Shown one piece after another: positions 1 to 64,000 of a DNA stretch of 64,000 nt (the first letter of the stretch is position 1; the number at the start of each line of letters is the position of its first letter). The position numbers and the translations under genes were made by a program. A model generated the notes under the pieces. That model ran no database searches, was not told the origin of the DNA, and saw only the letters and a program-made list of their open reading frames with translations. Location of the stretch: NCBI GenBank assembly GCA_016124235.1, contig WGOC01000022.1, forward strand, positions 157,923-221,922, given 5' to 3'. This stretch comes from a bacterium. Lineage in GTDB: Bacteria > Verrucomicrobiota > Verrucomicrobiia > Limisphaerales > RI-55.

Positions 1-960
1 CCGTTCGACCAATGGTGGTTGAAACGCATCAATCGCCAGATGCTGACGTGGATCACATTCCCGTGCTACGTCGTGTTGTTTTCCGTTCTGATTTACGTCA
101 TCGGTTACAAGCTCCGCGCCGGTGAATCGGAATGGAACGAAATGCAGTTTGTGGACGTGATTCCCAAGGGCAGTCAGGCCGAATTGCATGGCACAACCTA
201 CGGTTCCCTTTATTCCCCGGTGAACGCCCGCTATGAACTGGCCGGTGAGCAGAAGTACGCCGCTCTGCGCGGCGAATATTTGGGAGCGGCGGCCAACCGA
301 TCCATTGACGGTCACGCTGTCCTGAAAGCGGATCAATATGACGCCGTGGTCGATGTGCCGGTCTGGACCAGCCAGGTGTTTATCGGTCAGTGGGTTGATG
401 ACGGCCCCATGCCTTACACGGCGTCCATCAAACGCAAGGACGTTTCGAACGATTTCGAACTCGCGATCACTAACCGGGAACTGCCGGCCGATGCTCCGTT
501 CCGGGTCGCACTGGGCGGTCGCATTTACAACGATTTCAAAATGCCCGCCAAAGGTGCCACGGCGACTTTTGCCCTGCCGCAAGGTGGCGGGGTGCGAATC
601 GCCGACTTTGTCAATTCGGCGAGCCGGGAATTCTACGCGGCCGCCAATCAACGCAATCAGGGTTTTGGCAGTGATACCGCCCGGTTCAGCTTGCGACCCC
701 CGGATGCGACGATGGCAATTTCGTTGGCCGGCGCCATGGAAATCAACCAGAACAACAATAATTACAATTATTACGGCGGTCGATTCCTGACGCCGGGGCA
801 CCTCGAGATTTCCGATCTGTTGCGCGATGATTTTGCGGTGGTGATGGTCTGGTGCGAAAACTACGCGCCGGTCAAGCCGATGAACCAGTTCCGCCCCCGC
901 CGCAGTTCACGCGGCGCGTTGATGCGCCTGGCTGTGCCGTTGAACTCTCCGGAGAAATGA
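1..960 (+). CDS. hypothetical membrane protein, C-terminal part (5' end probably outside the window)
   Basis: Frame 1 is open from nt 1 (PFDQWW precedes the TTG at 19 used by the ORF track). There is one hydrophobic helix (WITFPCYVVLFSVLIYVIGY). The stop TGA at 958-960 overlaps the ATG at 957 of the ABC ATPase (ATGA), so it is co-operonic. No family recognised. Confidence 0.5.
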   Translation, partial: PFDQWWLKRINRQMLTWITFPCYVVLFSVLIYVIGYKLRAGESEWNEMQFVDVIPKGSQAELHGTTYGSLYSPVNARYELAGEQKYAALRGEYLGAAANRSIDGHAVLKADQYDAVVDVPVWTSQVFIGQWVDDGPMPYTASIKRKDVSNDFELAITNRELPADAPFRVALGGRIYNDFKMPAKGATATFALPQGGGVRIADFVNSASREFYAAANQRNQGFGSDTARFSLRPPDATMAISLAGAMEINQNNNNYNYYGGRFLTPGHLEISDLLRDDFAVVMVWCENYAPVKPMNQFRPRRSSRGALMRLAVPLNSPEK

Positions 961-1919
961 TTATGTCCGAAGCCGCTCCGCCCATTCCCGCCGTCCAGAC
1001 GAGCAACCTCACCCGCGTTTACGGGTCGATGGTCGCGCTGAATAATCTCAATCTCACGATCAACCAGGGCGACCTCTTCGGGTTCATCGGGTCCAACGGC
1101 GCGGGCAAGACGACCACTCTCCGAATTCTGGCAACGTTCCTTTCGCCGTCCGGTGGTTCCGCGGCCGTGCTCGGACACGACGTGGTCAAGGAAGCCGACG
1201 CGGTCCGCCATGTGATTGGTTACATGCCCGACTTTTTCGGTGTCTACAAAGACATGGAGGTGACCGAGTATCTCGATTTCTTTGGTGCGTGTTACAAGAT
1301 CCCGGCGGCCAAGCGCGAAAAGACGGTCGACGACGTACTGGAACTGGTGGGTTTGACCGAAAAGAAAGGTGCACTCATCGGCGCGTTGAGCCGCGGCATG
1401 CAGCAACGCATCGGCCTCGCCCGCGTGTTGATCCACGATCCCAAAGTGCTTTTGTTGGACGAACCCGCGTCGGGTCTCGATCCCCGGGCGCGCATCGAAA
1501 TGATGGCCATTCTCGAGGAACTCAAACGCCTCGGCAAAACCGTCATCATCAGTTCCCACATTCTCAGCGAATTACAGAGCCTGTGCAATCGAGTCGCCAT
1601 CATTGAAAAAGGCAAACTGATTTACGCCGGACCGGTTCAGGGTGTACGCGAGCAAATGTTCACCGGCCGCGTGGTCTGGGCAAAGCTCCGCGAAGGCGAT
1701 CCAGAAAAAGCGATGGGTTTCCTGAAACTGCGGAACGAGATTTCACAGATCGAACCGATCGACGGCGAACTCAAGATCACCATGATCGATCACGAAGCCG
1801 ATCACAGTTGCGTTGCTGAAGTCCTCGTGAACAACGGGTTCAAATTGCTCGAACTCCGCGAGGAAGAGGTGGGATTGGAGGAAGTCTTCCTGCACGTGAC
1901 CAAAGGCGAAACGCAATAG
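957..1919 (+). CDS. ABC transporter ATP-binding protein
   Basis: Walker A GSNGAGKTT, ABC signature LSRGMQQR, Walker B LLLDEPASGLD and H-loop SSHIL are present. The ATG at 957 (MIMSEAAPP) overlaps the upstream stop. The track start at 852 is an upstream extension in the same frame. Confidence 0.9.
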   Translation: MIMSEAAPPIPAVQTSNLTRVYGSMVALNNLNLTINQGDLFGFIGSNGAGKTTTLRILATFLSPSGGSAAVLGHDVVKEADAVRHVIGYMPDFFGVYKDMEVTEYLDFFGACYKIPAAKREKTVDDVLELVGLTEKKGALIGALSRGMQQRIGLARVLIHDPKVLLLDEPASGLDPRARIEMMAILEELKRLGKTVIISSHILSELQSLCNRVAIIEKGKLIYAGPVQGVREQMFTGRVVWAKLREGDPEKAMGFLKLRNEISQIEPIDGELKITMIDHEADHSCVAEVLVNNGFKLLELREEEVGLEEVFLHVTKGETQ

Positions 1920-1992
1920 TCGGGAAGCCAGAGAGGGACGAAGTGCGAACCGCCTGGTTAATCCACATCGTTCTCGCAATTCGCCTCGCGGA

Positions 1993-3684
1993 ATGAATGT
2001 TCTCCCGCTCATTCACCGTGAGTTGCTGGTAAACGCCCGCAAACCGGCGACCCGGCGACTGCGGGTCGCCATTGCCGTGGTTACCTTGGCAATCGCCGCG
2101 GCTTTCCTGCTCGCGATGGAAAACTCCCCGGTAGCGCAATTGGGTTTCTCCGGAAAAACGCTTTTTCAAATCCTCATTTGGCTGGCGTTTGCAACGGCAG
2201 GCTTGTTCGGTGTGTTTTTCGCCGCCGACACGATTAGTGAAGAACGTCGTGAAGGTACGCTCGGGTTACTCTTTCTAACGCCCTTGACCGGTTGCGACGT
2301 TGTCATCGGCAAATTGGCCGGGTGTTGGTTGCGCACTGCCTACGGCCTGCTCGCCGCGCTTCCGGTCATCGGCCTGGCGCTGTTGCTCGGTGGCGTTACG
2401 TTTGCCAACTATTTTGAGGTGGCTCTCGTGTTGGGCAATACACTGTTCGTTTCGACGGCGGTCGGATTAATGATTTCTTCGATCAGCCGGGATTCCGTTC
2501 AAGCGATGATGGGAACGCTGTTGGCGCTGGTCGCGATTGGGGGATTGCCGCTCTGGATCGATGTGGCCTTCAGTACCGTCGCCGGCGGGTTTCAACCCTA
2601 CCTGAGCCACGCCAGCCCGGTGTTTGCGTTGTACCAGGGGGCGAACGGCGGCTCGGCCGATCTTTGGTTCAGTCTGGCCCTGCAACATGGAGTTGGCTGG
2701 TTGGCGATTGTGGTGGCCGCCTGGCGCACTTCACGCGTCGCCGAATCATCATCATCCGTCATCAAGGTCAAAACGCGGAGGAACGTCCAAGCGGCGCCAC
2801 GCCAAGCGAAGACGCAAGCTCGCGATTCGGAAGTTGAATTGCGCAATCGCGAACCAATCACTTGGTTGGTGAAACGCCGATCGCGTGGTCCCACGATACT
2901 CGCGGCGATCGCGATGATCATGGCGGTGCTCGGCACGATCATCCTGTTCATTCTCAACACCGGCAGTCAGCCGAGTCTGAGCATGTTCATACCGGTGACT
3001 ACCATCATCTACGCGCTGCTCTATTTCGTCACCCTGATCTGGCTCGCGGTCCAATCCACCCGACACACGAGCCACGCGCGTCAGCAGGGTGAACTGGAAT
3101 TGCTGCTCGCAACCCCGATCAGCGTTCGCCGAATCGTCACGGGCTACTGGCACGGTTTGATTCGCATCTTTGGGCCCTCCGTGCTCGTCATAGTCGGGCT
3201 TGCGTTTCTGGCCATGATTCAACAAGCCATTCAAATGCAAACCATGTTGGCGAATTCGAACCAACCCAATTCAAACGTATTCGTTGTTCAAACGGCAATC
3301 CACTGGTGCTTTGGGTCGATAGGCATTTTCACGACGACGAGCGCCGTCGCCTGGGTCGGATTGTGGCTCGGATTGACCAGTGAAAAGCAGGCCGTCGCAG
3401 CGGCAAAAGCATTTGCCCTGGTGGTCGTTGTTCCCGCGCTGTTCCACACGCTGATCCAAATGTTTGGCGTCTTTACGAACTTCCTGTTTCGTGGTGGCGG
3501 GACAAATCTACTTTGGCTTTCCACAGCGGTCGACGGATCGATTCCACTGGCCATCGATGTTGGGTTCATCTTCTGGGCACGCCGGAATTTGCTGGCGCAT
3601 TTTCGCGAAGCTGCGGGGAGCACGTTTAAGCGCCGGTCGATTTCATTGCAAAGACGTTGGGTGCGCGCCGCCCCGGGCTCCTGA
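1993..3684 (+). CDS. ABC-2-type transporter permease, internally duplicated (paralogue 1 of 4)
   Basis: Polytopic membrane protein. The first half carries SEERREGTLGLLFLTPL, the ExxGTLExL-type motif of ABC-2 permeases. The second half carries the degenerate copy ARQQGELELLLATPIS. Confidence 0.8.
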   Translation: MNVLPLIHRELLVNARKPATRRLRVAIAVVTLAIAAAFLLAMENSPVAQLGFSGKTLFQILIWLAFATAGLFGVFFAADTISEERREGTLGLLFLTPLTGCDVVIGKLAGCWLRTAYGLLAALPVIGLALLLGGVTFANYFEVALVLGNTLFVSTAVGLMISSISRDSVQAMMGTLLALVAIGGLPLWIDVAFSTVAGGFQPYLSHASPVFALYQGANGGSADLWFSLALQHGVGWLAIVVAAWRTSRVAESSSSVIKVKTRRNVQAAPRQAKTQARDSEVELRNREPITWLVKRRSRGPTILAAIAMIMAVLGTIILFILNTGSQPSLSMFIPVTTIIYALLYFVTLIWLAVQSTRHTSHARQQGELELLLATPISVRRIVTGYWHGLIRIFGPSVLVIVGLAFLAMIQQAIQMQTMLANSNQPNSNVFVVQTAIHWCFGSIGIFTTTSAVAWVGLWLGLTSEKQAVAAAKAFALVVVVPALFHTLIQMFGVFTNFLFRGGGTNLLWLSTAVDGSIPLAIDVGFIFWARRNLLAHFREAAGSTFKRRSISLQRRWVRAAPGS

Positions 3685-3697
3685 CATAGGATTTATC

Positions 3698-5419
3698 ATG
3701 CACGTCCATCCGGTGACCGAGCGCGAAATGCATGCCGAGTCCCGACATGCCATGACGTGGTGGGCGCGCGTGGCGGTCTTTTCGCTCAGCGTGTTCGCGT
3801 TCCTTTGGTGCGCGATCATGACGCCGTTTGATCGGACGACGGGCAGTCGATTGTTCTACTTGGTCAATACTCTGCTTTTCATTGTGATCTGGATTCTCGT
3901 GCCCTTGCTCGTGGCCGATTCACTCAGCCAGGAACGCCGTGAAAACACGCTTGGCCTCCTCATACTGGCTGGACTGAAATCGCGGGAAATCGTCGTGGGC
4001 AAGAGCATCGCTCAGGCTTTGCGGGGCATGAACCTCTTGCTCGTCAATGCGCCCATCATGGTCATTCCAATCATCCTTGGCGGCCTCACGTGGACCGAGG
4101 TTGTGATCGCATTGATGATGAATTCAGCGGCGGTCTTCGTTGCACTTTCTGCTGGTTTGCTCGCGTCGGCGTTGTCGCGACGATGGTGGCGTGCGTTGCC
4201 CTTGGCGTGGTTGCTCAGCGCGCTTTTGATGACCATGTTTACGCTGGCGATATTCATCGGCGAACACATGGCGCTGTTTTCGTCAAACCCGTCCAATGCA
4301 ACGGCGCGGATTCCGGCCGTTCGTCTGGAAATGGATTTCGCGCTGCTCGACTGGGTACGGTCGCCCTGGCAGGACCGGCTTGATCTGCAATTGAACAGCG
4401 CTACCGGAGCACCGCCCGCGGCTTACGGCGTGGATGAAGGCTGGTGGGTCCATGAGATGACATTGTCAGCTCCGAACCTACCGACCGCACTGCTGCTTCG
4501 GGCTTTGCTGACGCTGTTGCTCGCGTTGGTGTTTCACCGGTTCGCGGTCTGGCTCGCCGCTTTGCTGATTGATTTTGACTGGCGCGCGCGTCCGCACTCG
4601 GCGGCTTTCGTCCGGTGGAAACAATTCTGGCTCTCACCCCGTTTCCTGCACGCGTTATTGCGACGCCGACTCTCCTTGGCCATGAATCGCAACCCAATCG
4701 GCTGGTTCCATCAACGTTCGTGGAAATCCCGACTGCTGAAATGGGGATGGTTTCTGGCGCTCGCCGTTGCAGCTTCATTGGTGCTTTCGGACTCGGTGAA
4801 CTACGCTTGGGGCCTGCCCAATGCGCTGCGCTGGCTGGGCATGGTGCTGCTCGCCAATATCGCGTACACGGCGGGGAGTTGTTTTCGTCACGACCTTGAA
4901 TCCGGCACCATGGAATTGTTGTTGGTCTCATCGCTTTCGGACCGCTTGATTCTCAAGGGCCGCATCGCGGGAGTCGCCGGTCAATATCTGCCATCACTGG
5001 TTTTGTTGCTCGTAATTTGGTTTACCATCTTTTTTGACCTGCCCGGGCAATACTTCACCATACGCGGCCAGTTGCATTGGTTTGAACCCGTGATCTTCAC
5101 GACCGCCGCCATCGCCTTGCTGTATCGCGGTGCCCGCGAATCTCTGCGGCGACGCGCGCCCGGTTGGACGTGGTTGCTGACGCTCTTTCACGGAATCATC
5201 TTGCCAGGTCTGGTCGCCGTTTTGGTGACGGCCATTTCTGCGTTCTTCGTGTTGCTGATTGGAGCCGGCTCCGGCGAGTCGTCGACGGTGCTTCTCACGG
5301 CAAACTTGTGGCTCTGGCTTGCGATGTTCATCATTGTTCAAGTGATCGGCACCGCCATTTCCTGGTTCCGGGCGCTCGACCAGTTGCGGGCCCGAAATTT
5401 CAGTGCGTCATTTCGATGA
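3698..5419 (+). CDS. ABC-2-type transporter permease, internally duplicated (paralogue 2 of 4)
   Basis: The ATG at 3698 (MHVHPVTERE) lies 14 nt after the stop of paralogue 1. Motifs SQERRENTLGLLILAGL and DLESGTMELLLVSSLS are present, plus the linker MNRNPIGWFHQRSWKSRLLKWGW. Confidence 0.8.
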   Translation: MHVHPVTEREMHAESRHAMTWWARVAVFSLSVFAFLWCAIMTPFDRTTGSRLFYLVNTLLFIVIWILVPLLVADSLSQERRENTLGLLILAGLKSREIVVGKSIAQALRGMNLLLVNAPIMVIPIILGGLTWTEVVIALMMNSAAVFVALSAGLLASALSRRWWRALPLAWLLSALLMTMFTLAIFIGEHMALFSSNPSNATARIPAVRLEMDFALLDWVRSPWQDRLDLQLNSATGAPPAAYGVDEGWWVHEMTLSAPNLPTALLLRALLTLLLALVFHRFAVWLAALLIDFDWRARPHSAAFVRWKQFWLSPRFLHALLRRRLSLAMNRNPIGWFHQRSWKSRLLKWGWFLALAVAASLVLSDSVNYAWGLPNALRWLGMVLLANIAYTAGSCFRHDLESGTMELLLVSSLSDRLILKGRIAGVAGQYLPSLVLLLVIWFTIFFDLPGQYFTIRGQLHWFEPVIFTTAAIALLYRGARESLRRRAPGWTWLLTLFHGIILPGLVAVLVTAISAFFVLLIGAGSGESSTVLLTANLWLWLAMFIIVQVIGTAISWFRALDQLRARNFSASFR

Positions 5420-6852
5420 ACCTTCGCCCCGTCATTGAACGTGAATTAGTCAGCGAGGCGCGAAACGAGGTCAACTACTGGCTGCGCCTGATAGGTGCGG
5501 CGGCGCTCCTTTTCGTGGGCGCGATGTACGTCGTTAATGATGCCAATTCCAGTCGTTGGCAGGGAGCGCTCCTCTTCGAGCAGATGAATCTCGCGATCTG
5601 GGCCACGGCGTTCGTTCTCGTCCCGGTATTGACCGCTGACTCGGTCGCCCGCGAAAAGCGAGAGGGCACGTTGGGGCTGTTGTTTCTCACGCCGCTCACT
5701 TCGCCCGATATCGTGATCGGCAAGTGCCTGGTTCACGGGTTGCGTTCTTTGACCATCCTGGTCGCCACCATCCCCGTCCTGTGTGTCCCCCTGATGATGG
5801 GCGGCATCTCATTCTGGCAAATTGTCAGCGCGGTGGCGACGAACCTGGGCGCTCTCTGCTTGGGAATGGCGGCGGGCATTCACGCCTCCGTTCGACAGGT
5901 CGACTGGTTGAGCGCCGTCGCGCATGCACTGTTAACCGGCATCGGAATGTTTGTCGGCTTTTGGGTGGTTGCTCGTGCATTGAACTTTTTCCCGAGCGTG
6001 GGCGGCTTCATTATCCTGCCCGTTGCGGCGTTTGTTTTGCAACGCTTCCTGCGCACGAACGCAATCTGGCTGGCCCGAAACTGGCGACGGGAACTCTATC
6101 GAGCGCCCGAACCTTACTGGGTCAACCAAATCGCCCGGTCGCCGGTCTGGCGCCGTGTAATGGCGTGGCCGAGGACCACGGCACTTGAACGCAATCCCAT
6201 CGCCTGGTTGGAGGAACATCGCTGGTCGGCGCGCATCACAAAATGGGCGTGGCTGGGGATTGTGCTCGGCGCGACGGTACTGGGTGGTTGCATCGTCGGG
6301 CCGTTCATGGATTACACAACCTGGCTCAATATTTTAACGCTGCTGCTCGCCGGCGGTTTGTCTTTTCTCGCCGCAAACAGTTTCCGCCGCGAACAGGAAT
6401 CGGGCGCGTTGGAATTGCTGCTCGTCACTCCGTTGTCCACGCGCCAGATTGTTCAGGGACGGCTCCGAGGAATGATTTTGCATTTCCTGCCAGCCACAAT
6501 GCTGCTGGCCTTTTTCTGGATCATTCCGGCCTGGTTTTCCAACGAGATCACGCACGCGACCTGGATGAGTTGCTGGTTCGGCTTTTCCACGCTGGTTACG
6601 ATACCGTTGATTGGATTTTGGTTCGCCCTGCGCCGACTTCATTATGTGACGGCGTGGTTGCTTACGGTGTTTGTGGGTTACCTCGTGCCGGCGGCAGCGG
6701 CTTTCGCACTTCGCATCGTTTTGGGCACGGACGGAACGATCCCGGTTGTGGTGGGTCTCAGTTTATTCACTGGCTATCAACTGGTCGTCGCAGCCATTTG
6801 TTTTCGACAGGTCCAAAAAGCATTGGAAGCGCGCTCGTTTATGGTCGGCTGA
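5416..6852 (+). CDS. ABC-2-type transporter permease, internally duplicated (paralogue 3 of 4)
   Basis: The ATG at 5416 overlaps the TGA at 5417-5419 of paralogue 2 (ATGA). Motifs AREKREGTLGLLFLTPL and REQESGALELLLVTPLS are present, plus the linker LERNPIAWLEEHRWSARITKWAW. Confidence 0.8.
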   Translation: MNLRPVIERELVSEARNEVNYWLRLIGAAALLFVGAMYVVNDANSSRWQGALLFEQMNLAIWATAFVLVPVLTADSVAREKREGTLGLLFLTPLTSPDIVIGKCLVHGLRSLTILVATIPVLCVPLMMGGISFWQIVSAVATNLGALCLGMAAGIHASVRQVDWLSAVAHALLTGIGMFVGFWVVARALNFFPSVGGFIILPVAAFVLQRFLRTNAIWLARNWRRELYRAPEPYWVNQIARSPVWRRVMAWPRTTALERNPIAWLEEHRWSARITKWAWLGIVLGATVLGGCIVGPFMDYTTWLNILTLLLAGGLSFLAANSFRREQESGALELLLVTPLSTRQIVQGRLRGMILHFLPATMLLAFFWIIPAWFSNEITHATWMSCWFGFSTLVTIPLIGFWFALRRLHYVTAWLLTVFVGYLVPAAAAFALRIVLGTDGTIPVVVGLSLFTGYQLVVAAICFRQVQKALEARSFMVG

Positions 6853-6968
6853 AGATCCTGACGACTCAGCACTGAAACTTTGCAGCAATTCAGACCTTGC
6901 GAGCCGGCGGGGTGATTAAGAACAACCCATTCAGATTGGCCCAACGTACGCACAAAAACTGACTTCAG

Positions 6969-8624
6969 ATGAATTCATTGCCTGTCATTGTCAGAGAGCT
7001 GCGGGTGGAAGCTCGGCACACCATGAATTATTGGCTTCGCGTCCTGGGCGCCACGCTGATGCTGGTGGCCGCGGGTTTGGTGATGATCAATTTGCGGGGC
7101 GGGATCGCCGGCAAAGGCAACGAGATGTTCACGGTTCTGCAGCCCACGCTCTTCAGCCTCATCCTGGTACTGGTGCCAATCATGACCTGTGACTGCATCA
7201 GTCGCGAGCGGCGCGAGGGAACGTTGGGGCTGCTATTTCTGACGCCGCTACGCCCGGTCGACGTCGGGCTCGCGAAGGCACTCTCCGCCGTTCTGCGGGC
7301 TTCGACTTTGATCCTCGCGGTAATGCCGATTCTGGCGATCCCGTTGCTTTTGGGTGGCATCAGCGGAAAGGACCTTCTTCGGGCCGCGTTGATGGACGGA
7401 ATGGCTCTGGTTGGCGCGATTGCCGCCGGCTTGATGGCGTCGAGTCGCTGCCGTGCTTTCAGTCGCGCCGCGCTACTCGCACTGTTGTTTTCGGGAACCG
7501 CTCTGTTGATTCTGGGCAATGTCCAGGTTCTCTATTTCTTGCAGCAACTCTTCTCCGGGAAAGTCGGTCCAGCCCCGGACGAACCCATGCCGGCCTGGGT
7601 GTTCATCTTCCTGACAACCATCGGCCCCTGGATGCTGAGTTCCGGCGCTGGTGGCCTCTGGCAACAAACTCCATCGCTAACGACCGCACCGGTTCTTTGG
7701 GTCTGCTTCAGCCAGTTTGTTCTTTCGATCGTGCTGCTGATTGCGACTCTGGCCCTGCTCAATCGCAATCTCCGCACACTGTCGGTCGAGACCGGCATGA
7801 GCCAACGCCAGATTTGGTGGTGGAAAACATTCTGCACGCCGAAGCTGTTCAAGCGTACGTTTTCCCGAATCAGTCGCGGTCTGTTGAATCGCAATCCGAT
7901 CGGTTGGTTGCAACGCCGCACGTGGTCCGCGCGATTGTCCACGTGGGGTTGGTTGGCCGTCCTGATCGTCACCGAGAGCTTCCTCGTAACGACGTCGAAC
8001 CAATCGTTTGGCGGCAACTGGAACAGTTTGATGAATGCGCAACCCATCTTCGCTGCGTTCCTGGGAATCGGAATCACGTTCAGTGCTGCTGACAGTTTTC
8101 GCAACGAAAGAGAGACCGGCGCGCTCGAGCTGCTGCTGGTCACTCCGTTGTCCGTACGGCAGATTCTCGCCGGGCGGCTTTTCGGTCTCTGGGGACAATA
8201 TCTTCCCGTCCTCGTTTTGCTGCTTGGAGCGTGGGGCTACACGTCATCCTGGCAGCTTTGGCAAAACGCAGTGGATCTAAGCGGTATACGATTCGCCTTC
8301 GGCCTCATATTCGTTTCGTCGTTCCTGGCACTTCCCTTTATCGGTCTCTACGAATCGCTCCGAAGGAAGCACTTCTTTACTGCGTGGTTGAGCACGCTGG
8401 CGCGGGGTTTGGTGATCCCAATATTTGGCCCGGGAATCGTCGGGCTCGCGTGGCATTGGAGCTTCTTCCAGGTAACGGGCGTCCGCTTTTACTCGCCCGC
8501 AGGCGATGTCACTCTGCTGCGACTCATGATTGCGGCCGCCCTGATCCAAGGATCTTTTGCGTTGAGAGCCGCGCACAAATTCCAGCAAAACCTCAACGAA
8601 AGACAATTCGCCACGACGATGTGA
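6969..8624 (+). CDS. ABC-2-type transporter permease, internally duplicated (paralogue 4 of 4)
   Basis: Motifs SRERREGTLGLLFLTPL and RNERETGALELLLVTPLS are present, plus the linker LNRNPIGWLQRRTWSARLSTWGW. Confidence 0.8.
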   Translation: MNSLPVIVRELRVEARHTMNYWLRVLGATLMLVAAGLVMINLRGGIAGKGNEMFTVLQPTLFSLILVLVPIMTCDCISRERREGTLGLLFLTPLRPVDVGLAKALSAVLRASTLILAVMPILAIPLLLGGISGKDLLRAALMDGMALVGAIAAGLMASSRCRAFSRAALLALLFSGTALLILGNVQVLYFLQQLFSGKVGPAPDEPMPAWVFIFLTTIGPWMLSSGAGGLWQQTPSLTTAPVLWVCFSQFVLSIVLLIATLALLNRNLRTLSVETGMSQRQIWWWKTFCTPKLFKRTFSRISRGLLNRNPIGWLQRRTWSARLSTWGWLAVLIVTESFLVTTSNQSFGGNWNSLMNAQPIFAAFLGIGITFSAADSFRNERETGALELLLVTPLSVRQILAGRLFGLWGQYLPVLVLLLGAWGYTSSWQLWQNAVDLSGIRFAFGLIFVSSFLALPFIGLYESLRRKHFFTAWLSTLARGLVIPIFGPGIVGLAWHWSFFQVTGVRFYSPAGDVTLLRLMIAAALIQGSFALRAAHKFQQNLNERQFATTM

Positions 8625-8725
8625 ATCGCGGTGCCCTTGGCAAAGCAAAAAGGCAAAACGTCATCGTGGATGTGCACTTCTCTTCTTGGCAGCGGCTCGC
8701 TCGTATTTCTCGGCGGAGTCGCAGC

Positions 8726-9796
8726 TCAGATTAATCCCGCAGTCTCGGGAAAGCCGCACGCGATGTTCATGCTTTGGACGGCCTGACCGCTCGCGCCTTT
8801 GACGACGTTGTCCTCGGCGCTCATCACGATCAACCGGCCGGTTCGCGGATCCAGTCGCCAGGCAATTTCAATCACGTTGGTGCCAACGACATTTTTTGTG
8901 TCGGGCAAAGCGCCGCCCTCGAGCACACGCACGAAGGGTTCGTTCGCATAGACATTGCTATAGCAACGACTGATCGTTTCCGCCAAAGCCGTCATTTCGG
9001 CGCCCGCCTGAAAATGCTTTGCCGGCGCGAGGTAAAGCGTCGTGAGGATACCGCGATTGACTGGAATCAAATGCGGCGTGAATTGAATTGTCACCTCACG
9101 GTCTGCAGCGATGGAAAGTTCCTGTTCAATCTCGGAAAGATGCCGGTGCTTCGGAACGCCGTAGGGGCGCACGCTCTCGTTGCATTCGCAGAACAGATAC
9201 GCAAGATCGGCCTTGCGACCAGCCCCGCTCACTCCGCTCATCGAGTCGGCGATAATCCCCTCGGACTTGATGATTCCAGCGTGCAACAACGGAATGACCG
9301 GCAACAGAATGCTGGTCGGATAACAGCCCGGCGACGCGATCAATAAAGCGTTCTTGATCTGCTCGCGATAAACCTCCGGCAACCCATAAATCGCCTTGGT
9401 CAGCAACTCGGGCGCGGGATGTTCGTGCGCATAGAAATCCTGATAAACGCTCGCGCTACGCAGTCGGAAGTCCGCGCTAAGATCGATCACCCGACAACCT
9501 TGTTCATTCAACGGCACAGCGTATTCGGTGGCCACGCCGTGGGGCAGCGCGAGAAAAACGATTTGCGCCTGCTTGGCCAGGTCCGTCGCGTTTGGTTCCG
9601 AAAACTTCAGTTCGCGGGCTTTGGGATGGCTGGCAAATCGCGGAAATATTTCAGCCACCGTTCGGCCGGCGTATTGGCGTGAAGTGACGGCCACGAGATC
9701 AGCGTGCGGATGACCAAGCAACAAACGGACGAGTTCTTCACCGGAATAACCGGACGCGCCCACGATGGCGACTTTGACGGATGACAGTTCTTTCAT
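8726..9796 (-). CDS. argC: N-acetyl-gamma-glutamyl-phosphate reductase
   Basis: N-terminal Rossmann motif VAIVGASGYSGEELVRLL, active-site SPGCYPTS and a length of 356 aa are typical of ArgC. Confidence 0.92.
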   Translation of the reverse strand: MKELSSVKVAIVGASGYSGEELVRLLLGHPHADLVAVTSRQYAGRTVAEIFPRFASHPKARELKFSEPNATDLAKQAQIVFLALPHGVATEYAVPLNEQGCRVIDLSADFRLRSASVYQDFYAHEHPAPELLTKAIYGLPEVYREQIKNALLIASPGCYPTSILLPVIPLLHAGIIKSEGIIADSMSGVSGAGRKADLAYLFCECNESVRPYGVPKHRHLSEIEQELSIAADREVTIQFTPHLIPVNRGILTTLYLAPAKHFQAGAEMTALAETISRCYSNVYANEPFVRVLEGGALPDTKNVVGTNVIEIAWRLDPRTGRLIVMSAEDNVVKGASGQAVQSMNIACGFPETAGLI

Positions 9797-9814
9797 GGCA
9801 AATGGTTCGATAGG

Positions 9815-10267
9815 CTAATTGGCGGTTGGCTGGCCGTACGGATTTGCGCGGCGGATTTCCAGGAAGCGCTCGGGGTGAGCCAGTTTCTGAAAGCCAAATT
9901 GCTCGTAAAGACCGTGCGCATCCAAAGTGGCCAGCATCCAACGGCGCAGATTTTGCAGTCGGGCATTCGCTAAAATTTCCGCCACCAAGAACTTTCCTAC
10001 GCCCAGGCCCCGATGGCTTTCAACGACGAAGACGTCCGCGAGCCAGGCGAAGGTGGCGTGATCGGTGATCACCCGAGCGAAGGCAATTTGTTGACCTGAT
10101 TCGAACACTCCAAAACAGAATGATCCCTCGATCGCCTGATCAACCGTTTCGCGCGAAATGCCGGCCGCCCAATACGTGCTGCCCAAGAATGCGTGGATCA
10201 ACCGCCGATCGAGCCGTGATTTGTCGGTCGATACTTCCCAATTGGCAGTTGAGTTGGCAGCGGTCAT
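9815..10267 (-). CDS. GNAT family N-acetyltransferase
   Basis: 150 aa. The acetyl-CoA binding motif HRGLGVGKFLVAEIL (R-x-x-G-x-G) is present in a GNAT-sized protein. Confidence 0.8.
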   Translation of the reverse strand: MTAANSTANWEVSTDKSRLDRRLIHAFLGSTYWAAGISRETVDQAIEGSFCFGVFESGQQIAFARVITDHATFAWLADVFVVESHRGLGVGKFLVAEILANARLQNLRRWMLATLDAHGLYEQFGFQKLAHPERFLEIRRANPYGQPTAN

Positions 10268-10290
10268 GGGCGCAGGAACGTTGGGCGAGT

Positions 10291-10326
10291 AAAAAGAAAA
10301 GCCCCGCCGGGGTCAACCGGCGGGGC
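10291..10326 (-). terminator. rho-independent terminator after rpsI
   Basis: Perfect GC-rich stem GCCCCGCCGG / CCGGCGGGGC (10301-10326). On the minus strand it is followed by the U-tract TTTTCTTTTT (10291-10300), 20 nt downstream of the rpsI stop. Confidence 0.7.
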
Positions 10327-10345
10327 TGTCCATACACAACACCAA

Positions 10346-10738
10346 TTAACGCTTCGAAAATTGGAACCGCTTGCGGGCGCCGGGCTGACCGTACTTCTTG
10401 CGTTCCTTCATACGAGGATCGCGGGTCAGCAATCCCTGCGCTTTCAGGGCCGGACGCAACGCCGCGTCCACTTTGAGCAGCGCGCGGGATACCGCATGCC
10501 TGACCGCACCGGCTTGACCGTTCGGGCCACCGCCCTTGACGTTCACGTCCAGATCGTATTTATCGACGCCGTTGATCACCGACAGCGGTTGTAAGACAAC
10601 ACCGCGCAACGAATCAGTCGGGAAATAAACCTCAAACGCCCGGTCGTTAACCGTCACCCGGCCGGAGCCGGACGAAAGGCGAACACGAGCGACCGCCGTC
10701 TTACGGCGACCAATACCGATAAAAGCAGAGTCAGCCAT
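10346..10738 (-). CDS. rpsI: 30S ribosomal protein S9
   Basis: 130 aa, with [19 protein letters not shown] and the C-terminus [17 protein letters not shown]. Confidence 0.95.
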
Positions 10739-10746
10739 ATAAAATA

Positions 10747-11181
10747 TTACTTGGTCACGGCCATCGTGGCCGGGTTCTGCGCCTGATGCGGATGGTTCGG
10801 ACCGCGATAGACTTTCAACTTCGTGATCAGGCGACGGCCGAGGCGGTTTTTCGGAATCATGCCCTTTACCGCGTGCTCAATGAGCCGTTCCGGGTGTTTT
10901 TCGCGGACCTGGGCGACCGTGCGATATTTTTCGCCGCCCTTCCATCCCGAGTAGGTCATGTAGGTCTTGTCGGTCTCCTTCTTGCCGGTGAGCACGACCT
11001 TTTCGGCGTTGATCACCACCACGAAGTCACCCGCGTCCCAATGGGGGGTGTAAATGGGCTTGTTTTTGCCGCGCAAGGTGTCCGCGACTTTAACGGCCAG
11101 GCGTCCGAGCACGGCGCCATCGGCGTCAATCACGTGCCAGCGGCGCTGGTTCAAATGGTCTTTTGGCAGATACGTTTTCAT
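10747..11181 (-). CDS. rplM: 50S ribosomal protein L13
   Basis: 144 aa. The N-terminus [35 protein letters not shown] is present, and the gene shows the canonical rplM-rpsI pairing. Confidence 0.95.
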
Positions 11182-11323
11182 CCGGTTGTCCGAACCAAAG
11201 GAGCGGAGAAGCTACCAAACGACTTTGGCTAGTCAATAGCCGTTTTGGATAATTTCCAATCAGGCGCCGTGGCTTGGTTGTGCCCGCTCTGAAAATGGAG
11301 CGGGTCATTGCGTTGTGTGTATT

Positions 11324-11360
11324 AAAAACGGGAGCCGGGACGAATCGAGTCCCGGCTCCC
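11324..11360 (-). terminator. rho-independent terminator after the oxidoreductase gene
   Basis: 11-bp stem GGGAGCCGGGA / TCCCGGCTCCC (11330-11360). On the minus strand it is followed by a T-run (complement of AAAAAC at 11324-11329), 32 nt after the stop at 11392. Confidence 0.65.
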
Positions 11361-11391
11361 GCAGTGTCAATTGCTGAATGCGCACTCAGGT

Positions 11392-12783
11392 TCAGCTGAT
11401 TTGCGGCGGCGCAAAGCCCTCGCGGTATTCACGCGAAAGGATTGTCTTGTTCGCTTCGTCGTTATTCGTGAAGCGGAAGTTTTCGGCATCCCAGCGAAGT
11501 TCATGGTCCGGAAACCGAGTTGCCTTGACCGCCAGCAAGGCTGGTTCGGTGATGCGCCAACCGATTTGGAAGGGTGTCCACAGTGGTTTGTGGTCGCCCA
11601 GGCAATCATCGGCCCAGTCCTTCCAGTGATTGCGTTTGCCGATTTCCGGCAACGGTTCGTCCTGAATCTCTTTGCCTTTGCGGAAGACCTGCGGAACGCC
11701 ATCGGCCTGCAAAAGCAACGTGCCTTCTTCGCAGACAACCATCGTGTAGTTCGCGCCCACTTTGACGTCAGGCAAACCGAGCGCCGCAAACGATGGAACC
11801 AACGCGCTGTCGCTGTAGCGAACCACAAATTTTTCCCGGGCAAACTTACCGCCACCTGGATAGGTAATGGTGCTGATGTTGTGCGCGGTGTGGGAATCCA
11901 TCGGCGGTTTCAGCGTATTGGTCAACACCGCCTCGGGACGCGGCAGGTCATAAGCGAAGTAAAGCAGATCGAGCAAATGACATCCCCAGTCCGCGAGTTG
12001 ACCGCCACCCGTTTCCCAGAAGGTCCGCCATCGACGCGGCGTCAAATCCTCACTGTAGGGCATTTCATGATTGATCGGGCCCTGCCACAAATCCCAGCTG
12101 AGCCAGTCGGGCACCGGCTTCGCGGTTGTGTAATTTGACCACGGATCCGCAAAGTAATGATTGCGCTCGACGCTGCCGGTCCACACGTAGGCCTCGATCG
12201 GCCGTCCGAGTTGGTTGCGACGCAGCATTTCCACGGCGAGCATGCGTCCGCGGTTGCAGGAACGTTGGTTGCCCATCTGAGTGACGAGGTCCGGCCGCTG
12301 CGCCAAGGCGTCACGCATCATGCGCAATTCAGACAACTGCTGCACGAGCGGTTTCTGTCCGTAGATGTGTTTGTTGTGCTTCAACGCCGTGATCATCATC
12401 GGCGCATGATTGAAGTCCGGCGTGTCGACAATGACGGCATCGAAATCGTCCACCTTGTCGGCGAAGCCTTCGCGATAATCGGCAATCGTCCACGCCTTCG
12501 GGTGCTCTTGCAGAATCGCTTCCCGTTCGCGGGAATCGACATCGCAGAAGCCGGCCCATTCCACCTTTGGGTGTCCGCGGAGGCCGGCGCGTTGCAGACT
12601 TCCTATGCCGCCGTTCTTGGCACCGATGCCGATCTGGTAGATTCGCAGGTTGCCGTTCTTGTTGGTTTGCGCCCGCGCCCGCAAGGATAACGAGGCGATG
12701 CCGACGGTCGCCACCGCACCGGTCTTGAGAAAAGCACGACGGGTGACGGGACGTTTCTGATCAGGGATGGAATTTGTATTCAT
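11392..12783 (-). CDS. Gfo/Idh/MocA family oxidoreductase with Tat signal
   Basis: The ATG at 12783 gives MNTNSIPDQKRPVTRRAFLKTGAVATVGIASLSLRARA (twin-arginine signal). A Rossmann segment IYQIGIGAKNGG follows. The track start at 12945 adds an implausible 54-aa leader. Confidence 0.8.
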   Translation of the reverse strand: MNTNSIPDQKRPVTRRAFLKTGAVATVGIASLSLRARAQTNKNGNLRIYQIGIGAKNGGIGSLQRAGLRGHPKVEWAGFCDVDSREREAILQEHPKAWTIADYREGFADKVDDFDAVIVDTPDFNHAPMMITALKHNKHIYGQKPLVQQLSELRMMRDALAQRPDLVTQMGNQRSCNRGRMLAVEMLRRNQLGRPIEAYVWTGSVERNHYFADPWSNYTTAKPVPDWLSWDLWQGPINHEMPYSEDLTPRRWRTFWETGGGQLADWGCHLLDLLYFAYDLPRPEAVLTNTLKPPMDSHTAHNISTITYPGGGKFAREKFVVRYSDSALVPSFAALGLPDVKVGANYTMVVCEEGTLLLQADGVPQVFRKGKEIQDEPLPEIGKRNHWKDWADDCLGDHKPLWTPFQIGWRITEPALLAVKATRFPDHELRWDAENFRFTNNDEANKTILSREYREGFAPPQIS

Positions 12784-13504
12784 GATGAGTGTCACCATGA
12801 TCCACGGTTTGTTGGCGAGCTCAAGAAAAACGCGCGGCCAGAAGGCGCAAATTTTGTTCCCGTGAGAACCCGAAATTGAGCAAATTAAGGTGAGCGCAAT
12901 GAACCAACATCTGATCTCAAGTGTGCGCCGATCTACCGTTTTCAATAAAACGGGGTCACGGGTCCTCGGACGCTATGGAGGCGCACAATACGATTTAGGT
13001 CCGACCATAACCAGGCGACCAGCCATGAGACCACCGGAAATGTGTAGGACTTCACATTCGAGACTATCGACTATCTGTATCGCGCGCAATTTATGGGAGT
13101 CTGTACCGGAACGCGACCAATCCGAAGAATCTATCCGCTACCGTTTGTGCCGACGGGAACATTCGCGAACTCCATTTGCTCGGTGCGTATTAAGGGCGGC
13201 AAACCGCTCCTCCATATCTCAGCTTTTGGACGGAGGGTAAGATTTGGGCCGCGGATCAAATAGAATCCGAGTAACAGCAATGTTGGTTTTCGAATTCAAA
13301 CTTTGAATGGCTTCATATGGCGCGCGGGAGCCGCAAAAGAACTTATTCCGTCGCCCTAAACGTCGAAGAGTTGGCTTCCTTTGAAAGCGATCGCATTATT
13401 TAACTTGAAGTGGCATTTCCTTACGGCCTTTCGGTGTAAAACAGGAGGCATAAACCGTCTGGCCGACAGCCACCGATCCGCGGACTTGCTGCAGCCCCGT
13501 CGGG

Positions 13505-14251
13505 ATGGCAGAGTTCGACCGCTTGATCAGAGACGTCGCAAATTCCTATCGCTTACTTGGGCTGGCGCCGGGGGCGTCATGGCCCGACGTGAGGCGTAAC
13601 TACCGGAGGCTCGTGCGGGAATGGCATCCGGACCAGTTTGGCCATAGTGTAACGCTTCAGACGACTGCGAATGAAAAGCTCAAGGAAATAAACGTCGCGT
13701 ATGAACAGATCCGGAAGTTCCGGGATGTTGCGGCCCATGTGAAGGGCGCCCCCAATGGATCTCGATCAACTCCAAATTCGAGCTGCCATACGAAGTCCGG
13801 TCGCGAGTCAACCAAATCTTCAGGACGTGCGAGCCCGAACGATTCCGGCAACCAAAAAGAAGCCACTCAACGGCAATATAGTATCTTCGAGTTGCTTCTG
13901 CGACATCCGGCAGCAATTAGGTTTGGAGTGTTGGTCGTAAGCATTGTTGTGTCGCTGCTGCGCGGAGGTAGTGGTGACACCGCGAGATCTGCGAACCGAT
14001 ACGGCGAATCACCATGGTTCGACCAGGGCCGCTCGCTGCGCGCCGGTTCATTTGTTTATTCTCCAGTACAACCTCGCCAAGAATACGACGTTACGCTGGC
14101 GAATGGCACACGCGTCAGCATTAGCAACCTGCTGAAACTTGACCTGAGTTTCGTTTCCAAGAAACGAGGTAGAAATAACCCTGTTTCGCCGGCTGAGCTA
14201 AACAACGCCGACGTATCCGTTTTGTTGAAAAGTAAGAACGGGCGAAAGTAG
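13505..14251 (+). CDS. J-domain (DnaJ-like) membrane protein
   Basis: YRLLGLAPGASWPDVRRNYRRLVREWHPDQF contains the HPD tripeptide of J domains. A Ser-rich linker is followed by one TM helix (IRFGVLVVSIVVSLL) and a ~90 aa C-terminal domain. Confidence 0.7.
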   Translation: MAEFDRLIRDVANSYRLLGLAPGASWPDVRRNYRRLVREWHPDQFGHSVTLQTTANEKLKEINVAYEQIRKFRDVAAHVKGAPNGSRSTPNSSCHTKSGRESTKSSGRASPNDSGNQKEATQRQYSIFELLLRHPAAIRFGVLVVSIVVSLLRGGSGDTARSANRYGESPWFDQGRSLRAGSFVYSPVQPRQEYDVTLANGTRVSISNLLKLDLSFVSKKRGRNNPVSPAELNNADVSVLLKSKNGRK

Positions 14252-14297
14252 CGGAGGGATTGTTAATCGCTCGCACCGCCGCGCAATTGTTTTCAAG

Positions 14298-14747
14298 TCA
14301 TTCTTGCGAACAATCGGAAGAGACTTCGTCAACTTTAATTCGGCAACAGGAAAACTGGGCTTCAAGTCCGAAGGAACCGGCGAATCTGACTTTGAACACA
14401 AACGAATCTGAATCGATGAGTTTGACCCTTTCAATCGACAATCGATCGAGTGAGTTTTGATGATTGAAGCCGTTCATTTCCAGGTCTTCGTCGAGGTCTT
14501 CGAATTGCATCGTGACGACGCGGTGATTTCGAGTGACTAGCAAGCCGTCGGCACCGGTTTGGTCCGTCAGTTCCCAAAGTCGAAGCCTGGCGGTCAACAA
14601 TGGGAAGAGCCACTGAGTCGGATCGCGATTGATATCGCCCCGGCGCAAGTGAATCTCGCATACCTCGGCATCGTGGAATGTTGGCCACTGTCCAAAAACG
14701 CTGGTCAGCTTTCGGCTTCCCTCGATGTAAGCGTCAATCCCTCGCAT
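14298..14747 (-). CDS. hypothetical protein, resembles immunity protein Imm50 family
   Basis: The N-terminal FGQWPTFHDAEVCEIHL motif and the later NGFNHQNSL segment match my recollection of Imm50-family proteins. This was not verified by a search. No toxin gene lies adjacent. Confidence 0.45.
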   Translation of the reverse strand: MRGIDAYIEGSRKLTSVFGQWPTFHDAEVCEIHLRRGDINRDPTQWLFPLLTARLRLWELTDQTGADGLLVTRNHRVVTMQFEDLDEDLEMNGFNHQNSLDRLSIERVKLIDSDSFVFKVRFAGSFGLEAQFSCCRIKVDEVSSDCSQE

Positions 14748-14795
14748 GAATCGTCGGCGCGCTCTCTTGTGACCACTTCAACTCTGACCGACTGA

Positions 14796-15995
14796 TTACC
14801 TATCACTCCGCTTCGCTGTCCACGTCGCATCGAGATTGTTGTCGCCCCCTGGCAGTTTGATGTCACCAGCAAGCGTGCCGTCGTTGTTGAGTTTGCCTGC
14901 GTATTCCACGCTCATCGCGTTGCCATTCAGCTCGCCTTTGTAGTCGAGTTTCACATTTTTCCCGTTCACATAACCGGTGATTTGTTGGTGGCCGAGCAGT
15001 CCGTCGTAGGTGCCGACGATATTGTGGCCGGCCTGAACGAGTTGTAGTTGGGATTTGCCGGCATTGCCATTGACTTCCACATCGACGTTCCAATGGCCGG
15101 CAATTTGGGCGAGCTGGTCGGCGCCCTTTTTGGGATCGAGGTTCGCGGCGATTTCTTCCGGCGTGACGGTCGATTCAACGCCGTTTTCCGGCACGGCTAC
15201 TTTCGCAATCCAGAGGATCGCGTTGAGCACGATTTTGCGTTGGTTGTCATTATACCAGTTTACGTGTTTGTGGCCGCCCGTGAAGCCGAAGCCGCGTCCA
15301 CCGTCGGGTCGTTCGTAAATCCACATCATGGTCTCGCGCCGACCGCTGGCATCGACGATGTGTTGATAAGGTCCCGCGGGGTAAACGTAGGGTCCCTTGC
15401 GAACGGCGTCGGACGGCGTGTCGGTAAGGATGTGGGTGATACCTTTCGGATCCGGATTCCAGCGCATGTTGAAATACCATTCGTCCGGCAGGCTGAACGG
15501 TTTCACGCCGTTGGTGACGGGATGCCTGGGCAGGTTTTTGTAATCCGGCTGCCACATCGGGTTGACCGAATAGTGATCCTCATACGCGCCGCCGATCCAA
15601 CGCCACATCGCCTGTTGCGGAGCGCCGACGGGAACTTCGACGGCATAATGCGCGCAACCGATACCAACACCTTTGGCAACGAGTGCATCGATCAGCTTGA
15701 TTCGGTCGCCTTGAATCGCCGGATGACCGCCTCCGCCATCCGCGTAAAAGACAACGGCTGAGGCGCCCTCGAAGACTGCGTCCGAATCAGGCCAACCGTT
15801 TGTGTAGACCTCGACTTGAATGCCCGGGACCGATTTCAAACACTGTTGCCAAAGCAGAACTCCTGCACGGAATTCATGCTCGCCAGGCGGATGGCTGGGC
15901 CTTCCCGCGACCAGGAGAATGCGCTTGTCGGCGGCGTGCGTGGCAGCTGCGAGTGAAATCAACGTCAGAGCAAGAATTGTTTTGAATGAGTTCAT
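14796..15995 (-). CDS. ThuA-domain protein with signal peptide and extra C-terminal beta-rich domain
   Basis: The ATG at 15995 gives the signal peptide MNSFKTILALTLISLAAATHA. A ThuA-like core follows (RILLVAGRPSHPPGEHEF ... VVFYADGGGGHPA). The ~110-aa C-terminal domain is unassigned. Confidence 0.75.
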   Translation of the reverse strand: MNSFKTILALTLISLAAATHAADKRILLVAGRPSHPPGEHEFRAGVLLWQQCLKSVPGIQVEVYTNGWPDSDAVFEGASAVVFYADGGGGHPAIQGDRIKLIDALVAKGVGIGCAHYAVEVPVGAPQQAMWRWIGGAYEDHYSVNPMWQPDYKNLPRHPVTNGVKPFSLPDEWYFNMRWNPDPKGITHILTDTPSDAVRKGPYVYPAGPYQHIVDASGRRETMMWIYERPDGGRGFGFTGGHKHVNWYNDNQRKIVLNAILWIAKVAVPENGVESTVTPEEIAANLDPKKGADQLAQIAGHWNVDVEVNGNAGKSQLQLVQAGHNIVGTYDGLLGHQQITGYVNGKNVKLDYKGELNGNAMSVEYAGKLNNDGTLAGDIKLPGGDNNLDATWTAKRSDR

Positions 15996-16054
15996 CGAAA
16001 TGGGTGCGTTTGAATTTCGGTTTGTATGATGGTGAGGTGTGGGTTCCGTGAATA

Positions 16055-16264
16055 TCACGCGGAACAACGGCCGCACGATTGCGGGTTGCCGGAGCAGGCG
16101 GGCATCGCTGGTTCGGTGGTTGGTTTGCTCGGCGCGAAGACCGAAAGCTTTTTCTTGAGACGTTTGGAACCGCAGTGTGGGCACGTGGCTTTCGAGGTGC
16201 GGTTGCGGACAAGGATTTCAGAATCCTTGGTGCAGACGTCGCAATGGTATTCAAAAATCGGCAT
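16055..16264 (-). CDS. FmdB-family zinc-ribbon protein
   Basis: MPIFEYHCDVCTKD...CPHCGS is the CxxC-CxxC signature of FmdB/putative regulatory zinc ribbons. The ATG at 16264 is preferred over the track start at 16321. Confidence 0.7.
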   Translation of the reverse strand: MPIFEYHCDVCTKDSEILVRNRTSKATCPHCGSKRLKKKLSVFAPSKPTTEPAMPACSGNPQSCGRCSA

Positions 16265-16364
16265 GCGCGGAAATCTAGCGCGTCGACGCGCTGAAATGAA
16301 ACGGGAAAATACTCGCGCCATCGGTCAATTTTGTGTTAGCCAACTTTTCAATTCGTAATGATTT

Positions 16365-17102
16365 GTGGCTGATTTAATGACATGTTCGTGCTGTTCGCGG
16401 CGTGCCTTTTTGGGAGGTGCGCTCGTATCGCTGTTCTCGAGTGTGAGCGTCCTCGCCGATCGTGTGCACGTCGTTCGCAAGGGCGAAACATTGTTCGGAC
16501 TGTCGCGGCAAATGGGGATTCCTTTCCACGACCTGGCCGATGCGAACCATCTGAATCGAAAGTCAAAACTTCAGGTGGGGCAGCGGTTGTTCATCCCGTC
16601 CAACGAGGCCCTCCCGCAGTTGACCGTCGCACTAAAGAAGAAGTTCGATCGAACACATGTCAAAGCGCGGCAATGGAAATACGTTGTTGTGCATCACAGT
16701 GCTACCTCGAGCGGCACGGTCGCGGGTATGGATCGTTATCACTCCCAAGTCCGCCACATGGAAAATGGTTTGGCGTATCACTTCGTGATTGGGAACGGCA
16801 AAGGGATGAAGGACGGCGAAACGGTCGCGAGTCGGCGGTGGAAAAAACAGTTGGCCGGCGGCCACCTTGCCAGTGAAGCACTTAACGAGATCAGCCTGGG
16901 AATTTGCTTGGTCGGGAATTTTGAAGTCTCGGTCCCCACGGCGAAGCAGATGCAAGCACTGGCCGGATTGATAAACTATCTTCTAAAACGGTGCCATTTG
17001 GGGCATTCGGCGGTAAAAACGCACCAACAAATCAACACGATTTACACACGCTGCCCCGGGCGGCGGTTTCCGGTAAAAACGTTGCTCGGCATGGTGGCTT
17101 GA
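16365..17102 (+). CDS. LysM domain-containing N-acetylmuramoyl-L-alanine amidase (Amidase_2/PGRP type)
   Basis: LysM segment HVVRKGETLFGLSRQMGIPFHDLADANHL..VGQRLFIP, followed by the amidase_2 motifs YVVVHHSAT and YHFVIGNG. The start is either GTG 16365 or ATG 16377 (MTCSCCSRRAFLGG). Confidence 0.8.
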   Translation: MADLMTCSCCSRRAFLGGALVSLFSSVSVLADRVHVVRKGETLFGLSRQMGIPFHDLADANHLNRKSKLQVGQRLFIPSNEALPQLTVALKKKFDRTHVKARQWKYVVVHHSATSSGTVAGMDRYHSQVRHMENGLAYHFVIGNGKGMKDGETVASRRWKKQLAGGHLASEALNEISLGICLVGNFEVSVPTAKQMQALAGLINYLLKRCHLGHSAVKTHQQINTIYTRCPGRRFPVKTLLGMVA

Positions 17103-17210
17103 ATTAAGTGGATTGTCGTAAAACTCCGGATAACGAAACATGTGGTAATTGAAAACCAATTGTTGGTCAGGCGATCTTTATAACATGTTGAAGAAAGGTA
17201 AGATTTCTGT

Positions 17211-17239
17211 TTGACAACCAGTGCGGCGATCCATAGAAA
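17211..17239 (+). promoter_or_regulatory. candidate sigma70-like promoter of the EPS export operon
   Basis: TTGACA (17211-17216), 17 nt spacer, TAGAAA (17234-17239), in an AT-rich 204-nt intergenic region ~70 nt upstream of the ATG at 17307. Promoter rules for this phylum are uncertain. Confidence 0.25.
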
Positions 17240-17306
17240 ACCTCTGCTACATAACATTCCGTAACGCAAAGGGATTGACCTTAAGTAGGAACAGACGATT
17301 CATCTT

Positions 17307-18596
17307 ATGAAGAAGATTATTGCCTCCACGGGGATGGTCGCGCTTGGTGTGCTAGGCGTTCAAGCGGCTTACACGCCCGGTATGTCCGGCCAGGATACTG
17401 CAAAATCATGGAGCCTGCACGGTGCGCTGCGTGGGTTTTACGACAGCAACAGCACGACGTCACCGTCGGGCAGTGAGGTCAAAAGTTACGGGCTTGGTGT
17501 GGAGGCGGGGGTTGGTTACAACCTGCCGCTCGACACGACGTTTTTGGGTGCGGACTACACTTACGGGTTAAAGTGGTATGAAGGTCGGGATACGGGCAAG
17601 ACTGACCAGACGCACAAATTTAATCTGAAGCTCGATCACTCATTTTCTGAAAGATATAAAGTCACACTCAAGGATTCCTTTGTTGTGACCTCTGAGCCGA
17701 CTGTGTTAGATCAGGGTGGCGTGGTGACAAGTCCTCGGCGTTTGAATTCTGACGCGTTGAGGAACCGTGCAAATTTGGACTTTGCGGCGCAATTCACGCC
17801 GAAGTTGGGTGCGACGATTGGTTATGGGAATACTTTCTACGACTACGATCAAAGTGCGTCTGACGTAGCTAATTCAGTGACAGGTCCGAGTAGGTCGCAG
17901 CTGTTGGATCGGATGGAGCACCTGATCCCGGTTGAAGGCCGGTATACAGTTAATCCAGAAACTGTCGCTTTGGTGGGTTACCAGTTTGGTTTGGTTAAAT
18001 ACCAAGATAACAATCCGTACAACGTTGGTTTGCCGGGGGCTGCTGATCCTTTGAATCCAGATTGGCGCGATAATCGTACTCACTACATCTATGCTGGTAT
18101 AGAGCACAACTTTACGCCCCAGCTGAACGCAGCGTTGAGAGGGGGCGTTCAAATTCAAGAGTACACTCAACTGCCTGCTAGCGCTGCCGTTGACGACACA
18201 TCGACTAGTCCATACGTGGACGGCAACGTGAGTTATCTATACAATCCGGGGAGCTATGTTTTGGTTGGCTATCGCCATTCAAACTCGGCAACAGATTTGA
18301 CGGTTCTCGACGCGCAAACTGATCTTATCTATGTTTCTTGGACGCACCGGATTACGACTCAGCTGAGCGCAAACCTCTCCTATCAGTGGCAATACTCTTC
18401 GTTTAACCAAGGGTTTAGTGGCGCATTGGATAATCGGAACGAAATGTTCAACATTTTTGGAATCAACCTGTCATATAGCATCAACCAGTTCCTGAGCTGT
18501 GAGATAGGGTACAATTACGATGACTTGGACAGCGATGTGGCGGGTCGCAGTTATACGCGGCATGTGGGCTATATCGGGGTCAGAGCGACCTACTAA
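17307..18596 (+). CDS. outer-membrane beta-barrel protein (EPS-locus associated)
   Basis: Signal peptide MKKIIASTGMVALGVLGVQA, alternating beta-strand pattern rich in Y/G/N, and a C-terminal aromatic residue (GVRATY). It sits directly upstream of the Wzc/Wza-like genes. Confidence 0.65.
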   Translation: MKKIIASTGMVALGVLGVQAAYTPGMSGQDTAKSWSLHGALRGFYDSNSTTSPSGSEVKSYGLGVEAGVGYNLPLDTTFLGADYTYGLKWYEGRDTGKTDQTHKFNLKLDHSFSERYKVTLKDSFVVTSEPTVLDQGGVVTSPRRLNSDALRNRANLDFAAQFTPKLGATIGYGNTFYDYDQSASDVANSVTGPSRSQLLDRMEHLIPVEGRYTVNPETVALVGYQFGLVKYQDNNPYNVGLPGAADPLNPDWRDNRTHYIYAGIEHNFTPQLNAALRGGVQIQEYTQLPASAAVDDTSTSPYVDGNVSYLYNPGSYVLVGYRHSNSATDLTVLDAQTDLIYVSWTHRITTQLSANLSYQWQYSSFNQGFSGALDNRNEMFNIFGINLSYSINQFLSCEIGYNYDDLDSDVAGRSYTRHVGYIGVRATY

Positions 18597-18668
18597 GTCT
18601 GGAAGAATATAGTTAGCTTTGGGAGGCTGGAGCCGTCAAATTCAGCCTCCCATTTTTTGTTTAGTCAT

Positions 18669-20873
18669 ATGGAATCATTCAAACAGGAAGCGCCAACTGA
18701 GAGCTCGCTCCATTTTCTGGATTATTGGCGGATTATTCGAATCCGAAAGACCGTGATCTTGGCGGTGTTTCTGTTGGTCGTCCTGACCACGACGCTTGTC
18801 ACCTTCGTGCTTCCGGAGTTCTTTGCGAGTACGGTGACCATTGAGGTTAAGAAAGATTCCAGTACTCTGGAGAAAATTGGTGGAGGAAATACGGTTCAGG
18901 GGTTTGATCCGTACTTTCTGCAGACTGAATTCGAGAAGATTCAGTCTAAGGCGGTTCTATACTCAGTAATCTCGAATTTGGACCTTGGCACTTTTTACAA
19001 GAAAACTCGCAAATATGATGTCAATTTAAAGCCGGAAGAAACGTACATGTTATTGAAAAATGACATGAGCGTTAACCAGATGCGAAACACCGAGTTGATT
19101 GAAATCACGGTGTACAGTGAAGACAAGGCAATGGCCACGAAGATAGCCAATGAGATTGCTGTGGAGTATCGGCGGTGGCGTATGGAGGATTCTGATCTCC
19201 GGTATAAAGAGGGGTTTTCGGCTATTTCAAACCAATTGGACACTGCAGAACAACTGTTGGCTGATAGCAAGCAACAGGTGACTAATTTGTTGGCGAAGCT
19301 TGGGATTACTGATTTGGACGAGTCTAGTACGAGGAATACGCTGGCTATGGAGAACCAGCAATTGATGGATTATCAACGCCAATACGACAGCCTGAATATC
19401 GAATATGGCAAAATGCTCAAGCAATTGAGTGGGGTCGACGCCATCGAAAAGATTGAGGAATTGAAGACAGTAGTGCCCGTAACTTTTCAGGATTCCGCGA
19501 TCACAGTCAATCTGCCAGCCTTGTTTCAGCGTGAAGCAGATGCGAAGAGCCGGCTGGCGGGCCTCGGACCGGATTTGGGTAAGGAAAACCCGCAGTTTAA
19601 AGCGGCACAATTGGAACTCGACACGGTGCAAAGTAATATCGAGGACAAGGTCTACGGAATTATCAAAGGTGCCCGGATTAAGGCTAATTCAGTAAGCAAT
19701 CAGTTGGCGATGTTGGATAAGGATATCAAGAGAAAGCAGGAGCAATATCGCGAGAAGTCGTCCGAGATCATGCCGTATCTAGCGGCCAAGGAGGAAAAAA
19801 CGCGGCGACAAAACGTGCGTGATTCCCTGGAGATGAAGATCGCGCAGGAGCGGATCAATGCTTCTTTGAACAGCCCGCTTATTGTAAAGGTGATCAACCC
19901 TGCGGAGGATGCGATTAAGCCGTCCAGACCAAACAAGGCGTTGAACATTGCGCTGGGTGTGGTTGTTGGATTAGTTGTCGGCGTTGGTCTGGCATTCTTC
20001 ATTGAGTATCTCGATACGAGCGTGAAGACCATTGACGATGTTGAGCGCGCGCTGCAGGCACATGTCCTTGGTGTCATTCCGCAAAACGTTGGTTCGTTAC
20101 TTGATGAAGGAGCAGATAGTCCGCATGCGGAAGCGTATCGAGTTTTGCGCACAAACATGCTTTTCTCTCGGAAGGCGGACACTCAGAATACGATTACCGT
20201 CGTTAGCGGTGGAGCAGGTGAAGGCAAATCGACCACCTTATTCAACTTGGCGTGCATTTTCGCACAAAATGGATCCCGAGTATTGATCGTGGATTCGGAC
20301 TTGCGGCGGCCGAGCATTCACAAGATTCTGCGAATCTCGAATACATTCGGTCTGACAAATTATCTATTGGGACAGAAGCCCATTGAGGAGGTTATTCAGA
20401 AGACCTCCTTGGAAAATCTGGACTTTCTGCCGTCGGGCAAGCTTCCCAGTAGTTCGATGGGTATTCTGAGCTCCGTCAAGATGAAGGAACTCGTTAAAGA
20501 ATTGAAACGACGTTACGACTTTGTCTTCTTTGATTCTCCGCCCATCATGGGTGTTAGCGATGCGTCTGTTTTGGCGAGCGAGGTCGACGTGACACTACAG
20601 GTCATCCAATATCGTCGTTATCCGCAACCGATGACCATCCGCGCCAAGCAGATGATTGAGAAGGTGGGTGGCAATCTTTTGGGCGTAGTGTTGAACAACA
20701 TCAACATGGCTCAGGATGAGAACTACTATTACTACAGCGGATACTACTACGATTATTACTCAAAGCACTCCGATGATGATGATGACGAGGGCTCGCACAA
20801 GAACGGCCAGAAGAATGGTTCCACGGGCAAGTCAACTGAGTCGTCCTCGCGACTTGATTTGAAAAAATATTAA
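18669..20873 (+). CDS. polysaccharide biosynthesis tyrosine autokinase (Wzc/GumC-like PCP-2a)
   Basis: N-terminal Wzz-type TM and coiled-coil periplasmic region with a second TM. BY-kinase motifs: Walker A GGAGEGKST, A' VLIVDSDLRRP, B FVFFDSPP. C-terminal Tyr cluster YYYYSGYYYDYY. The ATG at 18669 is preferred over the TTG at 18657. Confidence 0.85.
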   Translation: MESFKQEAPTESSLHFLDYWRIIRIRKTVILAVFLLVVLTTTLVTFVLPEFFASTVTIEVKKDSSTLEKIGGGNTVQGFDPYFLQTEFEKIQSKAVLYSVISNLDLGTFYKKTRKYDVNLKPEETYMLLKNDMSVNQMRNTELIEITVYSEDKAMATKIANEIAVEYRRWRMEDSDLRYKEGFSAISNQLDTAEQLLADSKQQVTNLLAKLGITDLDESSTRNTLAMENQQLMDYQRQYDSLNIEYGKMLKQLSGVDAIEKIEELKTVVPVTFQDSAITVNLPALFQREADAKSRLAGLGPDLGKENPQFKAAQLELDTVQSNIEDKVYGIIKGARIKANSVSNQLAMLDKDIKRKQEQYREKSSEIMPYLAAKEEKTRRQNVRDSLEMKIAQERINASLNSPLIVKVINPAEDAIKPSRPNKALNIALGVVVGLVVGVGLAFFIEYLDTSVKTIDDVERALQAHVLGVIPQNVGSLLDEGADSPHAEAYRVLRTNMLFSRKADTQNTITVVSGGAGEGKSTTLFNLACIFAQNGSRVLIVDSDLRRPSIHKILRISNTFGLTNYLLGQKPIEEVIQKTSLENLDFLPSGKLPSSSMGILSSVKMKELVKELKRRYDFVFFDSPPIMGVSDASVLASEVDVTLQVIQYRRYPQPMTIRAKQMIEKVGGNLLGVVLNNINMAQDENYYYYSGYYYDYYSKHSDDDDDEGSHKNGQKNGSTGKSTESSSRLDLKKY

Positions 20874-20905
20874 GCCGCTGAATCCGCTTTCCATATTAGC
20901 TTCGC

Positions 20906-21532
20906 ATGAAATTCTCTGAATTTAATTCACGGTATAGTCTTGGATTGTTTTTGGCAGTTGCTGTCATCGGTGCGCTAACCACGGGATGCGTATCAAACAA
21001 AAACGCTGAATCTGAGCAATTTGATAAGATCAAGGCTGATGCATCGAGCGGAGCCTCCGAGGAATTGCGCCCCGGAGATGTTCTTAAGATTACTTTTAAG
21101 GGGCCTGTCAATCCACCGCCGGATCATGAGGAACGAATCCCCGAAAGCGGTCAAATATCACTCCAATATATCGGCAAGGTCGACGTAATCGGTAAGACCC
21201 GGGAACATCTGCAAGACGAAATCCAATCAAAATACGTTCCGGATTATTTCAAAGAATTGACCGTCACGATCGCACCGGCGGATCGATTCTTTTTTGTCTA
21301 CGGTGAAGTCAAAATACCCAACAGGTATCCTTATGGGAACAAGCTAACCGTTTCCGGTGCGATCTCTACGGCAGGCGGTTTTACAGATTTTGCTAAGCAA
21401 ACAAAAGTCCAGTTGATTCGGGCGGATAACAAGAAGGAGATCGTTAATTGCAAGAAGGGTCGCGACAATCCCGAGTTCGATCCAGAAGTGTTGCCTGGTG
21501 ATCGCATCTATGTACCGCGGCGGTATTTCTGA
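20906..21532 (+). CDS. polysaccharide export protein (Wza-like, Poly_export + SLBB), lipoprotein
   Basis: Lipobox LTTGC, PGDVLKITF (Poly_export motif) and C-terminal PGDRIYVPRR (SLBB). Confidence 0.8.
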   Translation: MKFSEFNSRYSLGLFLAVAVIGALTTGCVSNKNAESEQFDKIKADASSGASEELRPGDVLKITFKGPVNPPPDHEERIPESGQISLQYIGKVDVIGKTREHLQDEIQSKYVPDYFKELTVTIAPADRFFFVYGEVKIPNRYPYGNKLTVSGAISTAGGFTDFAKQTKVQLIRADNKKEIVNCKKGRDNPEFDPEVLPGDRIYVPRRYF

Positions 21533-21924
21533 TGATCCGGTTGGATATTTTAACGGGTAAGCAGGCGGGCCAGTCAATTCTGGTCCGCCGTTTTCCTTTT
21601 TGGGTGGGGCGCGATCCAGCGTCCGACTTGGTTTTGAACGAGGCTGGCGTTTGGGACCGGCATTGCTCACTCGAATATCAAGTACCGATTGGATACCTGC
21701 TGCTTCCAGAGCCCGGGATCGAAACGCGCATCGATCAATTCGTCGCGGATCGAAAAGTCCGGCTGCATTCGGCGGCCGAGATCTCAATCGGTGGCGTCCG
21801 CATGCGATTCAACCTGGCGGATCCAACTCCGCGGGGTTTGGGATTTCGCGAGTTGATTGTCTGGGGTTTCCTGCTACTCGTCGTGGCAGCGGAGTCCTGG
21901 CTCATCTATTGGTTGCCGAGATGA
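21532..21924 (+). CDS. FHA domain-containing membrane-anchored protein
   Basis: FPFWVGRDPASDLVLNEAGVWDRHCSL is FHA-like. There is a C-terminal TM helix (LIVWGFLLLVVAAESWLIYW). The start overlaps the Wza-like stop by 1 nt (TGATG). Confidence 0.7.
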   Translation: MIRLDILTGKQAGQSILVRRFPFWVGRDPASDLVLNEAGVWDRHCSLEYQVPIGYLLLPEPGIETRIDQFVADRKVRLHSAAEISIGGVRMRFNLADPTPRGLGFRELIVWGFLLLVVAAESWLIYWLPR

Positions 21925-21940
21925 GCAAGCAGCGAGCGTA

Positions 21941-23491
21941 TTAGTGCCGAAAATGCCGGTGTCCCGTGAAGACCATGGCCATCGAGCGATCATTCGCAGC
22001 ACCGATCACCTCGGCATCTCGCACAGAACCTCCCGGTTGAATTGCGGCAGTTGCGCCGGCTTCCGCGGCCGCAATCAAACCATCGGGGAAAGGGAAGAAC
22101 GCATCGCTGCAGACCACGCTTCCTTTGAGCGAAAGCCCGGCTTCCTGCGCTTTCCAGACCGCGATCCGGCTCGCGTCCACGCGGCTCATCTGGCCGGCCC
22201 CTACACCTAATGTCCGGTCGGGACCGCAATAAACGATCGCGTTGGATTTTACGTGCTTCACCACTCGCCAGCCGAATTGCATGGCCTTGAGTTCATCGGC
22301 GGTCGGCGGACGTGACGCAACGGATTTAAGCTCGTCGCCAGCGGACATCTTCAGATCGCGGCTTTGTTGGAGATACGATTCGGCGCCGACTGATCGGACA
22401 TCCACCGGCTGCGCAGCAACTGGATTCTTGAGTAAACGCAACAACCGGAGGTTCTTCTTCTTCTTCAAGGCTTCCAACGCCTCCGGCGCAAATTCCGGGG
22501 CGATGATGACTTCACTGAAGATTTCGGCGATGGCTTCGGCGCAGGCCTGGTCGAGTTTCCCATTTACCGCGATGATTCCGCCAAACGGCGCCTGACGATC
22601 AGTCGCAAACGCCTTGTCCCAAGCGTCTTTGAAATTCGCCGCCTGGCCGACGCCACACGGATTGGTGTGCTTGAGAATGGCCAACGTCGGCGCGTCGCCC
22701 TTGAACTCAGAAATCAGCGCCGCCGCCGCGGTGAGATCCAGGATGTTGTTATAGGAAAGTTCCTTGCCGTGGAGTTGCTCGAAATAGTCACGAAACTTGC
22801 CGTACAATGCGGCCTGCTGGTGGGGGTTTTCGCCGTAGCGCAAAGGCTGAACGAGCGGCGCTTGGATGGACAGGACAGGGGCCGGCCCGGTGGCGGACGG
22901 CACAAATTCCTTCTGCAAATGTGATGCGATCGCCGCATCGTAGGCGGCGGTTCGGGCAAAAACTTTGGCGGCTAATTCCCCCCTCAACTCTAGCGTGGTA
23001 TTGCCGCTGGTTTTCACCTGTTCCGCCACTCGTGAATAATCCGCCGGATCGGTCAGCACGGTCACGCTTTCGTGATTCTTTGCGGCGCTGCGCAACATCG
23101 ATGGTCCGCCGATGTCGATATTCTCAATCGCTTCCTCAATCGAAACGTTGAGTTTGGCGACCGTTGCTTCGAACGGATAGAGGTTCACGACGACAAGATC
23201 GATGGGCAGGATGGCGTGCTCCTTGATCGTGGAGACGTGTTCGGCATTGTCTCGCAGATGGAGCAGGCCGCCGTGGATTTTAGGGTGCAACGTCTTTACG
23301 CGACCGTCGAGCATCTCCGGAAATCCCGTGTGCTCGCTGATGTCCTTGACCGTAAGCCCGGCTTCGCGCAGCACTTTGGCCGTGCCGCCGGTGGAGATCA
23401 GTTCGACTCCAGCTTCGGCGAGTGTTTTGGCGAATTCAACCAGCCCGGATTTGTCGGAAACGGAAAGCAGCGCGCGTTCGATCTTGCCCAT
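21941..23491 (-). CDS. purH: bifunctional AICAR transformylase / IMP cyclohydrolase
   Basis: 516 aa. N-terminal MGS-like [32 protein letters not shown], and full-length collinearity with PurH. Confidence 0.95.
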
Positions 23492-23575
23492 AGGCGCGGT
23501 AAAATCTCCCCTGCAATGTGCGAGGTCAATGATCGAGTTGATCGGCGCGCTGCGACCCGTTTACGGAGGGAGGAT

Positions 23576-24778
23576 TTATCGCACTTTTTCGAACGCGAAG
23601 CCCTTCAAATACTCCGTTTCGGGGATCATCGGGATGATCGGATGATCGGGCGACTGACTGAAAATGGCAGTCTGCCGTAGGATCGTCCGCGTGTCATAAG
23701 CCGCGGCAAGAATGACGTCGCGAAAGGTCGGTGTGTCAACGTGGTGTGAACAGCAAAACGTCGCCAGCACACCGCCGGGTTTGAGCAACTTGAAAGCGCG
23801 GACGTGAATTTCCTTATAACCGCGCAGGGCGTTTGGCACCGCGTCGCGCGTACGAGTGAACGACGGTGGATCCAGGATAATCACGTCGTACGGAGGAATC
23901 AGCTTTTCATTGGGCGGCGTGTGCGACCGTTCCTTCAGCCAGTCGAAGACATTTGCCTGCGTAAACTTGCATCGATCACTCAGCCCGTTGGTCGTGGCAT
24001 TCGCTTCCGCAGCTTTGACGGCGTCCTCGCTTTGATCCAATCCAAAGACATTGGCCGCTCCCGCCCTTGCGCAGTGCAATGCGAAGCCGCCCAAAAACGA
24101 AAAGCAATCGAGCACATTACCACCTTTGGCCATGCGTCCGACCGCTTCATAATTCGTTTGTTGATCGAGGTAGAGGCCGGTCTTGTGGCCACCGAGCACA
24201 TCGACTTCAAAAGAGATCCCGTTGAGCTTGATGGGAAACTTGCCGGGTAGTTCACCGGCGAGCGGGCCATTGGAATCAGGTAATCCCTCGAATTTTCGCG
24301 AAGCTAGTTCGTTGCGCTCCACGATGGCGCGCGGTTCCAGGACGTTCTGCAGCACCTTCACGATCTCCGCCTTCCGACGGTCCATTCCCAGTGACGAGGT
24401 TTGCACGACGAGGACGTCCTCGTATTTGTCGACAATCAGGCCGCTCAGGAAGTCACTTTCAGCGTTCACCACTCGGAATGATGTCGCCTCCGGCATGCGG
24501 CGCCGGCGCAATTCGAGGGCCGCGAGAATCCGCCGTTCGAAAAAGGCCGGGTTGATCTCAACCGGTTCCTGCGCCAGCACGCGAATGGCGATGCGGGATC
24601 TGGAATTGTAAAAGCCAACCCCCAACACGCGCCCGCGAAAGTCTTTTGCGAGGACGACATCGCCATCTGCGACGGGCGTTTCGAGGTTTTGGATTGAGCT
24701 TTGGTAGATCCAGGGATGGCCGGCGACAATGCGATCGTGCTCGCCGCGGCGGAGCGTGACTTCGGGGAGTTTGTTCAT
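23576..24778 (-). CDS. class I SAM-dependent rRNA methyltransferase, RlmI-like (PUA + MTase)
   Basis: 400 aa. N-terminal GHPWIYQSSI (PUA/EVE-like), SAM motif VLDCFSFLGGFAL, and ILDPPSF. Confidence 0.8.
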   Translation of the reverse strand: MNKLPEVTLRRGEHDRIVAGHPWIYQSSIQNLETPVADGDVVLAKDFRGRVLGVGFYNSRSRIAIRVLAQEPVEINPAFFERRILAALELRRRRMPEATSFRVVNAESDFLSGLIVDKYEDVLVVQTSSLGMDRRKAEIVKVLQNVLEPRAIVERNELASRKFEGLPDSNGPLAGELPGKFPIKLNGISFEVDVLGGHKTGLYLDQQTNYEAVGRMAKGGNVLDCFSFLGGFALHCARAGAANVFGLDQSEDAVKAAEANATTNGLSDRCKFTQANVFDWLKERSHTPPNEKLIPPYDVIILDPPSFTRTRDAVPNALRGYKEIHVRAFKLLKPGGVLATFCCSHHVDTPTFRDVILAAAYDTRTILRQTAIFSQSPDHPIIPMIPETEYLKGFAFEKVR

Positions 24779-24910
24779 GGGTTTGTAAACAGGCTGGTGG
24801 GAGAAACCGCCAGGCCGGGCGGACGCTATGGTCGCACCGGGGTTCTTCGCAAGCTAAGACGACATTGGGAGGACGGCTTTCTCGAATCGAAGGTCAGTGA
24901 AATTTTTCTG

Positions 24911-24949
24911 TAAGATTTCCGTGTACTGTGGCAATAGTAGGAAATCTTA
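24911..24949. promoter_or_regulatory. 10-bp perfect inverted repeat upstream of the pseudopilin-like gene
   Basis: TAAGATTTCC (24911-24920) and GGAAATCTTA (24940-24949) are separated by 19 nt. The repeat ends 15 nt before the ATG at 24965. Confidence 0.3.
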
Positions 24950-24964
24950 GGAAAAGAATAAGTT

Positions 24965-25807
<843 letters not shown>

Positions 25808-25930
25808 TGCTGGCGAGCAGACCTCCACGCTATCTGGTTAAAGAATGCGAGAATTGCGATGTGGGGCTGCTCATCGAGCTGTGCTTTTGATAAAGCTTTG
25901 GACAGACACAGAAGAGAAAGAATTCCACAA

Positions 25931-26857
<927 letters not shown>

Positions 26858-26862
26858 TTTAG

Positions 26863-29100
26863 CTATCCCAGCAGCTTTCCGCCCTGCCAGGTGAGGAAAG
26901 CCAGGACCCAGGCGAGAGTGAACATGTAGGCGAACTGGAAAAGCGGCCATTTCCAGCCGTTCGTTTCGCGCCGCACGATCGCAATTGTGCTGACGCATTG
27001 GAGGGCGAACACGTAGAAAACCATCAAAGTCAGCCCCAGCCGAGTGCTGTAAAGCTGCGAACCATCGTCGCGTTTCTGTTGCTGGAAGACTTCGGAGAGC
27101 CGTTGGATATCCTCGTCCTTGTCGCCGCCGCCCAGACTGTAGACCGTCGACATGGTACTCACAAAAACTTCGCGTGCCGCAAATGATGCCACGATGCCGA
27201 TGCCGATTTTCCAGTCGAACCCGAGCGGTGCAAACACCGGCGCAATGAGGTGCCCCAACCTACCGGCGAAGCTGTGCGCCAGCAACGCGCTGGCTTCCTG
27301 TTTGTCGAGTTCGTCCAGTTTCTTCGCCGTGGCGGCGTCCAGTTCGCCTTGCGGTGTGACCTCGCCATTGGCTTGGACCGCGGCGCGTCGTTGGTCAAAT
27401 TGCTGATTGATCTCGGCGCTCTTGGGATAGGTTTGCAAAAACCACAACAGAATGCTGATTCCCAAAATGACCGTTCCCGCGCGCCGCAGAAACAACTTGG
27501 ATCGATCCCACATGTGGCGAAGCACCTGGCTCAGGAGCGGACGTTTGTAGGGTGGCAATTCCAAGATGAGCATCGGCGTGTCACCTTTGAGCAGTGTCTT
27601 TTTGAAGAACCACGCCATGATCAACGCCACCACCGTGCCGAGCATGTACATCGAGAAGAGTGTCAATGCGGGGAGGCCGACGAAACCAAACACCTTGGTC
27701 TTCGGGATGCAGGCCGCAATCAAAAGTGTGTAGACGGGTAACCGCGCTGAGCAGCTCATCAAGGGGGCGATCAGGATCGTCACCAGCCGGTCCTTCGGGC
27801 TTTCGATCGTGCGGGTCGCCATGATGCCGGGAATCGCGCACGCGTAGGAACTGAGCATCGGAATGAAGCTTTTGCCGTGCAGGCCGACCTTGCTCATCAG
27901 GCGGTCCATCAGAAACGCAGCGCGGGCCATGTAGCCGGTGTCTTCCAGTAGGCCAATGAAGAAGAACAGGAGCAGAATCTGAGGTAGAAAAACAATCACC
28001 GCGCCGACACCCGCGATTACGCCATCGACCAGCAGGCTGCGCAACTCGCCCGGCGGCATGTAGCTGCGAATGAATTCGCCGAAGTTTGCGACGCCGCCCT
28101 CCAGCAAATCCATCGGCACGGTCGCGAACGAAAAGATGCTTTGAAAAATGAGGATCATGATCGCCGCAAAGATCAACGTTCCCCAAACTTTGTGCGTCAC
28201 GTAGCGATCGAGTCGGTCACTGAACGATTCGCCAAGTGTGCCGCCCTGGTTAACGACACGATCGCAGATTTCCCCCAGACGTGCATAGCGATCTTCAATC
28301 GCCACCGTCCGCCATGAAATATCCAGCGCCTCGAGACGCTGGCGCGCCGCCACCACCGCATCCTTGATGATGTTCGGGTAATGCGCGTCGTTGGCCGCCA
28401 CGACTTTTTCGTCGGTCAGAACCAGCAGCGCTTCGGCATGGGCGGAGGTTTTGCGTTGGCGAAATTCCTGTTTTAAAAGCGCAACCAACGGCTCGATCTC
28501 GGCTTCGGCTTTTGCGGGCAACTTCACGAACAAGTTCGTCACCGCCACGCAGGACTGATGAACAAAGAAATCCACGATGCGCTCGCGCAGTTCATTCAAT
28601 CCGCGGCCTTCGTTGGCGACAATCGGAAGGACGCTTACTCCGAGTTCGACACTCAGCGCGCCAGCGTCAATTGTGTGACCGTTCTGCTCCGCGACATCGA
28701 GCATGTTGAGCGCGATCAACGTCGGGTAGCCAAGTTCGATCACCTGCGTCGCGTAGTACAGATTGCGCTCAAGATTCGAAGCATCGACTACGACCACGAC
28801 CAACGAAGGGGCGGGCACTTCCGGCAAGCGATGAAACAACACGTCGCGTGAGATTTGCTCATCGAGCGACTTCGGGCTGAGACTGTATGTGCCGGGCAGG
28901 TCAAGAATCCTGATGGGCGAGTCTGCCGGCGTGCCTTTCAATCGCCCCTCCTTGCGCTCCACGGTGACGCCGGCGTAGTTACCCACTTTGGCGCGCATCC
29001 CCGTCAACGCGTTGAACACCGTTGTCTTGCCGCAATTCGGATTGCCGGTCAGCGCGACGTAACGCGGCGTGGTGTTGGGCTTGGCGGTGACTTCGGCCAT
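26863..29100 (-). CDS. feoB: ferrous iron transport protein B
   Basis: N-terminal G-domain GNPNCGKTTVFNALTG, DLPGTYSL, and a large polytopic C-terminal permease. 745 aa. Confidence 0.93.
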   Translation of the reverse strand: MAEVTAKPNTTPRYVALTGNPNCGKTTVFNALTGMRAKVGNYAGVTVERKEGRLKGTPADSPIRILDLPGTYSLSPKSLDEQISRDVLFHRLPEVPAPSLVVVVVDASNLERNLYYATQVIELGYPTLIALNMLDVAEQNGHTIDAGALSVELGVSVLPIVANEGRGLNELRERIVDFFVHQSCVAVTNLFVKLPAKAEAEIEPLVALLKQEFRQRKTSAHAEALLVLTDEKVVAANDAHYPNIIKDAVVAARQRLEALDISWRTVAIEDRYARLGEICDRVVNQGGTLGESFSDRLDRYVTHKVWGTLIFAAIMILIFQSIFSFATVPMDLLEGGVANFGEFIRSYMPPGELRSLLVDGVIAGVGAVIVFLPQILLLFFFIGLLEDTGYMARAAFLMDRLMSKVGLHGKSFIPMLSSYACAIPGIMATRTIESPKDRLVTILIAPLMSCSARLPVYTLLIAACIPKTKVFGFVGLPALTLFSMYMLGTVVALIMAWFFKKTLLKGDTPMLILELPPYKRPLLSQVLRHMWDRSKLFLRRAGTVILGISILLWFLQTYPKSAEINQQFDQRRAAVQANGEVTPQGELDAATAKKLDELDKQEASALLAHSFAGRLGHLIAPVFAPLGFDWKIGIGIVASFAAREVFVSTMSTVYSLGGGDKDEDIQRLSEVFQQQKRDDGSQLYSTRLGLTLMVFYVFALQCVSTIAIVRRETNGWKWPLFQFAYMFTLAWVLAFLTWQGGKLLG

Positions 29101-29124
29101 GACAATTCGATCATCGGGCGAGCC

Positions 29125-29367
29125 CTAGGTTTGCGGCGCGACGAGGATGTGTTCGGCTTCGTGCCGACGCAGACTGAGGTGGTAGCCGCGTACCTTGATT
29201 TCGATCGGGTCACCGAGCGGCGCAAAGCGGACCAGCTCAACCGGCGTACCGACCAATAAGCCCATTTCCATCAGGCGGGGACGGTCGGCGGCCGGCAAAT
29301 CAATCGCGACAACCCGGCCTTTGGCACCGGCAGCGAGATTCGTCAGGGGCTGGCCTGGCTGGGACAT
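29125..29367 (-). CDS. feoA: ferrous iron transport protein A
   Basis: 80 aa SH3-like FeoA (GAKGRVVAIDL...RLMEMGLLVGTPVELV) directly upstream of feoB. Confidence 0.85.
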   Translation of the reverse strand: MSQPGQPLTNLAAGAKGRVVAIDLPAADRPRLMEMGLLVGTPVELVRFAPLGDPIEIKVRGYHLSLRRHEAEHILVAPQT

Positions 29368-29369
29368 GC

Positions 29370-29726
29370 TCAGGCGATCTTCTTGCGCAGGGAAGCGGAC
29401 CGAAGAGGCTCAACCCAGATGGCTTGGGCGATCTTTGGGTTGAGGCCGAGACGAGCATTGCAGACCTGGCAGAGCAGGCTGGCGCTCTGGCTGATCAGGC
29501 GGATTTCACGTTCCTCACAAAAGCCCATTTCGCGAAGCCGGTCGTTGATATCCGGCGTGGAGGAAAGCTGCTTGATACGCACAAACGTGCCGGCGGGGAC
29601 ACTGTTCAGCGGGCAAAGATCGCTCGCCGGACAGGAGTCCTCGCAGTGGGCGCCGTGTTGGGCATCGTTCACGGGGATCAAGCTAGGGAGATTGAGACTG
29701 AGTTGCAAGAGGGATTTATGATCCAA
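29370..29726 (-). CDS. FeoA domain protein with Cys/His-containing N-terminal extension
   Basis: C-terminal FeoA domain (GTFVRIKQLSSTPDINDRLREMGFCEEREIRLI). The ~45-aa N-terminal extension contains HGAHCEDSCPASDLCP. Confidence 0.7.
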   Translation of the reverse strand: MDHKSLLQLSLNLPSLIPVNDAQHGAHCEDSCPASDLCPLNSVPAGTFVRIKQLSSTPDINDRLREMGFCEEREIRLISQSASLLCQVCNARLGLNPKIAQAIWVEPLRSASLRKKIA

Positions 29727-29876
29727 AATTGCACGAAACCGGTGTTATTTTGAGCAGTGTTCAATTTGCCTGTCTTCTCCTCAAGGAGACAATCAGTAGG
29801 TGGTATTATGGACACGGCCCAAGACCGCTCGATTTCTAGCCAGACTAGGGCTGCGATCGACTGCGACCGCCGTCCG

Positions 29877-31337
29877 TCACACCAACACGCCGTCAATCAC
29901 CTTGGCCCCGCCGGCGACGCCGGTCAGCCGTTCCTGTCGGCCGTTCGTTTCGAAGTAAAGTTCTTCGTGTCGAATTCCCATCGCGGCCAGAATCGTCGCG
30001 TGCAGATCGCGAATGTGGGTCGGTTGGTCGATCGCCATCAATCCGATATCGTCCGTCGCGCCGATTCGCGTGCCCGGTTTCACGCCGCCACCAGCCATCC
30101 AGATCGTGAACCCGGATGAATTGTGCTGGCGTCCCAGATCGCCCTGCATCATCGGAGTGCGACCAAATTCGCTGGCCCAGATCACCAGCGTTTCATCGAG
30201 CAAACCTCGTTGTTTGAGGTCCGCGAGCAACGCGGCGGCCGGTTGATCCGTCCAACGAGCGCGCGGCGTATGATTCTTTTCGAGATTCGCGTGGGCGTCC
30301 CAGCCGTCCTTGTCCGGCATGTCGTAAAGCTGCACGAAGCGGACCCCACGTTCGACGAGCCGCCGGGCGAGCAGGCACTTGCGACCGAAACCCGCCAGCT
30401 TCTTGTCGTCGTGATCGAGTCCGTAGCTCTTCTTTAAATGGTCGGGCTCGCGGTCGATGTCACCCACGTCGATCGCCGCACTCTGCATCCGATATGCCAG
30501 TTCATAGCTCGCGATGCGGGCGTCCAGTTCGGTGAACTGTTCGCGTCTCCGGCGGTGTTCGAGATCGAGTTCGTGGATCAAATCAAACGCTGCGTGCTGG
30601 CCGTCGGCGAATTCTTTGGGCGGTAACAAATCAAGCGCGGGCATGCCCTGGTCGCGCAGTCGCGTCGGTTGAAACGCTGCCGGAAGAAAGCCGTTCGAAT
30701 AGTTTGCCGCACCGCCCAGCGGACCCGCATCGAATAATAGGACGTAGCCCGGCAAATCCTGGTTCTCAGTGCCGAGTCCGTACGTCAGCCATGAGCCGAG
30801 ACTCGCCTTGCCGGCGCGAACTTCTCCCGTGTGCAATTGATAACTCGACGGCGCGTGGTTATTGCTGTCGGACTGCATCGAATGGATGAAGCACAAGTCG
30901 TCGACGTGCTTCGAGAGGTGCGGATGCAGATCGCTGATCCAGACTCCGGATTCGCCGTGTTGTTTCCATTGATACGGACTGCCAAACAGCTCGTCCTTGC
31001 AGCTTTGGAAAACGTTGGCGAAACGCGTCGCCTCCACCGCATCACGGATCGATTTCGGCACCGGTTTGCCGTTAAGCTTTTGCAGCAGCGGTTTGTAGTC
31101 GAAGGTGTCAACACTCGACGGACCGCCAACCATGAACAGGAAGATCACCGATTTGGCGCGTGGCGCAAAGTGAGGTTTGCGCGCGGCAAATGGATTCAAT
31201 GGATCGATTGAAACGGCTGGCGCGTGGGCCGCATTGGCTTCCAGTTGAAACAACGAGTTCAACGCGAGCGCCCCAAAGCCGGTGCCCATCGTGCCGAGAA
31301 ACCGGCGGCGTGAACAATTGCAGGGGGACGCAAACAT
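29877..31337 (-). CDS. DUF1501 domain-containing protein (sulfatase-like fold), Tat signal
   Basis: SRRRFLGTMGTGFGALAL twin-arginine signal. FLFMVGGPSSVDTFDYKP and WASEFGRTP..... DLGRQHN are typical of DUF1501. Confidence 0.85.
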   Translation of the reverse strand: MFASPCNCSRRRFLGTMGTGFGALALNSLFQLEANAAHAPAVSIDPLNPFAARKPHFAPRAKSVIFLFMVGGPSSVDTFDYKPLLQKLNGKPVPKSIRDAVEATRFANVFQSCKDELFGSPYQWKQHGESGVWISDLHPHLSKHVDDLCFIHSMQSDSNNHAPSSYQLHTGEVRAGKASLGSWLTYGLGTENQDLPGYVLLFDAGPLGGAANYSNGFLPAAFQPTRLRDQGMPALDLLPPKEFADGQHAAFDLIHELDLEHRRRREQFTELDARIASYELAYRMQSAAIDVGDIDREPDHLKKSYGLDHDDKKLAGFGRKCLLARRLVERGVRFVQLYDMPDKDGWDAHANLEKNHTPRARWTDQPAAALLADLKQRGLLDETLVIWASEFGRTPMMQGDLGRQHNSSGFTIWMAGGGVKPGTRIGATDDIGLMAIDQPTHIRDLHATILAAMGIRHEELYFETNGRQERLTGVAGGAKVIDGVLV

Positions 31338-31590
31338 GGGGACACTCTGCTACAAGCCGGCCGGGCGAGCCAACTTGATTTTGAACCGGCAATCTGTTCC
31401 GTGGTGGCAGTAAACCGGCGATCTCCCCACCGCTCTTGAACCAAAGTGGGTGGGGCGGTCTCTCCGAGACTGCCTTGGTTCTCCCGAGCGCTTTTCAGGC
31501 GCGCACGGAGTGCCCGCCCCACCTGCGGCCCAGTTCAACGTCCTGGTTCAAAGCATTTGCAACCCCGACCGATTTCCCCAATATCTCCTC

Positions 31591-34185
31591 ATGCTCACCC
31601 GGATGCTGGCCCTGCTGGCCGTTGCTCTGCCCACCGCGTTGCGGGCGGATAACGCGGCGGAGCGGCATTTCCTCGACAAGGTCAAACCGCTTTTGGAGTC
31701 GCGCTGCGTGAGTTGCCATGGCCCGGACAAGGTGAAGGGCGGCTTGCGGCTCGATTCACGCGAAGCGGTTTTGAAGGGCGGCGAAAATGGCCCGGCATTG
31801 GAACGGGGAAAACCCGGCGATAGTCTTCTGCTTCAGGCGGTGCTCCACACGAAGAAGGATCTGGAGATGCCGCCCAAGGAAAAGCTGACCCCGCAGGACA
31901 TCGCCGTGCTCGAACAGTGGATTCGTGACGGCGCGCCGTGGCCGATGGAGTCCAAAATTGCCGCGCTGGAAAAGCCGGTCCAGCCCGGCGAGCGGATCGG
32001 TGATGCTTGGTCAGATCCTCGAAATCCGATCGTCCGCATCTTCGGCGGCCAACGACTCGATCTCTGGTCGTTCAAACCGGTGCAACGCCCGGCAATTCCT
32101 GATTTGCCGAGTGCTGAAAGCGGAGCGGCCTGCCGCAACCCGATAGACGCTTTCATCCAATTGCGGCTCGCGGAGCATCATCTAAAACCTGCGCCCGAGG
32201 CGGATCGTCGCACGCTCGTGCGCCGGTTGTATTTTGATCTCACCGGCCTGCCGCCAACGCCCGTGGAAGTTGCCGCGTTCGTCGCGGACGAATCACCCGA
32301 CGCCTACGAGCGGCTCGTGGACCGATTGCTTATGTCCCCGCGTTACGGCGAACATTGGGCGCGGCAATGGTTGGACGTCGTGCGTTACAGCGACAGCAAC
32401 GGATTTGACTGGGACGAATTTCGCAAACAAGCCTGGCGTTTCCGTGACTACGTCATCCGCTCGTTCAACGCGGACAAACCGTTCAACGAATTCATCCGTG
32501 AACAACTCGCCGGCGATGAACTCGTGGATGGCTCGCCGAAGAACCAGGCCGACCGTGACCGGCTGATCGCCACCGGCTATCTGCGCGTCGGGCCGCAGGA
32601 CAATTCTGCGCCGCTTTTCAAGGAGGAGGATCGCGCGCGCTCCGAATGGCTCGCCGACCTTACCGAGACGACCGGCAGCGCGTTTCTCGGCCTCACACTT
32701 ACCTGCTGCCGTTGCCACGATCACAAATTTGATCCGCTCAGCCAGGCCGACAACTTCCGCATCCGCGCCTTCTTCGAGCCGATTCACTATGCCGACAACG
32801 AACCAATTGACCTCGCGCCCAAACAGGATCAGATCAAGACCCACAACGAGGAACTCGACGGGAAAATCAAACCGCTCGAAAAGCACCGTGACGAATTGAT
32901 CGACGGCGTCAAAAACCGGTTGCGCGAAGAACGCAGCCAGAAGCTTTCCGCGGACGAACGCGCGTTGCTCGAACTACCGGAAGACAAACGGTCGGATGAA
33001 CAGAAGAAACAAATCGAGGCAATCGAGAAGAAGCTGAAGCCCAGCGACGAAGACGTGAAGAAGTCCTCAACCGATGACGAAAAGGCGCGCAAAAAGGAAT
33101 TCGACCGGGCGATCCGCAAGCTGGAAAAGGAGAAACTCGATTACACCTATGGCCTGCTCGCGACCGACCGGACCAACGACGTGCCCGTGACGCGCATTCT
33201 CTTTCAGGGCAATCACAAGGATCCGCGCGATCCGGTCGCGCCGGGATTCATTTCCGCGCTGGACCCAAACCCGGCGAAGCTTTGCCGTCCGCCCAATGAC
33301 GCGACGACCGGTCGTCGACTCACGCTGGCCAACTGGATCGCGTCCGACAAAAATCCATTCACCGCGCGCGTCATTGTGAACCGCATCTGGCAGGGACACT
33401 TCGGCGTCGGCTTGGTCGCCACGCCGAATGACTTTGGTTTTGCCGGCGCGCGTCCGACGCATCCGGAATTGCTCGACTGGCTCGCGAGCGAATTCATGGG
33501 GAACGGTTGGTCGCTCAAGAAACTTCACCGACTCATCATAACCAGCGCCACCTATCGACAGGCCAGCGCCGGCGATGGCGAGGCGGCCGAACACGAGGCT
33601 GACCCGAACAACCAGTTTTACTGGCGGCAAAACCTGCACCGGCTGACCGCCGAACAACTCCGCGACGCGATGCTGTTCGTGTCAGGCACGCTCAACGACA
33701 AATCGGGCGGCCCGCCGGTCTGGCCCGAACTGCCGGCCGAGGTCATGCAGGCCAATCCGGCGTTCCTCGACGACAACGCGGAAAAGACCAAGGGCTGGTA
33801 TCCGTCGCCGGCGGCGGAGCAGGGCGCCCGCAGCATTTTCCTCGTGCAGAAGCGCACCGTTCGCATCCCGTTCCTGGAGACGTTTGACCTGCCCTCGAAC
33901 GAGGTGTCGTGTCCGCGCCGCCAGGAATCCGTCGTCGCGCCGCAGGCGTTTTCACTGTTGAACAGCCCGCTGGCGATCGACACGGCCCGCGCCTTTGCCC
34001 ACCGGATTGAAAATGAAAAGCCGGCGGATCATCACGCCGAAGTGAAATGCGCCTTTCAACTCGCTTTTCAACGCCCGCCCACCGCGCACGAGATGGAAGC
34101 GTGTGTTCGACTGGTGAACGAACGCGGCCTCACCGAATTCTGCCGCGTGCTCATCAACCTGAACGAGTTCGTGTTTGTGGATTGA
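31591..34185 (+). CDS. PSCyt1 / DUF1549 / DUF1553 (PSD1) domain protein
   Basis: The ATG at 31591 gives the signal peptide MLTRMLALLAVALPTALRA. Heme-type motif CVSCHGPDKVKGGLRLD, DUF1549 segment RRLYFDLTGLPPTP, CCRCHDHKFDP, and DUF1553 segment NRIWQGHFG. Confidence 0.85.
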   Translation: MLTRMLALLAVALPTALRADNAAERHFLDKVKPLLESRCVSCHGPDKVKGGLRLDSREAVLKGGENGPALERGKPGDSLLLQAVLHTKKDLEMPPKEKLTPQDIAVLEQWIRDGAPWPMESKIAALEKPVQPGERIGDAWSDPRNPIVRIFGGQRLDLWSFKPVQRPAIPDLPSAESGAACRNPIDAFIQLRLAEHHLKPAPEADRRTLVRRLYFDLTGLPPTPVEVAAFVADESPDAYERLVDRLLMSPRYGEHWARQWLDVVRYSDSNGFDWDEFRKQAWRFRDYVIRSFNADKPFNEFIREQLAGDELVDGSPKNQADRDRLIATGYLRVGPQDNSAPLFKEEDRARSEWLADLTETTGSAFLGLTLTCCRCHDHKFDPLSQADNFRIRAFFEPIHYADNEPIDLAPKQDQIKTHNEELDGKIKPLEKHRDELIDGVKNRLREERSQKLSADERALLELPEDKRSDEQKKQIEAIEKKLKPSDEDVKKSSTDDEKARKKEFDRAIRKLEKEKLDYTYGLLATDRTNDVPVTRILFQGNHKDPRDPVAPGFISALDPNPAKLCRPPNDATTGRRLTLANWIASDKNPFTARVIVNRIWQGHFGVGLVATPNDFGFAGARPTHPELLDWLASEFMGNGWSLKKLHRLIITSATYRQASAGDGEAAEHEADPNNQFYWRQNLHRLTAEQLRDAMLFVSGTLNDKSGGPPVWPELPAEVMQANPAFLDDNAEKTKGWYPSPAAEQGARSIFLVQKRTVRIPFLETFDLPSNEVSCPRRQESVVAPQAFSLLNSPLAIDTARAFAHRIENEKPADHHAEVKCAFQLAFQRPPTAHEMEACVRLVNERGLTEFCRVLINLNEFVFVD

Positions 34186-34351
34186 TAAAGCACCTTTGGG
34201 CATTTTCGGAAGTGGGTTGCCCCAACGGGGCAATGTCATTCAGCCCAGGGTTGGAGCAACGCGACTATCGACGACGAGGACCCGCCTTCGCCTGACAACG
34301 GCTTCGGCGCGGCAGGCGAGGACGATGGGTTATAACGTGGTAGTTCGCGAT

Positions 34352-34387
34352 CGATCTGTGCGGACCGCGCGAAGGATTGTTCCAAAA
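34352..34387 (+). repeat. left-end bipartite repeat (CGATCTGTGCGG-N14-TGTTCCAAAA)
   Basis: CGATCTGTGCGGAC (34352-34365) is the exact reverse complement of 49687-49700. TGTTCCAAA (34378-34386) matches the complement of 49667-49675. It lies 70 nt beyond the stop of the MuB-like gene. Confidence 0.8.
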
Positions 34388-34457
34388 TCCGTCCGTACGC
34401 TCAGACGGGCCGCTTGGCGGCCTCTCCTTAAATCAGTTTTGCTAACAGCCGGAAGCG

Positions 34458-35969
34458 TCAACCGGCGAGGGCTGAGGCTTCCGGAAATCGGTGTTCGTGC
34501 GCTTCGGTAACTGGCACGGTGCCGCGTCGCTTGGTCGTCAGTTTCATGACGTTGCCGGGCAACTGCCGCGATGCCGCAGCACTGGGGCCGCGTGCCGGCC
34601 GCGCGGTTGCGTTTTGCCTGCCGAGAGCTTTCGTCTTTGCGAGCAAGGTGGGTTCGATTACCTCTTTCATTGCTCGTTCCAAGTCGGTCGATTTGATGGT
34701 GTCGCGTCCGGATTCTTCGGCGAGTGCTTGTGCCTCGGTGACGATGTCCTTGATCGCATCGAGCTGGTGTTCTTTCAGTGATGCGTAGGCGGCCACGACA
34801 CCCACAAGCGTTTCGCTGGCACCGGGCAGAAGCGCGCGTGCGACGATGCGCAGATCTGAATCCCCCAGACGTGGGGGCAGTTCCACGAATCGTTTGGAGC
34901 GACGCAGAAACTGTCCTGAGTTCCAGCCCGTGCATTTCTCGACGTTGGCGGCGAGCTGCGAAAACTGAGGCGTCGCAATGAGTGCCACGGGCACGCCAAA
35001 ATTGTTGAGTCCGGAATAGAGCCAGTCCAACAGGACTGGCCGGGCCACAACGCGCTTGGTTTGCGGCAGGAGGTAATGCCCTTCATCGATCACCAGCATC
35101 AAACCCGATCGCCGCAGAACGTCCGTCGCGCGGGGTTTCATTTCGTTGACCTTGCGCATGTAGGAACACGCGACGCCAACGGCGGCCGCCAGCTCACGAA
35201 AGAACTCGGTTTGATTCGTGGTGCTCGTGAGCGATACCCGCCGCACTTCGCCCTCGTGTGCGGCACACCAGGCGTTGACTGCTTCGGTCTTGCCGATGCC
35301 TTCACGACCTTCAATGACGATCATCTGATGGGTTCGCCGGCAGAAATCCAGTTGCTTCCAAATCGTCTGCCCCACCGACGTTAGAGCGTGAGCGTCGGCC
35401 GCGCGTTTGCAGTCGCGATGCATCAACTCCAGGAGCGACCCAAGCAAGTCCCTGAAGTAAGGGACCGCCGCCGTGCGGAATCCTTCCCGCACGTGCTCAC
35501 CGGTGAGACGGCTCACATCAGGAAGAACCTGTTCCATCACGTTGCGCTGATAACCGGCGCTCAGGTTGTCCGCGTCCGAATCCAATTCGATGTATGGGTT
35601 GACGCAGATTTGAATGAGATGCCTCGGGAGCTTTTCCAGCGCGACTTTTTGGTAATCAGTTCCGGTCGCCATCGCCGATTCACCCGACGCACGCGCGCCT
35701 CGATTCGATCCGGTCTTGCGCGCGGTTGGCGTGGGAAGATTTTCTGGAAACATTTCGACCAGGTCTCGCGCGATTGCCAACAGACCGCCGGGCATCTGGC
35801 TTCGTCCCTGAATCCAGAACAGCAAACGTTTGAGTTCGCTCCCGGTGAGCAAGCCCGCCTTCGCGGTCGTGGCCAGTCCGTTGATACTGCGCAAGGCAAC
35901 ATACTCTTCGGAGGACATCCAACGCTCCTGTGAGAGCGCGTCGCCACTGTTCTTAATCCGCGTCGTCAT
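34458..35969 (-). CDS. AAA+ ATPase, MuB/TniB/TnsC-like transposition protein
   Basis: Walker A GREGIGKT and Walker B LMLVIDEGHYL in the C-terminal two-thirds. The start overlaps the transposase stop (4 nt). 503 aa with a ~220-aa N-terminal extension. Confidence 0.75.
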   Translation of the reverse strand: MTTRIKNSGDALSQERWMSSEEYVALRSINGLATTAKAGLLTGSELKRLLFWIQGRSQMPGGLLAIARDLVEMFPENLPTPTARKTGSNRGARASGESAMATGTDYQKVALEKLPRHLIQICVNPYIELDSDADNLSAGYQRNVMEQVLPDVSRLTGEHVREGFRTAAVPYFRDLLGSLLELMHRDCKRAADAHALTSVGQTIWKQLDFCRRTHQMIVIEGREGIGKTEAVNAWCAAHEGEVRRVSLTSTTNQTEFFRELAAAVGVACSYMRKVNEMKPRATDVLRRSGLMLVIDEGHYLLPQTKRVVARPVLLDWLYSGLNNFGVPVALIATPQFSQLAANVEKCTGWNSGQFLRRSKRFVELPPRLGDSDLRIVARALLPGASETLVGVVAAYASLKEHQLDAIKDIVTEAQALAEESGRDTIKSTDLERAMKEVIEPTLLAKTKALGRQNATARPARGPSAAASRQLPGNVMKLTTKRRGTVPVTEAHEHRFPEASALAG

Positions 35970-38371
35970 GCCGTTTCTCCTTCCTCCTCTTTGGCGCGGC
36001 GCAACAGTTCGGCCAGATTCGCGGAGCCTGAATCAATATCTGCAGACCGTGATACCGTGGCGGAACTCAAGCCGAGCTTGTTCAAACGAGTGCGGCCCTG
36101 GTGCTCGCGACGTTCCTTGTCTTCACGTCGGCGGACGGTGTCAGTCCGCTGGCGTTCGATCTCTGCGCCAAGGGCCACCACCTTTCGGTCAACCAGGTTG
36201 ACGCGGAAGCTGAGTTCATGCTTCGACTTCAGCGTGCGATGTACGCCGGCCCAGTAGCGTTGGTGCCTTTGCACCTTGGCCGTTTCATCGGCAAAGGTTG
36301 CGTCCGGTTCGTCAAGCAACACGGCCAGAGCGTTGGGTTGGCGGCAACGTTCGATCGCTATCGGGTTCTCCTGTTTCATGTCGGTGACCACCAGCACGTC
36401 GGGAAGTTCGGGATCGATCCAGGCCAGCATGCGACGGCCTTCCATCGGCGAGAGATCTTCGTGGCGATAGGTGAACTTCTCCCCGCGCAAATTAAAGCTG
36501 ACCGCGCCGCCGCGAATGACCACCGGCTTGCGATGATGCGCCAACCAGTGGCGGCAACGCGCATCCAGTTTGACGATGTCATTCTTCGGCCACCATTTAT
36601 TGAACGCTTCCTCAGGGGAAAGGCCGCGCAGGTGTTTGCCTTCTTGGGGAGTCGCGTTGTACGTGGCGACATGAACGGCAAAGCGGTCTGCCCATTCTTC
36701 GATCGAATAGAATTGGTTGAGCGCAGAGGCTTCGCCGCGCCGTGCTTCCTTCAATAGGTTGGTCAACGCTTCCGGACGATCGTAACGCTCTTCGCGGCCG
36801 CAGTATCCCAATTCGCCGTCGGTCAGATTCTGCAGGAGCCCGATCACCAGTTCCACCGGCTTTGAGCGTGCGCGCCGTGCAGTGATGATGCGAACGCCCA
36901 GACGTTGCAGACCCAATTCGCGCTCCGCCGAGGGGATGTCATCCCAACCGGGAGCCCGCATCGCTTGCATCGTTTGTTTGCCGCCGGTCATCAGCTTGGA
37001 TTCGGCAAACACTTTGCCGCGCTCCAGATAGATGGCCTTGGGTATGCCAAACTCTTCAATCGCCTTCGCGGTGACCGTGAACGCAAGCAGGGAGTTGGGT
37101 TGCTCTTCGGGAATGATGCCGAAATGCAGAACGCGCAACGTGCGCAGATCGATGATCAGAATGATCTGGCCACGCGTGAGCTTCCAGCTGCCATCGGGCA
37201 ACGGCCAGCGCAGATAGAGATTCCAGGTCGCGTCATCGATGACCAGGCAGTCCATCGGCCGGATGCCATCGTATGAAAGATCCATCGGCGGTGATGCTTT
37301 ATCGGCCGCACGAGGTCCTTGATGGAATGGGGCGATCGCTGCGATGGCTGGTGTCACCTCGCGCCGCAGTGTTTCCGGAACGTATGATTTGCGAGCGCCC
37401 AGCTTGCCGCCTTTAACTTCGCGCACAGCCGGGGCCACGCGTCCCCGAAATTTGCGCAGCGACGTGTAAACAATGCGCTCCAGTTCTTCGGTGTTCAGCA
37501 CCTTGGCGCGCGCCGCATTGGCTGACGGTCGTTTGTCGCGCAGTTCCTCCCCGGCCTGGTACCGCCGCCAAGCACGATCGAACGTGACTCGTAATGCGTT
37601 CCGATTGGCTGCCAGTCCGGGCGCTTGCGCCATCAGGAAGGCGAAGAGTTTCTCACGCGCGGCTTTCTGGGTGATGCCACGATCGAATTGCGCCTGGCAC
37701 CATTCGCAAGCGTGAGTGAGCAACAATTCTTTTTCGTCGGCGGAAATTTGGAGCGGCGAATTCAGGCCATCGATGACGCGGGCAAGCGCGCCCCATGAAT
37801 CGGACGGCGGCCGTGAATTGGTCGCTCGACGTGCCGGCTGTTTTCGAGCCGGCCGTTCCGGCAGATAGATTTCGATCGCGTCCAGTGGCCAGCTGTTGCC
37901 GGCCCGGTCCAACGTGCGCTGAAATAATTCCCGCCAGTAGCGATCGGTGATCGGATGACCGAACTCGCGTTGATAATCTTCGCGGCCCATCGCCACCAGT
38001 TCACTTCCGGAGAATGTTGTGTCGTCACGGCGGGCAATCGCTCGAACGAGGGCGCGTCGCAACCGCGTGGCCTGCATCACAGCCTCTTCGGTGCAATCGC
38101 TCATCGCGACTTTTGGGGACCAGGCGTTAGCGGCATGGTCAAACGTGAGGAGCTGAACCGGGGAGGAAAATTGTTGTCGCTGGCTTTCGGTTTGCAGCTC
38201 TTGCTGAAGAGCAAATGGAAGCGAACCAAACAACCATGCACGGCGGCCGCCACCATCGAAATCAGGCGCCACGTGCGCGAGCCGGCGACGCATGACGCGC
38301 TCGCTGGCGCGCATTGCCCGGGCGATTTGTGCGGCGGTTACTAATTCAGATTGGTTGCCGCGTTCGCTCAT
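35966..38371 (-). CDS. MuA-like DDE (RNase H-fold, rve-type) transposase
   Basis: Core VIDDATWNLYL...LIIDLRTLRVLHFGI...AIYLERGKVF...KPVELVIGLL follows the rve pattern (D.T / viD..sR.i.g / DnG.eF / P..kg.iEr). Spacing D380-70-E450-57-E507 resembles MuA (67/56, from memory). N-terminal HTH-like segments are present. 801 aa. Confidence 0.8.
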   Translation of the reverse strand: MSERGNQSELVTAAQIARAMRASERVMRRRLAHVAPDFDGGGRRAWLFGSLPFALQQELQTESQRQQFSSPVQLLTFDHAANAWSPKVAMSDCTEEAVMQATRLRRALVRAIARRDDTTFSGSELVAMGREDYQREFGHPITDRYWRELFQRTLDRAGNSWPLDAIEIYLPERPARKQPARRATNSRPPSDSWGALARVIDGLNSPLQISADEKELLLTHACEWCQAQFDRGITQKAAREKLFAFLMAQAPGLAANRNALRVTFDRAWRRYQAGEELRDKRPSANAARAKVLNTEELERIVYTSLRKFRGRVAPAVREVKGGKLGARKSYVPETLRREVTPAIAAIAPFHQGPRAADKASPPMDLSYDGIRPMDCLVIDDATWNLYLRWPLPDGSWKLTRGQIILIIDLRTLRVLHFGIIPEEQPNSLLAFTVTAKAIEEFGIPKAIYLERGKVFAESKLMTGGKQTMQAMRAPGWDDIPSAERELGLQRLGVRIITARRARSKPVELVIGLLQNLTDGELGYCGREERYDRPEALTNLLKEARRGEASALNQFYSIEEWADRFAVHVATYNATPQEGKHLRGLSPEEAFNKWWPKNDIVKLDARCRHWLAHHRKPVVIRGGAVSFNLRGEKFTYRHEDLSPMEGRRMLAWIDPELPDVLVVTDMKQENPIAIERCRQPNALAVLLDEPDATFADETAKVQRHQRYWAGVHRTLKSKHELSFRVNLVDRKVVALGAEIERQRTDTVRRREDKERREHQGRTRLNKLGLSSATVSRSADIDSGSANLAELLRRAKEEEGETA

Positions 38372-40311
38372 GCCGCTGGAATCCCGATGGCTGTCCGATT
38401 TTTTCGGATGGTTTCAACAATGACGCGTTCGCCTTCCGCTGAGCGTGCCCAATTGATCATTGCGTTGCGATCGTCGAGAAGGCCGATGGAAATCTTTTGG
38501 GCACTGGGTGCCGCCACGGCCGGCATGGCTGCGGCTTTGCCGGAAGCGAGCGCGCGCAGATTGTTCACCCCGATCCGTGCCGTCTGTTGATCGGTGAATA
38601 CAAACTCACGTTTGTGAACTACCCCGGCCACCTGGTTGGGATCACCATCGCCGGTGTAGTCACCAGCCTTGTATCCGCCGTAATTCTGGCTGGCAATCGT
38701 CGCGACATTGGCTAACCCAGCGGCCGTGACGCCCGCGGCGGCGATGTAGTTGAGACCGGTTGGGTTTTCGCCCAAAGCCCGTGAGGCAGCGAGGTACGTG
38801 CTTATGATCGCCTCACTAACCGCAAGTGCCTTGTAAGCCACAAATCCTTTCGCACCGAATGCCTTGGAGGCTTCAGCGAAACCGGACAAACCCTGGATGG
38901 CCAGCTCCAGTTCGTTTTCGCGAATCTTCTTCCGCTTCTCTGCCTCCCGCCGTTTGATCTCCGTAATATCCTGCTCGGTCTGATCAATCTTATCCTTCAG
39001 GTCGAACCACTGATCAGCCACTTCCGCGAACGCCTTGGTGTAGGTTTCCCCGTCCGGCATAAACACGTGTTCAAACTTCTGCCCGATGTCAGCCTGGATA
39101 ATTTGGAGCTGATCTTTCTCGCGCTCCAGTTGCTGGATCAACCCTTCCGAAGTCAGGCCGGCTTCGTTACTGCGCATTGATCGGTAGGCCAGCGCGTTCT
39201 GGGTTGCGCGATCAACGCCCACCGGAGCTTTTTTCTCGGCACCACCAGGAACGTCGCCGGCATTATTGGATTGCTGATCAACGGGGATCGCATCCCACAT
39301 TTTCCCAGCCATTGCGGCCAATAACTGATTCCTTGGTGAGAGTGCCGCCATCGCAAATCGCTTAGCCAGCGACGCGATTGTGTCTGCATGCCTGATTCCC
39401 GCGTTGCCAACCTGAGTGGCCATCTGGGCCAGCTTGAATAGCTTGCCCATGCCTTCCACAAAACCAGGACTGTTTACCAGCTTGGTGAGTTCCTTGAACG
39501 TTGTCTCAAGCTCACCAAAGAAGCCCTTGCCAGCGTGGCCCGCCTGAATGTCAAATGATTGCTTAAGATTGGACCAGAGAACCGCGTAAGACTCTTTCGC
39601 CGCGTCGGTCGCTTCCTTGAAGCCAGTCAATTTCGTTTCCAGAAAATCGAACAGACGGCCTTCGCGCTGTGCGGTGAGCACATCCTCGCGTGTGATCCCG
39701 AGCGACTTTGCCAGGAATGAATCCGGCCCGATGTTACCCGTCAGCAAATCACGCGATTCCTGCGTGAGTTGCCGGCCCTCCAAACCGACTGCGCGTACAG
39801 CGTTGGCCAGATCTAATGCCAGCTGGACTTGCTGGTTTAACGGAATCCCTGCGCGAGACTGTGCCGCCGTCGTCGATTGAAAGAGTTCGACCAGTTCGCC
39901 GTACGTGGCCGCGCTTTCAAGTGACTTGACCTTAAGCTGCTCAAGCAACGCGTCGGAGATCTTCAACGCCTGGTTGAAGTCTGTCACTCGGTCCGGGTTC
40001 ATCGACCGCAGGATGGCCGCTATGCCGAGCCGTGACGTCTCCATCTGCTTGTTGAAGCTCACGCTCGTGTGGACAATGTCCTCCATCACTCCGAGCACTT
40101 CACGCAGACCGCGCAACATGATGCTGGTGAAGTTAATCCCCAGCCCGGTCTTCAGCGCTTGAATCCACGAGTTAGTGGCGGTGGTATTGTCCGCTGTCGT
40201 CTTCGCGGCGTTCTTCCCCTCATTCACCAACGATTTGAAACCTGCCAACGTGCTCTGCAGCTTGGCTAGCTCCGAGTTGATCTGGATGAGAATGTCAACC
40301 TTGTTGGGCAT
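38368..40311 (-). CDS. phage tail tape-measure-like protein
   Basis: 647 aa, largely helical and low-complexity. A TMP-core-like segment is present (ESAATYGELVELFQSTTAAQSRAGIPLNQQVQLALDLANAVRAVG). The C-terminal GGYKAGDYTGDGDPNQVAGVVHKREFVFTDQQTARIG matches the GYTG.G...AG.VH.gE.V signature recalled from lambda-type TMP C-termini. Not verified by HMM. Confidence 0.65.
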   Translation of the reverse strand: MPNKVDILIQINSELAKLQSTLAGFKSLVNEGKNAAKTTADNTTATNSWIQALKTGLGINFTSIMLRGLREVLGVMEDIVHTSVSFNKQMETSRLGIAAILRSMNPDRVTDFNQALKISDALLEQLKVKSLESAATYGELVELFQSTTAAQSRAGIPLNQQVQLALDLANAVRAVGLEGRQLTQESRDLLTGNIGPDSFLAKSLGITREDVLTAQREGRLFDFLETKLTGFKEATDAAKESYAVLWSNLKQSFDIQAGHAGKGFFGELETTFKELTKLVNSPGFVEGMGKLFKLAQMATQVGNAGIRHADTIASLAKRFAMAALSPRNQLLAAMAGKMWDAIPVDQQSNNAGDVPGGAEKKAPVGVDRATQNALAYRSMRSNEAGLTSEGLIQQLEREKDQLQIIQADIGQKFEHVFMPDGETYTKAFAEVADQWFDLKDKIDQTEQDITEIKRREAEKRKKIRENELELAIQGLSGFAEASKAFGAKGFVAYKALAVSEAIISTYLAASRALGENPTGLNYIAAAGVTAAGLANVATIASQNYGGYKAGDYTGDGDPNQVAGVVHKREFVFTDQQTARIGVNNLRALASGKAAAMPAVAAPSAQKISIGLLDDRNAMINWARSAEGERVIVETIRKNRTAIGIPAA

Positions 40312-40768
40312 GCGCGTTTGGGTTGATGGAAATCAGCTTCCCGAGTTCAGGGCTCAGTGCGACCGCCTGTGGCCAGAGATCCATGTGCGTGAGATCCGCG
40401 CCGATGCTGGCAAGTTCGGAAGTCATCATCTCGCGGGCGGACTCGGGAACGGATTCGTGACCGAGAAGATTTATGTACGTGGCTAACAGTTGCCGCTTGA
40501 TTTGCCCCAGCGTTTCGTTGTCTCGCAGGATCTCGGAACGAGACTCTTCAAAAACTGGACGATCAGGGCTGTCGAATGATGCGCCACCAACTGGAAACCG
40601 TGATTGGTGTTCGTCCATCCTTCGGGAGAGCGCGCTTTTCAACAGAACTCCCTGGTTGAGCAGTTCATCTCGACGCTGAAGAAGGCCGGCAATCTCAGTG
40701 GCGGTAACCGGGTCCCGACTAACGATAGCAATGGACATCGCTGGTTGGTTCGGCGTGCTCAAATTCAT
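40295..40768 (-). CDS. hypothetical protein (157 aa)
   Basis: Intact ORF in the operon. Its start overlaps the upstream stop by 4 nt and its end overlaps the TMP-like start by 17 nt. No family recognised. Confidence 0.5.
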   Translation of the reverse strand: MNLSTPNQPAMSIAIVSRDPVTATEIAGLLQRRDELLNQGVLLKSALSRRMDEHQSRFPVGGASFDSPDRPVFEESRSEILRDNETLGQIKRQLLATYINLLGHESVPESAREMMTSELASIGADLTHMDLWPQAVALSPELGKLISINPNAHAQQG

Positions 40769-41190
40769 GGGTTGCCTCCAGTTTCAAATTCGAGCGGGTC
40801 CAGATACACAGCCTCCCCGCACTCCGGACAATCGTAGAGGTGGCACTGATCCCACGTGCCTCGCCAATCGCAATGAACGCAGTGCGCGGTGTAATGGGAC
40901 GGCGGCTCAGTGAGCACAGCGCGTTGGCGCGCACTCATTAATTTGATGGGGACCTCGCTATTATACACAGCGCGCACTTCGTCATCGCTCCCAGCCCACA
41001 GCCAACCAAAGACAGTTTCCAGCCGGGCTTCCAGGAACCATCGAACATGATCGCGAAAGCCGTTGGGACGTTCCGGATATGGATAGGAAACGCGGTTCAC
41101 TAGGTTCATCAGACCGGCAAGCTGATTCATTCCCCACGAGCGGGCACGCTGAAGGGGGGAATTGGTGATCGTCGGCGGGTGCAGTGTCAC
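40765..41190 (-). CDS. hypothetical protein with C-terminal zinc-ribbon (CVHC...CPEC)
   Basis: 141 aa with HCVHCDWRGTWDQCHLYDCPECGEAVY. There are 4-nt overlaps at both ends. Confidence 0.55.
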   Translation of the reverse strand: MTLHPPTITNSPLQRARSWGMNQLAGLMNLVNRVSYPYPERPNGFRDHVRWFLEARLETVFGWLWAGSDDEVRAVYNSEVPIKLMSARQRAVLTEPPSHYTAHCVHCDWRGTWDQCHLYDCPECGEAVYLDPLEFETGGNP

Positions 41191-41780
41191 GATTCGCCTC
41201 CTTTGCTGAAATCTGGGGTTTGACGAGCTGAACAGGGCCGCTGCCGTTTGCTGCCGTTTGTACGTGCGCGGCTTTCGGCCGGTTCGCGGCTCAAGACAGC
41301 GGCCAAATCGTCCTGGGGCATTTTAGAGCGTTGCTTTCTGGCCACTTTGGAAGCCGGTTTTGGGCTCAGATGCCGTTCAGCCAAAAACTGCCGAGCCGAG
41401 GCGACGCTTACGAGCCGTTCGTGCCTGACTACGCGCCCGACAATCATCCCACGTCGACACAACTCCATAACGTGCGGTCGTGTGCAGGAAATAATTCTGC
41501 CCAATTCAATACAGGGGATCTCCAACTTGCCGGAGCCCGGCAGGATGAACAGCAACGCCGCATCAAGATTGTGAAAGCGTTGACCTCCGGGAAGGAGGGA
41601 TTCGGCAAGGATGCGGATCGCGCGCTTCCTCCGACCCAATCCAATATCGAATGCCCAGCGAATCTTACCCTTACGAATTAGGGCCTCGACTTCGGCGTAA
41701 TTCAGAAACAACGCGGACTGCAGGCTCACTGGTTTGACCAGGCGTGCGCGTGGCGGTGTGGCTGTTCGCGTGGCGGGCAT
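41187..41780 (-). CDS. putative DNA-binding protein (two excisionase/MerR-like HTH segments)
   Basis: 197 aa. LNYAEVEALIRKGKIRWAF and IISCTRPHVMELCRRGMIVGRV resemble HTH_17-type motifs. The tail is basic. Confidence 0.5.
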   Translation of the reverse strand: MPATRTATPPRARLVKPVSLQSALFLNYAEVEALIRKGKIRWAFDIGLGRRKRAIRILAESLLPGGQRFHNLDAALLFILPGSGKLEIPCIELGRIISCTRPHVMELCRRGMIVGRVVRHERLVSVASARQFLAERHLSPKPASKVARKQRSKMPQDDLAAVLSREPAESRARTNGSKRQRPCSARQTPDFSKGGES

Positions 41781-41783
41781 CCC

Positions 41784-42383
41784 TCAAAGTTTCTGCTGAC
41801 ATCCGCCAGTGACCCATGCCCGATAGCCAGCCGGATGCGCTTGCATTGCGGCGTCGAGTGCTTCCCCGCGCGTGGCGCCGGAGCCCAATTTGGCGTGGTA
41901 AGCGTTGACGAAATCATCAGGCGGCGCGGAACCTTGAACCACGGCGGCGGTTGGGAACGGTTCGCTGGGAACCCGGCACAACACGCTGTTGACGGAGACA
42001 CCCATCGTTTCCGCCAGCAATTCAGCCAGCGCCATGCGGTCCCAAGTGGATTCCTTGCCTTTCAGTGCGTCCGTGATCTGCTGATCATGCTGCGCGTTCA
42101 TCTCCCGGAGGTAACTCTTGCGGACGTTCGGATACTTCTCGCTGATCATACGTTCAGCGGTGGGCCGGTCCATGCCGAGATTCGAGACCAGCTGATCAAC
42201 CATCGTTGTGAATTGATGGGACTTCGCCGGGGCCGGGGCCGGGGCTGGTGAAGGTGCCGGGGCCGCCGCCTGGACGGGTAGGGGGGTTGGTCGAATCGTC
42301 TCGACGCTCGTCACGCGCAGCTCTTCCGGGGCCGGCCAGATGGGAGTGGAAAGCGCGCCTTTGATCAAAAATAATTCACTCAT
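41784..42383 (-). CDS. hypothetical protein with Pro/Ala-rich linker
   Basis: 199 aa with QAAAPAPSPAPAPAPA encoded by a GGGGCC-type short repeat (42226-42270). No family recognised. Confidence 0.55.
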   Translation of the reverse strand: MSELFLIKGALSTPIWPAPEELRVTSVETIRPTPLPVQAAAPAPSPAPAPAPAKSHQFTTMVDQLVSNLGMDRPTAERMISEKYPNVRKSYLREMNAQHDQQITDALKGKESTWDRMALAELLAETMGVSVNSVLCRVPSEPFPTAAVVQGSAPPDDFVNAYHAKLGSGATRGEALDAAMQAHPAGYRAWVTGGCQQKL

Positions 42384-42885
42384 GTGTGTCAGTTGGTTGA
42401 GGTGGAACTGCGAAAAAACCTTGGAAATCGGTGAACACCGTGATTTCCCGACGCACCAGGCCGACGGCGCTAATCAATTCGGCCGGGCAGCGGCGGTGAC
42501 ATCTGAACCAATTGGAGATCGCTGCCGGGCAATCTGGTTGCCGGGCGTAGGCTCGCCATGCTTTCTCGACCGAGCCGCGCGTAACCGTCAGAGTACGGAC
42601 GGAAGCAATCACCTCTTCAGTTAGAACGGATGAAAAACGCTTGGTGTGGCGGCGCCCTGATCGGTGCCACGCAGGGCGGAGGGCTTGAAAGCCGCCGGAT
42701 TGAAACGCGTGGAGATAGCGGTCCAACGTCTGCCGGCTGCAGCCCAGCTGGCGAGCTGCGGCGCTGCGGCCGTGGGCCTGCAGGAGGGTGGAATAATCTT
42801 CGATCAGCTGAAGACGTTCCTCGGCGATCTGGTTGGCACGGTCCATTGAAGCGAGTCTAGGTGATTTCTTCCGTTTCTGATTCAT
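42376..42885 (-). CDS. putative HTH DNA-binding protein (homeodomain-like/transposase-N-terminal type)
   Basis: AARQLGCSRQTLDRYLHAFQSGGFQAL is HTH_23-like. An alternative start is the ATG at 42846. Confidence 0.55.
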   Translation of the reverse strand: MNQKRKKSPRLASMDRANQIAEERLQLIEDYSTLLQAHGRSAAARQLGCSRQTLDRYLHAFQSGGFQALRPAWHRSGRRHTKRFSSVLTEEVIASVRTLTVTRGSVEKAWRAYARQPDCPAAISNWFRCHRRCPAELISAVGLVRREITVFTDFQGFFAVPPQPTDTHE

Positions 42886-43180
42886 GGGGCGGTCCGGGAG
42901 GATTGAAGCGCCCGTCGTCCAAGCGGGCGCCCTTGAATGTTACCGAATCCTCTCTCGCCGCGTATGCGGTCATCCAAAAATCAACGTCGTCCAAAAAGCA
43001 AAATGACAGGGGCCGCGCCGTGCCAACGCAACCCCTGTCACCCATACACCGATCGCCACCGACACCGCTTGGACTTGCGATTGTCGATTCGATGGTTTCG
43101 GCGGTAACCGAAGAGAGAACCGCCGAAATCAGGAGCGCCGCCCGCAGGCCGCGCAAATTAACTGGCACGATTGCCGGCAT
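42857..43180 (-). CDS. hypothetical small secreted protein
   Basis: The ATG at 43180 (TAATG overlap with the upstream stop) gives MPAIVPVNLRGLRAALLISAVLSSVTAE, a signal-peptide-like N-terminus. The track start at 43213 is also possible. Confidence 0.4.
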   Translation of the reverse strand: MPAIVPVNLRGLRAALLISAVLSSVTAETIESTIASPSGVGGDRCMGDRGCVGTARPLSFCFLDDVDFWMTAYAAREDSVTFKGARLDDGRFNPPGPPHESETEEIT

Positions 43181-43719
43181 TACTTTGTTTTCACGAGATA
43201 CGCGTTGAGGCAATCGATTGCCCGAAGCGCAAAGGCGACGTCGCCATCAAGGCCCGAATCATCACTCAACGGTGCGAATCCGAAGTGCCGCACGTCGTGA
43301 AGGTCCGTGCAGACGGGAAGGTAATCAAAGGCCATGCGGCGCATTTCCTCCCGCATTCCAGGATCGGAAACGAACAGGGTGATGTGTTCGGCAAATCGCT
43401 GGCCTTCCGCGACGTGAAGGTCATTGAAAGTCGTCGCAAAATTGCTTTTCAATGTCTTGATCTCCGCGCGCAGATCGCCGCAAATGGCCTGCAGTTCCTC
43501 GGGTAGTTTGGCCGCTTGGATCTGCAGCAAATCCATCCTGGTGCGCGCGCTCGCCAGCGCCGCGACGCCGGCTTCGTCGTTCGGCGAAGTCGAGTGGAGC
43601 AAGGCCTGGCAATGTTTACCCTGGGCGATGACGGCTTCGTCCTGCTCGGCGATCTTGCGCAGCATGGCGCGGCGTTGCTCGGCGACTTTTTTCAAATTGG
43701 TTGGGTCAAAATTCTTCAT
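43180..43719 (-). CDS. hypothetical protein (179 aa, helical)
   Basis: The start overlaps the Ner-like stop (ATGA). No family recognised. Confidence 0.55.
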   Translation of the reverse strand: MKNFDPTNLKKVAEQRRAMLRKIAEQDEAVIAQGKHCQALLHSTSPNDEAGVAALASARTRMDLLQIQAAKLPEELQAICGDLRAEIKTLKSNFATTFNDLHVAEGQRFAEHITLFVSDPGMREEMRRMAFDYLPVCTDLHDVRHFGFAPLSDDSGLDGDVAFALRAIDCLNAYLVKTK

Positions 43720-43955
43720 GGTTGGGTTGGGGTTGTTTGGGGCCAGAAATGAAGGCCAAAGAAATCTTCAATAGCTCTCCGCGCACGGGAGCATCTTCTT
43801 GCTGGTTGAGCGCCGTTGATGACGCCGTGAAGGTAGCGAGGTGAGTAACCAAGCCTTTCGGCCAATTCTTTTACCGTCATCCCCCGCGAAAGAATCTCAG
43901 CCCTGATTCGACGGCCGTTGCACGGATTGACGGATTGAGTTGCGAAACTTCGCAT
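43716..43955 (-). CDS. Ner-like (HTH_35) DNA-binding protein
   Basis: 79 aa. RIRAEILSRGMTVKELAERLGYSPRYLHGVING..P.......AIEDFFGLHFWP matches the Ner-family layout (HTH followed by a ..IWP-type C-terminal motif). It is divergent from the XRE-type repressor. Confidence 0.65.
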   Translation of the reverse strand: MRSFATQSVNPCNGRRIRAEILSRGMTVKELAERLGYSPRYLHGVINGAQPARRCSRARRAIEDFFGLHFWPQTTPTQP

Positions 43956-44031
43956 AGGTAACCAGCATTAAAGAAACCCGTAATGCGTGTCTTAGGAAAC
44001 ACAAAGTGTGTCCTGAGTCAAGTGGTTTTCT
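43956..44031. promoter_or_regulatory. divergent promoter/operator region between the Ner-like and repressor genes
   Basis: 76-nt intergenic region with GTGTCTTAGGAAACAC (43987-44002, GTGT/ACAC inverted) followed by a second GTGTGTCC (44006-44013). Confidence 0.45.
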
Positions 44032-44832
44032 ATGAGTAAGGCTCACATTCGATTGGAGACGTTTGGATCAAGGTTGCGTTGGGTGCGCGAACAATATGGC
44101 TTGTCGCTCGCTCAGTTTGGGCAGCGCTTCAATGTTACCAGAAGTTATCTGAGTAAGCTTGAAAGGGGCGCTGCTGTGAACCCTTCCACGGATATTGTTG
44201 ACTCGATTTGCGGCCTATATCGAGTACGAGAAAAGTGGTTGCTGGAGGGCGAAGGAATGCCGTTTGTGGATGATTTGACCAATGATCTTGCGAACAAAGG
44301 CAAGCTAAGTCCGCCTTTACAGCGAATCCCTCTCACGTCTAAGCAGAAGATGGAAATGGCGCCCTTATATGTGGCTGCGTCGGTTGTGAAAGTGCTTTCG
44401 GTTGGGCAGCTGGCGCATGCTCTCTCTGGTTTACTCAACGAGCATTCTTTGGATGATCCATTTATCGGGACAGCGGCAAGTATTTACGTTGATGAACTGG
44501 CGAAGCGGTTGAAGGAGTGGGAGGCTTCCGCTGATATTCAGAAAGCAATACCCAGTGAACAGCAGTCTACAATAGGTAAAACATATTTGACATCTAATGT
44601 TTCCCTGGCTAACCAAGACGACGTGAAGATTCCCGAAGGTTTGTGGCCCAAGATGGTTGGAAGGCTAAGAAAGCTTCTCGGTCCATCTGGAAAGAAGACT
44701 CAATTCGCTCGCGATCTCGGCGTGACCCGTCAAACGGTTCATCGTTGGTTGAACGTGGAAGAAGCCGAACCGTCCGGTGATCTTGCCCTCCGTATCCAGC
44801 GTTGGATTCAACTGGAGGAAAAAGCAAAGTGA
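44032..44832 (+). CDS. XRE-family repressor-like protein with two HTH segments
   Basis: N-terminal LRWVREQYGLSLAQFGQRFNVTRSYLSKLERG (HTH_3) and C-terminal KKTQFARDLGVTRQTVHRWLN (second HTH). 266 aa. Confidence 0.7.
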   Translation: MSKAHIRLETFGSRLRWVREQYGLSLAQFGQRFNVTRSYLSKLERGAAVNPSTDIVDSICGLYRVREKWLLEGEGMPFVDDLTNDLANKGKLSPPLQRIPLTSKQKMEMAPLYVAASVVKVLSVGQLAHALSGLLNEHSLDDPFIGTAASIYVDELAKRLKEWEASADIQKAIPSEQQSTIGKTYLTSNVSLANQDDVKIPEGLWPKMVGRLRKLLGPSGKKTQFARDLGVTRQTVHRWLNVEEAEPSGDLALRIQRWIQLEEKAK

Positions 44833-44893
44833 AACAAGGCGGCGCAATCGGTGGTCAAGACCGACTGCGCCAAGCCCAACGAAAGGTCCTATC

Positions 44894-45199
44894 GTGAGAA
44901 AAGAAATTCGTCAGGCCGACGAAGATAAGAGCACGTCGCCTGCCTCCCCACAATCGCAAAGGCGCAACCGCGCGCTTCCCAAGAGATCAGCGGTCATCCA
45001 GTTTTACGGAGCGGACGGCCGTGTCTTCTGTGAAGTTGAACTGACTCCAGAACTCTTTGCCGCCGTGCGAGGCGCCGCGCGCAAAGCCCGCTGCAGTGTG
45101 CTGACGTTCATCAAGCGGGCAATCGAGGCAAAGCTCGCTGCGTTGGAAGAGGCGCAACGTTCTGTATCCGCACTGAGTGCAGAAAGGAGCGCGAAGTGA
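44894..45199 (+). CDS. hypothetical protein, C-terminal ribbon-helix-helix-like fold
   Basis: VFCEVELTPELFAAVRGAARKARCSVLTFIKRAIEAKL fits a beta-helix-helix (Arc/CopG-like) pattern. The GTG at 44894 is preceded by GAAAGG. The start is uncertain (the ORF is open from 44777). Confidence 0.4.
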   Translation: MRKEIRQADEDKSTSPASPQSQRRNRALPKRSAVIQFYGADGRVFCEVELTPELFAAVRGAARKARCSVLTFIKRAIEAKLAALEEAQRSVSALSAERSAK

Positions 45200-45414
45200 A
45201 AAGCCGCCGCCGTCCGATCAAACAGCCGGCCAAGCCTCTCTATGACCGAGATGTCCTCGGTGAATTTGCGGATGTCGCGACATCTCTCAGCAGCCTGAAC
45301 GTTGGGGAATTGGAGGGTTTCATCCAACGGATGCGGGAATTTATCCGGGCTGCGGAAGCGCGTGTCGCCATGCTCCGAAATGAACCGCAACTCAACCCAT
45401 CAGCCCTTAACTAA
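45196..45414 (+). CDS. hypothetical protein (72 aa)
   Basis: GTGA start/stop overlap with the preceding ORF. No family recognised. Confidence 0.45.
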   Translation: MKSRRRPIKQPAKPLYDRDVLGEFADVATSLSSLNVGELEGFIQRMREFIRAAEARVAMLRNEPQLNPSALN

Positions 45415-45423
45415 GGAGGCCAC

Positions 45424-45681
45424 ATGGCAAAACGAATCATTACGAAAACGACGCCAGCCGACCTCGAACAGTTGCCACCGTGGCTCGAACATTTGGAGCC
45501 TGAACTGCGGAAGCTGGCGGTGGATTGGAACGCGGCAAAGCGCCGCCGGATGGCCGCCATGTTTTCGCGTTGGTCGGCCCAGTTGATTGAGTCGGCCGAC
45601 ATGATAGATGCCCATGAAGACGAAGGTGCTTTTGACTTGGAACAACGCAACGTGAAGGCCGGCAATCCCGCCTTCAACTGA
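45424..45681 (+). CDS. hypothetical protein (85 aa)
   Basis: The ATG is preceded by AAGGAGG (45412-45418). No family recognised. Confidence 0.5.
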   Translation: MAKRIITKTTPADLEQLPPWLEHLEPELRKLAVDWNAAKRRRMAAMFSRWSAQLIESADMIDAHEDEGAFDLEQRNVKAGNPAFN

Positions 45682-45690
45682 GGGCACACT

Positions 45691-45864
45691 ATGAAGACGC
45701 TCTTTTGTTCCGGTAAAGACGCCAAGTGTGCGTTGGTGGTAAAACGCGGCGCCCGTCGCCGCCTTCGCCATCTTCAGTTCGTCAACCCACACGGGGCGCT
45801 CGATTGGTGCATGGCTCGCGGCGTGTCGTTTGTGTGGGTGCCGGCTGGTGTTGAACCCGGCTAA
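45691..45864 (+). CDS. hypothetical small protein (57 aa, below the ORF-track cutoff)
   Basis: My own translation gives MKTLFCSGKDAKCALVVKRGARRRLRHLQFVNPHGALDWCMARGVSFVWVPAGVEPG, with stop TAA at 45862-45864 immediately before a strong hairpin. Confidence 0.35.
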   Translation: MKTLFCSGKDAKCALVVKRGARRRLRHLQFVNPHGALDWCMARGVSFVWVPAGVEPG

Positions 45865-45868
45865 AAAA

Positions 45869-45895
45869 GCGGCGGCAGGTTATCCCTGCCGCCGC
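45869..45895. terminator. strong hairpin (11-bp perfect stem) ending the repressor-side operon
   Basis: GCGGCGGCAGG-TTATC-CCTGCCGCCGC. It is preceded by AAAAAA (a U-tract only for minus-strand transcripts) and has no T-run on the plus side. Confidence 0.6.
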
Positions 45896-46428
45896 TCGCA
45901 GGCACTATCTCCAGATACGGAGAATCATGTCCGCAATGGTTAGGACGTCTTTGGCCAGCTTTAGGACCTTTTCTAAGGTCCAATATTTGTGGCGCCGACG
46001 TCCGCGATTGCGTCCGTTTCGCATGGGGTATTACCTCCATTGCAGGTCTCACGACCTCACATTGAACGCACGGTGTGTTTCCACACCTGACCCATGCGGA
46101 GCTTTACGCTCCACGCACCCGATGAGCAGCCACGGAAGCTTATGTCGCCGGGCACCTGCACGCTTCACTCGAACTCAAGACGCCCGTGGCAGGGTGAAAT
46201 TATTCCATTCCCTTTGGCTGTCAACGTGCCGCCCAGAAAGCGTTTGCAATGACCAGATCGCATGCTATGAATTCGTTTAGGAACGCCCGTCGTAATTCCC
46301 TCCAGCGGCACCTCCCACGCCGCGCTTCCTCTGATACCCGGCGGGCGTTTCCTTTTTCTCAGTGCTTGCGCCTGGTGACTGTTCTGCCACGGTAGCGAAG
46401 AACCGAGGCCGCGCATGTTGGACTCTGC

Positions 46429-46472
46429 AAAAAACCCGCCAGTGATTGAGTTCGCTGGCGGGTTTTTCTTTT
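46429..46472. terminator. bidirectional rho-independent terminator
   Basis: AAAAAA-CCCGCCAG-(12 nt loop)-CTGGCGGG-TTTTTCTTTT. It lies 9 nt beyond the end of the minus-strand ORF 46481-46663. Confidence 0.75.
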
Positions 46473-46480
46473 CTGCTGAA

Positions 46481-46663
46481 TCAGTTTGCCGCTTTGGCGT
46501 GAATAGGCACGTCCGCTCGCACCGGCGCCGGTGGTTGTGAAGGCGGCGGCGGCTGTGGCGGGGGCGGCGGCGGCCTGCTCCCAACGGGTGGAGGATTGTT
46601 TACGCCGCCTTTCTTAATCAGCCCTTCATTGGCCGCCATCATCGTTCTCGGTTTCTCGCTCAT
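46481..46663 (-). CDS. possible small proline-rich protein (60 aa)
   Basis: ...NNPPPVGSRPPPPPPQPPPPSQPPAPV... It overlaps the end of the upstream gene by 38 nt and ends just before the bidirectional terminator. Coding status is uncertain. Confidence 0.3.
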   Translation of the reverse strand: MSEKPRTMMAANEGLIKKGGVNNPPPVGSRPPPPPPQPPPPSQPPAPVRADVPIHAKAAN

Positions 46664-47351
46664 TTGATTCTTCAGTTGACTTGGGGTTCAGTTCGTCCGT
46701 CATTGGAATAGACCGGAACTCCAAAGCTATTTTTCCGCGCTCTAAGTCGAGGTACATCGCCCCGATGTTATAGAGCAAATTCCCATCACTGTTACGATAC
46801 ACGCCAACATCCCTAAGGTAAAGCTCGGCTTTTACACCATCGTCTGAAAACCCTAATATCCACCCGTCATAGGCAAGATCCCTGGCTGGATCTCGGACCG
46901 TAACCCACGATCCGCTCTTGTCCTGGATGTTCATTGCGTAGCCCCAAACATCCAGATTGCCTGATTTGTGGGTGAATCGGAATTTTCTCCCAATTCGATA
47001 AGGGATGCCAAGATTCAAAAGCGCTGAACTGCCGACGCCACTCACGATCGCGATGAGGCATGCTCCGATTAGCTCTGGAAAACTGATCGTCGAATCTTGC
47101 TTTAGCAGGTTTTCAAAGAAGCCCATTTTGGTGGGTAAGGACCACTCAAATTCCAGATTCAGTGATGGGCATATCCAAAGGAAGATGAACCACTCGACCA
47201 GGTAGCAACTGAGGCCAAAGAGCAGAACCTCAATTATGTAGAAGAAAGGCTCACGTTTTTTGATAACCGCGAACGCGTTGATGATCTGGGCGACAATGAC
47301 GCCCGGAAGAAATAGCAGCAGAGATCTGAACGCGAATTCTGATATCTCCAT
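46626..47351 (-). CDS. hypothetical membrane protein (about 4 TM helices + soluble beta-rich C-terminal domain)
   Basis: The ATG at 47351 (MEISEFAF...) is preferred over the TTG at 47396. Hydrophobic segments LLLFLPGVIVAQIINAFAV, FFYIIEVLLFGLSCYLVEWFIFLWI and LIGACLIAIVSGVGSSALL. The DNA is visibly AT-richer than its surroundings. Confidence 0.6.
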   Translation of the reverse strand: MEISEFAFRSLLLFLPGVIVAQIINAFAVIKKREPFFYIIEVLLFGLSCYLVEWFIFLWICPSLNLEFEWSLPTKMGFFENLLKQDSTISFPELIGACLIAIVSGVGSSALLNLGIPYRIGRKFRFTHKSGNLDVWGYAMNIQDKSGSWVTVRDPARDLAYDGWILGFSDDGVKAELYLRDVGVYRNSDGNLLYNIGAMYLDLERGKIALEFRSIPMTDELNPKSTEESNERETENDDGGQ

Positions 47352-47445
47352 TCCCGCTTTGTAACGTGCGCGGCGATTTTCGTCTATCCGAATCAACTAG
47401 GTCTTGAAGCATTTCGATTCGATCAGCACACTATTCCTATAGGAA

Positions 47446-48252
47446 ATGGAATTCGTCAGAGCTATTCCGTTTGAAGAAGCGGTCGCCAAACTGGGTGATC
47501 GTTCGGTTATTGGTTCGTGGCTGAAGTCCACCGAGTGGGCTGGTGTGCCAGTGGCGTTGCGCGATCGTGCCTATTTCTCCGCCACGGTCGAAAGTGTGCG
47601 CGTGCTGCAGCGTGGCCGCGATATGATCAACGATTTCCTCACCGGCGTGCGTGAGATCCTGCCGAATGGCGAAGTGGCGTTGAAGGCGGGTAGTCGTCAG
47701 GAGTTCGTGAAGCAGATGCAGAGCTTCATGGAGTCGGAGGGGATGATCCGTAAACACGGCGGCTTGTCCGACGTGGCCAGCCAGCGCCGGCTGGAATTGA
47801 TCTTCGATACGCAGACCAGACAGGCCCAGGAATATGGCACCTGGAAGCAGGGCCAAGACCCCGACGTGCTCGACGAGTTCCCAGCGCAGAGATTTATCCG
47901 CGTGCATTCCGTGAACGAGGCGCGCACTTCACACGCGGCGTTTGAAGGCGCTGTCCGCCTCAAGAGTGATTTGCAGTTCTGGCAATCGATCAATCAGGAT
48001 TTCGGCGTGCCTTGGGGGCCGTGGGGTTGGGGTTGCGGTCACGACGTGGAAGACGTGGACCGTGCCGAAGCCGAGTCGCTCGGCTTGCTGCAACCAGGCG
48101 AACCGGCCCGCCCGGTGGACAAGTCGTTCAACGATCAGCTGAAGGCATCAACGTGCGGCATTGATCCAGATCTGCAGGGCGTGCTGAAGAAACAGTTTGG
48201 CGAGCAGATCCAGAGCGAAGGGGACGCGGTGAATTGGAGGGGGCAGGAATGA
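47446..48252 (+). CDS. phage Mu F-like / SPP1 gp7-family head morphogenesis protein homologue
   Basis: IPFEEAVAKL N-terminus, RRLELIFDTQTRQAQEYGTW (compare R.ELIARTE...A.N.G), and RFIRVHSVNEARTSHAAFEGAVRLKSDLQFW (compare D.RTR..H..L.G......D.FW). Recognised from memory of the family motifs. Confidence 0.6.
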   Translation: MEFVRAIPFEEAVAKLGDRSVIGSWLKSTEWAGVPVALRDRAYFSATVESVRVLQRGRDMINDFLTGVREILPNGEVALKAGSRQEFVKQMQSFMESEGMIRKHGGLSDVASQRRLELIFDTQTRQAQEYGTWKQGQDPDVLDEFPAQRFIRVHSVNEARTSHAAFEGAVRLKSDLQFWQSINQDFGVPWGPWGWGCGHDVEDVDRAEAESLGLLQPGEPARPVDKSFNDQLKASTCGIDPDLQGVLKKQFGEQIQSEGDAVNWRGQE

Positions 48253-48575
48253 CGTTGCGCGATATTCTCCGAGGCCGATTGGTGGGCAAGTATGACGATG
48301 CCGAAACTGTTCGGCGCCTGGTCGGCATCGGCCTCACCGAACTGGAAGCCAAACGTTGGTTGATTGACCAGGATGCAGGCTTCGGGCCTGACGTATTTAG
48401 CGAAGACGACAATGACCGTCAACGGCGGACGATAATGACTGATCGCATGATGGCCGCCATTCCCGACGAGGTGGCTATCGACCGCTTGCAATCGACCGGC
48501 CTCACTGAGGCTGAAGCGCGGCGGTGGCTCCAAAACCAGGATGAACTATTCCTGCCGGATTTGGTAATTGATTAG
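48249..48575 (+). CDS. hypothetical protein with internal repeat GLTE(L/A)EA(K/R)RWL.(D/N)QD
   Basis: The ATG at 48249 overlaps the MuF-like stop (ATGA). There are two copies of an ~18-aa motif (GLTELEAKRWLIDQDAGF / GLTEAEARRWLQNQDELF). Confidence 0.5.
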   Translation: MTLRDILRGRLVGKYDDAETVRRLVGIGLTELEAKRWLIDQDAGFGPDVFSEDDNDRQRRTIMTDRMMAAIPDEVAIDRLQSTGLTEAEARRWLQNQDELFLPDLVID

Positions 48576-48586
48576 GGGGTAGTTGT

Positions 48587-49207
48587 ATGTCTCGCACAAA
48601 GCCGAAAGATCTCACTATTTTTGGGGTGACGAAGCGACTGGATGAAATCGTAGCGCTCAGACACGATCTGATAGCGTATTTCAACGATCTTAATCGGTCG
48701 CAGTCCTATATGTCTGCCCCGAGCGAGGGAGAAAAAGCGAGGGCGGTAAGACCAGAGATTAACCGAAGGCTTGATTCTGTTGTCGAATATATCGAGGCCG
48801 CGGGTGTACCGTGCGTTCTATATCATTCGCCAGCGCCGGCAATCGGTGGATTTGCAGGCAATATCCATGTCCTCCATAATATCTTTAATTGGCATCAGCT
48901 CGATATTCGGCCAGTTCAAATTCTCGACATCTTTGAGAGAGCGATAGGTGTCTATCAAGCTCAGGTTGGACCTGCAAAAGTGCGGACATTTAATCCGATT
49001 TTTTGGCTGCTTCGCTTCTTACGAGCGATTAGCTCGTTACCGTTCTCACTGCTCGATAATGTCGGCCTTGGTGGACACAAGCTGGAAGAGAGTTTCGTCG
49101 GTAAATTGATCAAGTTGTTGACTGAACTTATTACATTGGCTTGTTCGGCGTACGGTTTTCTCAAATTAATTGGCCGCGAAGATATGATTCGAAAGTTTTT
49201 TGAGTGA
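48587..49207 (+). CDS. hypothetical protein (206 aa) with hydrophobic C-terminal region
   Basis: AT-richer ORF. The C-terminal FNPIFWLLRFLRAISSLPFSLL and LIKLLTELITLACSAYGFLKLI segments suggest membrane association. No family recognised. Confidence 0.55.
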   Translation: MSRTKPKDLTIFGVTKRLDEIVALRHDLIAYFNDLNRSQSYMSAPSEGEKARAVRPEINRRLDSVVEYIEAAGVPCVLYHSPAPAIGGFAGNIHVLHNIFNWHQLDIRPVQILDIFERAIGVYQAQVGPAKVRTFNPIFWLLRFLRAISSLPFSLLDNVGLGGHKLEESFVGKLIKLLTELITLACSAYGFLKLIGREDMIRKFFE

Positions 49208-49280
49208 GCGGCGCAGAGCGGCGAAATGCCGCCTACTGACTCTCTTGTCCGGCGGCTGATTTGTGAGATTCTGTGGGCCG

Positions 49281-49457
49281 ATGAAACTCGAAAATCCATT
49301 CTTTATAATCTTGGCGGCGCTCCTGGCGGCGTGGGCGATCATCGAACTTATCAATGACAGCTCCCGCGCAATAGAATGCCGTTACCGTAAGAGCAAGGCC
49401 CGGCCGAAAGGGTTGGTCGGTTACAAACAGGTCGCTCCAGAGCCGGTCCTTGGCTGA
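49281..49457 (+). CDS. possible small single-pass membrane protein (58 aa)
   Basis: MKLENPFFIILAALLAAWAIIELI followed by a basic segment (positive-inside). It competes with an antisense 81-aa ORF. Confidence 0.3.
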   Translation: MKLENPFFIILAALLAAWAIIELINDSSRAIECRYRKSKARPKGLVGYKQVAPEPVLG

Positions 49458-49585
49458 GTCGCTGCCGGTATCTGGCAATGCGGCTGCCGGAGATGTGCTG
49501 CGACGCCTGTCGCGACGTCTAACCGGTTAATTCAGGACGCATCACTTATGATTAGACGAAGTGATTGAAAGTTGTCCGATGTCCC

Positions 49586-49619
49586 ATCTGTGCGGTCTAT
49601 TTTTCAATTTGTTCCAAAA
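49586..49619 (+). repeat. right-end inner copy of the bipartite repeat (same orientation as the left end)
   Basis: ATCTGTGCGG (49586-49595), N14, then TGTTCCAAAA (49610-49619). Confidence 0.8.
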
Positions 49620-49666
49620 CTCCGAGCGACCGGCACTGAAGGCCCGCCGTTATTGAGTATTCTACG

Positions 49667-49700
49667 TTTGGAACAGTCGGACATCAGTCCGCACAGATCG
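49667..49700 (-). repeat. right-end outer copy of the bipartite repeat (inverted relative to the left end)
   Basis: TTTGGAACA (49667-49675), N13, then CCGCACAGATCG (49689-49700). Reverse complement is CGATCTGTGCGG-N13-TGTTCCAAA. Confidence 0.8.
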
Positions 49701-49853
49701 CCTGCAGCGGCGTTTTTCGGCCAAGCTCGATTCAGGGGGCGTTTAGGCTCGTAAGTGCCTCACACTCGGAAAGTTCCAAGCTGGTTTAGTCTTGTTCACC
49801 CTAAAATGTGCGAGCGTACAACTCGGTCGCGAACATTCAAACGGGGAAAGAAA

Positions 49854-49928
49854 TGGTGCGCGATACAGGGTTCGAACCTGTGACCCCCACCGTGTCAAGG
49901 TGATGCTCTACCACTGAGCTAACCGCGC
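49854..49928 (-). tRNA. tRNA-Val (anticodon GAC), CCA encoded
   Basis: The reverse complement folds as a canonical cloverleaf: acceptor GCGCGGT/ATCGCGC, D-arm GCTC-AGTGGTA-GAGC, anticodon arm TCACC-TTGACAC-GGTGG, variable loop GGGTC, T-arm ACAGG-TTCGAAC-CCTGT, then A-CCA. 75 nt. Confidence 0.93.
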
Positions 49929-50006
49929 AACCAAGGCCGGGCCGCAGAGATTCTCAAAATGCGCTCCCTTGGCAAGTGTGTTTTGGGGCGAATTTTGCGG
50001 GCATTG

Positions 50007-53000
50007 TCACGCCGCCTCGACGGCTGCCTGCTCCAACACGCGATTGAGCGTGCGGGCAGCGGATGGCAGCACAGTCGCGAGGTACTCGAGTCGTTCGCCG
50101 ACGGCCTGGACGCCTTCGGCAGCGCCATAGTTTACCAAGCGCCGATACCAGTTGAGAAATTCCTGGCTGGTTTCGGCTTCGTTTTCCGGCGGGCCGTCGA
50201 TGCTGAACTCGCCCTGCATCAATTCGCAGAACAGGCGAGCACTCAGCGCGCGCGGCTGACCATTGAGTTGGCGCCAAAAGGGCAGGGCGTCCGCGTATTG
50301 TTGAGTGAGCAAAAGCGTTTCACCTCGGGCGGCGATCAAGTCACGATTCGTCGGATGATGCTTGATGGCCTCGGCGGTCCAGTCGCGAGCGAACTCGATG
50401 AAGTCGGGTTGGCTCAACGCCACGCGGGCGCCGTGAACCCAAGCTTCAACGAACTGCGTGTTTTCCGTGACCAGGCCGTGGAACAATTTCAGCGCTTCGA
50501 CCGGGTCGCCGTGTTTTGTCGCAAACCGGGCGGCATCCATGCGCAGGGGCGCAAGCTTGGGATCTTCCTGGATGGCGGAGGCAAATTCACCAGTGGCGTC
50601 CTCGATTGCTCCGGATTGCCAAAGTGCCAGCGCGAGGCAATGACGCGGGGCGCCGCTATGGATTACCTGATTGACCAGGTAGAATGACGGTTCGTTGCGA
50701 GTGGCGATGCAGGCACGGAAGGCCGCCACCGCTTCGGTCCATTGGTGAAGCTCCTGGTGGGCGAGACCGAGCGTGAATTGCAAGGAAGCCGTCAGCTTGC
50801 CGGCCCGGGCAACTCGCGACGAAAGCACGGCGACGATGTCGGACCAGCGATTCACCTTCATCAAATGCGAGGTGTATTGCGTGAGCAACGATTCACGCAA
50901 CTCGGGTGTCACTTCATTGACCGGCTTTCCATCGAGAGCGGCGAACGCTTCAGCGTAGCGTTTCAACCCTTCGTCAAATCGTTCAGAACGAATCAGCTCG
51001 AGCCCGTAGTTCATCAACAGGTTCGGATCGCCCGGGATTTCGTCGATTGTCATTTCAAGCAAACGCAGATTGCGGATGACTTTGTTCCGGTCTTTGACGA
51101 CCTCCGCGGTGTAGCCGTGGTGAATGAGTTTCACATCGGCCACGGCTGTTTCCATGTTCCATTCTTCGCGACGGACTTCGACGCTGCTGAACACCTGTTC
51201 GTGAACACGGCTCACGTAAAACAATCCGGGCGCATTGCGGAACAACCTCGCGACAAACGTGCGGCCTTCGGCTTCATGGCCGACGTCGATGATAGGCAGA
51301 CGCCAGCCGATCGTGTTGGGCGTTTGCATCGCTATCCGGAGAGCGGCCTTGCTGTCGGGCGCAAGTTCTTCGTCAGCGTCGAGCACGAGCACCCAGTCGC
51401 CGGTGGCTTTCTCAAGGGCGGCATTGCGGGCCGCGCTAAAGTCATCACACCACGTGACCGAATGAACTTCCGCGCCGTGCTGTTTGGCGATGTCGACTGT
51501 TCGATCGGTCGAACCGGTATCCATCACGACGATTTGCTGCGCAATGTCTTTGATCGAGCGCAGGCATTGATCCAGGAACTTCTCCTCGTTTTTGGTGATG
51601 AGACAAACGCTGAGCTGTGGTTCGCGAGTTGGGGGCAGCGGAGAAAATTCGGTTTTGGTTTTCGCCGGACGTAGCTTGTGCGTTTTGGCGAACTTACGAG
51701 CCGTTTTCCAATTCGGCGTGAGCGACAGTGCTCGATCAACGCATTCCTTCATCCGCGTGGCATCACCGCTTTGGCAGGCGATTTCGGCGAGCAGCAAACA
51801 GGCTTCAGGATGGAACGGGCGTTGAGCGATCGCGTCGAGATTCGCGTTCCAAGCGGCGACCAGTTTGCCTTGTTTGAACAATTCGCGGGCGGCACCCAGG
51901 TGACCGAGTTTGGCGACGGCGGGCAGCTTGATCGCGATTGGTTTGTGCGACTTTTGTTCTGAGGGCTTGGGTGTTTCTTCTGCCGACGGGACGTCGGCAG
52001 CACGTTGCTGCACCAGTTCGGCGATGCGATTGGCGGTGTGATTCCAAGTCCAATTTTCGCGGACATGGGCGCTGGCGGCGTTTCCGCGGGCGCGCGCTTC
52101 TTCGCGATGTTCGACGACGTGGCGAATCAGCTTCTTGAGCGCGTCAACATTCGGTTCCAGCAACCAGCCATCACCGGCCAACGGCATCCCGCTGATTTCG
52201 CGACCGAACACCTGCCGCGTTGATGGAATACGATAACCAATTTCCGCCGGCACAAAATCATCGGTTGCACCACCGGCCGTGACGATTACCGGCAGACCGC
52301 AGGCCATTGCTTCGAGAACCGGCAGGCCGAAACCTTCACCGCGATACGGATGCACGAGGCAATTGCATGCTTTGTAGAGTCCGGGCAGATCGCGCGCCGG
52401 AAGTTCGTTCGTCAGATAAAGAATCTCCGGTGTGTTGGGCTGCTTTTGGATTTCGCGAATCTGTTGGTCGATCGTCTGGCCAGCGTAAACGGAAGCGCCG
52501 CCAAAATCCTTGATAACCAGACAAACGTCATCTTTTGCCGTGAATGTCTCGCAGTAGGCCTTGAGTAGAACGTCGGGGCCTTTTCGGTGGATCGTTCCGC
52601 CGACAAATAGGAATTTGAACTTCTTCTTCGTCGCCAGTGAGAGCGGTTTGACCTGCGGATGGAAAGCCTTGGGATCGATTCCGTTTGGGACAACATGAAC
52701 TTTTTCCGCCGGCACGCCCGACTCGATGTAAACCTGCCGCACGTAATTCGAGGGAACCCAGAACACGTCCGCGTTCGCGGAGGCATTTACCCAGTCCTTC
52801 GGCAGCGAACCAAATTCCCACGGTTGAATCACCGCGAGCTTGCCCTGGGCCGGCCGTGACCAATCGGGCGGCCATGCGTGGCGCACAGTGAGCGAAGCAT
52901 TCGTGTTCGCCTTGCTCGCAAGTTTACCGCGATACGATTGCAGTGGTTTCGCGAGCTTGCCGGTCACGGGTGTCGTCTGAATCCGTCGAATAGAAGCACC

Positions 53001-56000
53001 GTTTTGAATGACCAATGTGTCCGTGAGAACGCGGTTGATGTTCGAAAGACTTCCGTAATCGAGAAACGAACCGTGCCAGTTGATTTCAAAGCGGGTCGTC
53101 TGCTTGACGGCTGGTTGAGCGTTTTGACTGGGTGCCGGTTGTTTGGCAATGGCCTTTTGGAATGTCTTTCTGAATTCGTCGAACGAGCGAACCAGCGTGA
53201 TGTCGCTCCACGGATCGATGAACACAAAGTCGGAGGCATCCTTCTTTCCGGTCCAATCCGCGCCGCGGAGCGAATCAAAGACAATGGTGGGAATGCCGCG
53301 GAGTGCCGCAAACGTTTTGCCCCACGAATCAGCGCCAACGAAGACTTTGCTGGACGCGATCCATTCCATTTGTTCGCGGAACGAATAGCTGCGTTGGTCG
53401 ACGGCGCCTGAAATGGCGGGATAAAGCGTCGCTTCATCGGGCGTGCCCAAGATCACTGGAGTCAGTCCGGCGTCGAGGATCAATCGTTGCAAAGCGGGCC
53501 ATGTCGCGGGATCGAGTTGGTTGCGCTTCGAACCGACCATGCCCGTGAGACTGCCTTTCGGCGAGAGCGTGACGCACGCCGGAGAATCAGTTCGTTGAAA
53601 CTCGCGCGCCCATTTCGGGTGTTCGGTGACCTTACGCTGGCGATAGATGTCGAACGTCGGATTCCACTCGGAGTATTCCTGATAGGGCGTCACTCCCACG
53701 CCGCGACAGGTCCTCACCAGTTTCATCAACATGCGGACGAGTAAATGATGATGCGGGTCCGGATGTTCGGGCAGGAAGTAGACGTTTTTGAGTTTCGGGA
53801 ACGCGTCGAAAAAGCTCTTCATGGCCTCGTTCGAATTGGCCATGCTCACGATGACGGATTCCGGGTGACGATCGTAGAAAGTCGACAGCAGCAACAAGCC
53901 GTCGCCCGCACCTCCGCAATGGAAATAAAACGGACCGATGCGTTCCAGGTAGCCGGCCAGCATTTCCGCGAGCTTCGCGAAGTGATTTCCGTTTTGCAGT
54001 TCCTTGGTGACGACGGGGAACAGTTCTTTCACGAGTTCGAGGTAGCGACCGTCTTTTTCCCCGGTAAGAATAGAATCTACGAAGGCATTCCAATTGGTGG
54101 GTGTCGCTGAATCCATGCCCAGGAGCAACTTCTGATACTCGCGAGCCTTTTCTGTCTCGTGACGACACAAGCTTTCGCGCGTCATCTGGCGGACGGCGGG
54201 CGGGTCCAAAATGACACCGTCGATTGACGTGTAACGCGGATCGCCGTGGATGACCGTGCTGTGTGAATTGAAACGAATCGAGATTCCAGCGGCGTGCAAA
54301 CGACGGGAGAAATCCGCGTCCTCGCCCTGATAGAAGCCAAGGCTGTCGCTCCAGCGCACGCGATCCCCCACCGCCGCCTTCATCACACACAAGCCGCCCG
54401 TGACGTAGACGTGCGGATCGGTTTCGTCGTAAGGCAACAATTTGTGGCCGCGCGGTCCGGCGTTGGTCGCCCAATCCCAGTAACGTGTTCCGTCGGGGTT
54501 GAGCAGCCGCACACACAACACTTCAAAGTCATCGCCAAACTGTTGGAGGCCTCGGAAGAAATCGGATTGGAAAATCAGATCATCGTCGGCGACAACCAGA
54601 TGATCGAATCGGGCGCGATCGAGGAGGCGATTACGCATCTCACCTAAACGGCCGTTTCGCGCGGCGTCGACGGCAGGAACAAACTCGATGTCGTCAAAAC
54701 CTTCCGACGCTTCGCCGCCGATCAGAATTTCGCAATTGGGAATGTTCAATGACTGCACACTCTCGATGGCCCGCCGGAGTTTCTCTGGGCGCTTCCCGTT
54801 GGTGATGAAACAGAACGACCAGCCCGACTCACGAACGCGCGGTTTGAGATCACTGTGTTCGATCAATTTGCCGCGCAGGATCTTCAGGCGACCGGCGAAT
54901 TCGTGATCACCATTCCGCGTGGTTTTGCCAATTTGCAGATCAATCAGACCAAAGAAAATTCGGTCCAATCTGGCTTTGTGGGCACGGGCGAACTCGGATT
55001 TGCTCGCACAATCCAAGGCGGCTTCCAGCGCAACACCAGCTTCGCGGACGGCCTCTGCGGAAAGGGGTTCACGTAAATCGAGCAAATGAGTGAGCTGGTC
55101 ACTGAGTTGTAGATCGTTCGGCGAGCTCAATGCGTTCACTGACGCGACTTGTTCGGGCTTGCGGGCGAAGAAACGGATTTCTTCGCCCTGTCCGTTTTGG
55201 GCGAGTTGATCGACGAGTTGTTGATGGCTCGCGTCGTTCCGCAGCGATGCGTCCACGCGGTCGGCGACCTCGCGGTGCATACGCATGCCGTAATCACCGA
55301 GCGCGGTGTAAATTCGTTCCACCACAAAGCCCGCCGCTTCGAGATGTCGACGCAATGTCTCGGGTGTATAGTGGACGTAATGATAATTCGGATCGAGCCA
55401 GTACCAACGATCGCCCGCGTGTCGCGAACAATAGGACGCGAAGTTCGGAACAATGCCGCAGAATAGACCTCCCGGTTGCAGCGTGAGGAAAACTTTGGCG
55501 ATCGCTTCACGCGGTTGCGGCAGATGCTCGAGCACATGCAGCATGGTTATGACTTGGTGCGAATTCTCTTCGTAAGGCGTGTCCAGGAACTGTGTGTTGA
55601 CGACGGGAATCTGCAGTTCGTCGTTGGCGTAATGAACCGCCTTGCGGGTCAACTCCATGCCCGCCGGTTGGAATCCGTGGTCGCGCGCATTCAAAAGAAA
55701 CGCGCCCCAGCCACAACCGATGTCGAGAATGCGTCCGCGCTTCTGGTTGATCCCCAGAATTTCCTGGAAGAAATAGTCCCGCTTCAAACAGCTCGCCGCG
55801 GCCGCATCTTTGGACTTGGGCAGAGCCATGTGGGAACCATCATCCGCGTAGGTTTGATAGAGCTTCTCCATCTGCTCCGTCGTCATCCGCGTGCGGAGAT
55901 AAACCGTCTGGCAATCGGAGCACTGGACAATGTCCGCCGCATGGCGAACGCGATCGGCGCGCCGCGAGGCGCAAAATGGACAACCAACACTCTCCGTCGT

Positions 56001-59000
56001 CGGCTGAGCTGGACGCACCTGAAGAGGCGGCGTAACGGGAACTGGTTGGGCTGCCGGTACCGGTGATTTGCTCTCCTGCCGCCATTGTTGCAAAAGCGTG
56101 TTCTCAGAATCGGCGTTTGCCACTTCGTCGAAGAGCAATTCGGCGGTAGTCGTAGTGCCCAGCTTCCAATAGCAAAACGCAACTTGCGCGCGCGTGGCAG
56201 TGTCCTTGGGTTGTCTGGTGAGAATCGACTGGCAGTGCTTTAGCGCGTCCTCCCAACGGGATTGTTCCATCAAAATGACACCGAGCAATCGTTGGGCGTC
56301 TTCGTTGTGCGGTTCCAATCGCAACACTTCGCGGGCATTGCGTTCGGCCTTCGCCAGCGGATCATTTTCGTCCTGGCCTGTGAGGTCGTTGAGACATTCG
56401 CGAGCGAGCTGGTTTTGCGGATCGAGTTGCAGGATCTTGCGGAACACTTCGATGGCCGTTTCGCCTTCGCCACCGCCGAGCAAACATTTGGCGAGGAGCA
56501 GCAGCGTTTCAACATCGTTGGCGTTCAGTTCGAGGACGCGGTAACAGACCTTCGCGCCGTCGAGCCATTGCTGCCGTTGAATGTGCAAAGCAGCTAGCAA
56601 CCGCAACGCATCCACACCGTTGGGATTGATCGAGAGCGCTTCACGAATGACGGATTCGAGATTGCTCGGCGACTCTTGGGTTGTCGGATTTTGCGGCGCG
56701 ATCGGCTGAGTTTGTTTCGGCGATTGCGAATTGTATTTTTCAGACGCCGCAATTCCGTTCCGTGAAACTGCGATGGATTCGCGGAAGAAGCGGCGATGCT
56801 CTTCGGCCATGCAGCGCCAATCAAACTGAGTTACGGCTGCCCGTGCGTTTCGCCCGAGCGCCACTCTCAGTGCCGGTTCATCTCTCAGCTCGATAACGGC
56901 CTGCATGAACGCCGGCAGTTGCCGGGATACGATAAGCGCGCTCTCGCGGTGCTTTAAGTATTCGGGGACCGCGCCGCAATCCGTCGTGATGATGGCACGC
57001 TCCATCGCCGCTGCCTCCATCACGGAATTGTTGTTCCCTTCAAAGTCGGACGCGCAGATGTAGGCGTCGATCGAATCGTAAAATTCTCGCATCTGGTCCA
57101 CAGCGAGATTCCTGTCGCTGTAGCCGCAGAAAACCAATTCAACACCGGGAAGTTTGCTCAAAGGCGCGATAAATTGTTCGAAGCCCTTGCCGGGAGATTT
57201 GCGGTTGCCCGCCCAACCGAGTCGTAGTTTTCCGGTTGGCGAAACGGCGGACCGGGTTCGCGGTCGAAAGCGTTCCAGGTCGACTCCGTGGGTCAAGTGA
57301 AGCGTGGTTGGAACAAACGGTGCAAACAGCTCCGCGAGTCGTTTAGAAACGACGTGGACGCGCTGAAATCGTGTTTTCAGGCGCTCGGCGAAGAGGAGAA
57401 AATCTTCGTCTTTCCACGAGAGATGGGAACGGATACCGGTCACCCATTTCGCGGGCGTTCGAATTGCTTCGTCTGGAATCAGGTTCCATTCGAGTGGATA
57501 GATCAGATCAAAATTGTCCTCGTAGATCGACTGTCCCTGGTAGGCAATCGAGAACTCAAACTCGTCAGCGAGCAGGAGTTTAAGCACCTTGCAATGACGT
57601 TCGAAAATCCAGTTTGGAACGTCGGCTATGAGTAGGATGCGCGGTTTCCGACCTGGCGGCGAAAATGATCGTTGAATCTGCGTTTCGTCAGCACGCAGTC
57701 GAGACGTCGAAAATGAGGGAGTCATTGGTTGGCAGTTGGCTGAGGGACAATTCTCAAGGACGAAAATCGGCTGAACGTAATTGCGATCCGGTCCGGCACC
57801 TACCGTGTCGTGATCGAAGAGAGATTCATCAAATCCGTAGGCGGCAAGCAGTCGCCACCCTGCGAGCAATTTCGGAAGGCGGTGCCGGCCGTAGATGCGA
57901 TGGGCATTCCATACAACAACGTCGCTGCCGACGGGAACCGCCAGAAACAGTATGCCTCCGGGCCGAAGCATGCTTCGAACTTTCTGCATTGCTGCTACGT
58001 CGCCATCTGGATTGAGCGGATCGCCATAGCGGCCCAGGCCATCATGTTCGAAACTGGATATGGAAAACGCCACATCGAATAACCTGGGGGCGGCCTCAAA
58101 TTCGGAGGGCGTCAATGTCGTGATACCCGGATGATCGGTTACGATCCGGCGATATTCGACCGTCGTACAACGCCCTCCGTTTTCGAGAATCAGGGCTTCG
58201 TACCACGGAAGCTCCGATCCAATGACCACAACATCTTTGCCGCGAATACTGAAGCGATCCAGAGCTTGATAGAGCCAGAGATTGGTGGGGCCGTAGCTTC
58301 CTGCCTCGCGCCGTGAGATCCGTTGCCGAAGGTCTTCAACGAGTGTGCGAGGGTAGCGAAGAGGTTGTTCGGGCGGTGTCGCCTCGTTCAAGTACCATTC
58401 CTCAACTCTGGCCCTGCCCGACATGGTGTAAGCCTCCGTCATCGTCGCGGGAATTTTCTGTGGTGGAGTTCCGGGGACAACACTCGCCGCTTGTTGAGAT
58501 GCCGTATTCACCGCGCCTGATCGACGCGCAACGTACACAATTTTGGGTATTTCCTGTGTCTCCTGAAAGATCGACTCGATGGTCAAGCCACTGCGGGAGA
58601 AAATTTGTTCGATTTCGGCGCGCGAGTGCCGCACGCGATATTCGGACGGGCGCTTTTCTGCGACGGGTTTGCTGCGATCCTGCGTGCAATACTGGTTGTC
58701 CGGAAAGTCGTTGTAGGCGGCGTCGATGACGTCCAGTACGATGATGCCACCAACTTCCAAATGTGGAAGGTATCGGTCGAGGAAGTCATCCAGCGAAAAT
58801 CCTTCTATCAAGTGGGTCCAGTTGAGCGCCTCGATCAGGCCGAATGCCATTTCGGGCAAATGGTGAGGGCTCAAACCGTCGTCCTGCCAAAACTGTATCG
58901 GGAAGCCGGTTTTGGTGGCGATTTCAGTTCCCGCCGCAACTGTTCGGGGGTCGATATCGCATCCATAGAGTTCCGTAAAGCCATGTTCCGCCAGCCAGAA

Positions 59001-60206
59001 CAGGTTGAAACCGACTCCGCAACCTAATGACAGGACCGGGGTTTCCGTCGACAAATGCTCTGCGGCCCACACACAAGGTTTCCAAGTATCCCAGCGACTG
59101 CCGCGCTCTCGAAATATGTAGTGGAACCATCCGGGAACACCATGCCGATCGAGAACCGATTCCACCAATTCTCGCGAGATCCGAAGTTCGGGATTGAGGG
59201 TTTGACTGCGGAGCGAAGGGACCATGCTTTGCTCGGTGCACTTTTTTGTTTGAGCCGGCGGACTGACTTCGTTGAGGAAGTGACTGTGATATTCCGCCAT
59301 TGTGCATGGTTGCGCTCCGACTCTTCGAGCAAACGCGAATACCTGTTTCAACATGTCTGTGAACCGGGAAACATCCGTCTTGCTTTGCGGATAAGGGGAT
59401 GCACCCGCGACGAGTTCAACGTTGTGAAACATCATTACCAGCGGGCGGCGATGACCGTCGCGCGCGGGTTGGGCAGAAACCTGGCGCACGATTTCGCAGA
59501 GGGTGTCGGCATTGGAATACCAAGGGCGAAACCAAACAGGTTCGCCAGCGGGCGCGGAGGAAACGGTCCCGGCGGGGAGAATCGTTACTGGCAGTTCGAC
59601 GAATTGCGATTTTCCGGGCAACGCGATGTTTCCATCGGGGCCCACCCTGTAGGGAAACTCGGAAAACGAGCGATAGTCCGGTTGTTTTGCTCCGCGACGG
59701 CTCGTCCAACAGATGTGAGGTGTAACGGACGAGTCAATCAAGTAACCAAGCTCCCTCAAAATCCGGCAGGTATGGGAACTTGCACCGAAGCGACCAGCAC
59801 GGAAACTGAGCGGTTGATAGCCGAATTGTTGCCGAAATAATTCAGTCAATGTCGCGAGTTTTGCGTGCTCGATCTCGGGCCCGTACTCCCATTGCATCTC
59901 ATCCGTCAACGTGCCGGCGAAGTCCCATGTTTTTGGACGAGGTGCGACATAGTCTCCGTGCAGGTGCGTAGTCAATTCGACGTCTCTCAACGATCGAAGC
60001 ACGTCAACACAATCCGGATTCAGGAGAATTTCGGGGCTCAGCAAGTAGGTCGGACGTATGCCGAATTCTGCAAACAACGGTTGAAGCAAGTTAGGGATGG
60101 CATCTGTTACGGCCCGGAAGGAGAGAGGAGAAGCCGTCCGCCACGATGCGCTCTTGTCGCATTCCGTGTCGATCGTGACGAGGAGACGGAGTTCTTGATC
60201 TTTCAT
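50007..60206 (-). CDS. giant multidomain glycan-modifying enzyme (3399 aa): deacetylase-like + 3 methyltransferase + 5 glycosyltransferase modules + TPR regions
   Basis: Approximate domain map, aa (nt):
- 1-310 polysaccharide-deacetylase-like, LLVTIDTECD (59277-60206).
- 385-540 SAM MTase, LSLGCGVGF (58587-59054).
- 640-820 DUF268-type MTase, FSISSFEHDGLGRYGDPLNPDGD (57747-58289).
- 853-1145 GT4, GWAGNRKSPGKG...EGNNNSVMEAAA (56772-57650).
- 1185-1370 TPR.
- 1408-1640 zinc-ribbon CPFC..CSDC + SAM MTase, ILDIGCGWG (55287-55985).
- 1795-1990 GT2-like, VVADDD (54237-54824).
- 2090-2350 GT9-like, FVGADSWGKTFAALRGIPTIVF (53157-53939).
- 2440-2740 GT4, RGEGFGLPVLEAMACGLPVI (51987-52889).
- 2863-3040 GT2, SVCLITKNEE...LDADEEL (51087-51620).
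- 3040-3399 TPR-like.
It is a single uninterrupted ORF. Confidence 0.9.
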   Translation of the reverse strand: MKDQELRLLVTIDTECDKSASWRTASPLSFRAVTDAIPNLLQPLFAEFGIRPTYLLSPEILLNPDCVDVLRSLRDVELTTHLHGDYVAPRPKTWDFAGTLTDEMQWEYGPEIEHAKLATLTELFRQQFGYQPLSFRAGRFGASSHTCRILRELGYLIDSSVTPHICWTSRRGAKQPDYRSFSEFPYRVGPDGNIALPGKSQFVELPVTILPAGTVSSAPAGEPVWFRPWYSNADTLCEIVRQVSAQPARDGHRRPLVMMFHNVELVAGASPYPQSKTDVSRFTDMLKQVFAFARRVGAQPCTMAEYHSHFLNEVSPPAQTKKCTEQSMVPSLRSQTLNPELRISRELVESVLDRHGVPGWFHYIFRERGSRWDTWKPCVWAAEHLSTETPVLSLGCGVGFNLFWLAEHGFTELYGCDIDPRTVAAGTEIATKTGFPIQFWQDDGLSPHHLPEMAFGLIEALNWTHLIEGFSLDDFLDRYLPHLEVGGIIVLDVIDAAYNDFPDNQYCTQDRSKPVAEKRPSEYRVRHSRAEIEQIFSRSGLTIESIFQETQEIPKIVYVARRSGAVNTASQQAASVVPGTPPQKIPATMTEAYTMSGRARVEEWYLNEATPPEQPLRYPRTLVEDLRQRISRREAGSYGPTNLWLYQALDRFSIRGKDVVVIGSELPWYEALILENGGRCTTVEYRRIVTDHPGITTLTPSEFEAAPRLFDVAFSISSFEHDGLGRYGDPLNPDGDVAAMQKVRSMLRPGGILFLAVPVGSDVVVWNAHRIYGRHRLPKLLAGWRLLAAYGFDESLFDHDTVGAGPDRNYVQPIFVLENCPSANCQPMTPSFSTSRLRADETQIQRSFSPPGRKPRILLIADVPNWIFERHCKVLKLLLADEFEFSIAYQGQSIYEDNFDLIYPLEWNLIPDEAIRTPAKWVTGIRSHLSWKDEDFLLFAERLKTRFQRVHVVSKRLAELFAPFVPTTLHLTHGVDLERFRPRTRSAVSPTGKLRLGWAGNRKSPGKGFEQFIAPLSKLPGVELVFCGYSDRNLAVDQMREFYDSIDAYICASDFEGNNNSVMEAAAMERAIITTDCGAVPEYLKHRESALIVSRQLPAFMQAVIELRDEPALRVALGRNARAAVTQFDWRCMAEEHRRFFRESIAVSRNGIAASEKYNSQSPKQTQPIAPQNPTTQESPSNLESVIREALSINPNGVDALRLLAALHIQRQQWLDGAKVCYRVLELNANDVETLLLLAKCLLGGGEGETAIEVFRKILQLDPQNQLARECLNDLTGQDENDPLAKAERNAREVLRLEPHNEDAQRLLGVILMEQSRWEDALKHCQSILTRQPKDTATRAQVAFCYWKLGTTTTAELLFDEVANADSENTLLQQWRQESKSPVPAAQPVPVTPPLQVRPAQPTTESVGCPFCASRRADRVRHAADIVQCSDCQTVYLRTRMTTEQMEKLYQTYADDGSHMALPKSKDAAAASCLKRDYFFQEILGINQKRGRILDIGCGWGAFLLNARDHGFQPAGMELTRKAVHYANDELQIPVVNTQFLDTPYEENSHQVITMLHVLEHLPQPREAIAKVFLTLQPGGLFCGIVPNFASYCSRHAGDRWYWLDPNYHYVHYTPETLRRHLEAAGFVVERIYTALGDYGMRMHREVADRVDASLRNDASHQQLVDQLAQNGQGEEIRFFARKPEQVASVNALSSPNDLQLSDQLTHLLDLREPLSAEAVREAGVALEAALDCASKSEFARAHKARLDRIFFGLIDLQIGKTTRNGDHEFAGRLKILRGKLIEHSDLKPRVRESGWSFCFITNGKRPEKLRRAIESVQSLNIPNCEILIGGEASEGFDDIEFVPAVDAARNGRLGEMRNRLLDRARFDHLVVADDDLIFQSDFFRGLQQFGDDFEVLCVRLLNPDGTRYWDWATNAGPRGHKLLPYDETDPHVYVTGGLCVMKAAVGDRVRWSDSLGFYQGEDADFSRRLHAAGISIRFNSHSTVIHGDPRYTSIDGVILDPPAVRQMTRESLCRHETEKAREYQKLLLGMDSATPTNWNAFVDSILTGEKDGRYLELVKELFPVVTKELQNGNHFAKLAEMLAGYLERIGPFYFHCGGAGDGLLLLSTFYDRHPESVIVSMANSNEAMKSFFDAFPKLKNVYFLPEHPDPHHHLLVRMLMKLVRTCRGVGVTPYQEYSEWNPTFDIYRQRKVTEHPKWAREFQRTDSPACVTLSPKGSLTGMVGSKRNQLDPATWPALQRLILDAGLTPVILGTPDEATLYPAISGAVDQRSYSFREQMEWIASSKVFVGADSWGKTFAALRGIPTIVFDSLRGADWTGKKDASDFVFIDPWSDITLVRSFDEFRKTFQKAIAKQPAPSQNAQPAVKQTTRFEINWHGSFLDYGSLSNINRVLTDTLVIQNGASIRRIQTTPVTGKLAKPLQSYRGKLASKANTNASLTVRHAWPPDWSRPAQGKLAVIQPWEFGSLPKDWVNASANADVFWVPSNYVRQVYIESGVPAEKVHVVPNGIDPKAFHPQVKPLSLATKKKFKFLFVGGTIHRKGPDVLLKAYCETFTAKDDVCLVIKDFGGASVYAGQTIDQQIREIQKQPNTPEILYLTNELPARDLPGLYKACNCLVHPYRGEGFGLPVLEAMACGLPVIVTAGGATDDFVPAEIGYRIPSTRQVFGREISGMPLAGDGWLLEPNVDALKKLIRHVVEHREEARARGNAASAHVRENWTWNHTANRIAELVQQRAADVPSAEETPKPSEQKSHKPIAIKLPAVAKLGHLGAARELFKQGKLVAAWNANLDAIAQRPFHPEACLLLAEIACQSGDATRMKECVDRALSLTPNWKTARKFAKTHKLRPAKTKTEFSPLPPTREPQLSVCLITKNEEKFLDQCLRSIKDIAQQIVVMDTGSTDRTVDIAKQHGAEVHSVTWCDDFSAARNAALEKATGDWVLVLDADEELAPDSKAALRIAMQTPNTIGWRLPIIDVGHEAEGRTFVARLFRNAPGLFYVSRVHEQVFSSVEVRREEWNMETAVADVKLIHHGYTAEVVKDRNKVIRNLRLLEMTIDEIPGDPNLLMNYGLELIRSERFDEGLKRYAEAFAALDGKPVNEVTPELRESLLTQYTSHLMKVNRWSDIVAVLSSRVARAGKLTASLQFTLGLAHQELHQWTEAVAAFRACIATRNEPSFYLVNQVIHSGAPRHCLALALWQSGAIEDATGEFASAIQEDPKLAPLRMDAARFATKHGDPVEALKLFHGLVTENTQFVEAWVHGARVALSQPDFIEFARDWTAEAIKHHPTNRDLIAARGETLLLTQQYADALPFWRQLNGQPRALSARLFCELMQGEFSIDGPPENEAETSQEFLNWYRRLVNYGAAEGVQAVGERLEYLATVLPSAARTLNRVLEQAAVEAA

Positions 60207-63200
60207 GGCATTGTGAGAGCGGTTTGGCTTGGAGTTGGGAGCCGGTTGCTGCGGCGGTGACTTCCGTCCACGAAATATCGATTCACGAACTTTATTGCTG
60301 AGTCAGGAATCTTGTCTGATGTGTCGCCAGCCAGGGCACAAGCGAGTCCATTACGAGTAAACCAATCGACCATCGCATTACGCAACAAACGCCAGTTCTC
60401 TTGAAACCGCCCGTAGTCGGGTGGAATGCCACGTAGTTCGTGGACCAGTGTCTCATCGTCGTAACGGGCAATATGGTGATAAGTCAGCCCCATCATATCG
60501 CAAAACGAACTTACCCGGGTGTCCGTGCCTATGAGCAACGTTGGTCTGCCGTAGCTGAGCGAAACCATCCCGAAATGCAGCCGGAAACCGGCCGTTCGCG
60601 AGGCCGAAACCGCAGCCGAAACCATTGCGTCGTGCCGGTAATTTTCGTCATGAACCCAGCTCAGACCAAACTCATTCCTGAGCTCGTCAGCGATGGGCAA
60701 ATCGTATGGACTCTGCAAAACCAAAGTCGGGCGGAATTCCCGGCAAAGACGGTTCAACGTGACGCGAGCCTTGTCGTTCCAAGACTCGTTAACATGCAAC
60801 AACCGCGCCCGGATCGAAAGGTGCAACCGCGATGTGTCCGCCGTTTGAAACTTTGGCTCTCGCAGGGCGTGGAACAACACAGGGCAGCCCGTTAGTTCCA
60901 CATTACGAATACCCAGTCCTCTGACGAATTCGAGCGAGAGCGGATCACGCACACTGCCCCCGTGACAGCGTTCGTGCAAAAGGCGGACAGCCTTTATTCC
61001 GTCGGCGTCCATGACTGGCATGTGACCGACCGCCGCGCTGCCACCGACCCCCAAGGGGAGGATCGGTATCTGAATTCGCCGGATAATTGCGGAGGTCAAT
61101 GCGCAGGCAAAGACGTGCTGATACAGATTCGTGCCGCAAAGAATCGCGGCATCGCAGGCATTGATCTCCTCGACTTGCGCGTCAGACAGCGGTTGCAACA
61201 AGGGAAACTCCCGGGTGTCAGCGTTGCCAAGAAGTCGTCGGATGGAATCCACGATCAACGCGTCGCCGGAATTATCCCCGTTAACCGCGGCGCTGAGGAG
61301 TGCGATTCTCTTCCGAATGCTGTCAGTCAATTGGGGATTGACCGTGTGGACGCATTCAACGCGCTCCGACTGGAACTCGAGCACGTAAAGGAACTCGTCT
61401 TTCCCGAGATCCACTTTCTTCAAGAGCTTTCCAGCTATATTTTTTAAGATCGTTTCAAGTTCGGCCACGCTAAGGGAGCTCTGCCAGTGTTGGCGTGTTC
61501 GCCGTGCCGGATCCGAGCAATCATTGTAGGAAAGTACCAGATATTGGGTGTGCCGCGCCGCCCATTCCAGCAATCGCCTGACGTCAGAAAAATATTCAAC
61601 CAAGCCCAGCATTGTGGCGACGGTGTAACTGTCGTCCGGAAGCGATGTGTTCAAATCCAGCGTGATCACATCGGGTCGTCGGGCGACGCGATCCACGGGG
61701 ACATACTCAAGGGAAGCCGGAACGAGGGCTCGTAAAGTTTGATGTCCACATCCCAGATCGATGAGTCGACCTTGTGCCGGCAGATCCAGATCGCGAATCA
61801 ATTGTGCTGCCGCCTCGGCCCGTGAGGGCCACTCCAAAAGATTCTCACCAAGGTTGCGGTCCCAAAGAATTTTTCGTTCGGCCTCCGCGTCAACGGAGGA
61901 ATCGTGGGGAGCGTTCTGAACCGATGCGTTTTGAGAGACTCCGGTTTGCTTGTTCAGCGCCTCACGAAAAGCTTTTCTCCAGGAATTCGCAACCACATCC
62001 CAACTCCGGGTGGAAAGAGCCTCCCGGGCATTGGCTTGACCAATCTTGCGTATTCGTTCGGTATTTAAAGCGCACCATTGAAACGCCGCACGAAATGCTG
62101 CGACGGATCGCTCCACGACCAGACCATTGACCTTGTGTTGCACCAACTCCGGGACGATCCCGACGTCTACCGCCACCGGAAAGCACCCACAAGCAAGGCC
62201 TTCGACGAGCGTCAAGGGCTCTCCTTCAGCCGTGGACGCAACGCAGAGAACATCGACAGAATTGTAAAAGTTCCGCATCTGCGCCTGGGTAAGTTTCCCG
62301 CCTGCGATATTGAGTTCGAAATCAGTTCCAGCGGAGGGGCGCAATATGTCCGCAACGCCCTTGCAGGAATCCTTTTCATTGCCCGCCCATCCGATTCGTA
62401 GGGGACCCGATCGATGGGCATCGCAACGAAAGTCGCCTGTGTCGAATCCATTTGGCGTCAGCATTACCGGCCGCACTTCGGAAAAGATAGACTGTAGGCG
62501 CTTGGACGTGGCTGTTAGTGTACCGGCGTCAGTCAGGTATCGTTTGGCTGCCTCGGGAGCTGTGAGCCGCCCATAAAAGTCTTCATTCGCCCATCGATGG
62601 GAGCTGATTTCTTTAATTACTTTTCGCGGGTCTTTGACGTAGGCTTGGTGATAGCTTTCGCCCCAGAAGAACACGTGGATCAGATCGAATGGCCATGAAT
62701 TCAGGTCGGGGCTTTCGCACACGTAGAAAATCCGGAACTCGAATTCATCGCACAAACGAGTCGCAATGGCCTTGGCCGCCGTGTCGTAAGCCCAGTTGGG
62801 ACGATCAACCAGCAACAGCACCCGCGGTTTCCGACGTCCGGGAGCTTTTTGTGACAACGATATCGGTTCCAGTTCCGGAGTCGACTTCAAGTCGGGTATT
62901 GTTTTATTCCCAGCCGAGGATTCGTTACGCCGTGATCTTTGAGCTGCTATGTGAGGTGCGATCGTGCTTGCCAATTTTTCCCACCATCGTTTGGTGGTAT
63001 AGTCGGCCATCACGCGCTTCCAACCCGCTGCTGCGATCCGCCGCCGTTCGTCCGGGTGGGTGAGATAGTAGCACGTCTTTTCCACGCATTCTTCAATGGA
63101 GTCAAAACCCACCACCTCCCGGTCGAGATCAAAAATTTTTGCGAGATTGGATTTGTTGTCACAAATCTGCATAACGCCATAGGCGGGCAACGTGAACAAC

Positions 63201-63958
63201 CTGCTGTTACACGGCCCGACGGAGTTGTGCAGGTTCCAACCGATTTGTGCCCTTGGGTAGACATTGTCTGCGGCGATGGGTCCCTCCGGCCATCCCGGCC
63301 CTCGAATAAACGCTTGAGGAAACTCGAGCGACAGGCGCTCCAGACGCTGGGCCCGATCACTCAAGTTGAACACCCGCTCGCAGAGCATCACGATCTCAAG
63401 GTCGCGCCCCGCTCCAGACAGCACTTTTTCTTCGGTCAGCGTTGGGTCGCATAACTCGGCGCGAACCGGTGGGAAGAGCCAGTTCACGTGTCGGCAGCCC
63501 CAGCGACGGTAGTCATCCAGGCAGGCGATGTTGGTGGGAAAACAGAAATCAAAACTGGGAGCGACAGGCCGCGACAGAATGTCGGAGCTTTCGGGATCAT
63601 CTGCACAAATAAACACATTGTAGGTGGACAATGATTTGATGAAATCGGGGTGCAACATCGTGCCACCGGAAGCGATCAGGACGTCCTTCGTGGTCAGTCG
63701 GTCGGCCAGTGCCTCATACTGAGGAAGAAGATCCGGAGACTGGTCCCGCCATTTTGCATCCAATTTTGGGAAAGGCCACCAACCTCCATCGCAAAAGATG
63801 GGTATGGCCTCGACATTGTATTCCAAGCTTCGTGCGTTTGCCGCAAAAGCCTCTTCCTCTGCCACTCGGTTCGAAGAATAGGCGGGGTATACTATCGCGT
63901 ATCGAAGTAATTCCAGAGATCGGTGCAACGGCGGGAGCTTATCTGATTGCGATGCCAT
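60203..63958 (-). CDS. multidomain glycan-modifying enzyme (1251 aa): CgeB-like GT + GT4 + SAM methyltransferase + polysaccharide pyruvyl transferase
   Basis: Domains by aa: 1-335 CgeB/DUF3880-like (FDSIEECVEKTCYYLTHPDERRRIAAAGWKRVMADYT). 375-665 GT4 (GWAGNEKDSCKG...EGEPLTLVEGLACGCFPV). 700-860 SAM MTase (RLIDLGCGHQ). 880-1210 pyruvyl-transferase-like (GDNSGDALIVDS...ILCGTNLY). The stop overlaps the ATG of the 3399-aa gene (ATGA at 60203-60206). Confidence 0.88.
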   Translation of the reverse strand: MASQSDKLPPLHRSLELLRYAIVYPAYSSNRVAEEEAFAANARSLEYNVEAIPIFCDGGWWPFPKLDAKWRDQSPDLLPQYEALADRLTTKDVLIASGGTMLHPDFIKSLSTYNVFICADDPESSDILSRPVAPSFDFCFPTNIACLDDYRRWGCRHVNWLFPPVRAELCDPTLTEEKVLSGAGRDLEIVMLCERVFNLSDRAQRLERLSLEFPQAFIRGPGWPEGPIAADNVYPRAQIGWNLHNSVGPCNSRLFTLPAYGVMQICDNKSNLAKIFDLDREVVGFDSIEECVEKTCYYLTHPDERRRIAAAGWKRVMADYTTKRWWEKLASTIAPHIAAQRSRRNESSAGNKTIPDLKSTPELEPISLSQKAPGRRKPRVLLLVDRPNWAYDTAAKAIATRLCDEFEFRIFYVCESPDLNSWPFDLIHVFFWGESYHQAYVKDPRKVIKEISSHRWANEDFYGRLTAPEAAKRYLTDAGTLTATSKRLQSIFSEVRPVMLTPNGFDTGDFRCDAHRSGPLRIGWAGNEKDSCKGVADILRPSAGTDFELNIAGGKLTQAQMRNFYNSVDVLCVASTAEGEPLTLVEGLACGCFPVAVDVGIVPELVQHKVNGLVVERSVAAFRAAFQWCALNTERIRKIGQANAREALSTRSWDVVANSWRKAFREALNKQTGVSQNASVQNAPHDSSVDAEAERKILWDRNLGENLLEWPSRAEAAAQLIRDLDLPAQGRLIDLGCGHQTLRALVPASLEYVPVDRVARRPDVITLDLNTSLPDDSYTVATMLGLVEYFSDVRRLLEWAARHTQYLVLSYNDCSDPARRTRQHWQSSLSVAELETILKNIAGKLLKKVDLGKDEFLYVLEFQSERVECVHTVNPQLTDSIRKRIALLSAAVNGDNSGDALIVDSIRRLLGNADTREFPLLQPLSDAQVEEINACDAAILCGTNLYQHVFACALTSAIIRRIQIPILPLGVGGSAAVGHMPVMDADGIKAVRLLHERCHGGSVRDPLSLEFVRGLGIRNVELTGCPVLFHALREPKFQTADTSRLHLSIRARLLHVNESWNDKARVTLNRLCREFRPTLVLQSPYDLPIADELRNEFGLSWVHDENYRHDAMVSAAVSASRTAGFRLHFGMVSLSYGRPTLLIGTDTRVSSFCDMMGLTYHHIARYDDETLVHELRGIPPDYGRFQENWRLLRNAMVDWFTRNGLACALAGDTSDKIPDSAIKFVNRYFVDGSHRRSNRLPTPSQTALTMP

Positions 63959-64000
63959 TTGAAGTCTGTGAGCTGACGCAACGGCATTGTCGCCTCGAAC

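Follow-up and report, generated by a model that had tools for sequence, protein, structure and literature searches.

Within the 64,000-nt stretch of DNA analysed here (the window), the reverse strand carries an ORF of extraordinary length (hereafter, the giant), the ATG of which overlaps the stop codon of an upstream partner gene (ATGA). The partner runs past the window end, and on the L001 contig, which extends further, it reaches a full length of 1494 aa, with Methyltransf_24, Glyco_trans_1_2, GT4, Methyltransf_23 and polysaccharide pyruvyl transferase domains. The same contig displays the gene order fliW-csrA-flagellin-partner-giant, placing the gene for a 269-aa flagellin ~0.8 kb past the window end; residues 121-180 of this flagellin include 19 Ser/Thr among 60 positions. 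In the window itself, no flagellar genes were present among the ORFs scanned. Downstream of the giant, we found neither a terminator nor a promoter in the stretch from its stop codon to a tRNA-Val gene.

The giant is a genuine gene and not an assembly artefact. Stop codons make up ~3.6% of a random frame at 57% GC, and hence, by simple arithmetic, 3399 codons would stay open by chance with a probability of ~1e-55. GC content per codon position (~0.62/0.44/0.65) is even along the whole ORF, and this uniform composition bears no signal of horizontal transfer. Although one related locus (L011) carries the same modules as four or five consecutive ORFs, which means that splitting, either real or caused by sequencing error, does occur in this family, an assembly chimera or a set of missed frameshifts or stop codons merging several real genes is an extremely improbable source of the long ORF. 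Over 14,407 nt, the window and the sequence that a second assembler (Logan) produced from SRR10063242 show 0 mismatches, no DNA repeats longer than 30 nt were found in the 49.9-64 kb interval, and ~30 independent full-length giants are present in NCBI, ENA, JGI and Logan, with more than 60 representatives reaching at least 2000 aa. The uninterrupted reading frame of the original prediction, along with its call for a check against assembly errors, is thus answered by an identical 14.4 kb sequence, the lack of long repeats and the collinear homologues.

Features of the giant and its partner gene, with positions in the window.
Feature	Residues (aa)	Position	Strand	Basis or remark
Whole giant ORF		50007..60206	(-)	3399 codons, ATG start
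Module 1, NodB/CE4-fold (beta/alpha) barrel, putative sugar N-deacetylase	1-310	59277..60206	(-)	AF2 + Foldseek
Module 2, class I SAM methyltransferase (Methyltransf_25/12/23)	370-560	58527..59099	(-)	Methyltransf_25 (aa ~390-545), E = 8e-9
Module 3, DUF268-family putative methyltransferase	640-810	57777..58289	(-)	Pfam, E = 2.9e-32
Module 4, GT4 (GT-B) glycosyltransferase	860-1150	56757..57629	(-)	Pfam, E = 1e-13
TPR block a	1180-1370	56097..56669	(-)	TPR_19, E = 2.6e-19
Module 5, zinc ribbon + Methyltransf_23	1420-1640	55287..55949	(-)	Pfam, E = 2e-24
Module 6, GT2 (GT-A) glycosyltransferase	1795-2010	54177..54824	(-)	Pfam, E = 1.5e-9
Module 7, predicted GT-B fold nearest GT9 heptosyltransferases	2047-2340	53187..54068	(-)	AF2 + Foldseek
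Module 8, GT4 glycosyltransferase	2375-2740	51987..53084	(-)	Pfam, E = 4e-23
TPR block b	2770-2850	51657..51899	(-)	Pfam
Module 9, GmaR/SunS-type GT2	2862-3085	50952..51623	(-)	Pfam, E = 9e-23
TPR/helical-repeat block c	3100-3399	50010..50909	(-)	Pfam
Partner gene, running past the window end		60203..64000	(-)	last 1251 codons in the window

Pfam searches on ten segments of the giant, combined with structure prediction by AF2 and Foldseek, recover each of the nine catalytic modules, as well as the TPR blocks, where they had been anticipated from the sequence, with seven modules supported by Pfam and the remaining two (deacetylase-like and GT9-like) by their predicted fold only. The modules are joined by Pro/Gln-rich linkers, and no transmembrane segment was detected in the giant, where the Kyte-Doolittle 19-residue maximum is 1.73. 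The catalytic motifs are invariant in a comparison of 20 homologues. Module 2 carries the SAM motif I (G395-x-G397-x-G399), module 4 has E1056-x7-E1064, the zinc ribbon of module 5 follows the pattern CxxC...CxxC, and the invariant residues of modules 6 and 8 are D1874-D-D1876 with E1962-D1963, and E2632, respectively. The DUF268 match of module 3 spans aa 657-792; its supposed eukaryotic (Caenorhabditis) character comes from the name of the Pfam family only, as bacterial homologues carry the same module, and we regard this angle as a naming artefact. Likewise, a Pfam 'GT4-conflict' match reflects ordinary GT4 similarity and not a link to defence; the sole PADLOC match among the neighbouring ORFs is a weak TnsC-like one. 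The Maf/DUF115 domain is absent from the best 25 of 36 Pfam families matched by the whole giant and from the matches of its ten segments (for the TPR segment, from the matches listed), and the Pfam matches listed for the giant include no PCP/ACP carrier, condensation or KS domains.

Since a PDB sequence search returned no matches for modules 1 and 7, their assignment called for fold prediction, which upholds the 'deacetylase-like' and 'GT9-like' labels of the original prediction at the fold level, but not through the Pfam family models. Pfam found nothing at E <= 1 in aa 1-340, Polysacc_deac_1 (PF01522) included, and PF01522 is carried by just one of the 120 module 1 homologues listed, even though stand-alone homologues number over 1000 and some are named 'deacetylase'. 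The AF2 model of module 1 (pLDDT 91.8) has polysaccharide deacetylases 3rxz and 3qbu and ArnD 8t0j as its best Foldseek matches (E = 1e-9 to 5e-8), along with chitin deacetylases; GH57 barrels score too. Its invariant residues are D13, E15, D17, H81, H83, R136, R139, D158 and H261, and D13/D17, H81/H83, R136/R139, D158 and H261 follow the order of the NodB motifs, albeit with an atypical HxH spacing. Judged by its fold, module 1 is a putative CE4/NodB deacetylase. For module 7, Pfam again found nothing at E <= 1 in aa 2061-2340, including Glyco_transf_9 (PF01075). The AF2 model (pLDDT 74, pTM 0.78) is matched best by WaaF 1psw (E = 5e-7) and WaaC (E up to 1e-5) at a TM of ~0.46, and next by UDP-GlcNAc 2-epimerases, which suggests a GT9-like module at the level of the fold. 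An hhalign comparison with the PF01075 protein of L063 aligned the C-terminal GxDS...AA motif only (E = 0.007, probability 5%), a score too weak to place module 7 in the GT9 family. These two Pfam-unassigned module families, a NodB-fold N-terminal module and a GT9-like GT-B, would join the glycosylation toolkit.

In phmmer searches against PDB, the closest solved relative of module 9 is the glycosyltransferase domain of GmaR (22ao, E = 8e-29 over ~190 residues), followed by the peptide glycosyltransferases SunS (7msp, E = 8e-20) and ThuS; module 9 also matches TIGR04195 (E = 8e-23). The solved members of this GT2 group all glycosylate polypeptides. Its motifs DTGSTD and D2943-A-D2945-E align with GmaR, the DADE included, and D2943-A-D2945 is invariant in 20 homologues. 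Matches to TPR_2, TPR_14 and TPR_19 (aa 3140-3310) follow directly after the glycosyltransferase domain; against solved GmaR chains, only the 204-aa glycosyltransferase chain was matched, the 141-637 chain (TPR/antirepressor) giving no match at E <= 0.001. On the strength of this sequence similarity, we propose that module 9 may be an initiating flagellin O-glycosyltransferase and, by analogy, that TPR block c may serve as a flagellin-docking domain. The earlier idea that the TPR blocks dock a substrate protein fits both the flagellin context and the precedents of GmaR and FlmG.

We identified ~30 collinear homologues of the giant of 2700-3470 aa (29 other clusters). Elsewhere, in Planctomycetota, in Chloroflexi and at a single locus of Verrucomicrobiota, the same modules occur as separate genes in the same order, and they also exist as stand-alone proteins, which together indicate that the giant is rightly read as a fusion of normally separate genes. 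Its size and module count, very unusual according to the original prediction, are unusual among characterised enzymes but not in sequence databases. The C-terminal module is found in 2870 representatives at E <= 1e-30, and when the 150 best representatives of 50%-identity clusters are considered, 124 reach at least 1000 aa and 17 at least 3000 aa. Such giants are common in metagenomes, and their family is large and consists mostly of uncultured Verrucomicrobiota. The homologues vary at three sites. Module 3 (site A) is present in some and absent from others, module 5 (site B) has a clear counterpart in 0 of the 29 homologues (the best one, in P0009, at 25% identity and 43 bits), and the place of module 7 (site C) is taken in most of them by a third GT4. 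The giant is therefore best read as a fixed scaffold that has three insertion sites for variable modules.

The flagellar neighbourhood is likewise recurrent: across related Verrucomicrobiota, late flagellar genes flank the partner and the giant at 14 loci or more and in at least three gene arrangements. The order fliW-csrA-flagellin-partner-giant is repeated in GCA_964572835.1, the P0009 contig and L009; in L061 the pair is followed by three flagellins, fliD and fliS, and in L063, L007, L012 and L018 it comes after flgG..flgK-flgL. In L060, L005 and L010, fliS lies downstream, and a 5101-aa relative adjoins flgK..fliS. No flagellar genes were found within 10 kb of the more distant relative P0030 or of the clusters of split N-terminal halves in Planctomycetota and Chloroflexi (L013, L015-17). 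The module set is thus not intrinsically flagellar, and any claim about flagellin is limited to the Verrucomicrobiota scaffold family.

Given its place next to a flagellin gene, the giant most likely serves to attach a complex glycan to the flagellar filament. Of the O-antigen, EPS and protein-glycosylation settings suggested earlier, protein glycosylation is the most likely one, with flagellin, encoded beyond the window, as the target, whereas O-antigen and EPS fit less well. From the observed domain content, conserved catalytic motifs, synteny and cassette variation, we infer a scheme that covers the substrate, the module that initiates, the sequence of reactions, the sugars involved and what the TPR blocks do. 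The giant and its smaller partner are probably two translationally coupled, soluble cytoplasmic megaenzymes by which the flagellin encoded immediately upstream receives an O-linked oligosaccharide that they both assemble and modify. Module 9, lying between TPR blocks b and c, would bind flagellin and add the first sugar to Ser/Thr in its short S/T-rich central segment. Chain extension could then fall to the other four glycosyltransferases of the giant (GT4, GT2, GT9-like GT-B and GT4), together with two or three that the partner contributes. Its sugars would be tailored by three methyltransferases in the giant and two in the partner, and further by the NodB-fold deacetylase-like module and the pyruvyl transferase of the partner. 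All these steps would precede flagellin export, and fusion on a TPR scaffold might hold every enzyme beside the bound substrate. Against this scheme, an oligosaccharide of ~7-8 residues would be at the upper end among known flagellin glycans, the part of the window next to the giant has no genes for nucleotide-sugar biosynthesis, and the helical C-terminal part gave no match to the solved TPR/antirepressor chain of GmaR.

The repertoire of these enzymes (GT4, GT2, CE4-fold, a CsaB-like pyruvyl transferase and O-methyltransferases) is one typically seen in polysaccharide clusters, and cell-wall polysaccharide pathways are the more typical setting for CE4 enzymes and pyruvyl transferases. It may therefore be asked whether the product of the two megaenzymes is instead a polysaccharide, either lipid-linked or of the cell wall (EPS, an O-antigen-like glycan or a secondary cell-wall polymer), with the flagellar position being incidental or reflecting co-regulation only. 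The best partial NCBIfam matches, which include PEP-CTERM/EPS glycosyltransferases, and the split N-terminal halves without flagellar neighbours speak in the same direction, as do WbdA and WbbB, multi-domain glycosyltransferases of the ABC-transporter-dependent O-antigen pathways. As in the giant, their glycosyltransferase modules, sometimes with methyltransferase/kinase terminators, are brought together by fusion or scaffolding, which allows one complex to build a defined glycan. However, they have two or three modules, act on a lipid-linked acceptor, are encoded with ABC exporters and lack a protein-directed TPR-GT2 module. An initiating phosphoglycosyl transferase, a flippase, a polymerase and an ABC exporter are all absent beside the giant, the only export genes of the window being more than 29 kb away. 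Together with the recurrent flagellar linkage and the polypeptide-directed GT2 group of module 9, this makes a polysaccharide product rather unlikely.

The TPR blocks could also recognize some protein besides flagellin for glycosylation: a different axial protein of the flagellum (hook, FliD or FlgK/L), a surface-layer protein or a pilin. The window contains a type IV pilin-like gene (25859-26857), TPR-GT fusions are reported to modify pilins and adhesins as well, and flgK/flgL or fliD, not flagellin, are nearest to the pair in several loci. We nevertheless hold such a target to be improbable, because flagellin is encoded directly upstream of the pair both here and in the three closest syntenic relatives, and is the target of the nearest solved homologue. 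Glycosylation of flagellin by the giant and its partner thus remains the reading that we prefer.

Partial precedents exist for this reading. GmaR, the flagellin O-GlcNAc transferase of Listeria monocytogenes, has a GT2 domain homologous to module 9, shares with the giant the succession of GT2 and TPR/helical repeats (PMC9638930), and is likewise found in a flagellar gene context. However, it is a 637-aa protein with one catalytic domain that adds a single GlcNAc (PMC9638930), whereas in the giant the GT2 comes last, towards the C-terminus, among nine fused enzymes, and no match to the MogR antirepressor domain of GmaR was found. FlmG of Caulobacter crescentus, as described, resembles the modular logic of the giant in that it is cytoplasmic and combines a glycosyltransferase domain with a TPR domain that binds flagellins (PMC7591256), but it differs in its size (596 aa), the N-terminal position of the TPR and the transfer of pseudaminic acid by a GT-B domain (PMC7591256). 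In Clostridioides difficile, the flagellin-adjacent type B GT2 enzymes GT1-GT3 build a short methylated oligosaccharide stepwise, and the fusion of one of them, the enzyme named GT2, to a methyltransferase domain represents a small-scale precedent for the giant (PMC5207246). However, each is encoded by its own gene of normal length and has no more than two domains, as opposed to 9 + 5 modules in two polypeptides. SunS and ThuS (PDB 7msp, 7msk; TIGR04195) belong to the same polypeptide-acting GT2 subgroup as module 9, but modify a cysteine of small ribosomal peptides without any flagellar context.

In the few pathogens from which O-glycosylation of flagellin is known, small separate enzymes carry it out. 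Here, a TPR scaffold appears to unite nearly the whole pathway in just two polypeptides. In the searchable literature, we found no report of flagellin glycosylation in Verrucomicrobiota and no description of giant glycosyltransferases in flagellar loci. If our reading holds, the pair would open a first way into flagellar glycosylation within the PVC superphylum. It would also offer a modular system, compact and of natural origin, that makes defined, tailored protein oligosaccharides in the cytoplasm and is attractive for glycoengineering. A stronger version, which we consider doubtful, would be a true glycan assembly line, with flagellin held by the TPR blocks, processive modules, and the glycan structure specified by the module set and order. 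It would represent a protein-templated counterpart of the NRPS/PKS logic for protein glycosylation, in which swapping modules at the three cassette sites would change the glycan, whether in the course of evolution or by engineering. The likeness to NRPS/PKS is one of analogy only; the tether here would be the TPR-bound protein substrate.

With alternative cassettes accepted at three insertion sites, the glycan could diversify faster than flagellin. The flagellin encoded here shares 94% identity with its counterpart in the closest relative, while the two giants share ~54-80% identity per common module (71% in the best single alignment) and differ in their cassettes; should flagellin be the substrate, this would make them a clear case of surface-glycan diversification via domain-cassette exchange.

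The frame encoding the giant protein is uninterrupted for 10.2 kb, as originally predicted, and is almost certainly genuine. Stop codons make up ~3.6% of a random frame at the local GC content of ~57%, the chance of 3399 open codons is ~1e-55 by our own arithmetic, and codon-position GC is the same (~0.62/0.44/0.65) in each 340-codon block; all of it therefore has the look of coding sequence. The giant's ATG start shares bases with the TGA that closes the ORF upstream (…ACA ATG CCA TGA AAG…), which is the usual mark of translational coupling. An assembly artefact is very improbable, because a second assembly (L001, Logan, run SRR10063242) shows 0 mismatches over 14,407 nt and encodes an identical protein, no repeat of >30 nt that might have collapsed occurs in the region, and a protein search (sources NCBI, ENA, JGI and Logan) returned 29 further giant clusters of 1955-5101 aa.

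Of the nine catalytic modules proposed, seven are backed by Pfam scans of the full-length protein and of ten segments (table). SAM motif I, EX7E, DDD/ED and DADE show little or no variation among 20 homologues, seven Pro/Gln/Ser-rich linkers lie between modules, and no transmembrane segment is evident in the giant. The earlier remark that its DUF268 module is "eukaryotic" (Caenorhabditis) reflects a naming artefact.

Coordinates of the giant's modules (residues) and of other features (nucleotides of the window, or of the contig named)
Feature	Position	Strand	Remark
Giant ORF	50007..60206	-	3399 codons, ATG start
Methyltransf_25/12/23	~390-545 aa		Pfam E = 8e-9
DUF268	657-792 aa		Pfam E = 3e-32
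GT4	~860-1150 aa		Pfam E = 1e-13
Methyltransf_23	1420-1640 aa		E = 2e-24; CxxC…CxxC ribbon ahead of domain
GT2	1795-2010 aa		Pfam E = 1.5e-9
GT4	2375-2740 aa		Pfam E = 4e-23
GT2	2862-3085 aa		Pfam E = 9e-23
TPR blocks a/b/c	1180-1370, ~2770-2850, 3100-3399 aa
tRNA-Val(GAC)	49854-49928	-	78 nt downstream of giant's stop codon
HTH proteins	42376-42885, 44032-44832		within 34458-49800
DUF1501 (486 aa) / PSCyt1/DUF1549/DUF1553 (911 aa)	29877-34185		divergent pair
Low-GC patch	16365-21532		LysM-amidase; beta-barrel porin (BBP2_2); 738-aa Wzz/GNVR/ParA-type tyrosine-kinase-like chain-length regulator; Poly_export/SLBB protein
ABC ATPase and permease-like ORFs	852-8624
5101-aa family member	10001-25306		L066 (ENA ERZ24794644)
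GT9-like homologue cluster	1-8984		L068 (GCA_027347225.1)

The two remaining modules, module 1 (the N-module) and module 7, match nothing in Pfam or among PDB sequences. The AlphaFold2 model of the N-module (pLDDT 91.8) has polysaccharide/peptidoglycan deacetylases (3rxz, HP0310 3qbu, ArnD, chitin deacetylases) as its best PDB matches by Foldseek, with GH57 barrels likewise scoring. Aligning residues 1-340 with 37 of >1000 stand-alone homologues revealed invariant D13/D17, H81/H83, R136/R139, D158 and H261, which appear to run in the same order as the five NodB motifs. For module 7 (residues 2021-2340, aligned with five homologues), the moderate model (pLDDT 74, pTM 0.78) is a two-Rossmann GT-B fold, with WaaF and WaaC, both GT9 heptosyltransferases, as best matches (E = 5e-7 to 2e-5, TM ~0.46); profile comparison with a Pfam-GT9 protein is weak (E = 0.007) and aligns only the region of the C-terminal 'GADSWGKTFAAL' motif. 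Since both have fold matches and lack Pfam matches, the predicted deacetylase-like and GT9-like assignments hold at the fold level, judging by the models, but fail family models.

Module-by-module BLAST of the giant against its homologues mapped a fixed scaffold with three variable cassette positions: N-module - methyltransferase a - site A - GT4a - TPRa - site B - GT2a - site C - GT4b - TPRb - GT2b - TPRc. Site A holds DUF268 in the giant and about nine relatives, a ~270-aa insert without assigned family in the FkbM-bearing (PF05050) cluster P0013, or nothing; site B holds the Zn-ribbon Methyltransf_23 (this giant only), Methyltransf_11, GT2 and ~360 residues without assigned family (the closest relative), or nothing; and site C holds the GT9-like module in the giant and cluster P0009, and a third GT4 in most relatives. 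Between this organism and that closest relative (GCA_964572835.1), flagellin is 94%, CsrA 91% and the partner protein 71% identical, while the giants share 54-80% identity per common module and differ at all three sites; by these identities, the glycosylation machinery appears to evolve faster than its presumed substrate, flagellin. As predicted for normally separate genes, the modules also occur individually in the same order (L013, L015-17, L011) and as stand-alone proteins, so the giant is a fused operon. In L068 a homologue of the GT9-like module stands alone (327 aa), preceded by a separate GT4 and a TPR-GT2-GT4 protein of 1648 aa, with a TPR/B12-binding radical-SAM protein and its SPASM partner upstream; here another glycosylation cluster makes use of the module.

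L001 continues beyond the window end, and reads fliW - csrA - flagellin (269 aa) - partner (1494 aa) - giant; the window includes just the last 1251 codons of the partner gene, whose product carries Methyltransf_24, Glyco_trans_1_2, GT4, Methyltransf_23 and pyruvyl transferase domains. The same order recurs in GCA_964572835.1, the P0009 contig and L009. Elsewhere the pair precedes three flagellins, fliD and fliS (L061), follows flgG…flgK-flgL (L063, L007, L012, L018), has fliS a short way downstream (L060, L005, L010) or fliD upstream (L004, L008), and the 5101-aa relative adjoins flgK…fliS (L066). Loci from GTDB species representatives are Verrucomicrobiota MAGs nearly throughout (Verrucomicrobiales, Limisphaerales). 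No flagellar genes lie within 10 kb of cluster P0030 or of the Planctomycetota and Chloroflexi loci; the latter have just the modules of the partner and the N-terminal part of the giant (N-module, first methyltransferase and, at some of them, a GT4), divided among smaller genes. The original prediction had named O-antigen, EPS or protein glycosylation; the recurring flagellar neighbours point to flagellin as the likely target.

The giants in L005 (DATJII010000059.1, labelled Candidatus Limnocylindria) and in L004 and L006 (MAGs labelled Akkermansia muciniphila) are of Verrucomicrobiota type, with fliS/fliD of nearly the same type as in Verrucomicrobiales loci (FliS E = 1e-72), and these labels look like binning or naming errors. 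The still larger L066 protein has many GT2/GT4 modules and ends, as the giant does, in GT4-TPR-GT2-TPR; sugar-nucleotide genes (epimerase/dehydratase, DegT aminotransferase) flank its gene on the side away from the flagellar genes.

Among all PDB sequences, residues 2862-3053 (GT2b, module 9) best match the GmaR glycosyltransferase domain (E = 8e-29), followed by the peptide S-glycosyltransferases SunS and ThuS; GT2b also matches TIGR04195. GmaR is the flagellin O-GlcNAc transferase of Listeria, whose TPR was proposed by its authors to recognise flagellin (PMC9638930), and the TPR domain of Caulobacter FlmG is necessary and sufficient to bind flagellins (PMC7591256). In both GmaR and the giant's C-terminal end a GT2 domain is followed by TPRs. 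GmaR's antirepressor part has no detectable counterpart in the giant. GT2b is related to GmaR's catalytic module, but the giant is not a GmaR orthologue.

Beyond the observed domain content, conserved motifs, synteny and cassette variation, we infer a substrate, initiating module, reaction order, sugars and TPR roles. The flagellin is short (D0/D1 only), with Ser/Thr at 19/60 of central residues 121-180. It would be held in the cytoplasm by TPR blocks b and c and receive its first sugar, a HexNAc by analogy with GmaR, from GT2b. The two proteins' other GT modules would lengthen the chain (some seven or eight in all), and tailoring of the glycan before export via the flagellar type III system would fall to five methyltransferases, the pyruvyl transferase and the NodB-fold module. 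That giant and partner build a tailored O-glycan on flagellin before export is the probable reading. A pathway for lipid-linked or cell-wall polysaccharide, which would fit the module repertoire and the distant relatives without flagellar neighbours, is unlikely, given that an initiating transferase, flippase and exporter are all missing near the giant and that flagellar linkage recurs across loci; a protein substrate other than flagellin is less likely still. Flagellin O-glycosylation itself is already known, and what differs here is the fused, cassette-bearing megaenzyme pair.

Searching 1.84 billion cluster representatives with residues 2781-3399 gave 2870 matches at E <= 1e-30. Of the best 150, nearly all carry this C-terminal module at their very end; their median length is 1845 aa, lengths of >=1000, >=2000 and >=3000 aa are reached by 124, 66 and 17 of them, and only 22 are of GmaR-like size (<800 aa). 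Giants ending in this module are thus common in environmental sequence and absent among characterised enzymes, and no description of them was found in the searchable literature; the size, previously called very unusual, is so against studied enzymes but not against environmental sequence.

Elsewhere in the window, DUF1501 and PSCyt/DUF1549/DUF1553 are hallmarks of the PVC superphylum (Planctomycetota-Verrucomicrobiota-Chlamydiota). Such genes are typical of Planctomycetota and Verrucomicrobiota, and the divergent pair supports a PVC origin. Past the tRNA-Val(GAC) gene, GC falls to 0.54 in a stretch (34458-49800) that also encodes a DUF6338 protein and, on the minus strand, an operon with ORFs of 157/647/801/503 aa. 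A family match exists only for the 503-aa ORF (AAA_22, weak TnsC-like); Pfam and PADLOC give none for the 801- and 647-aa ORFs. The stretch resembles a mobile element inserted at the tRNA gene and may include a Tn7/TniB-like transposition module. The four genes of the low-GC patch (0.48-0.52 versus ~0.57 elsewhere) form a set for exopolysaccharide export that may have been acquired horizontally, with no positional relation to the giant gene. Near the window start, a single ABC ATPase gene heads a row of four large ABC-2-type permease-like ORFs (551-651 aa, some overlapping), an unusual multi-permease ABC-2 transporter cluster.
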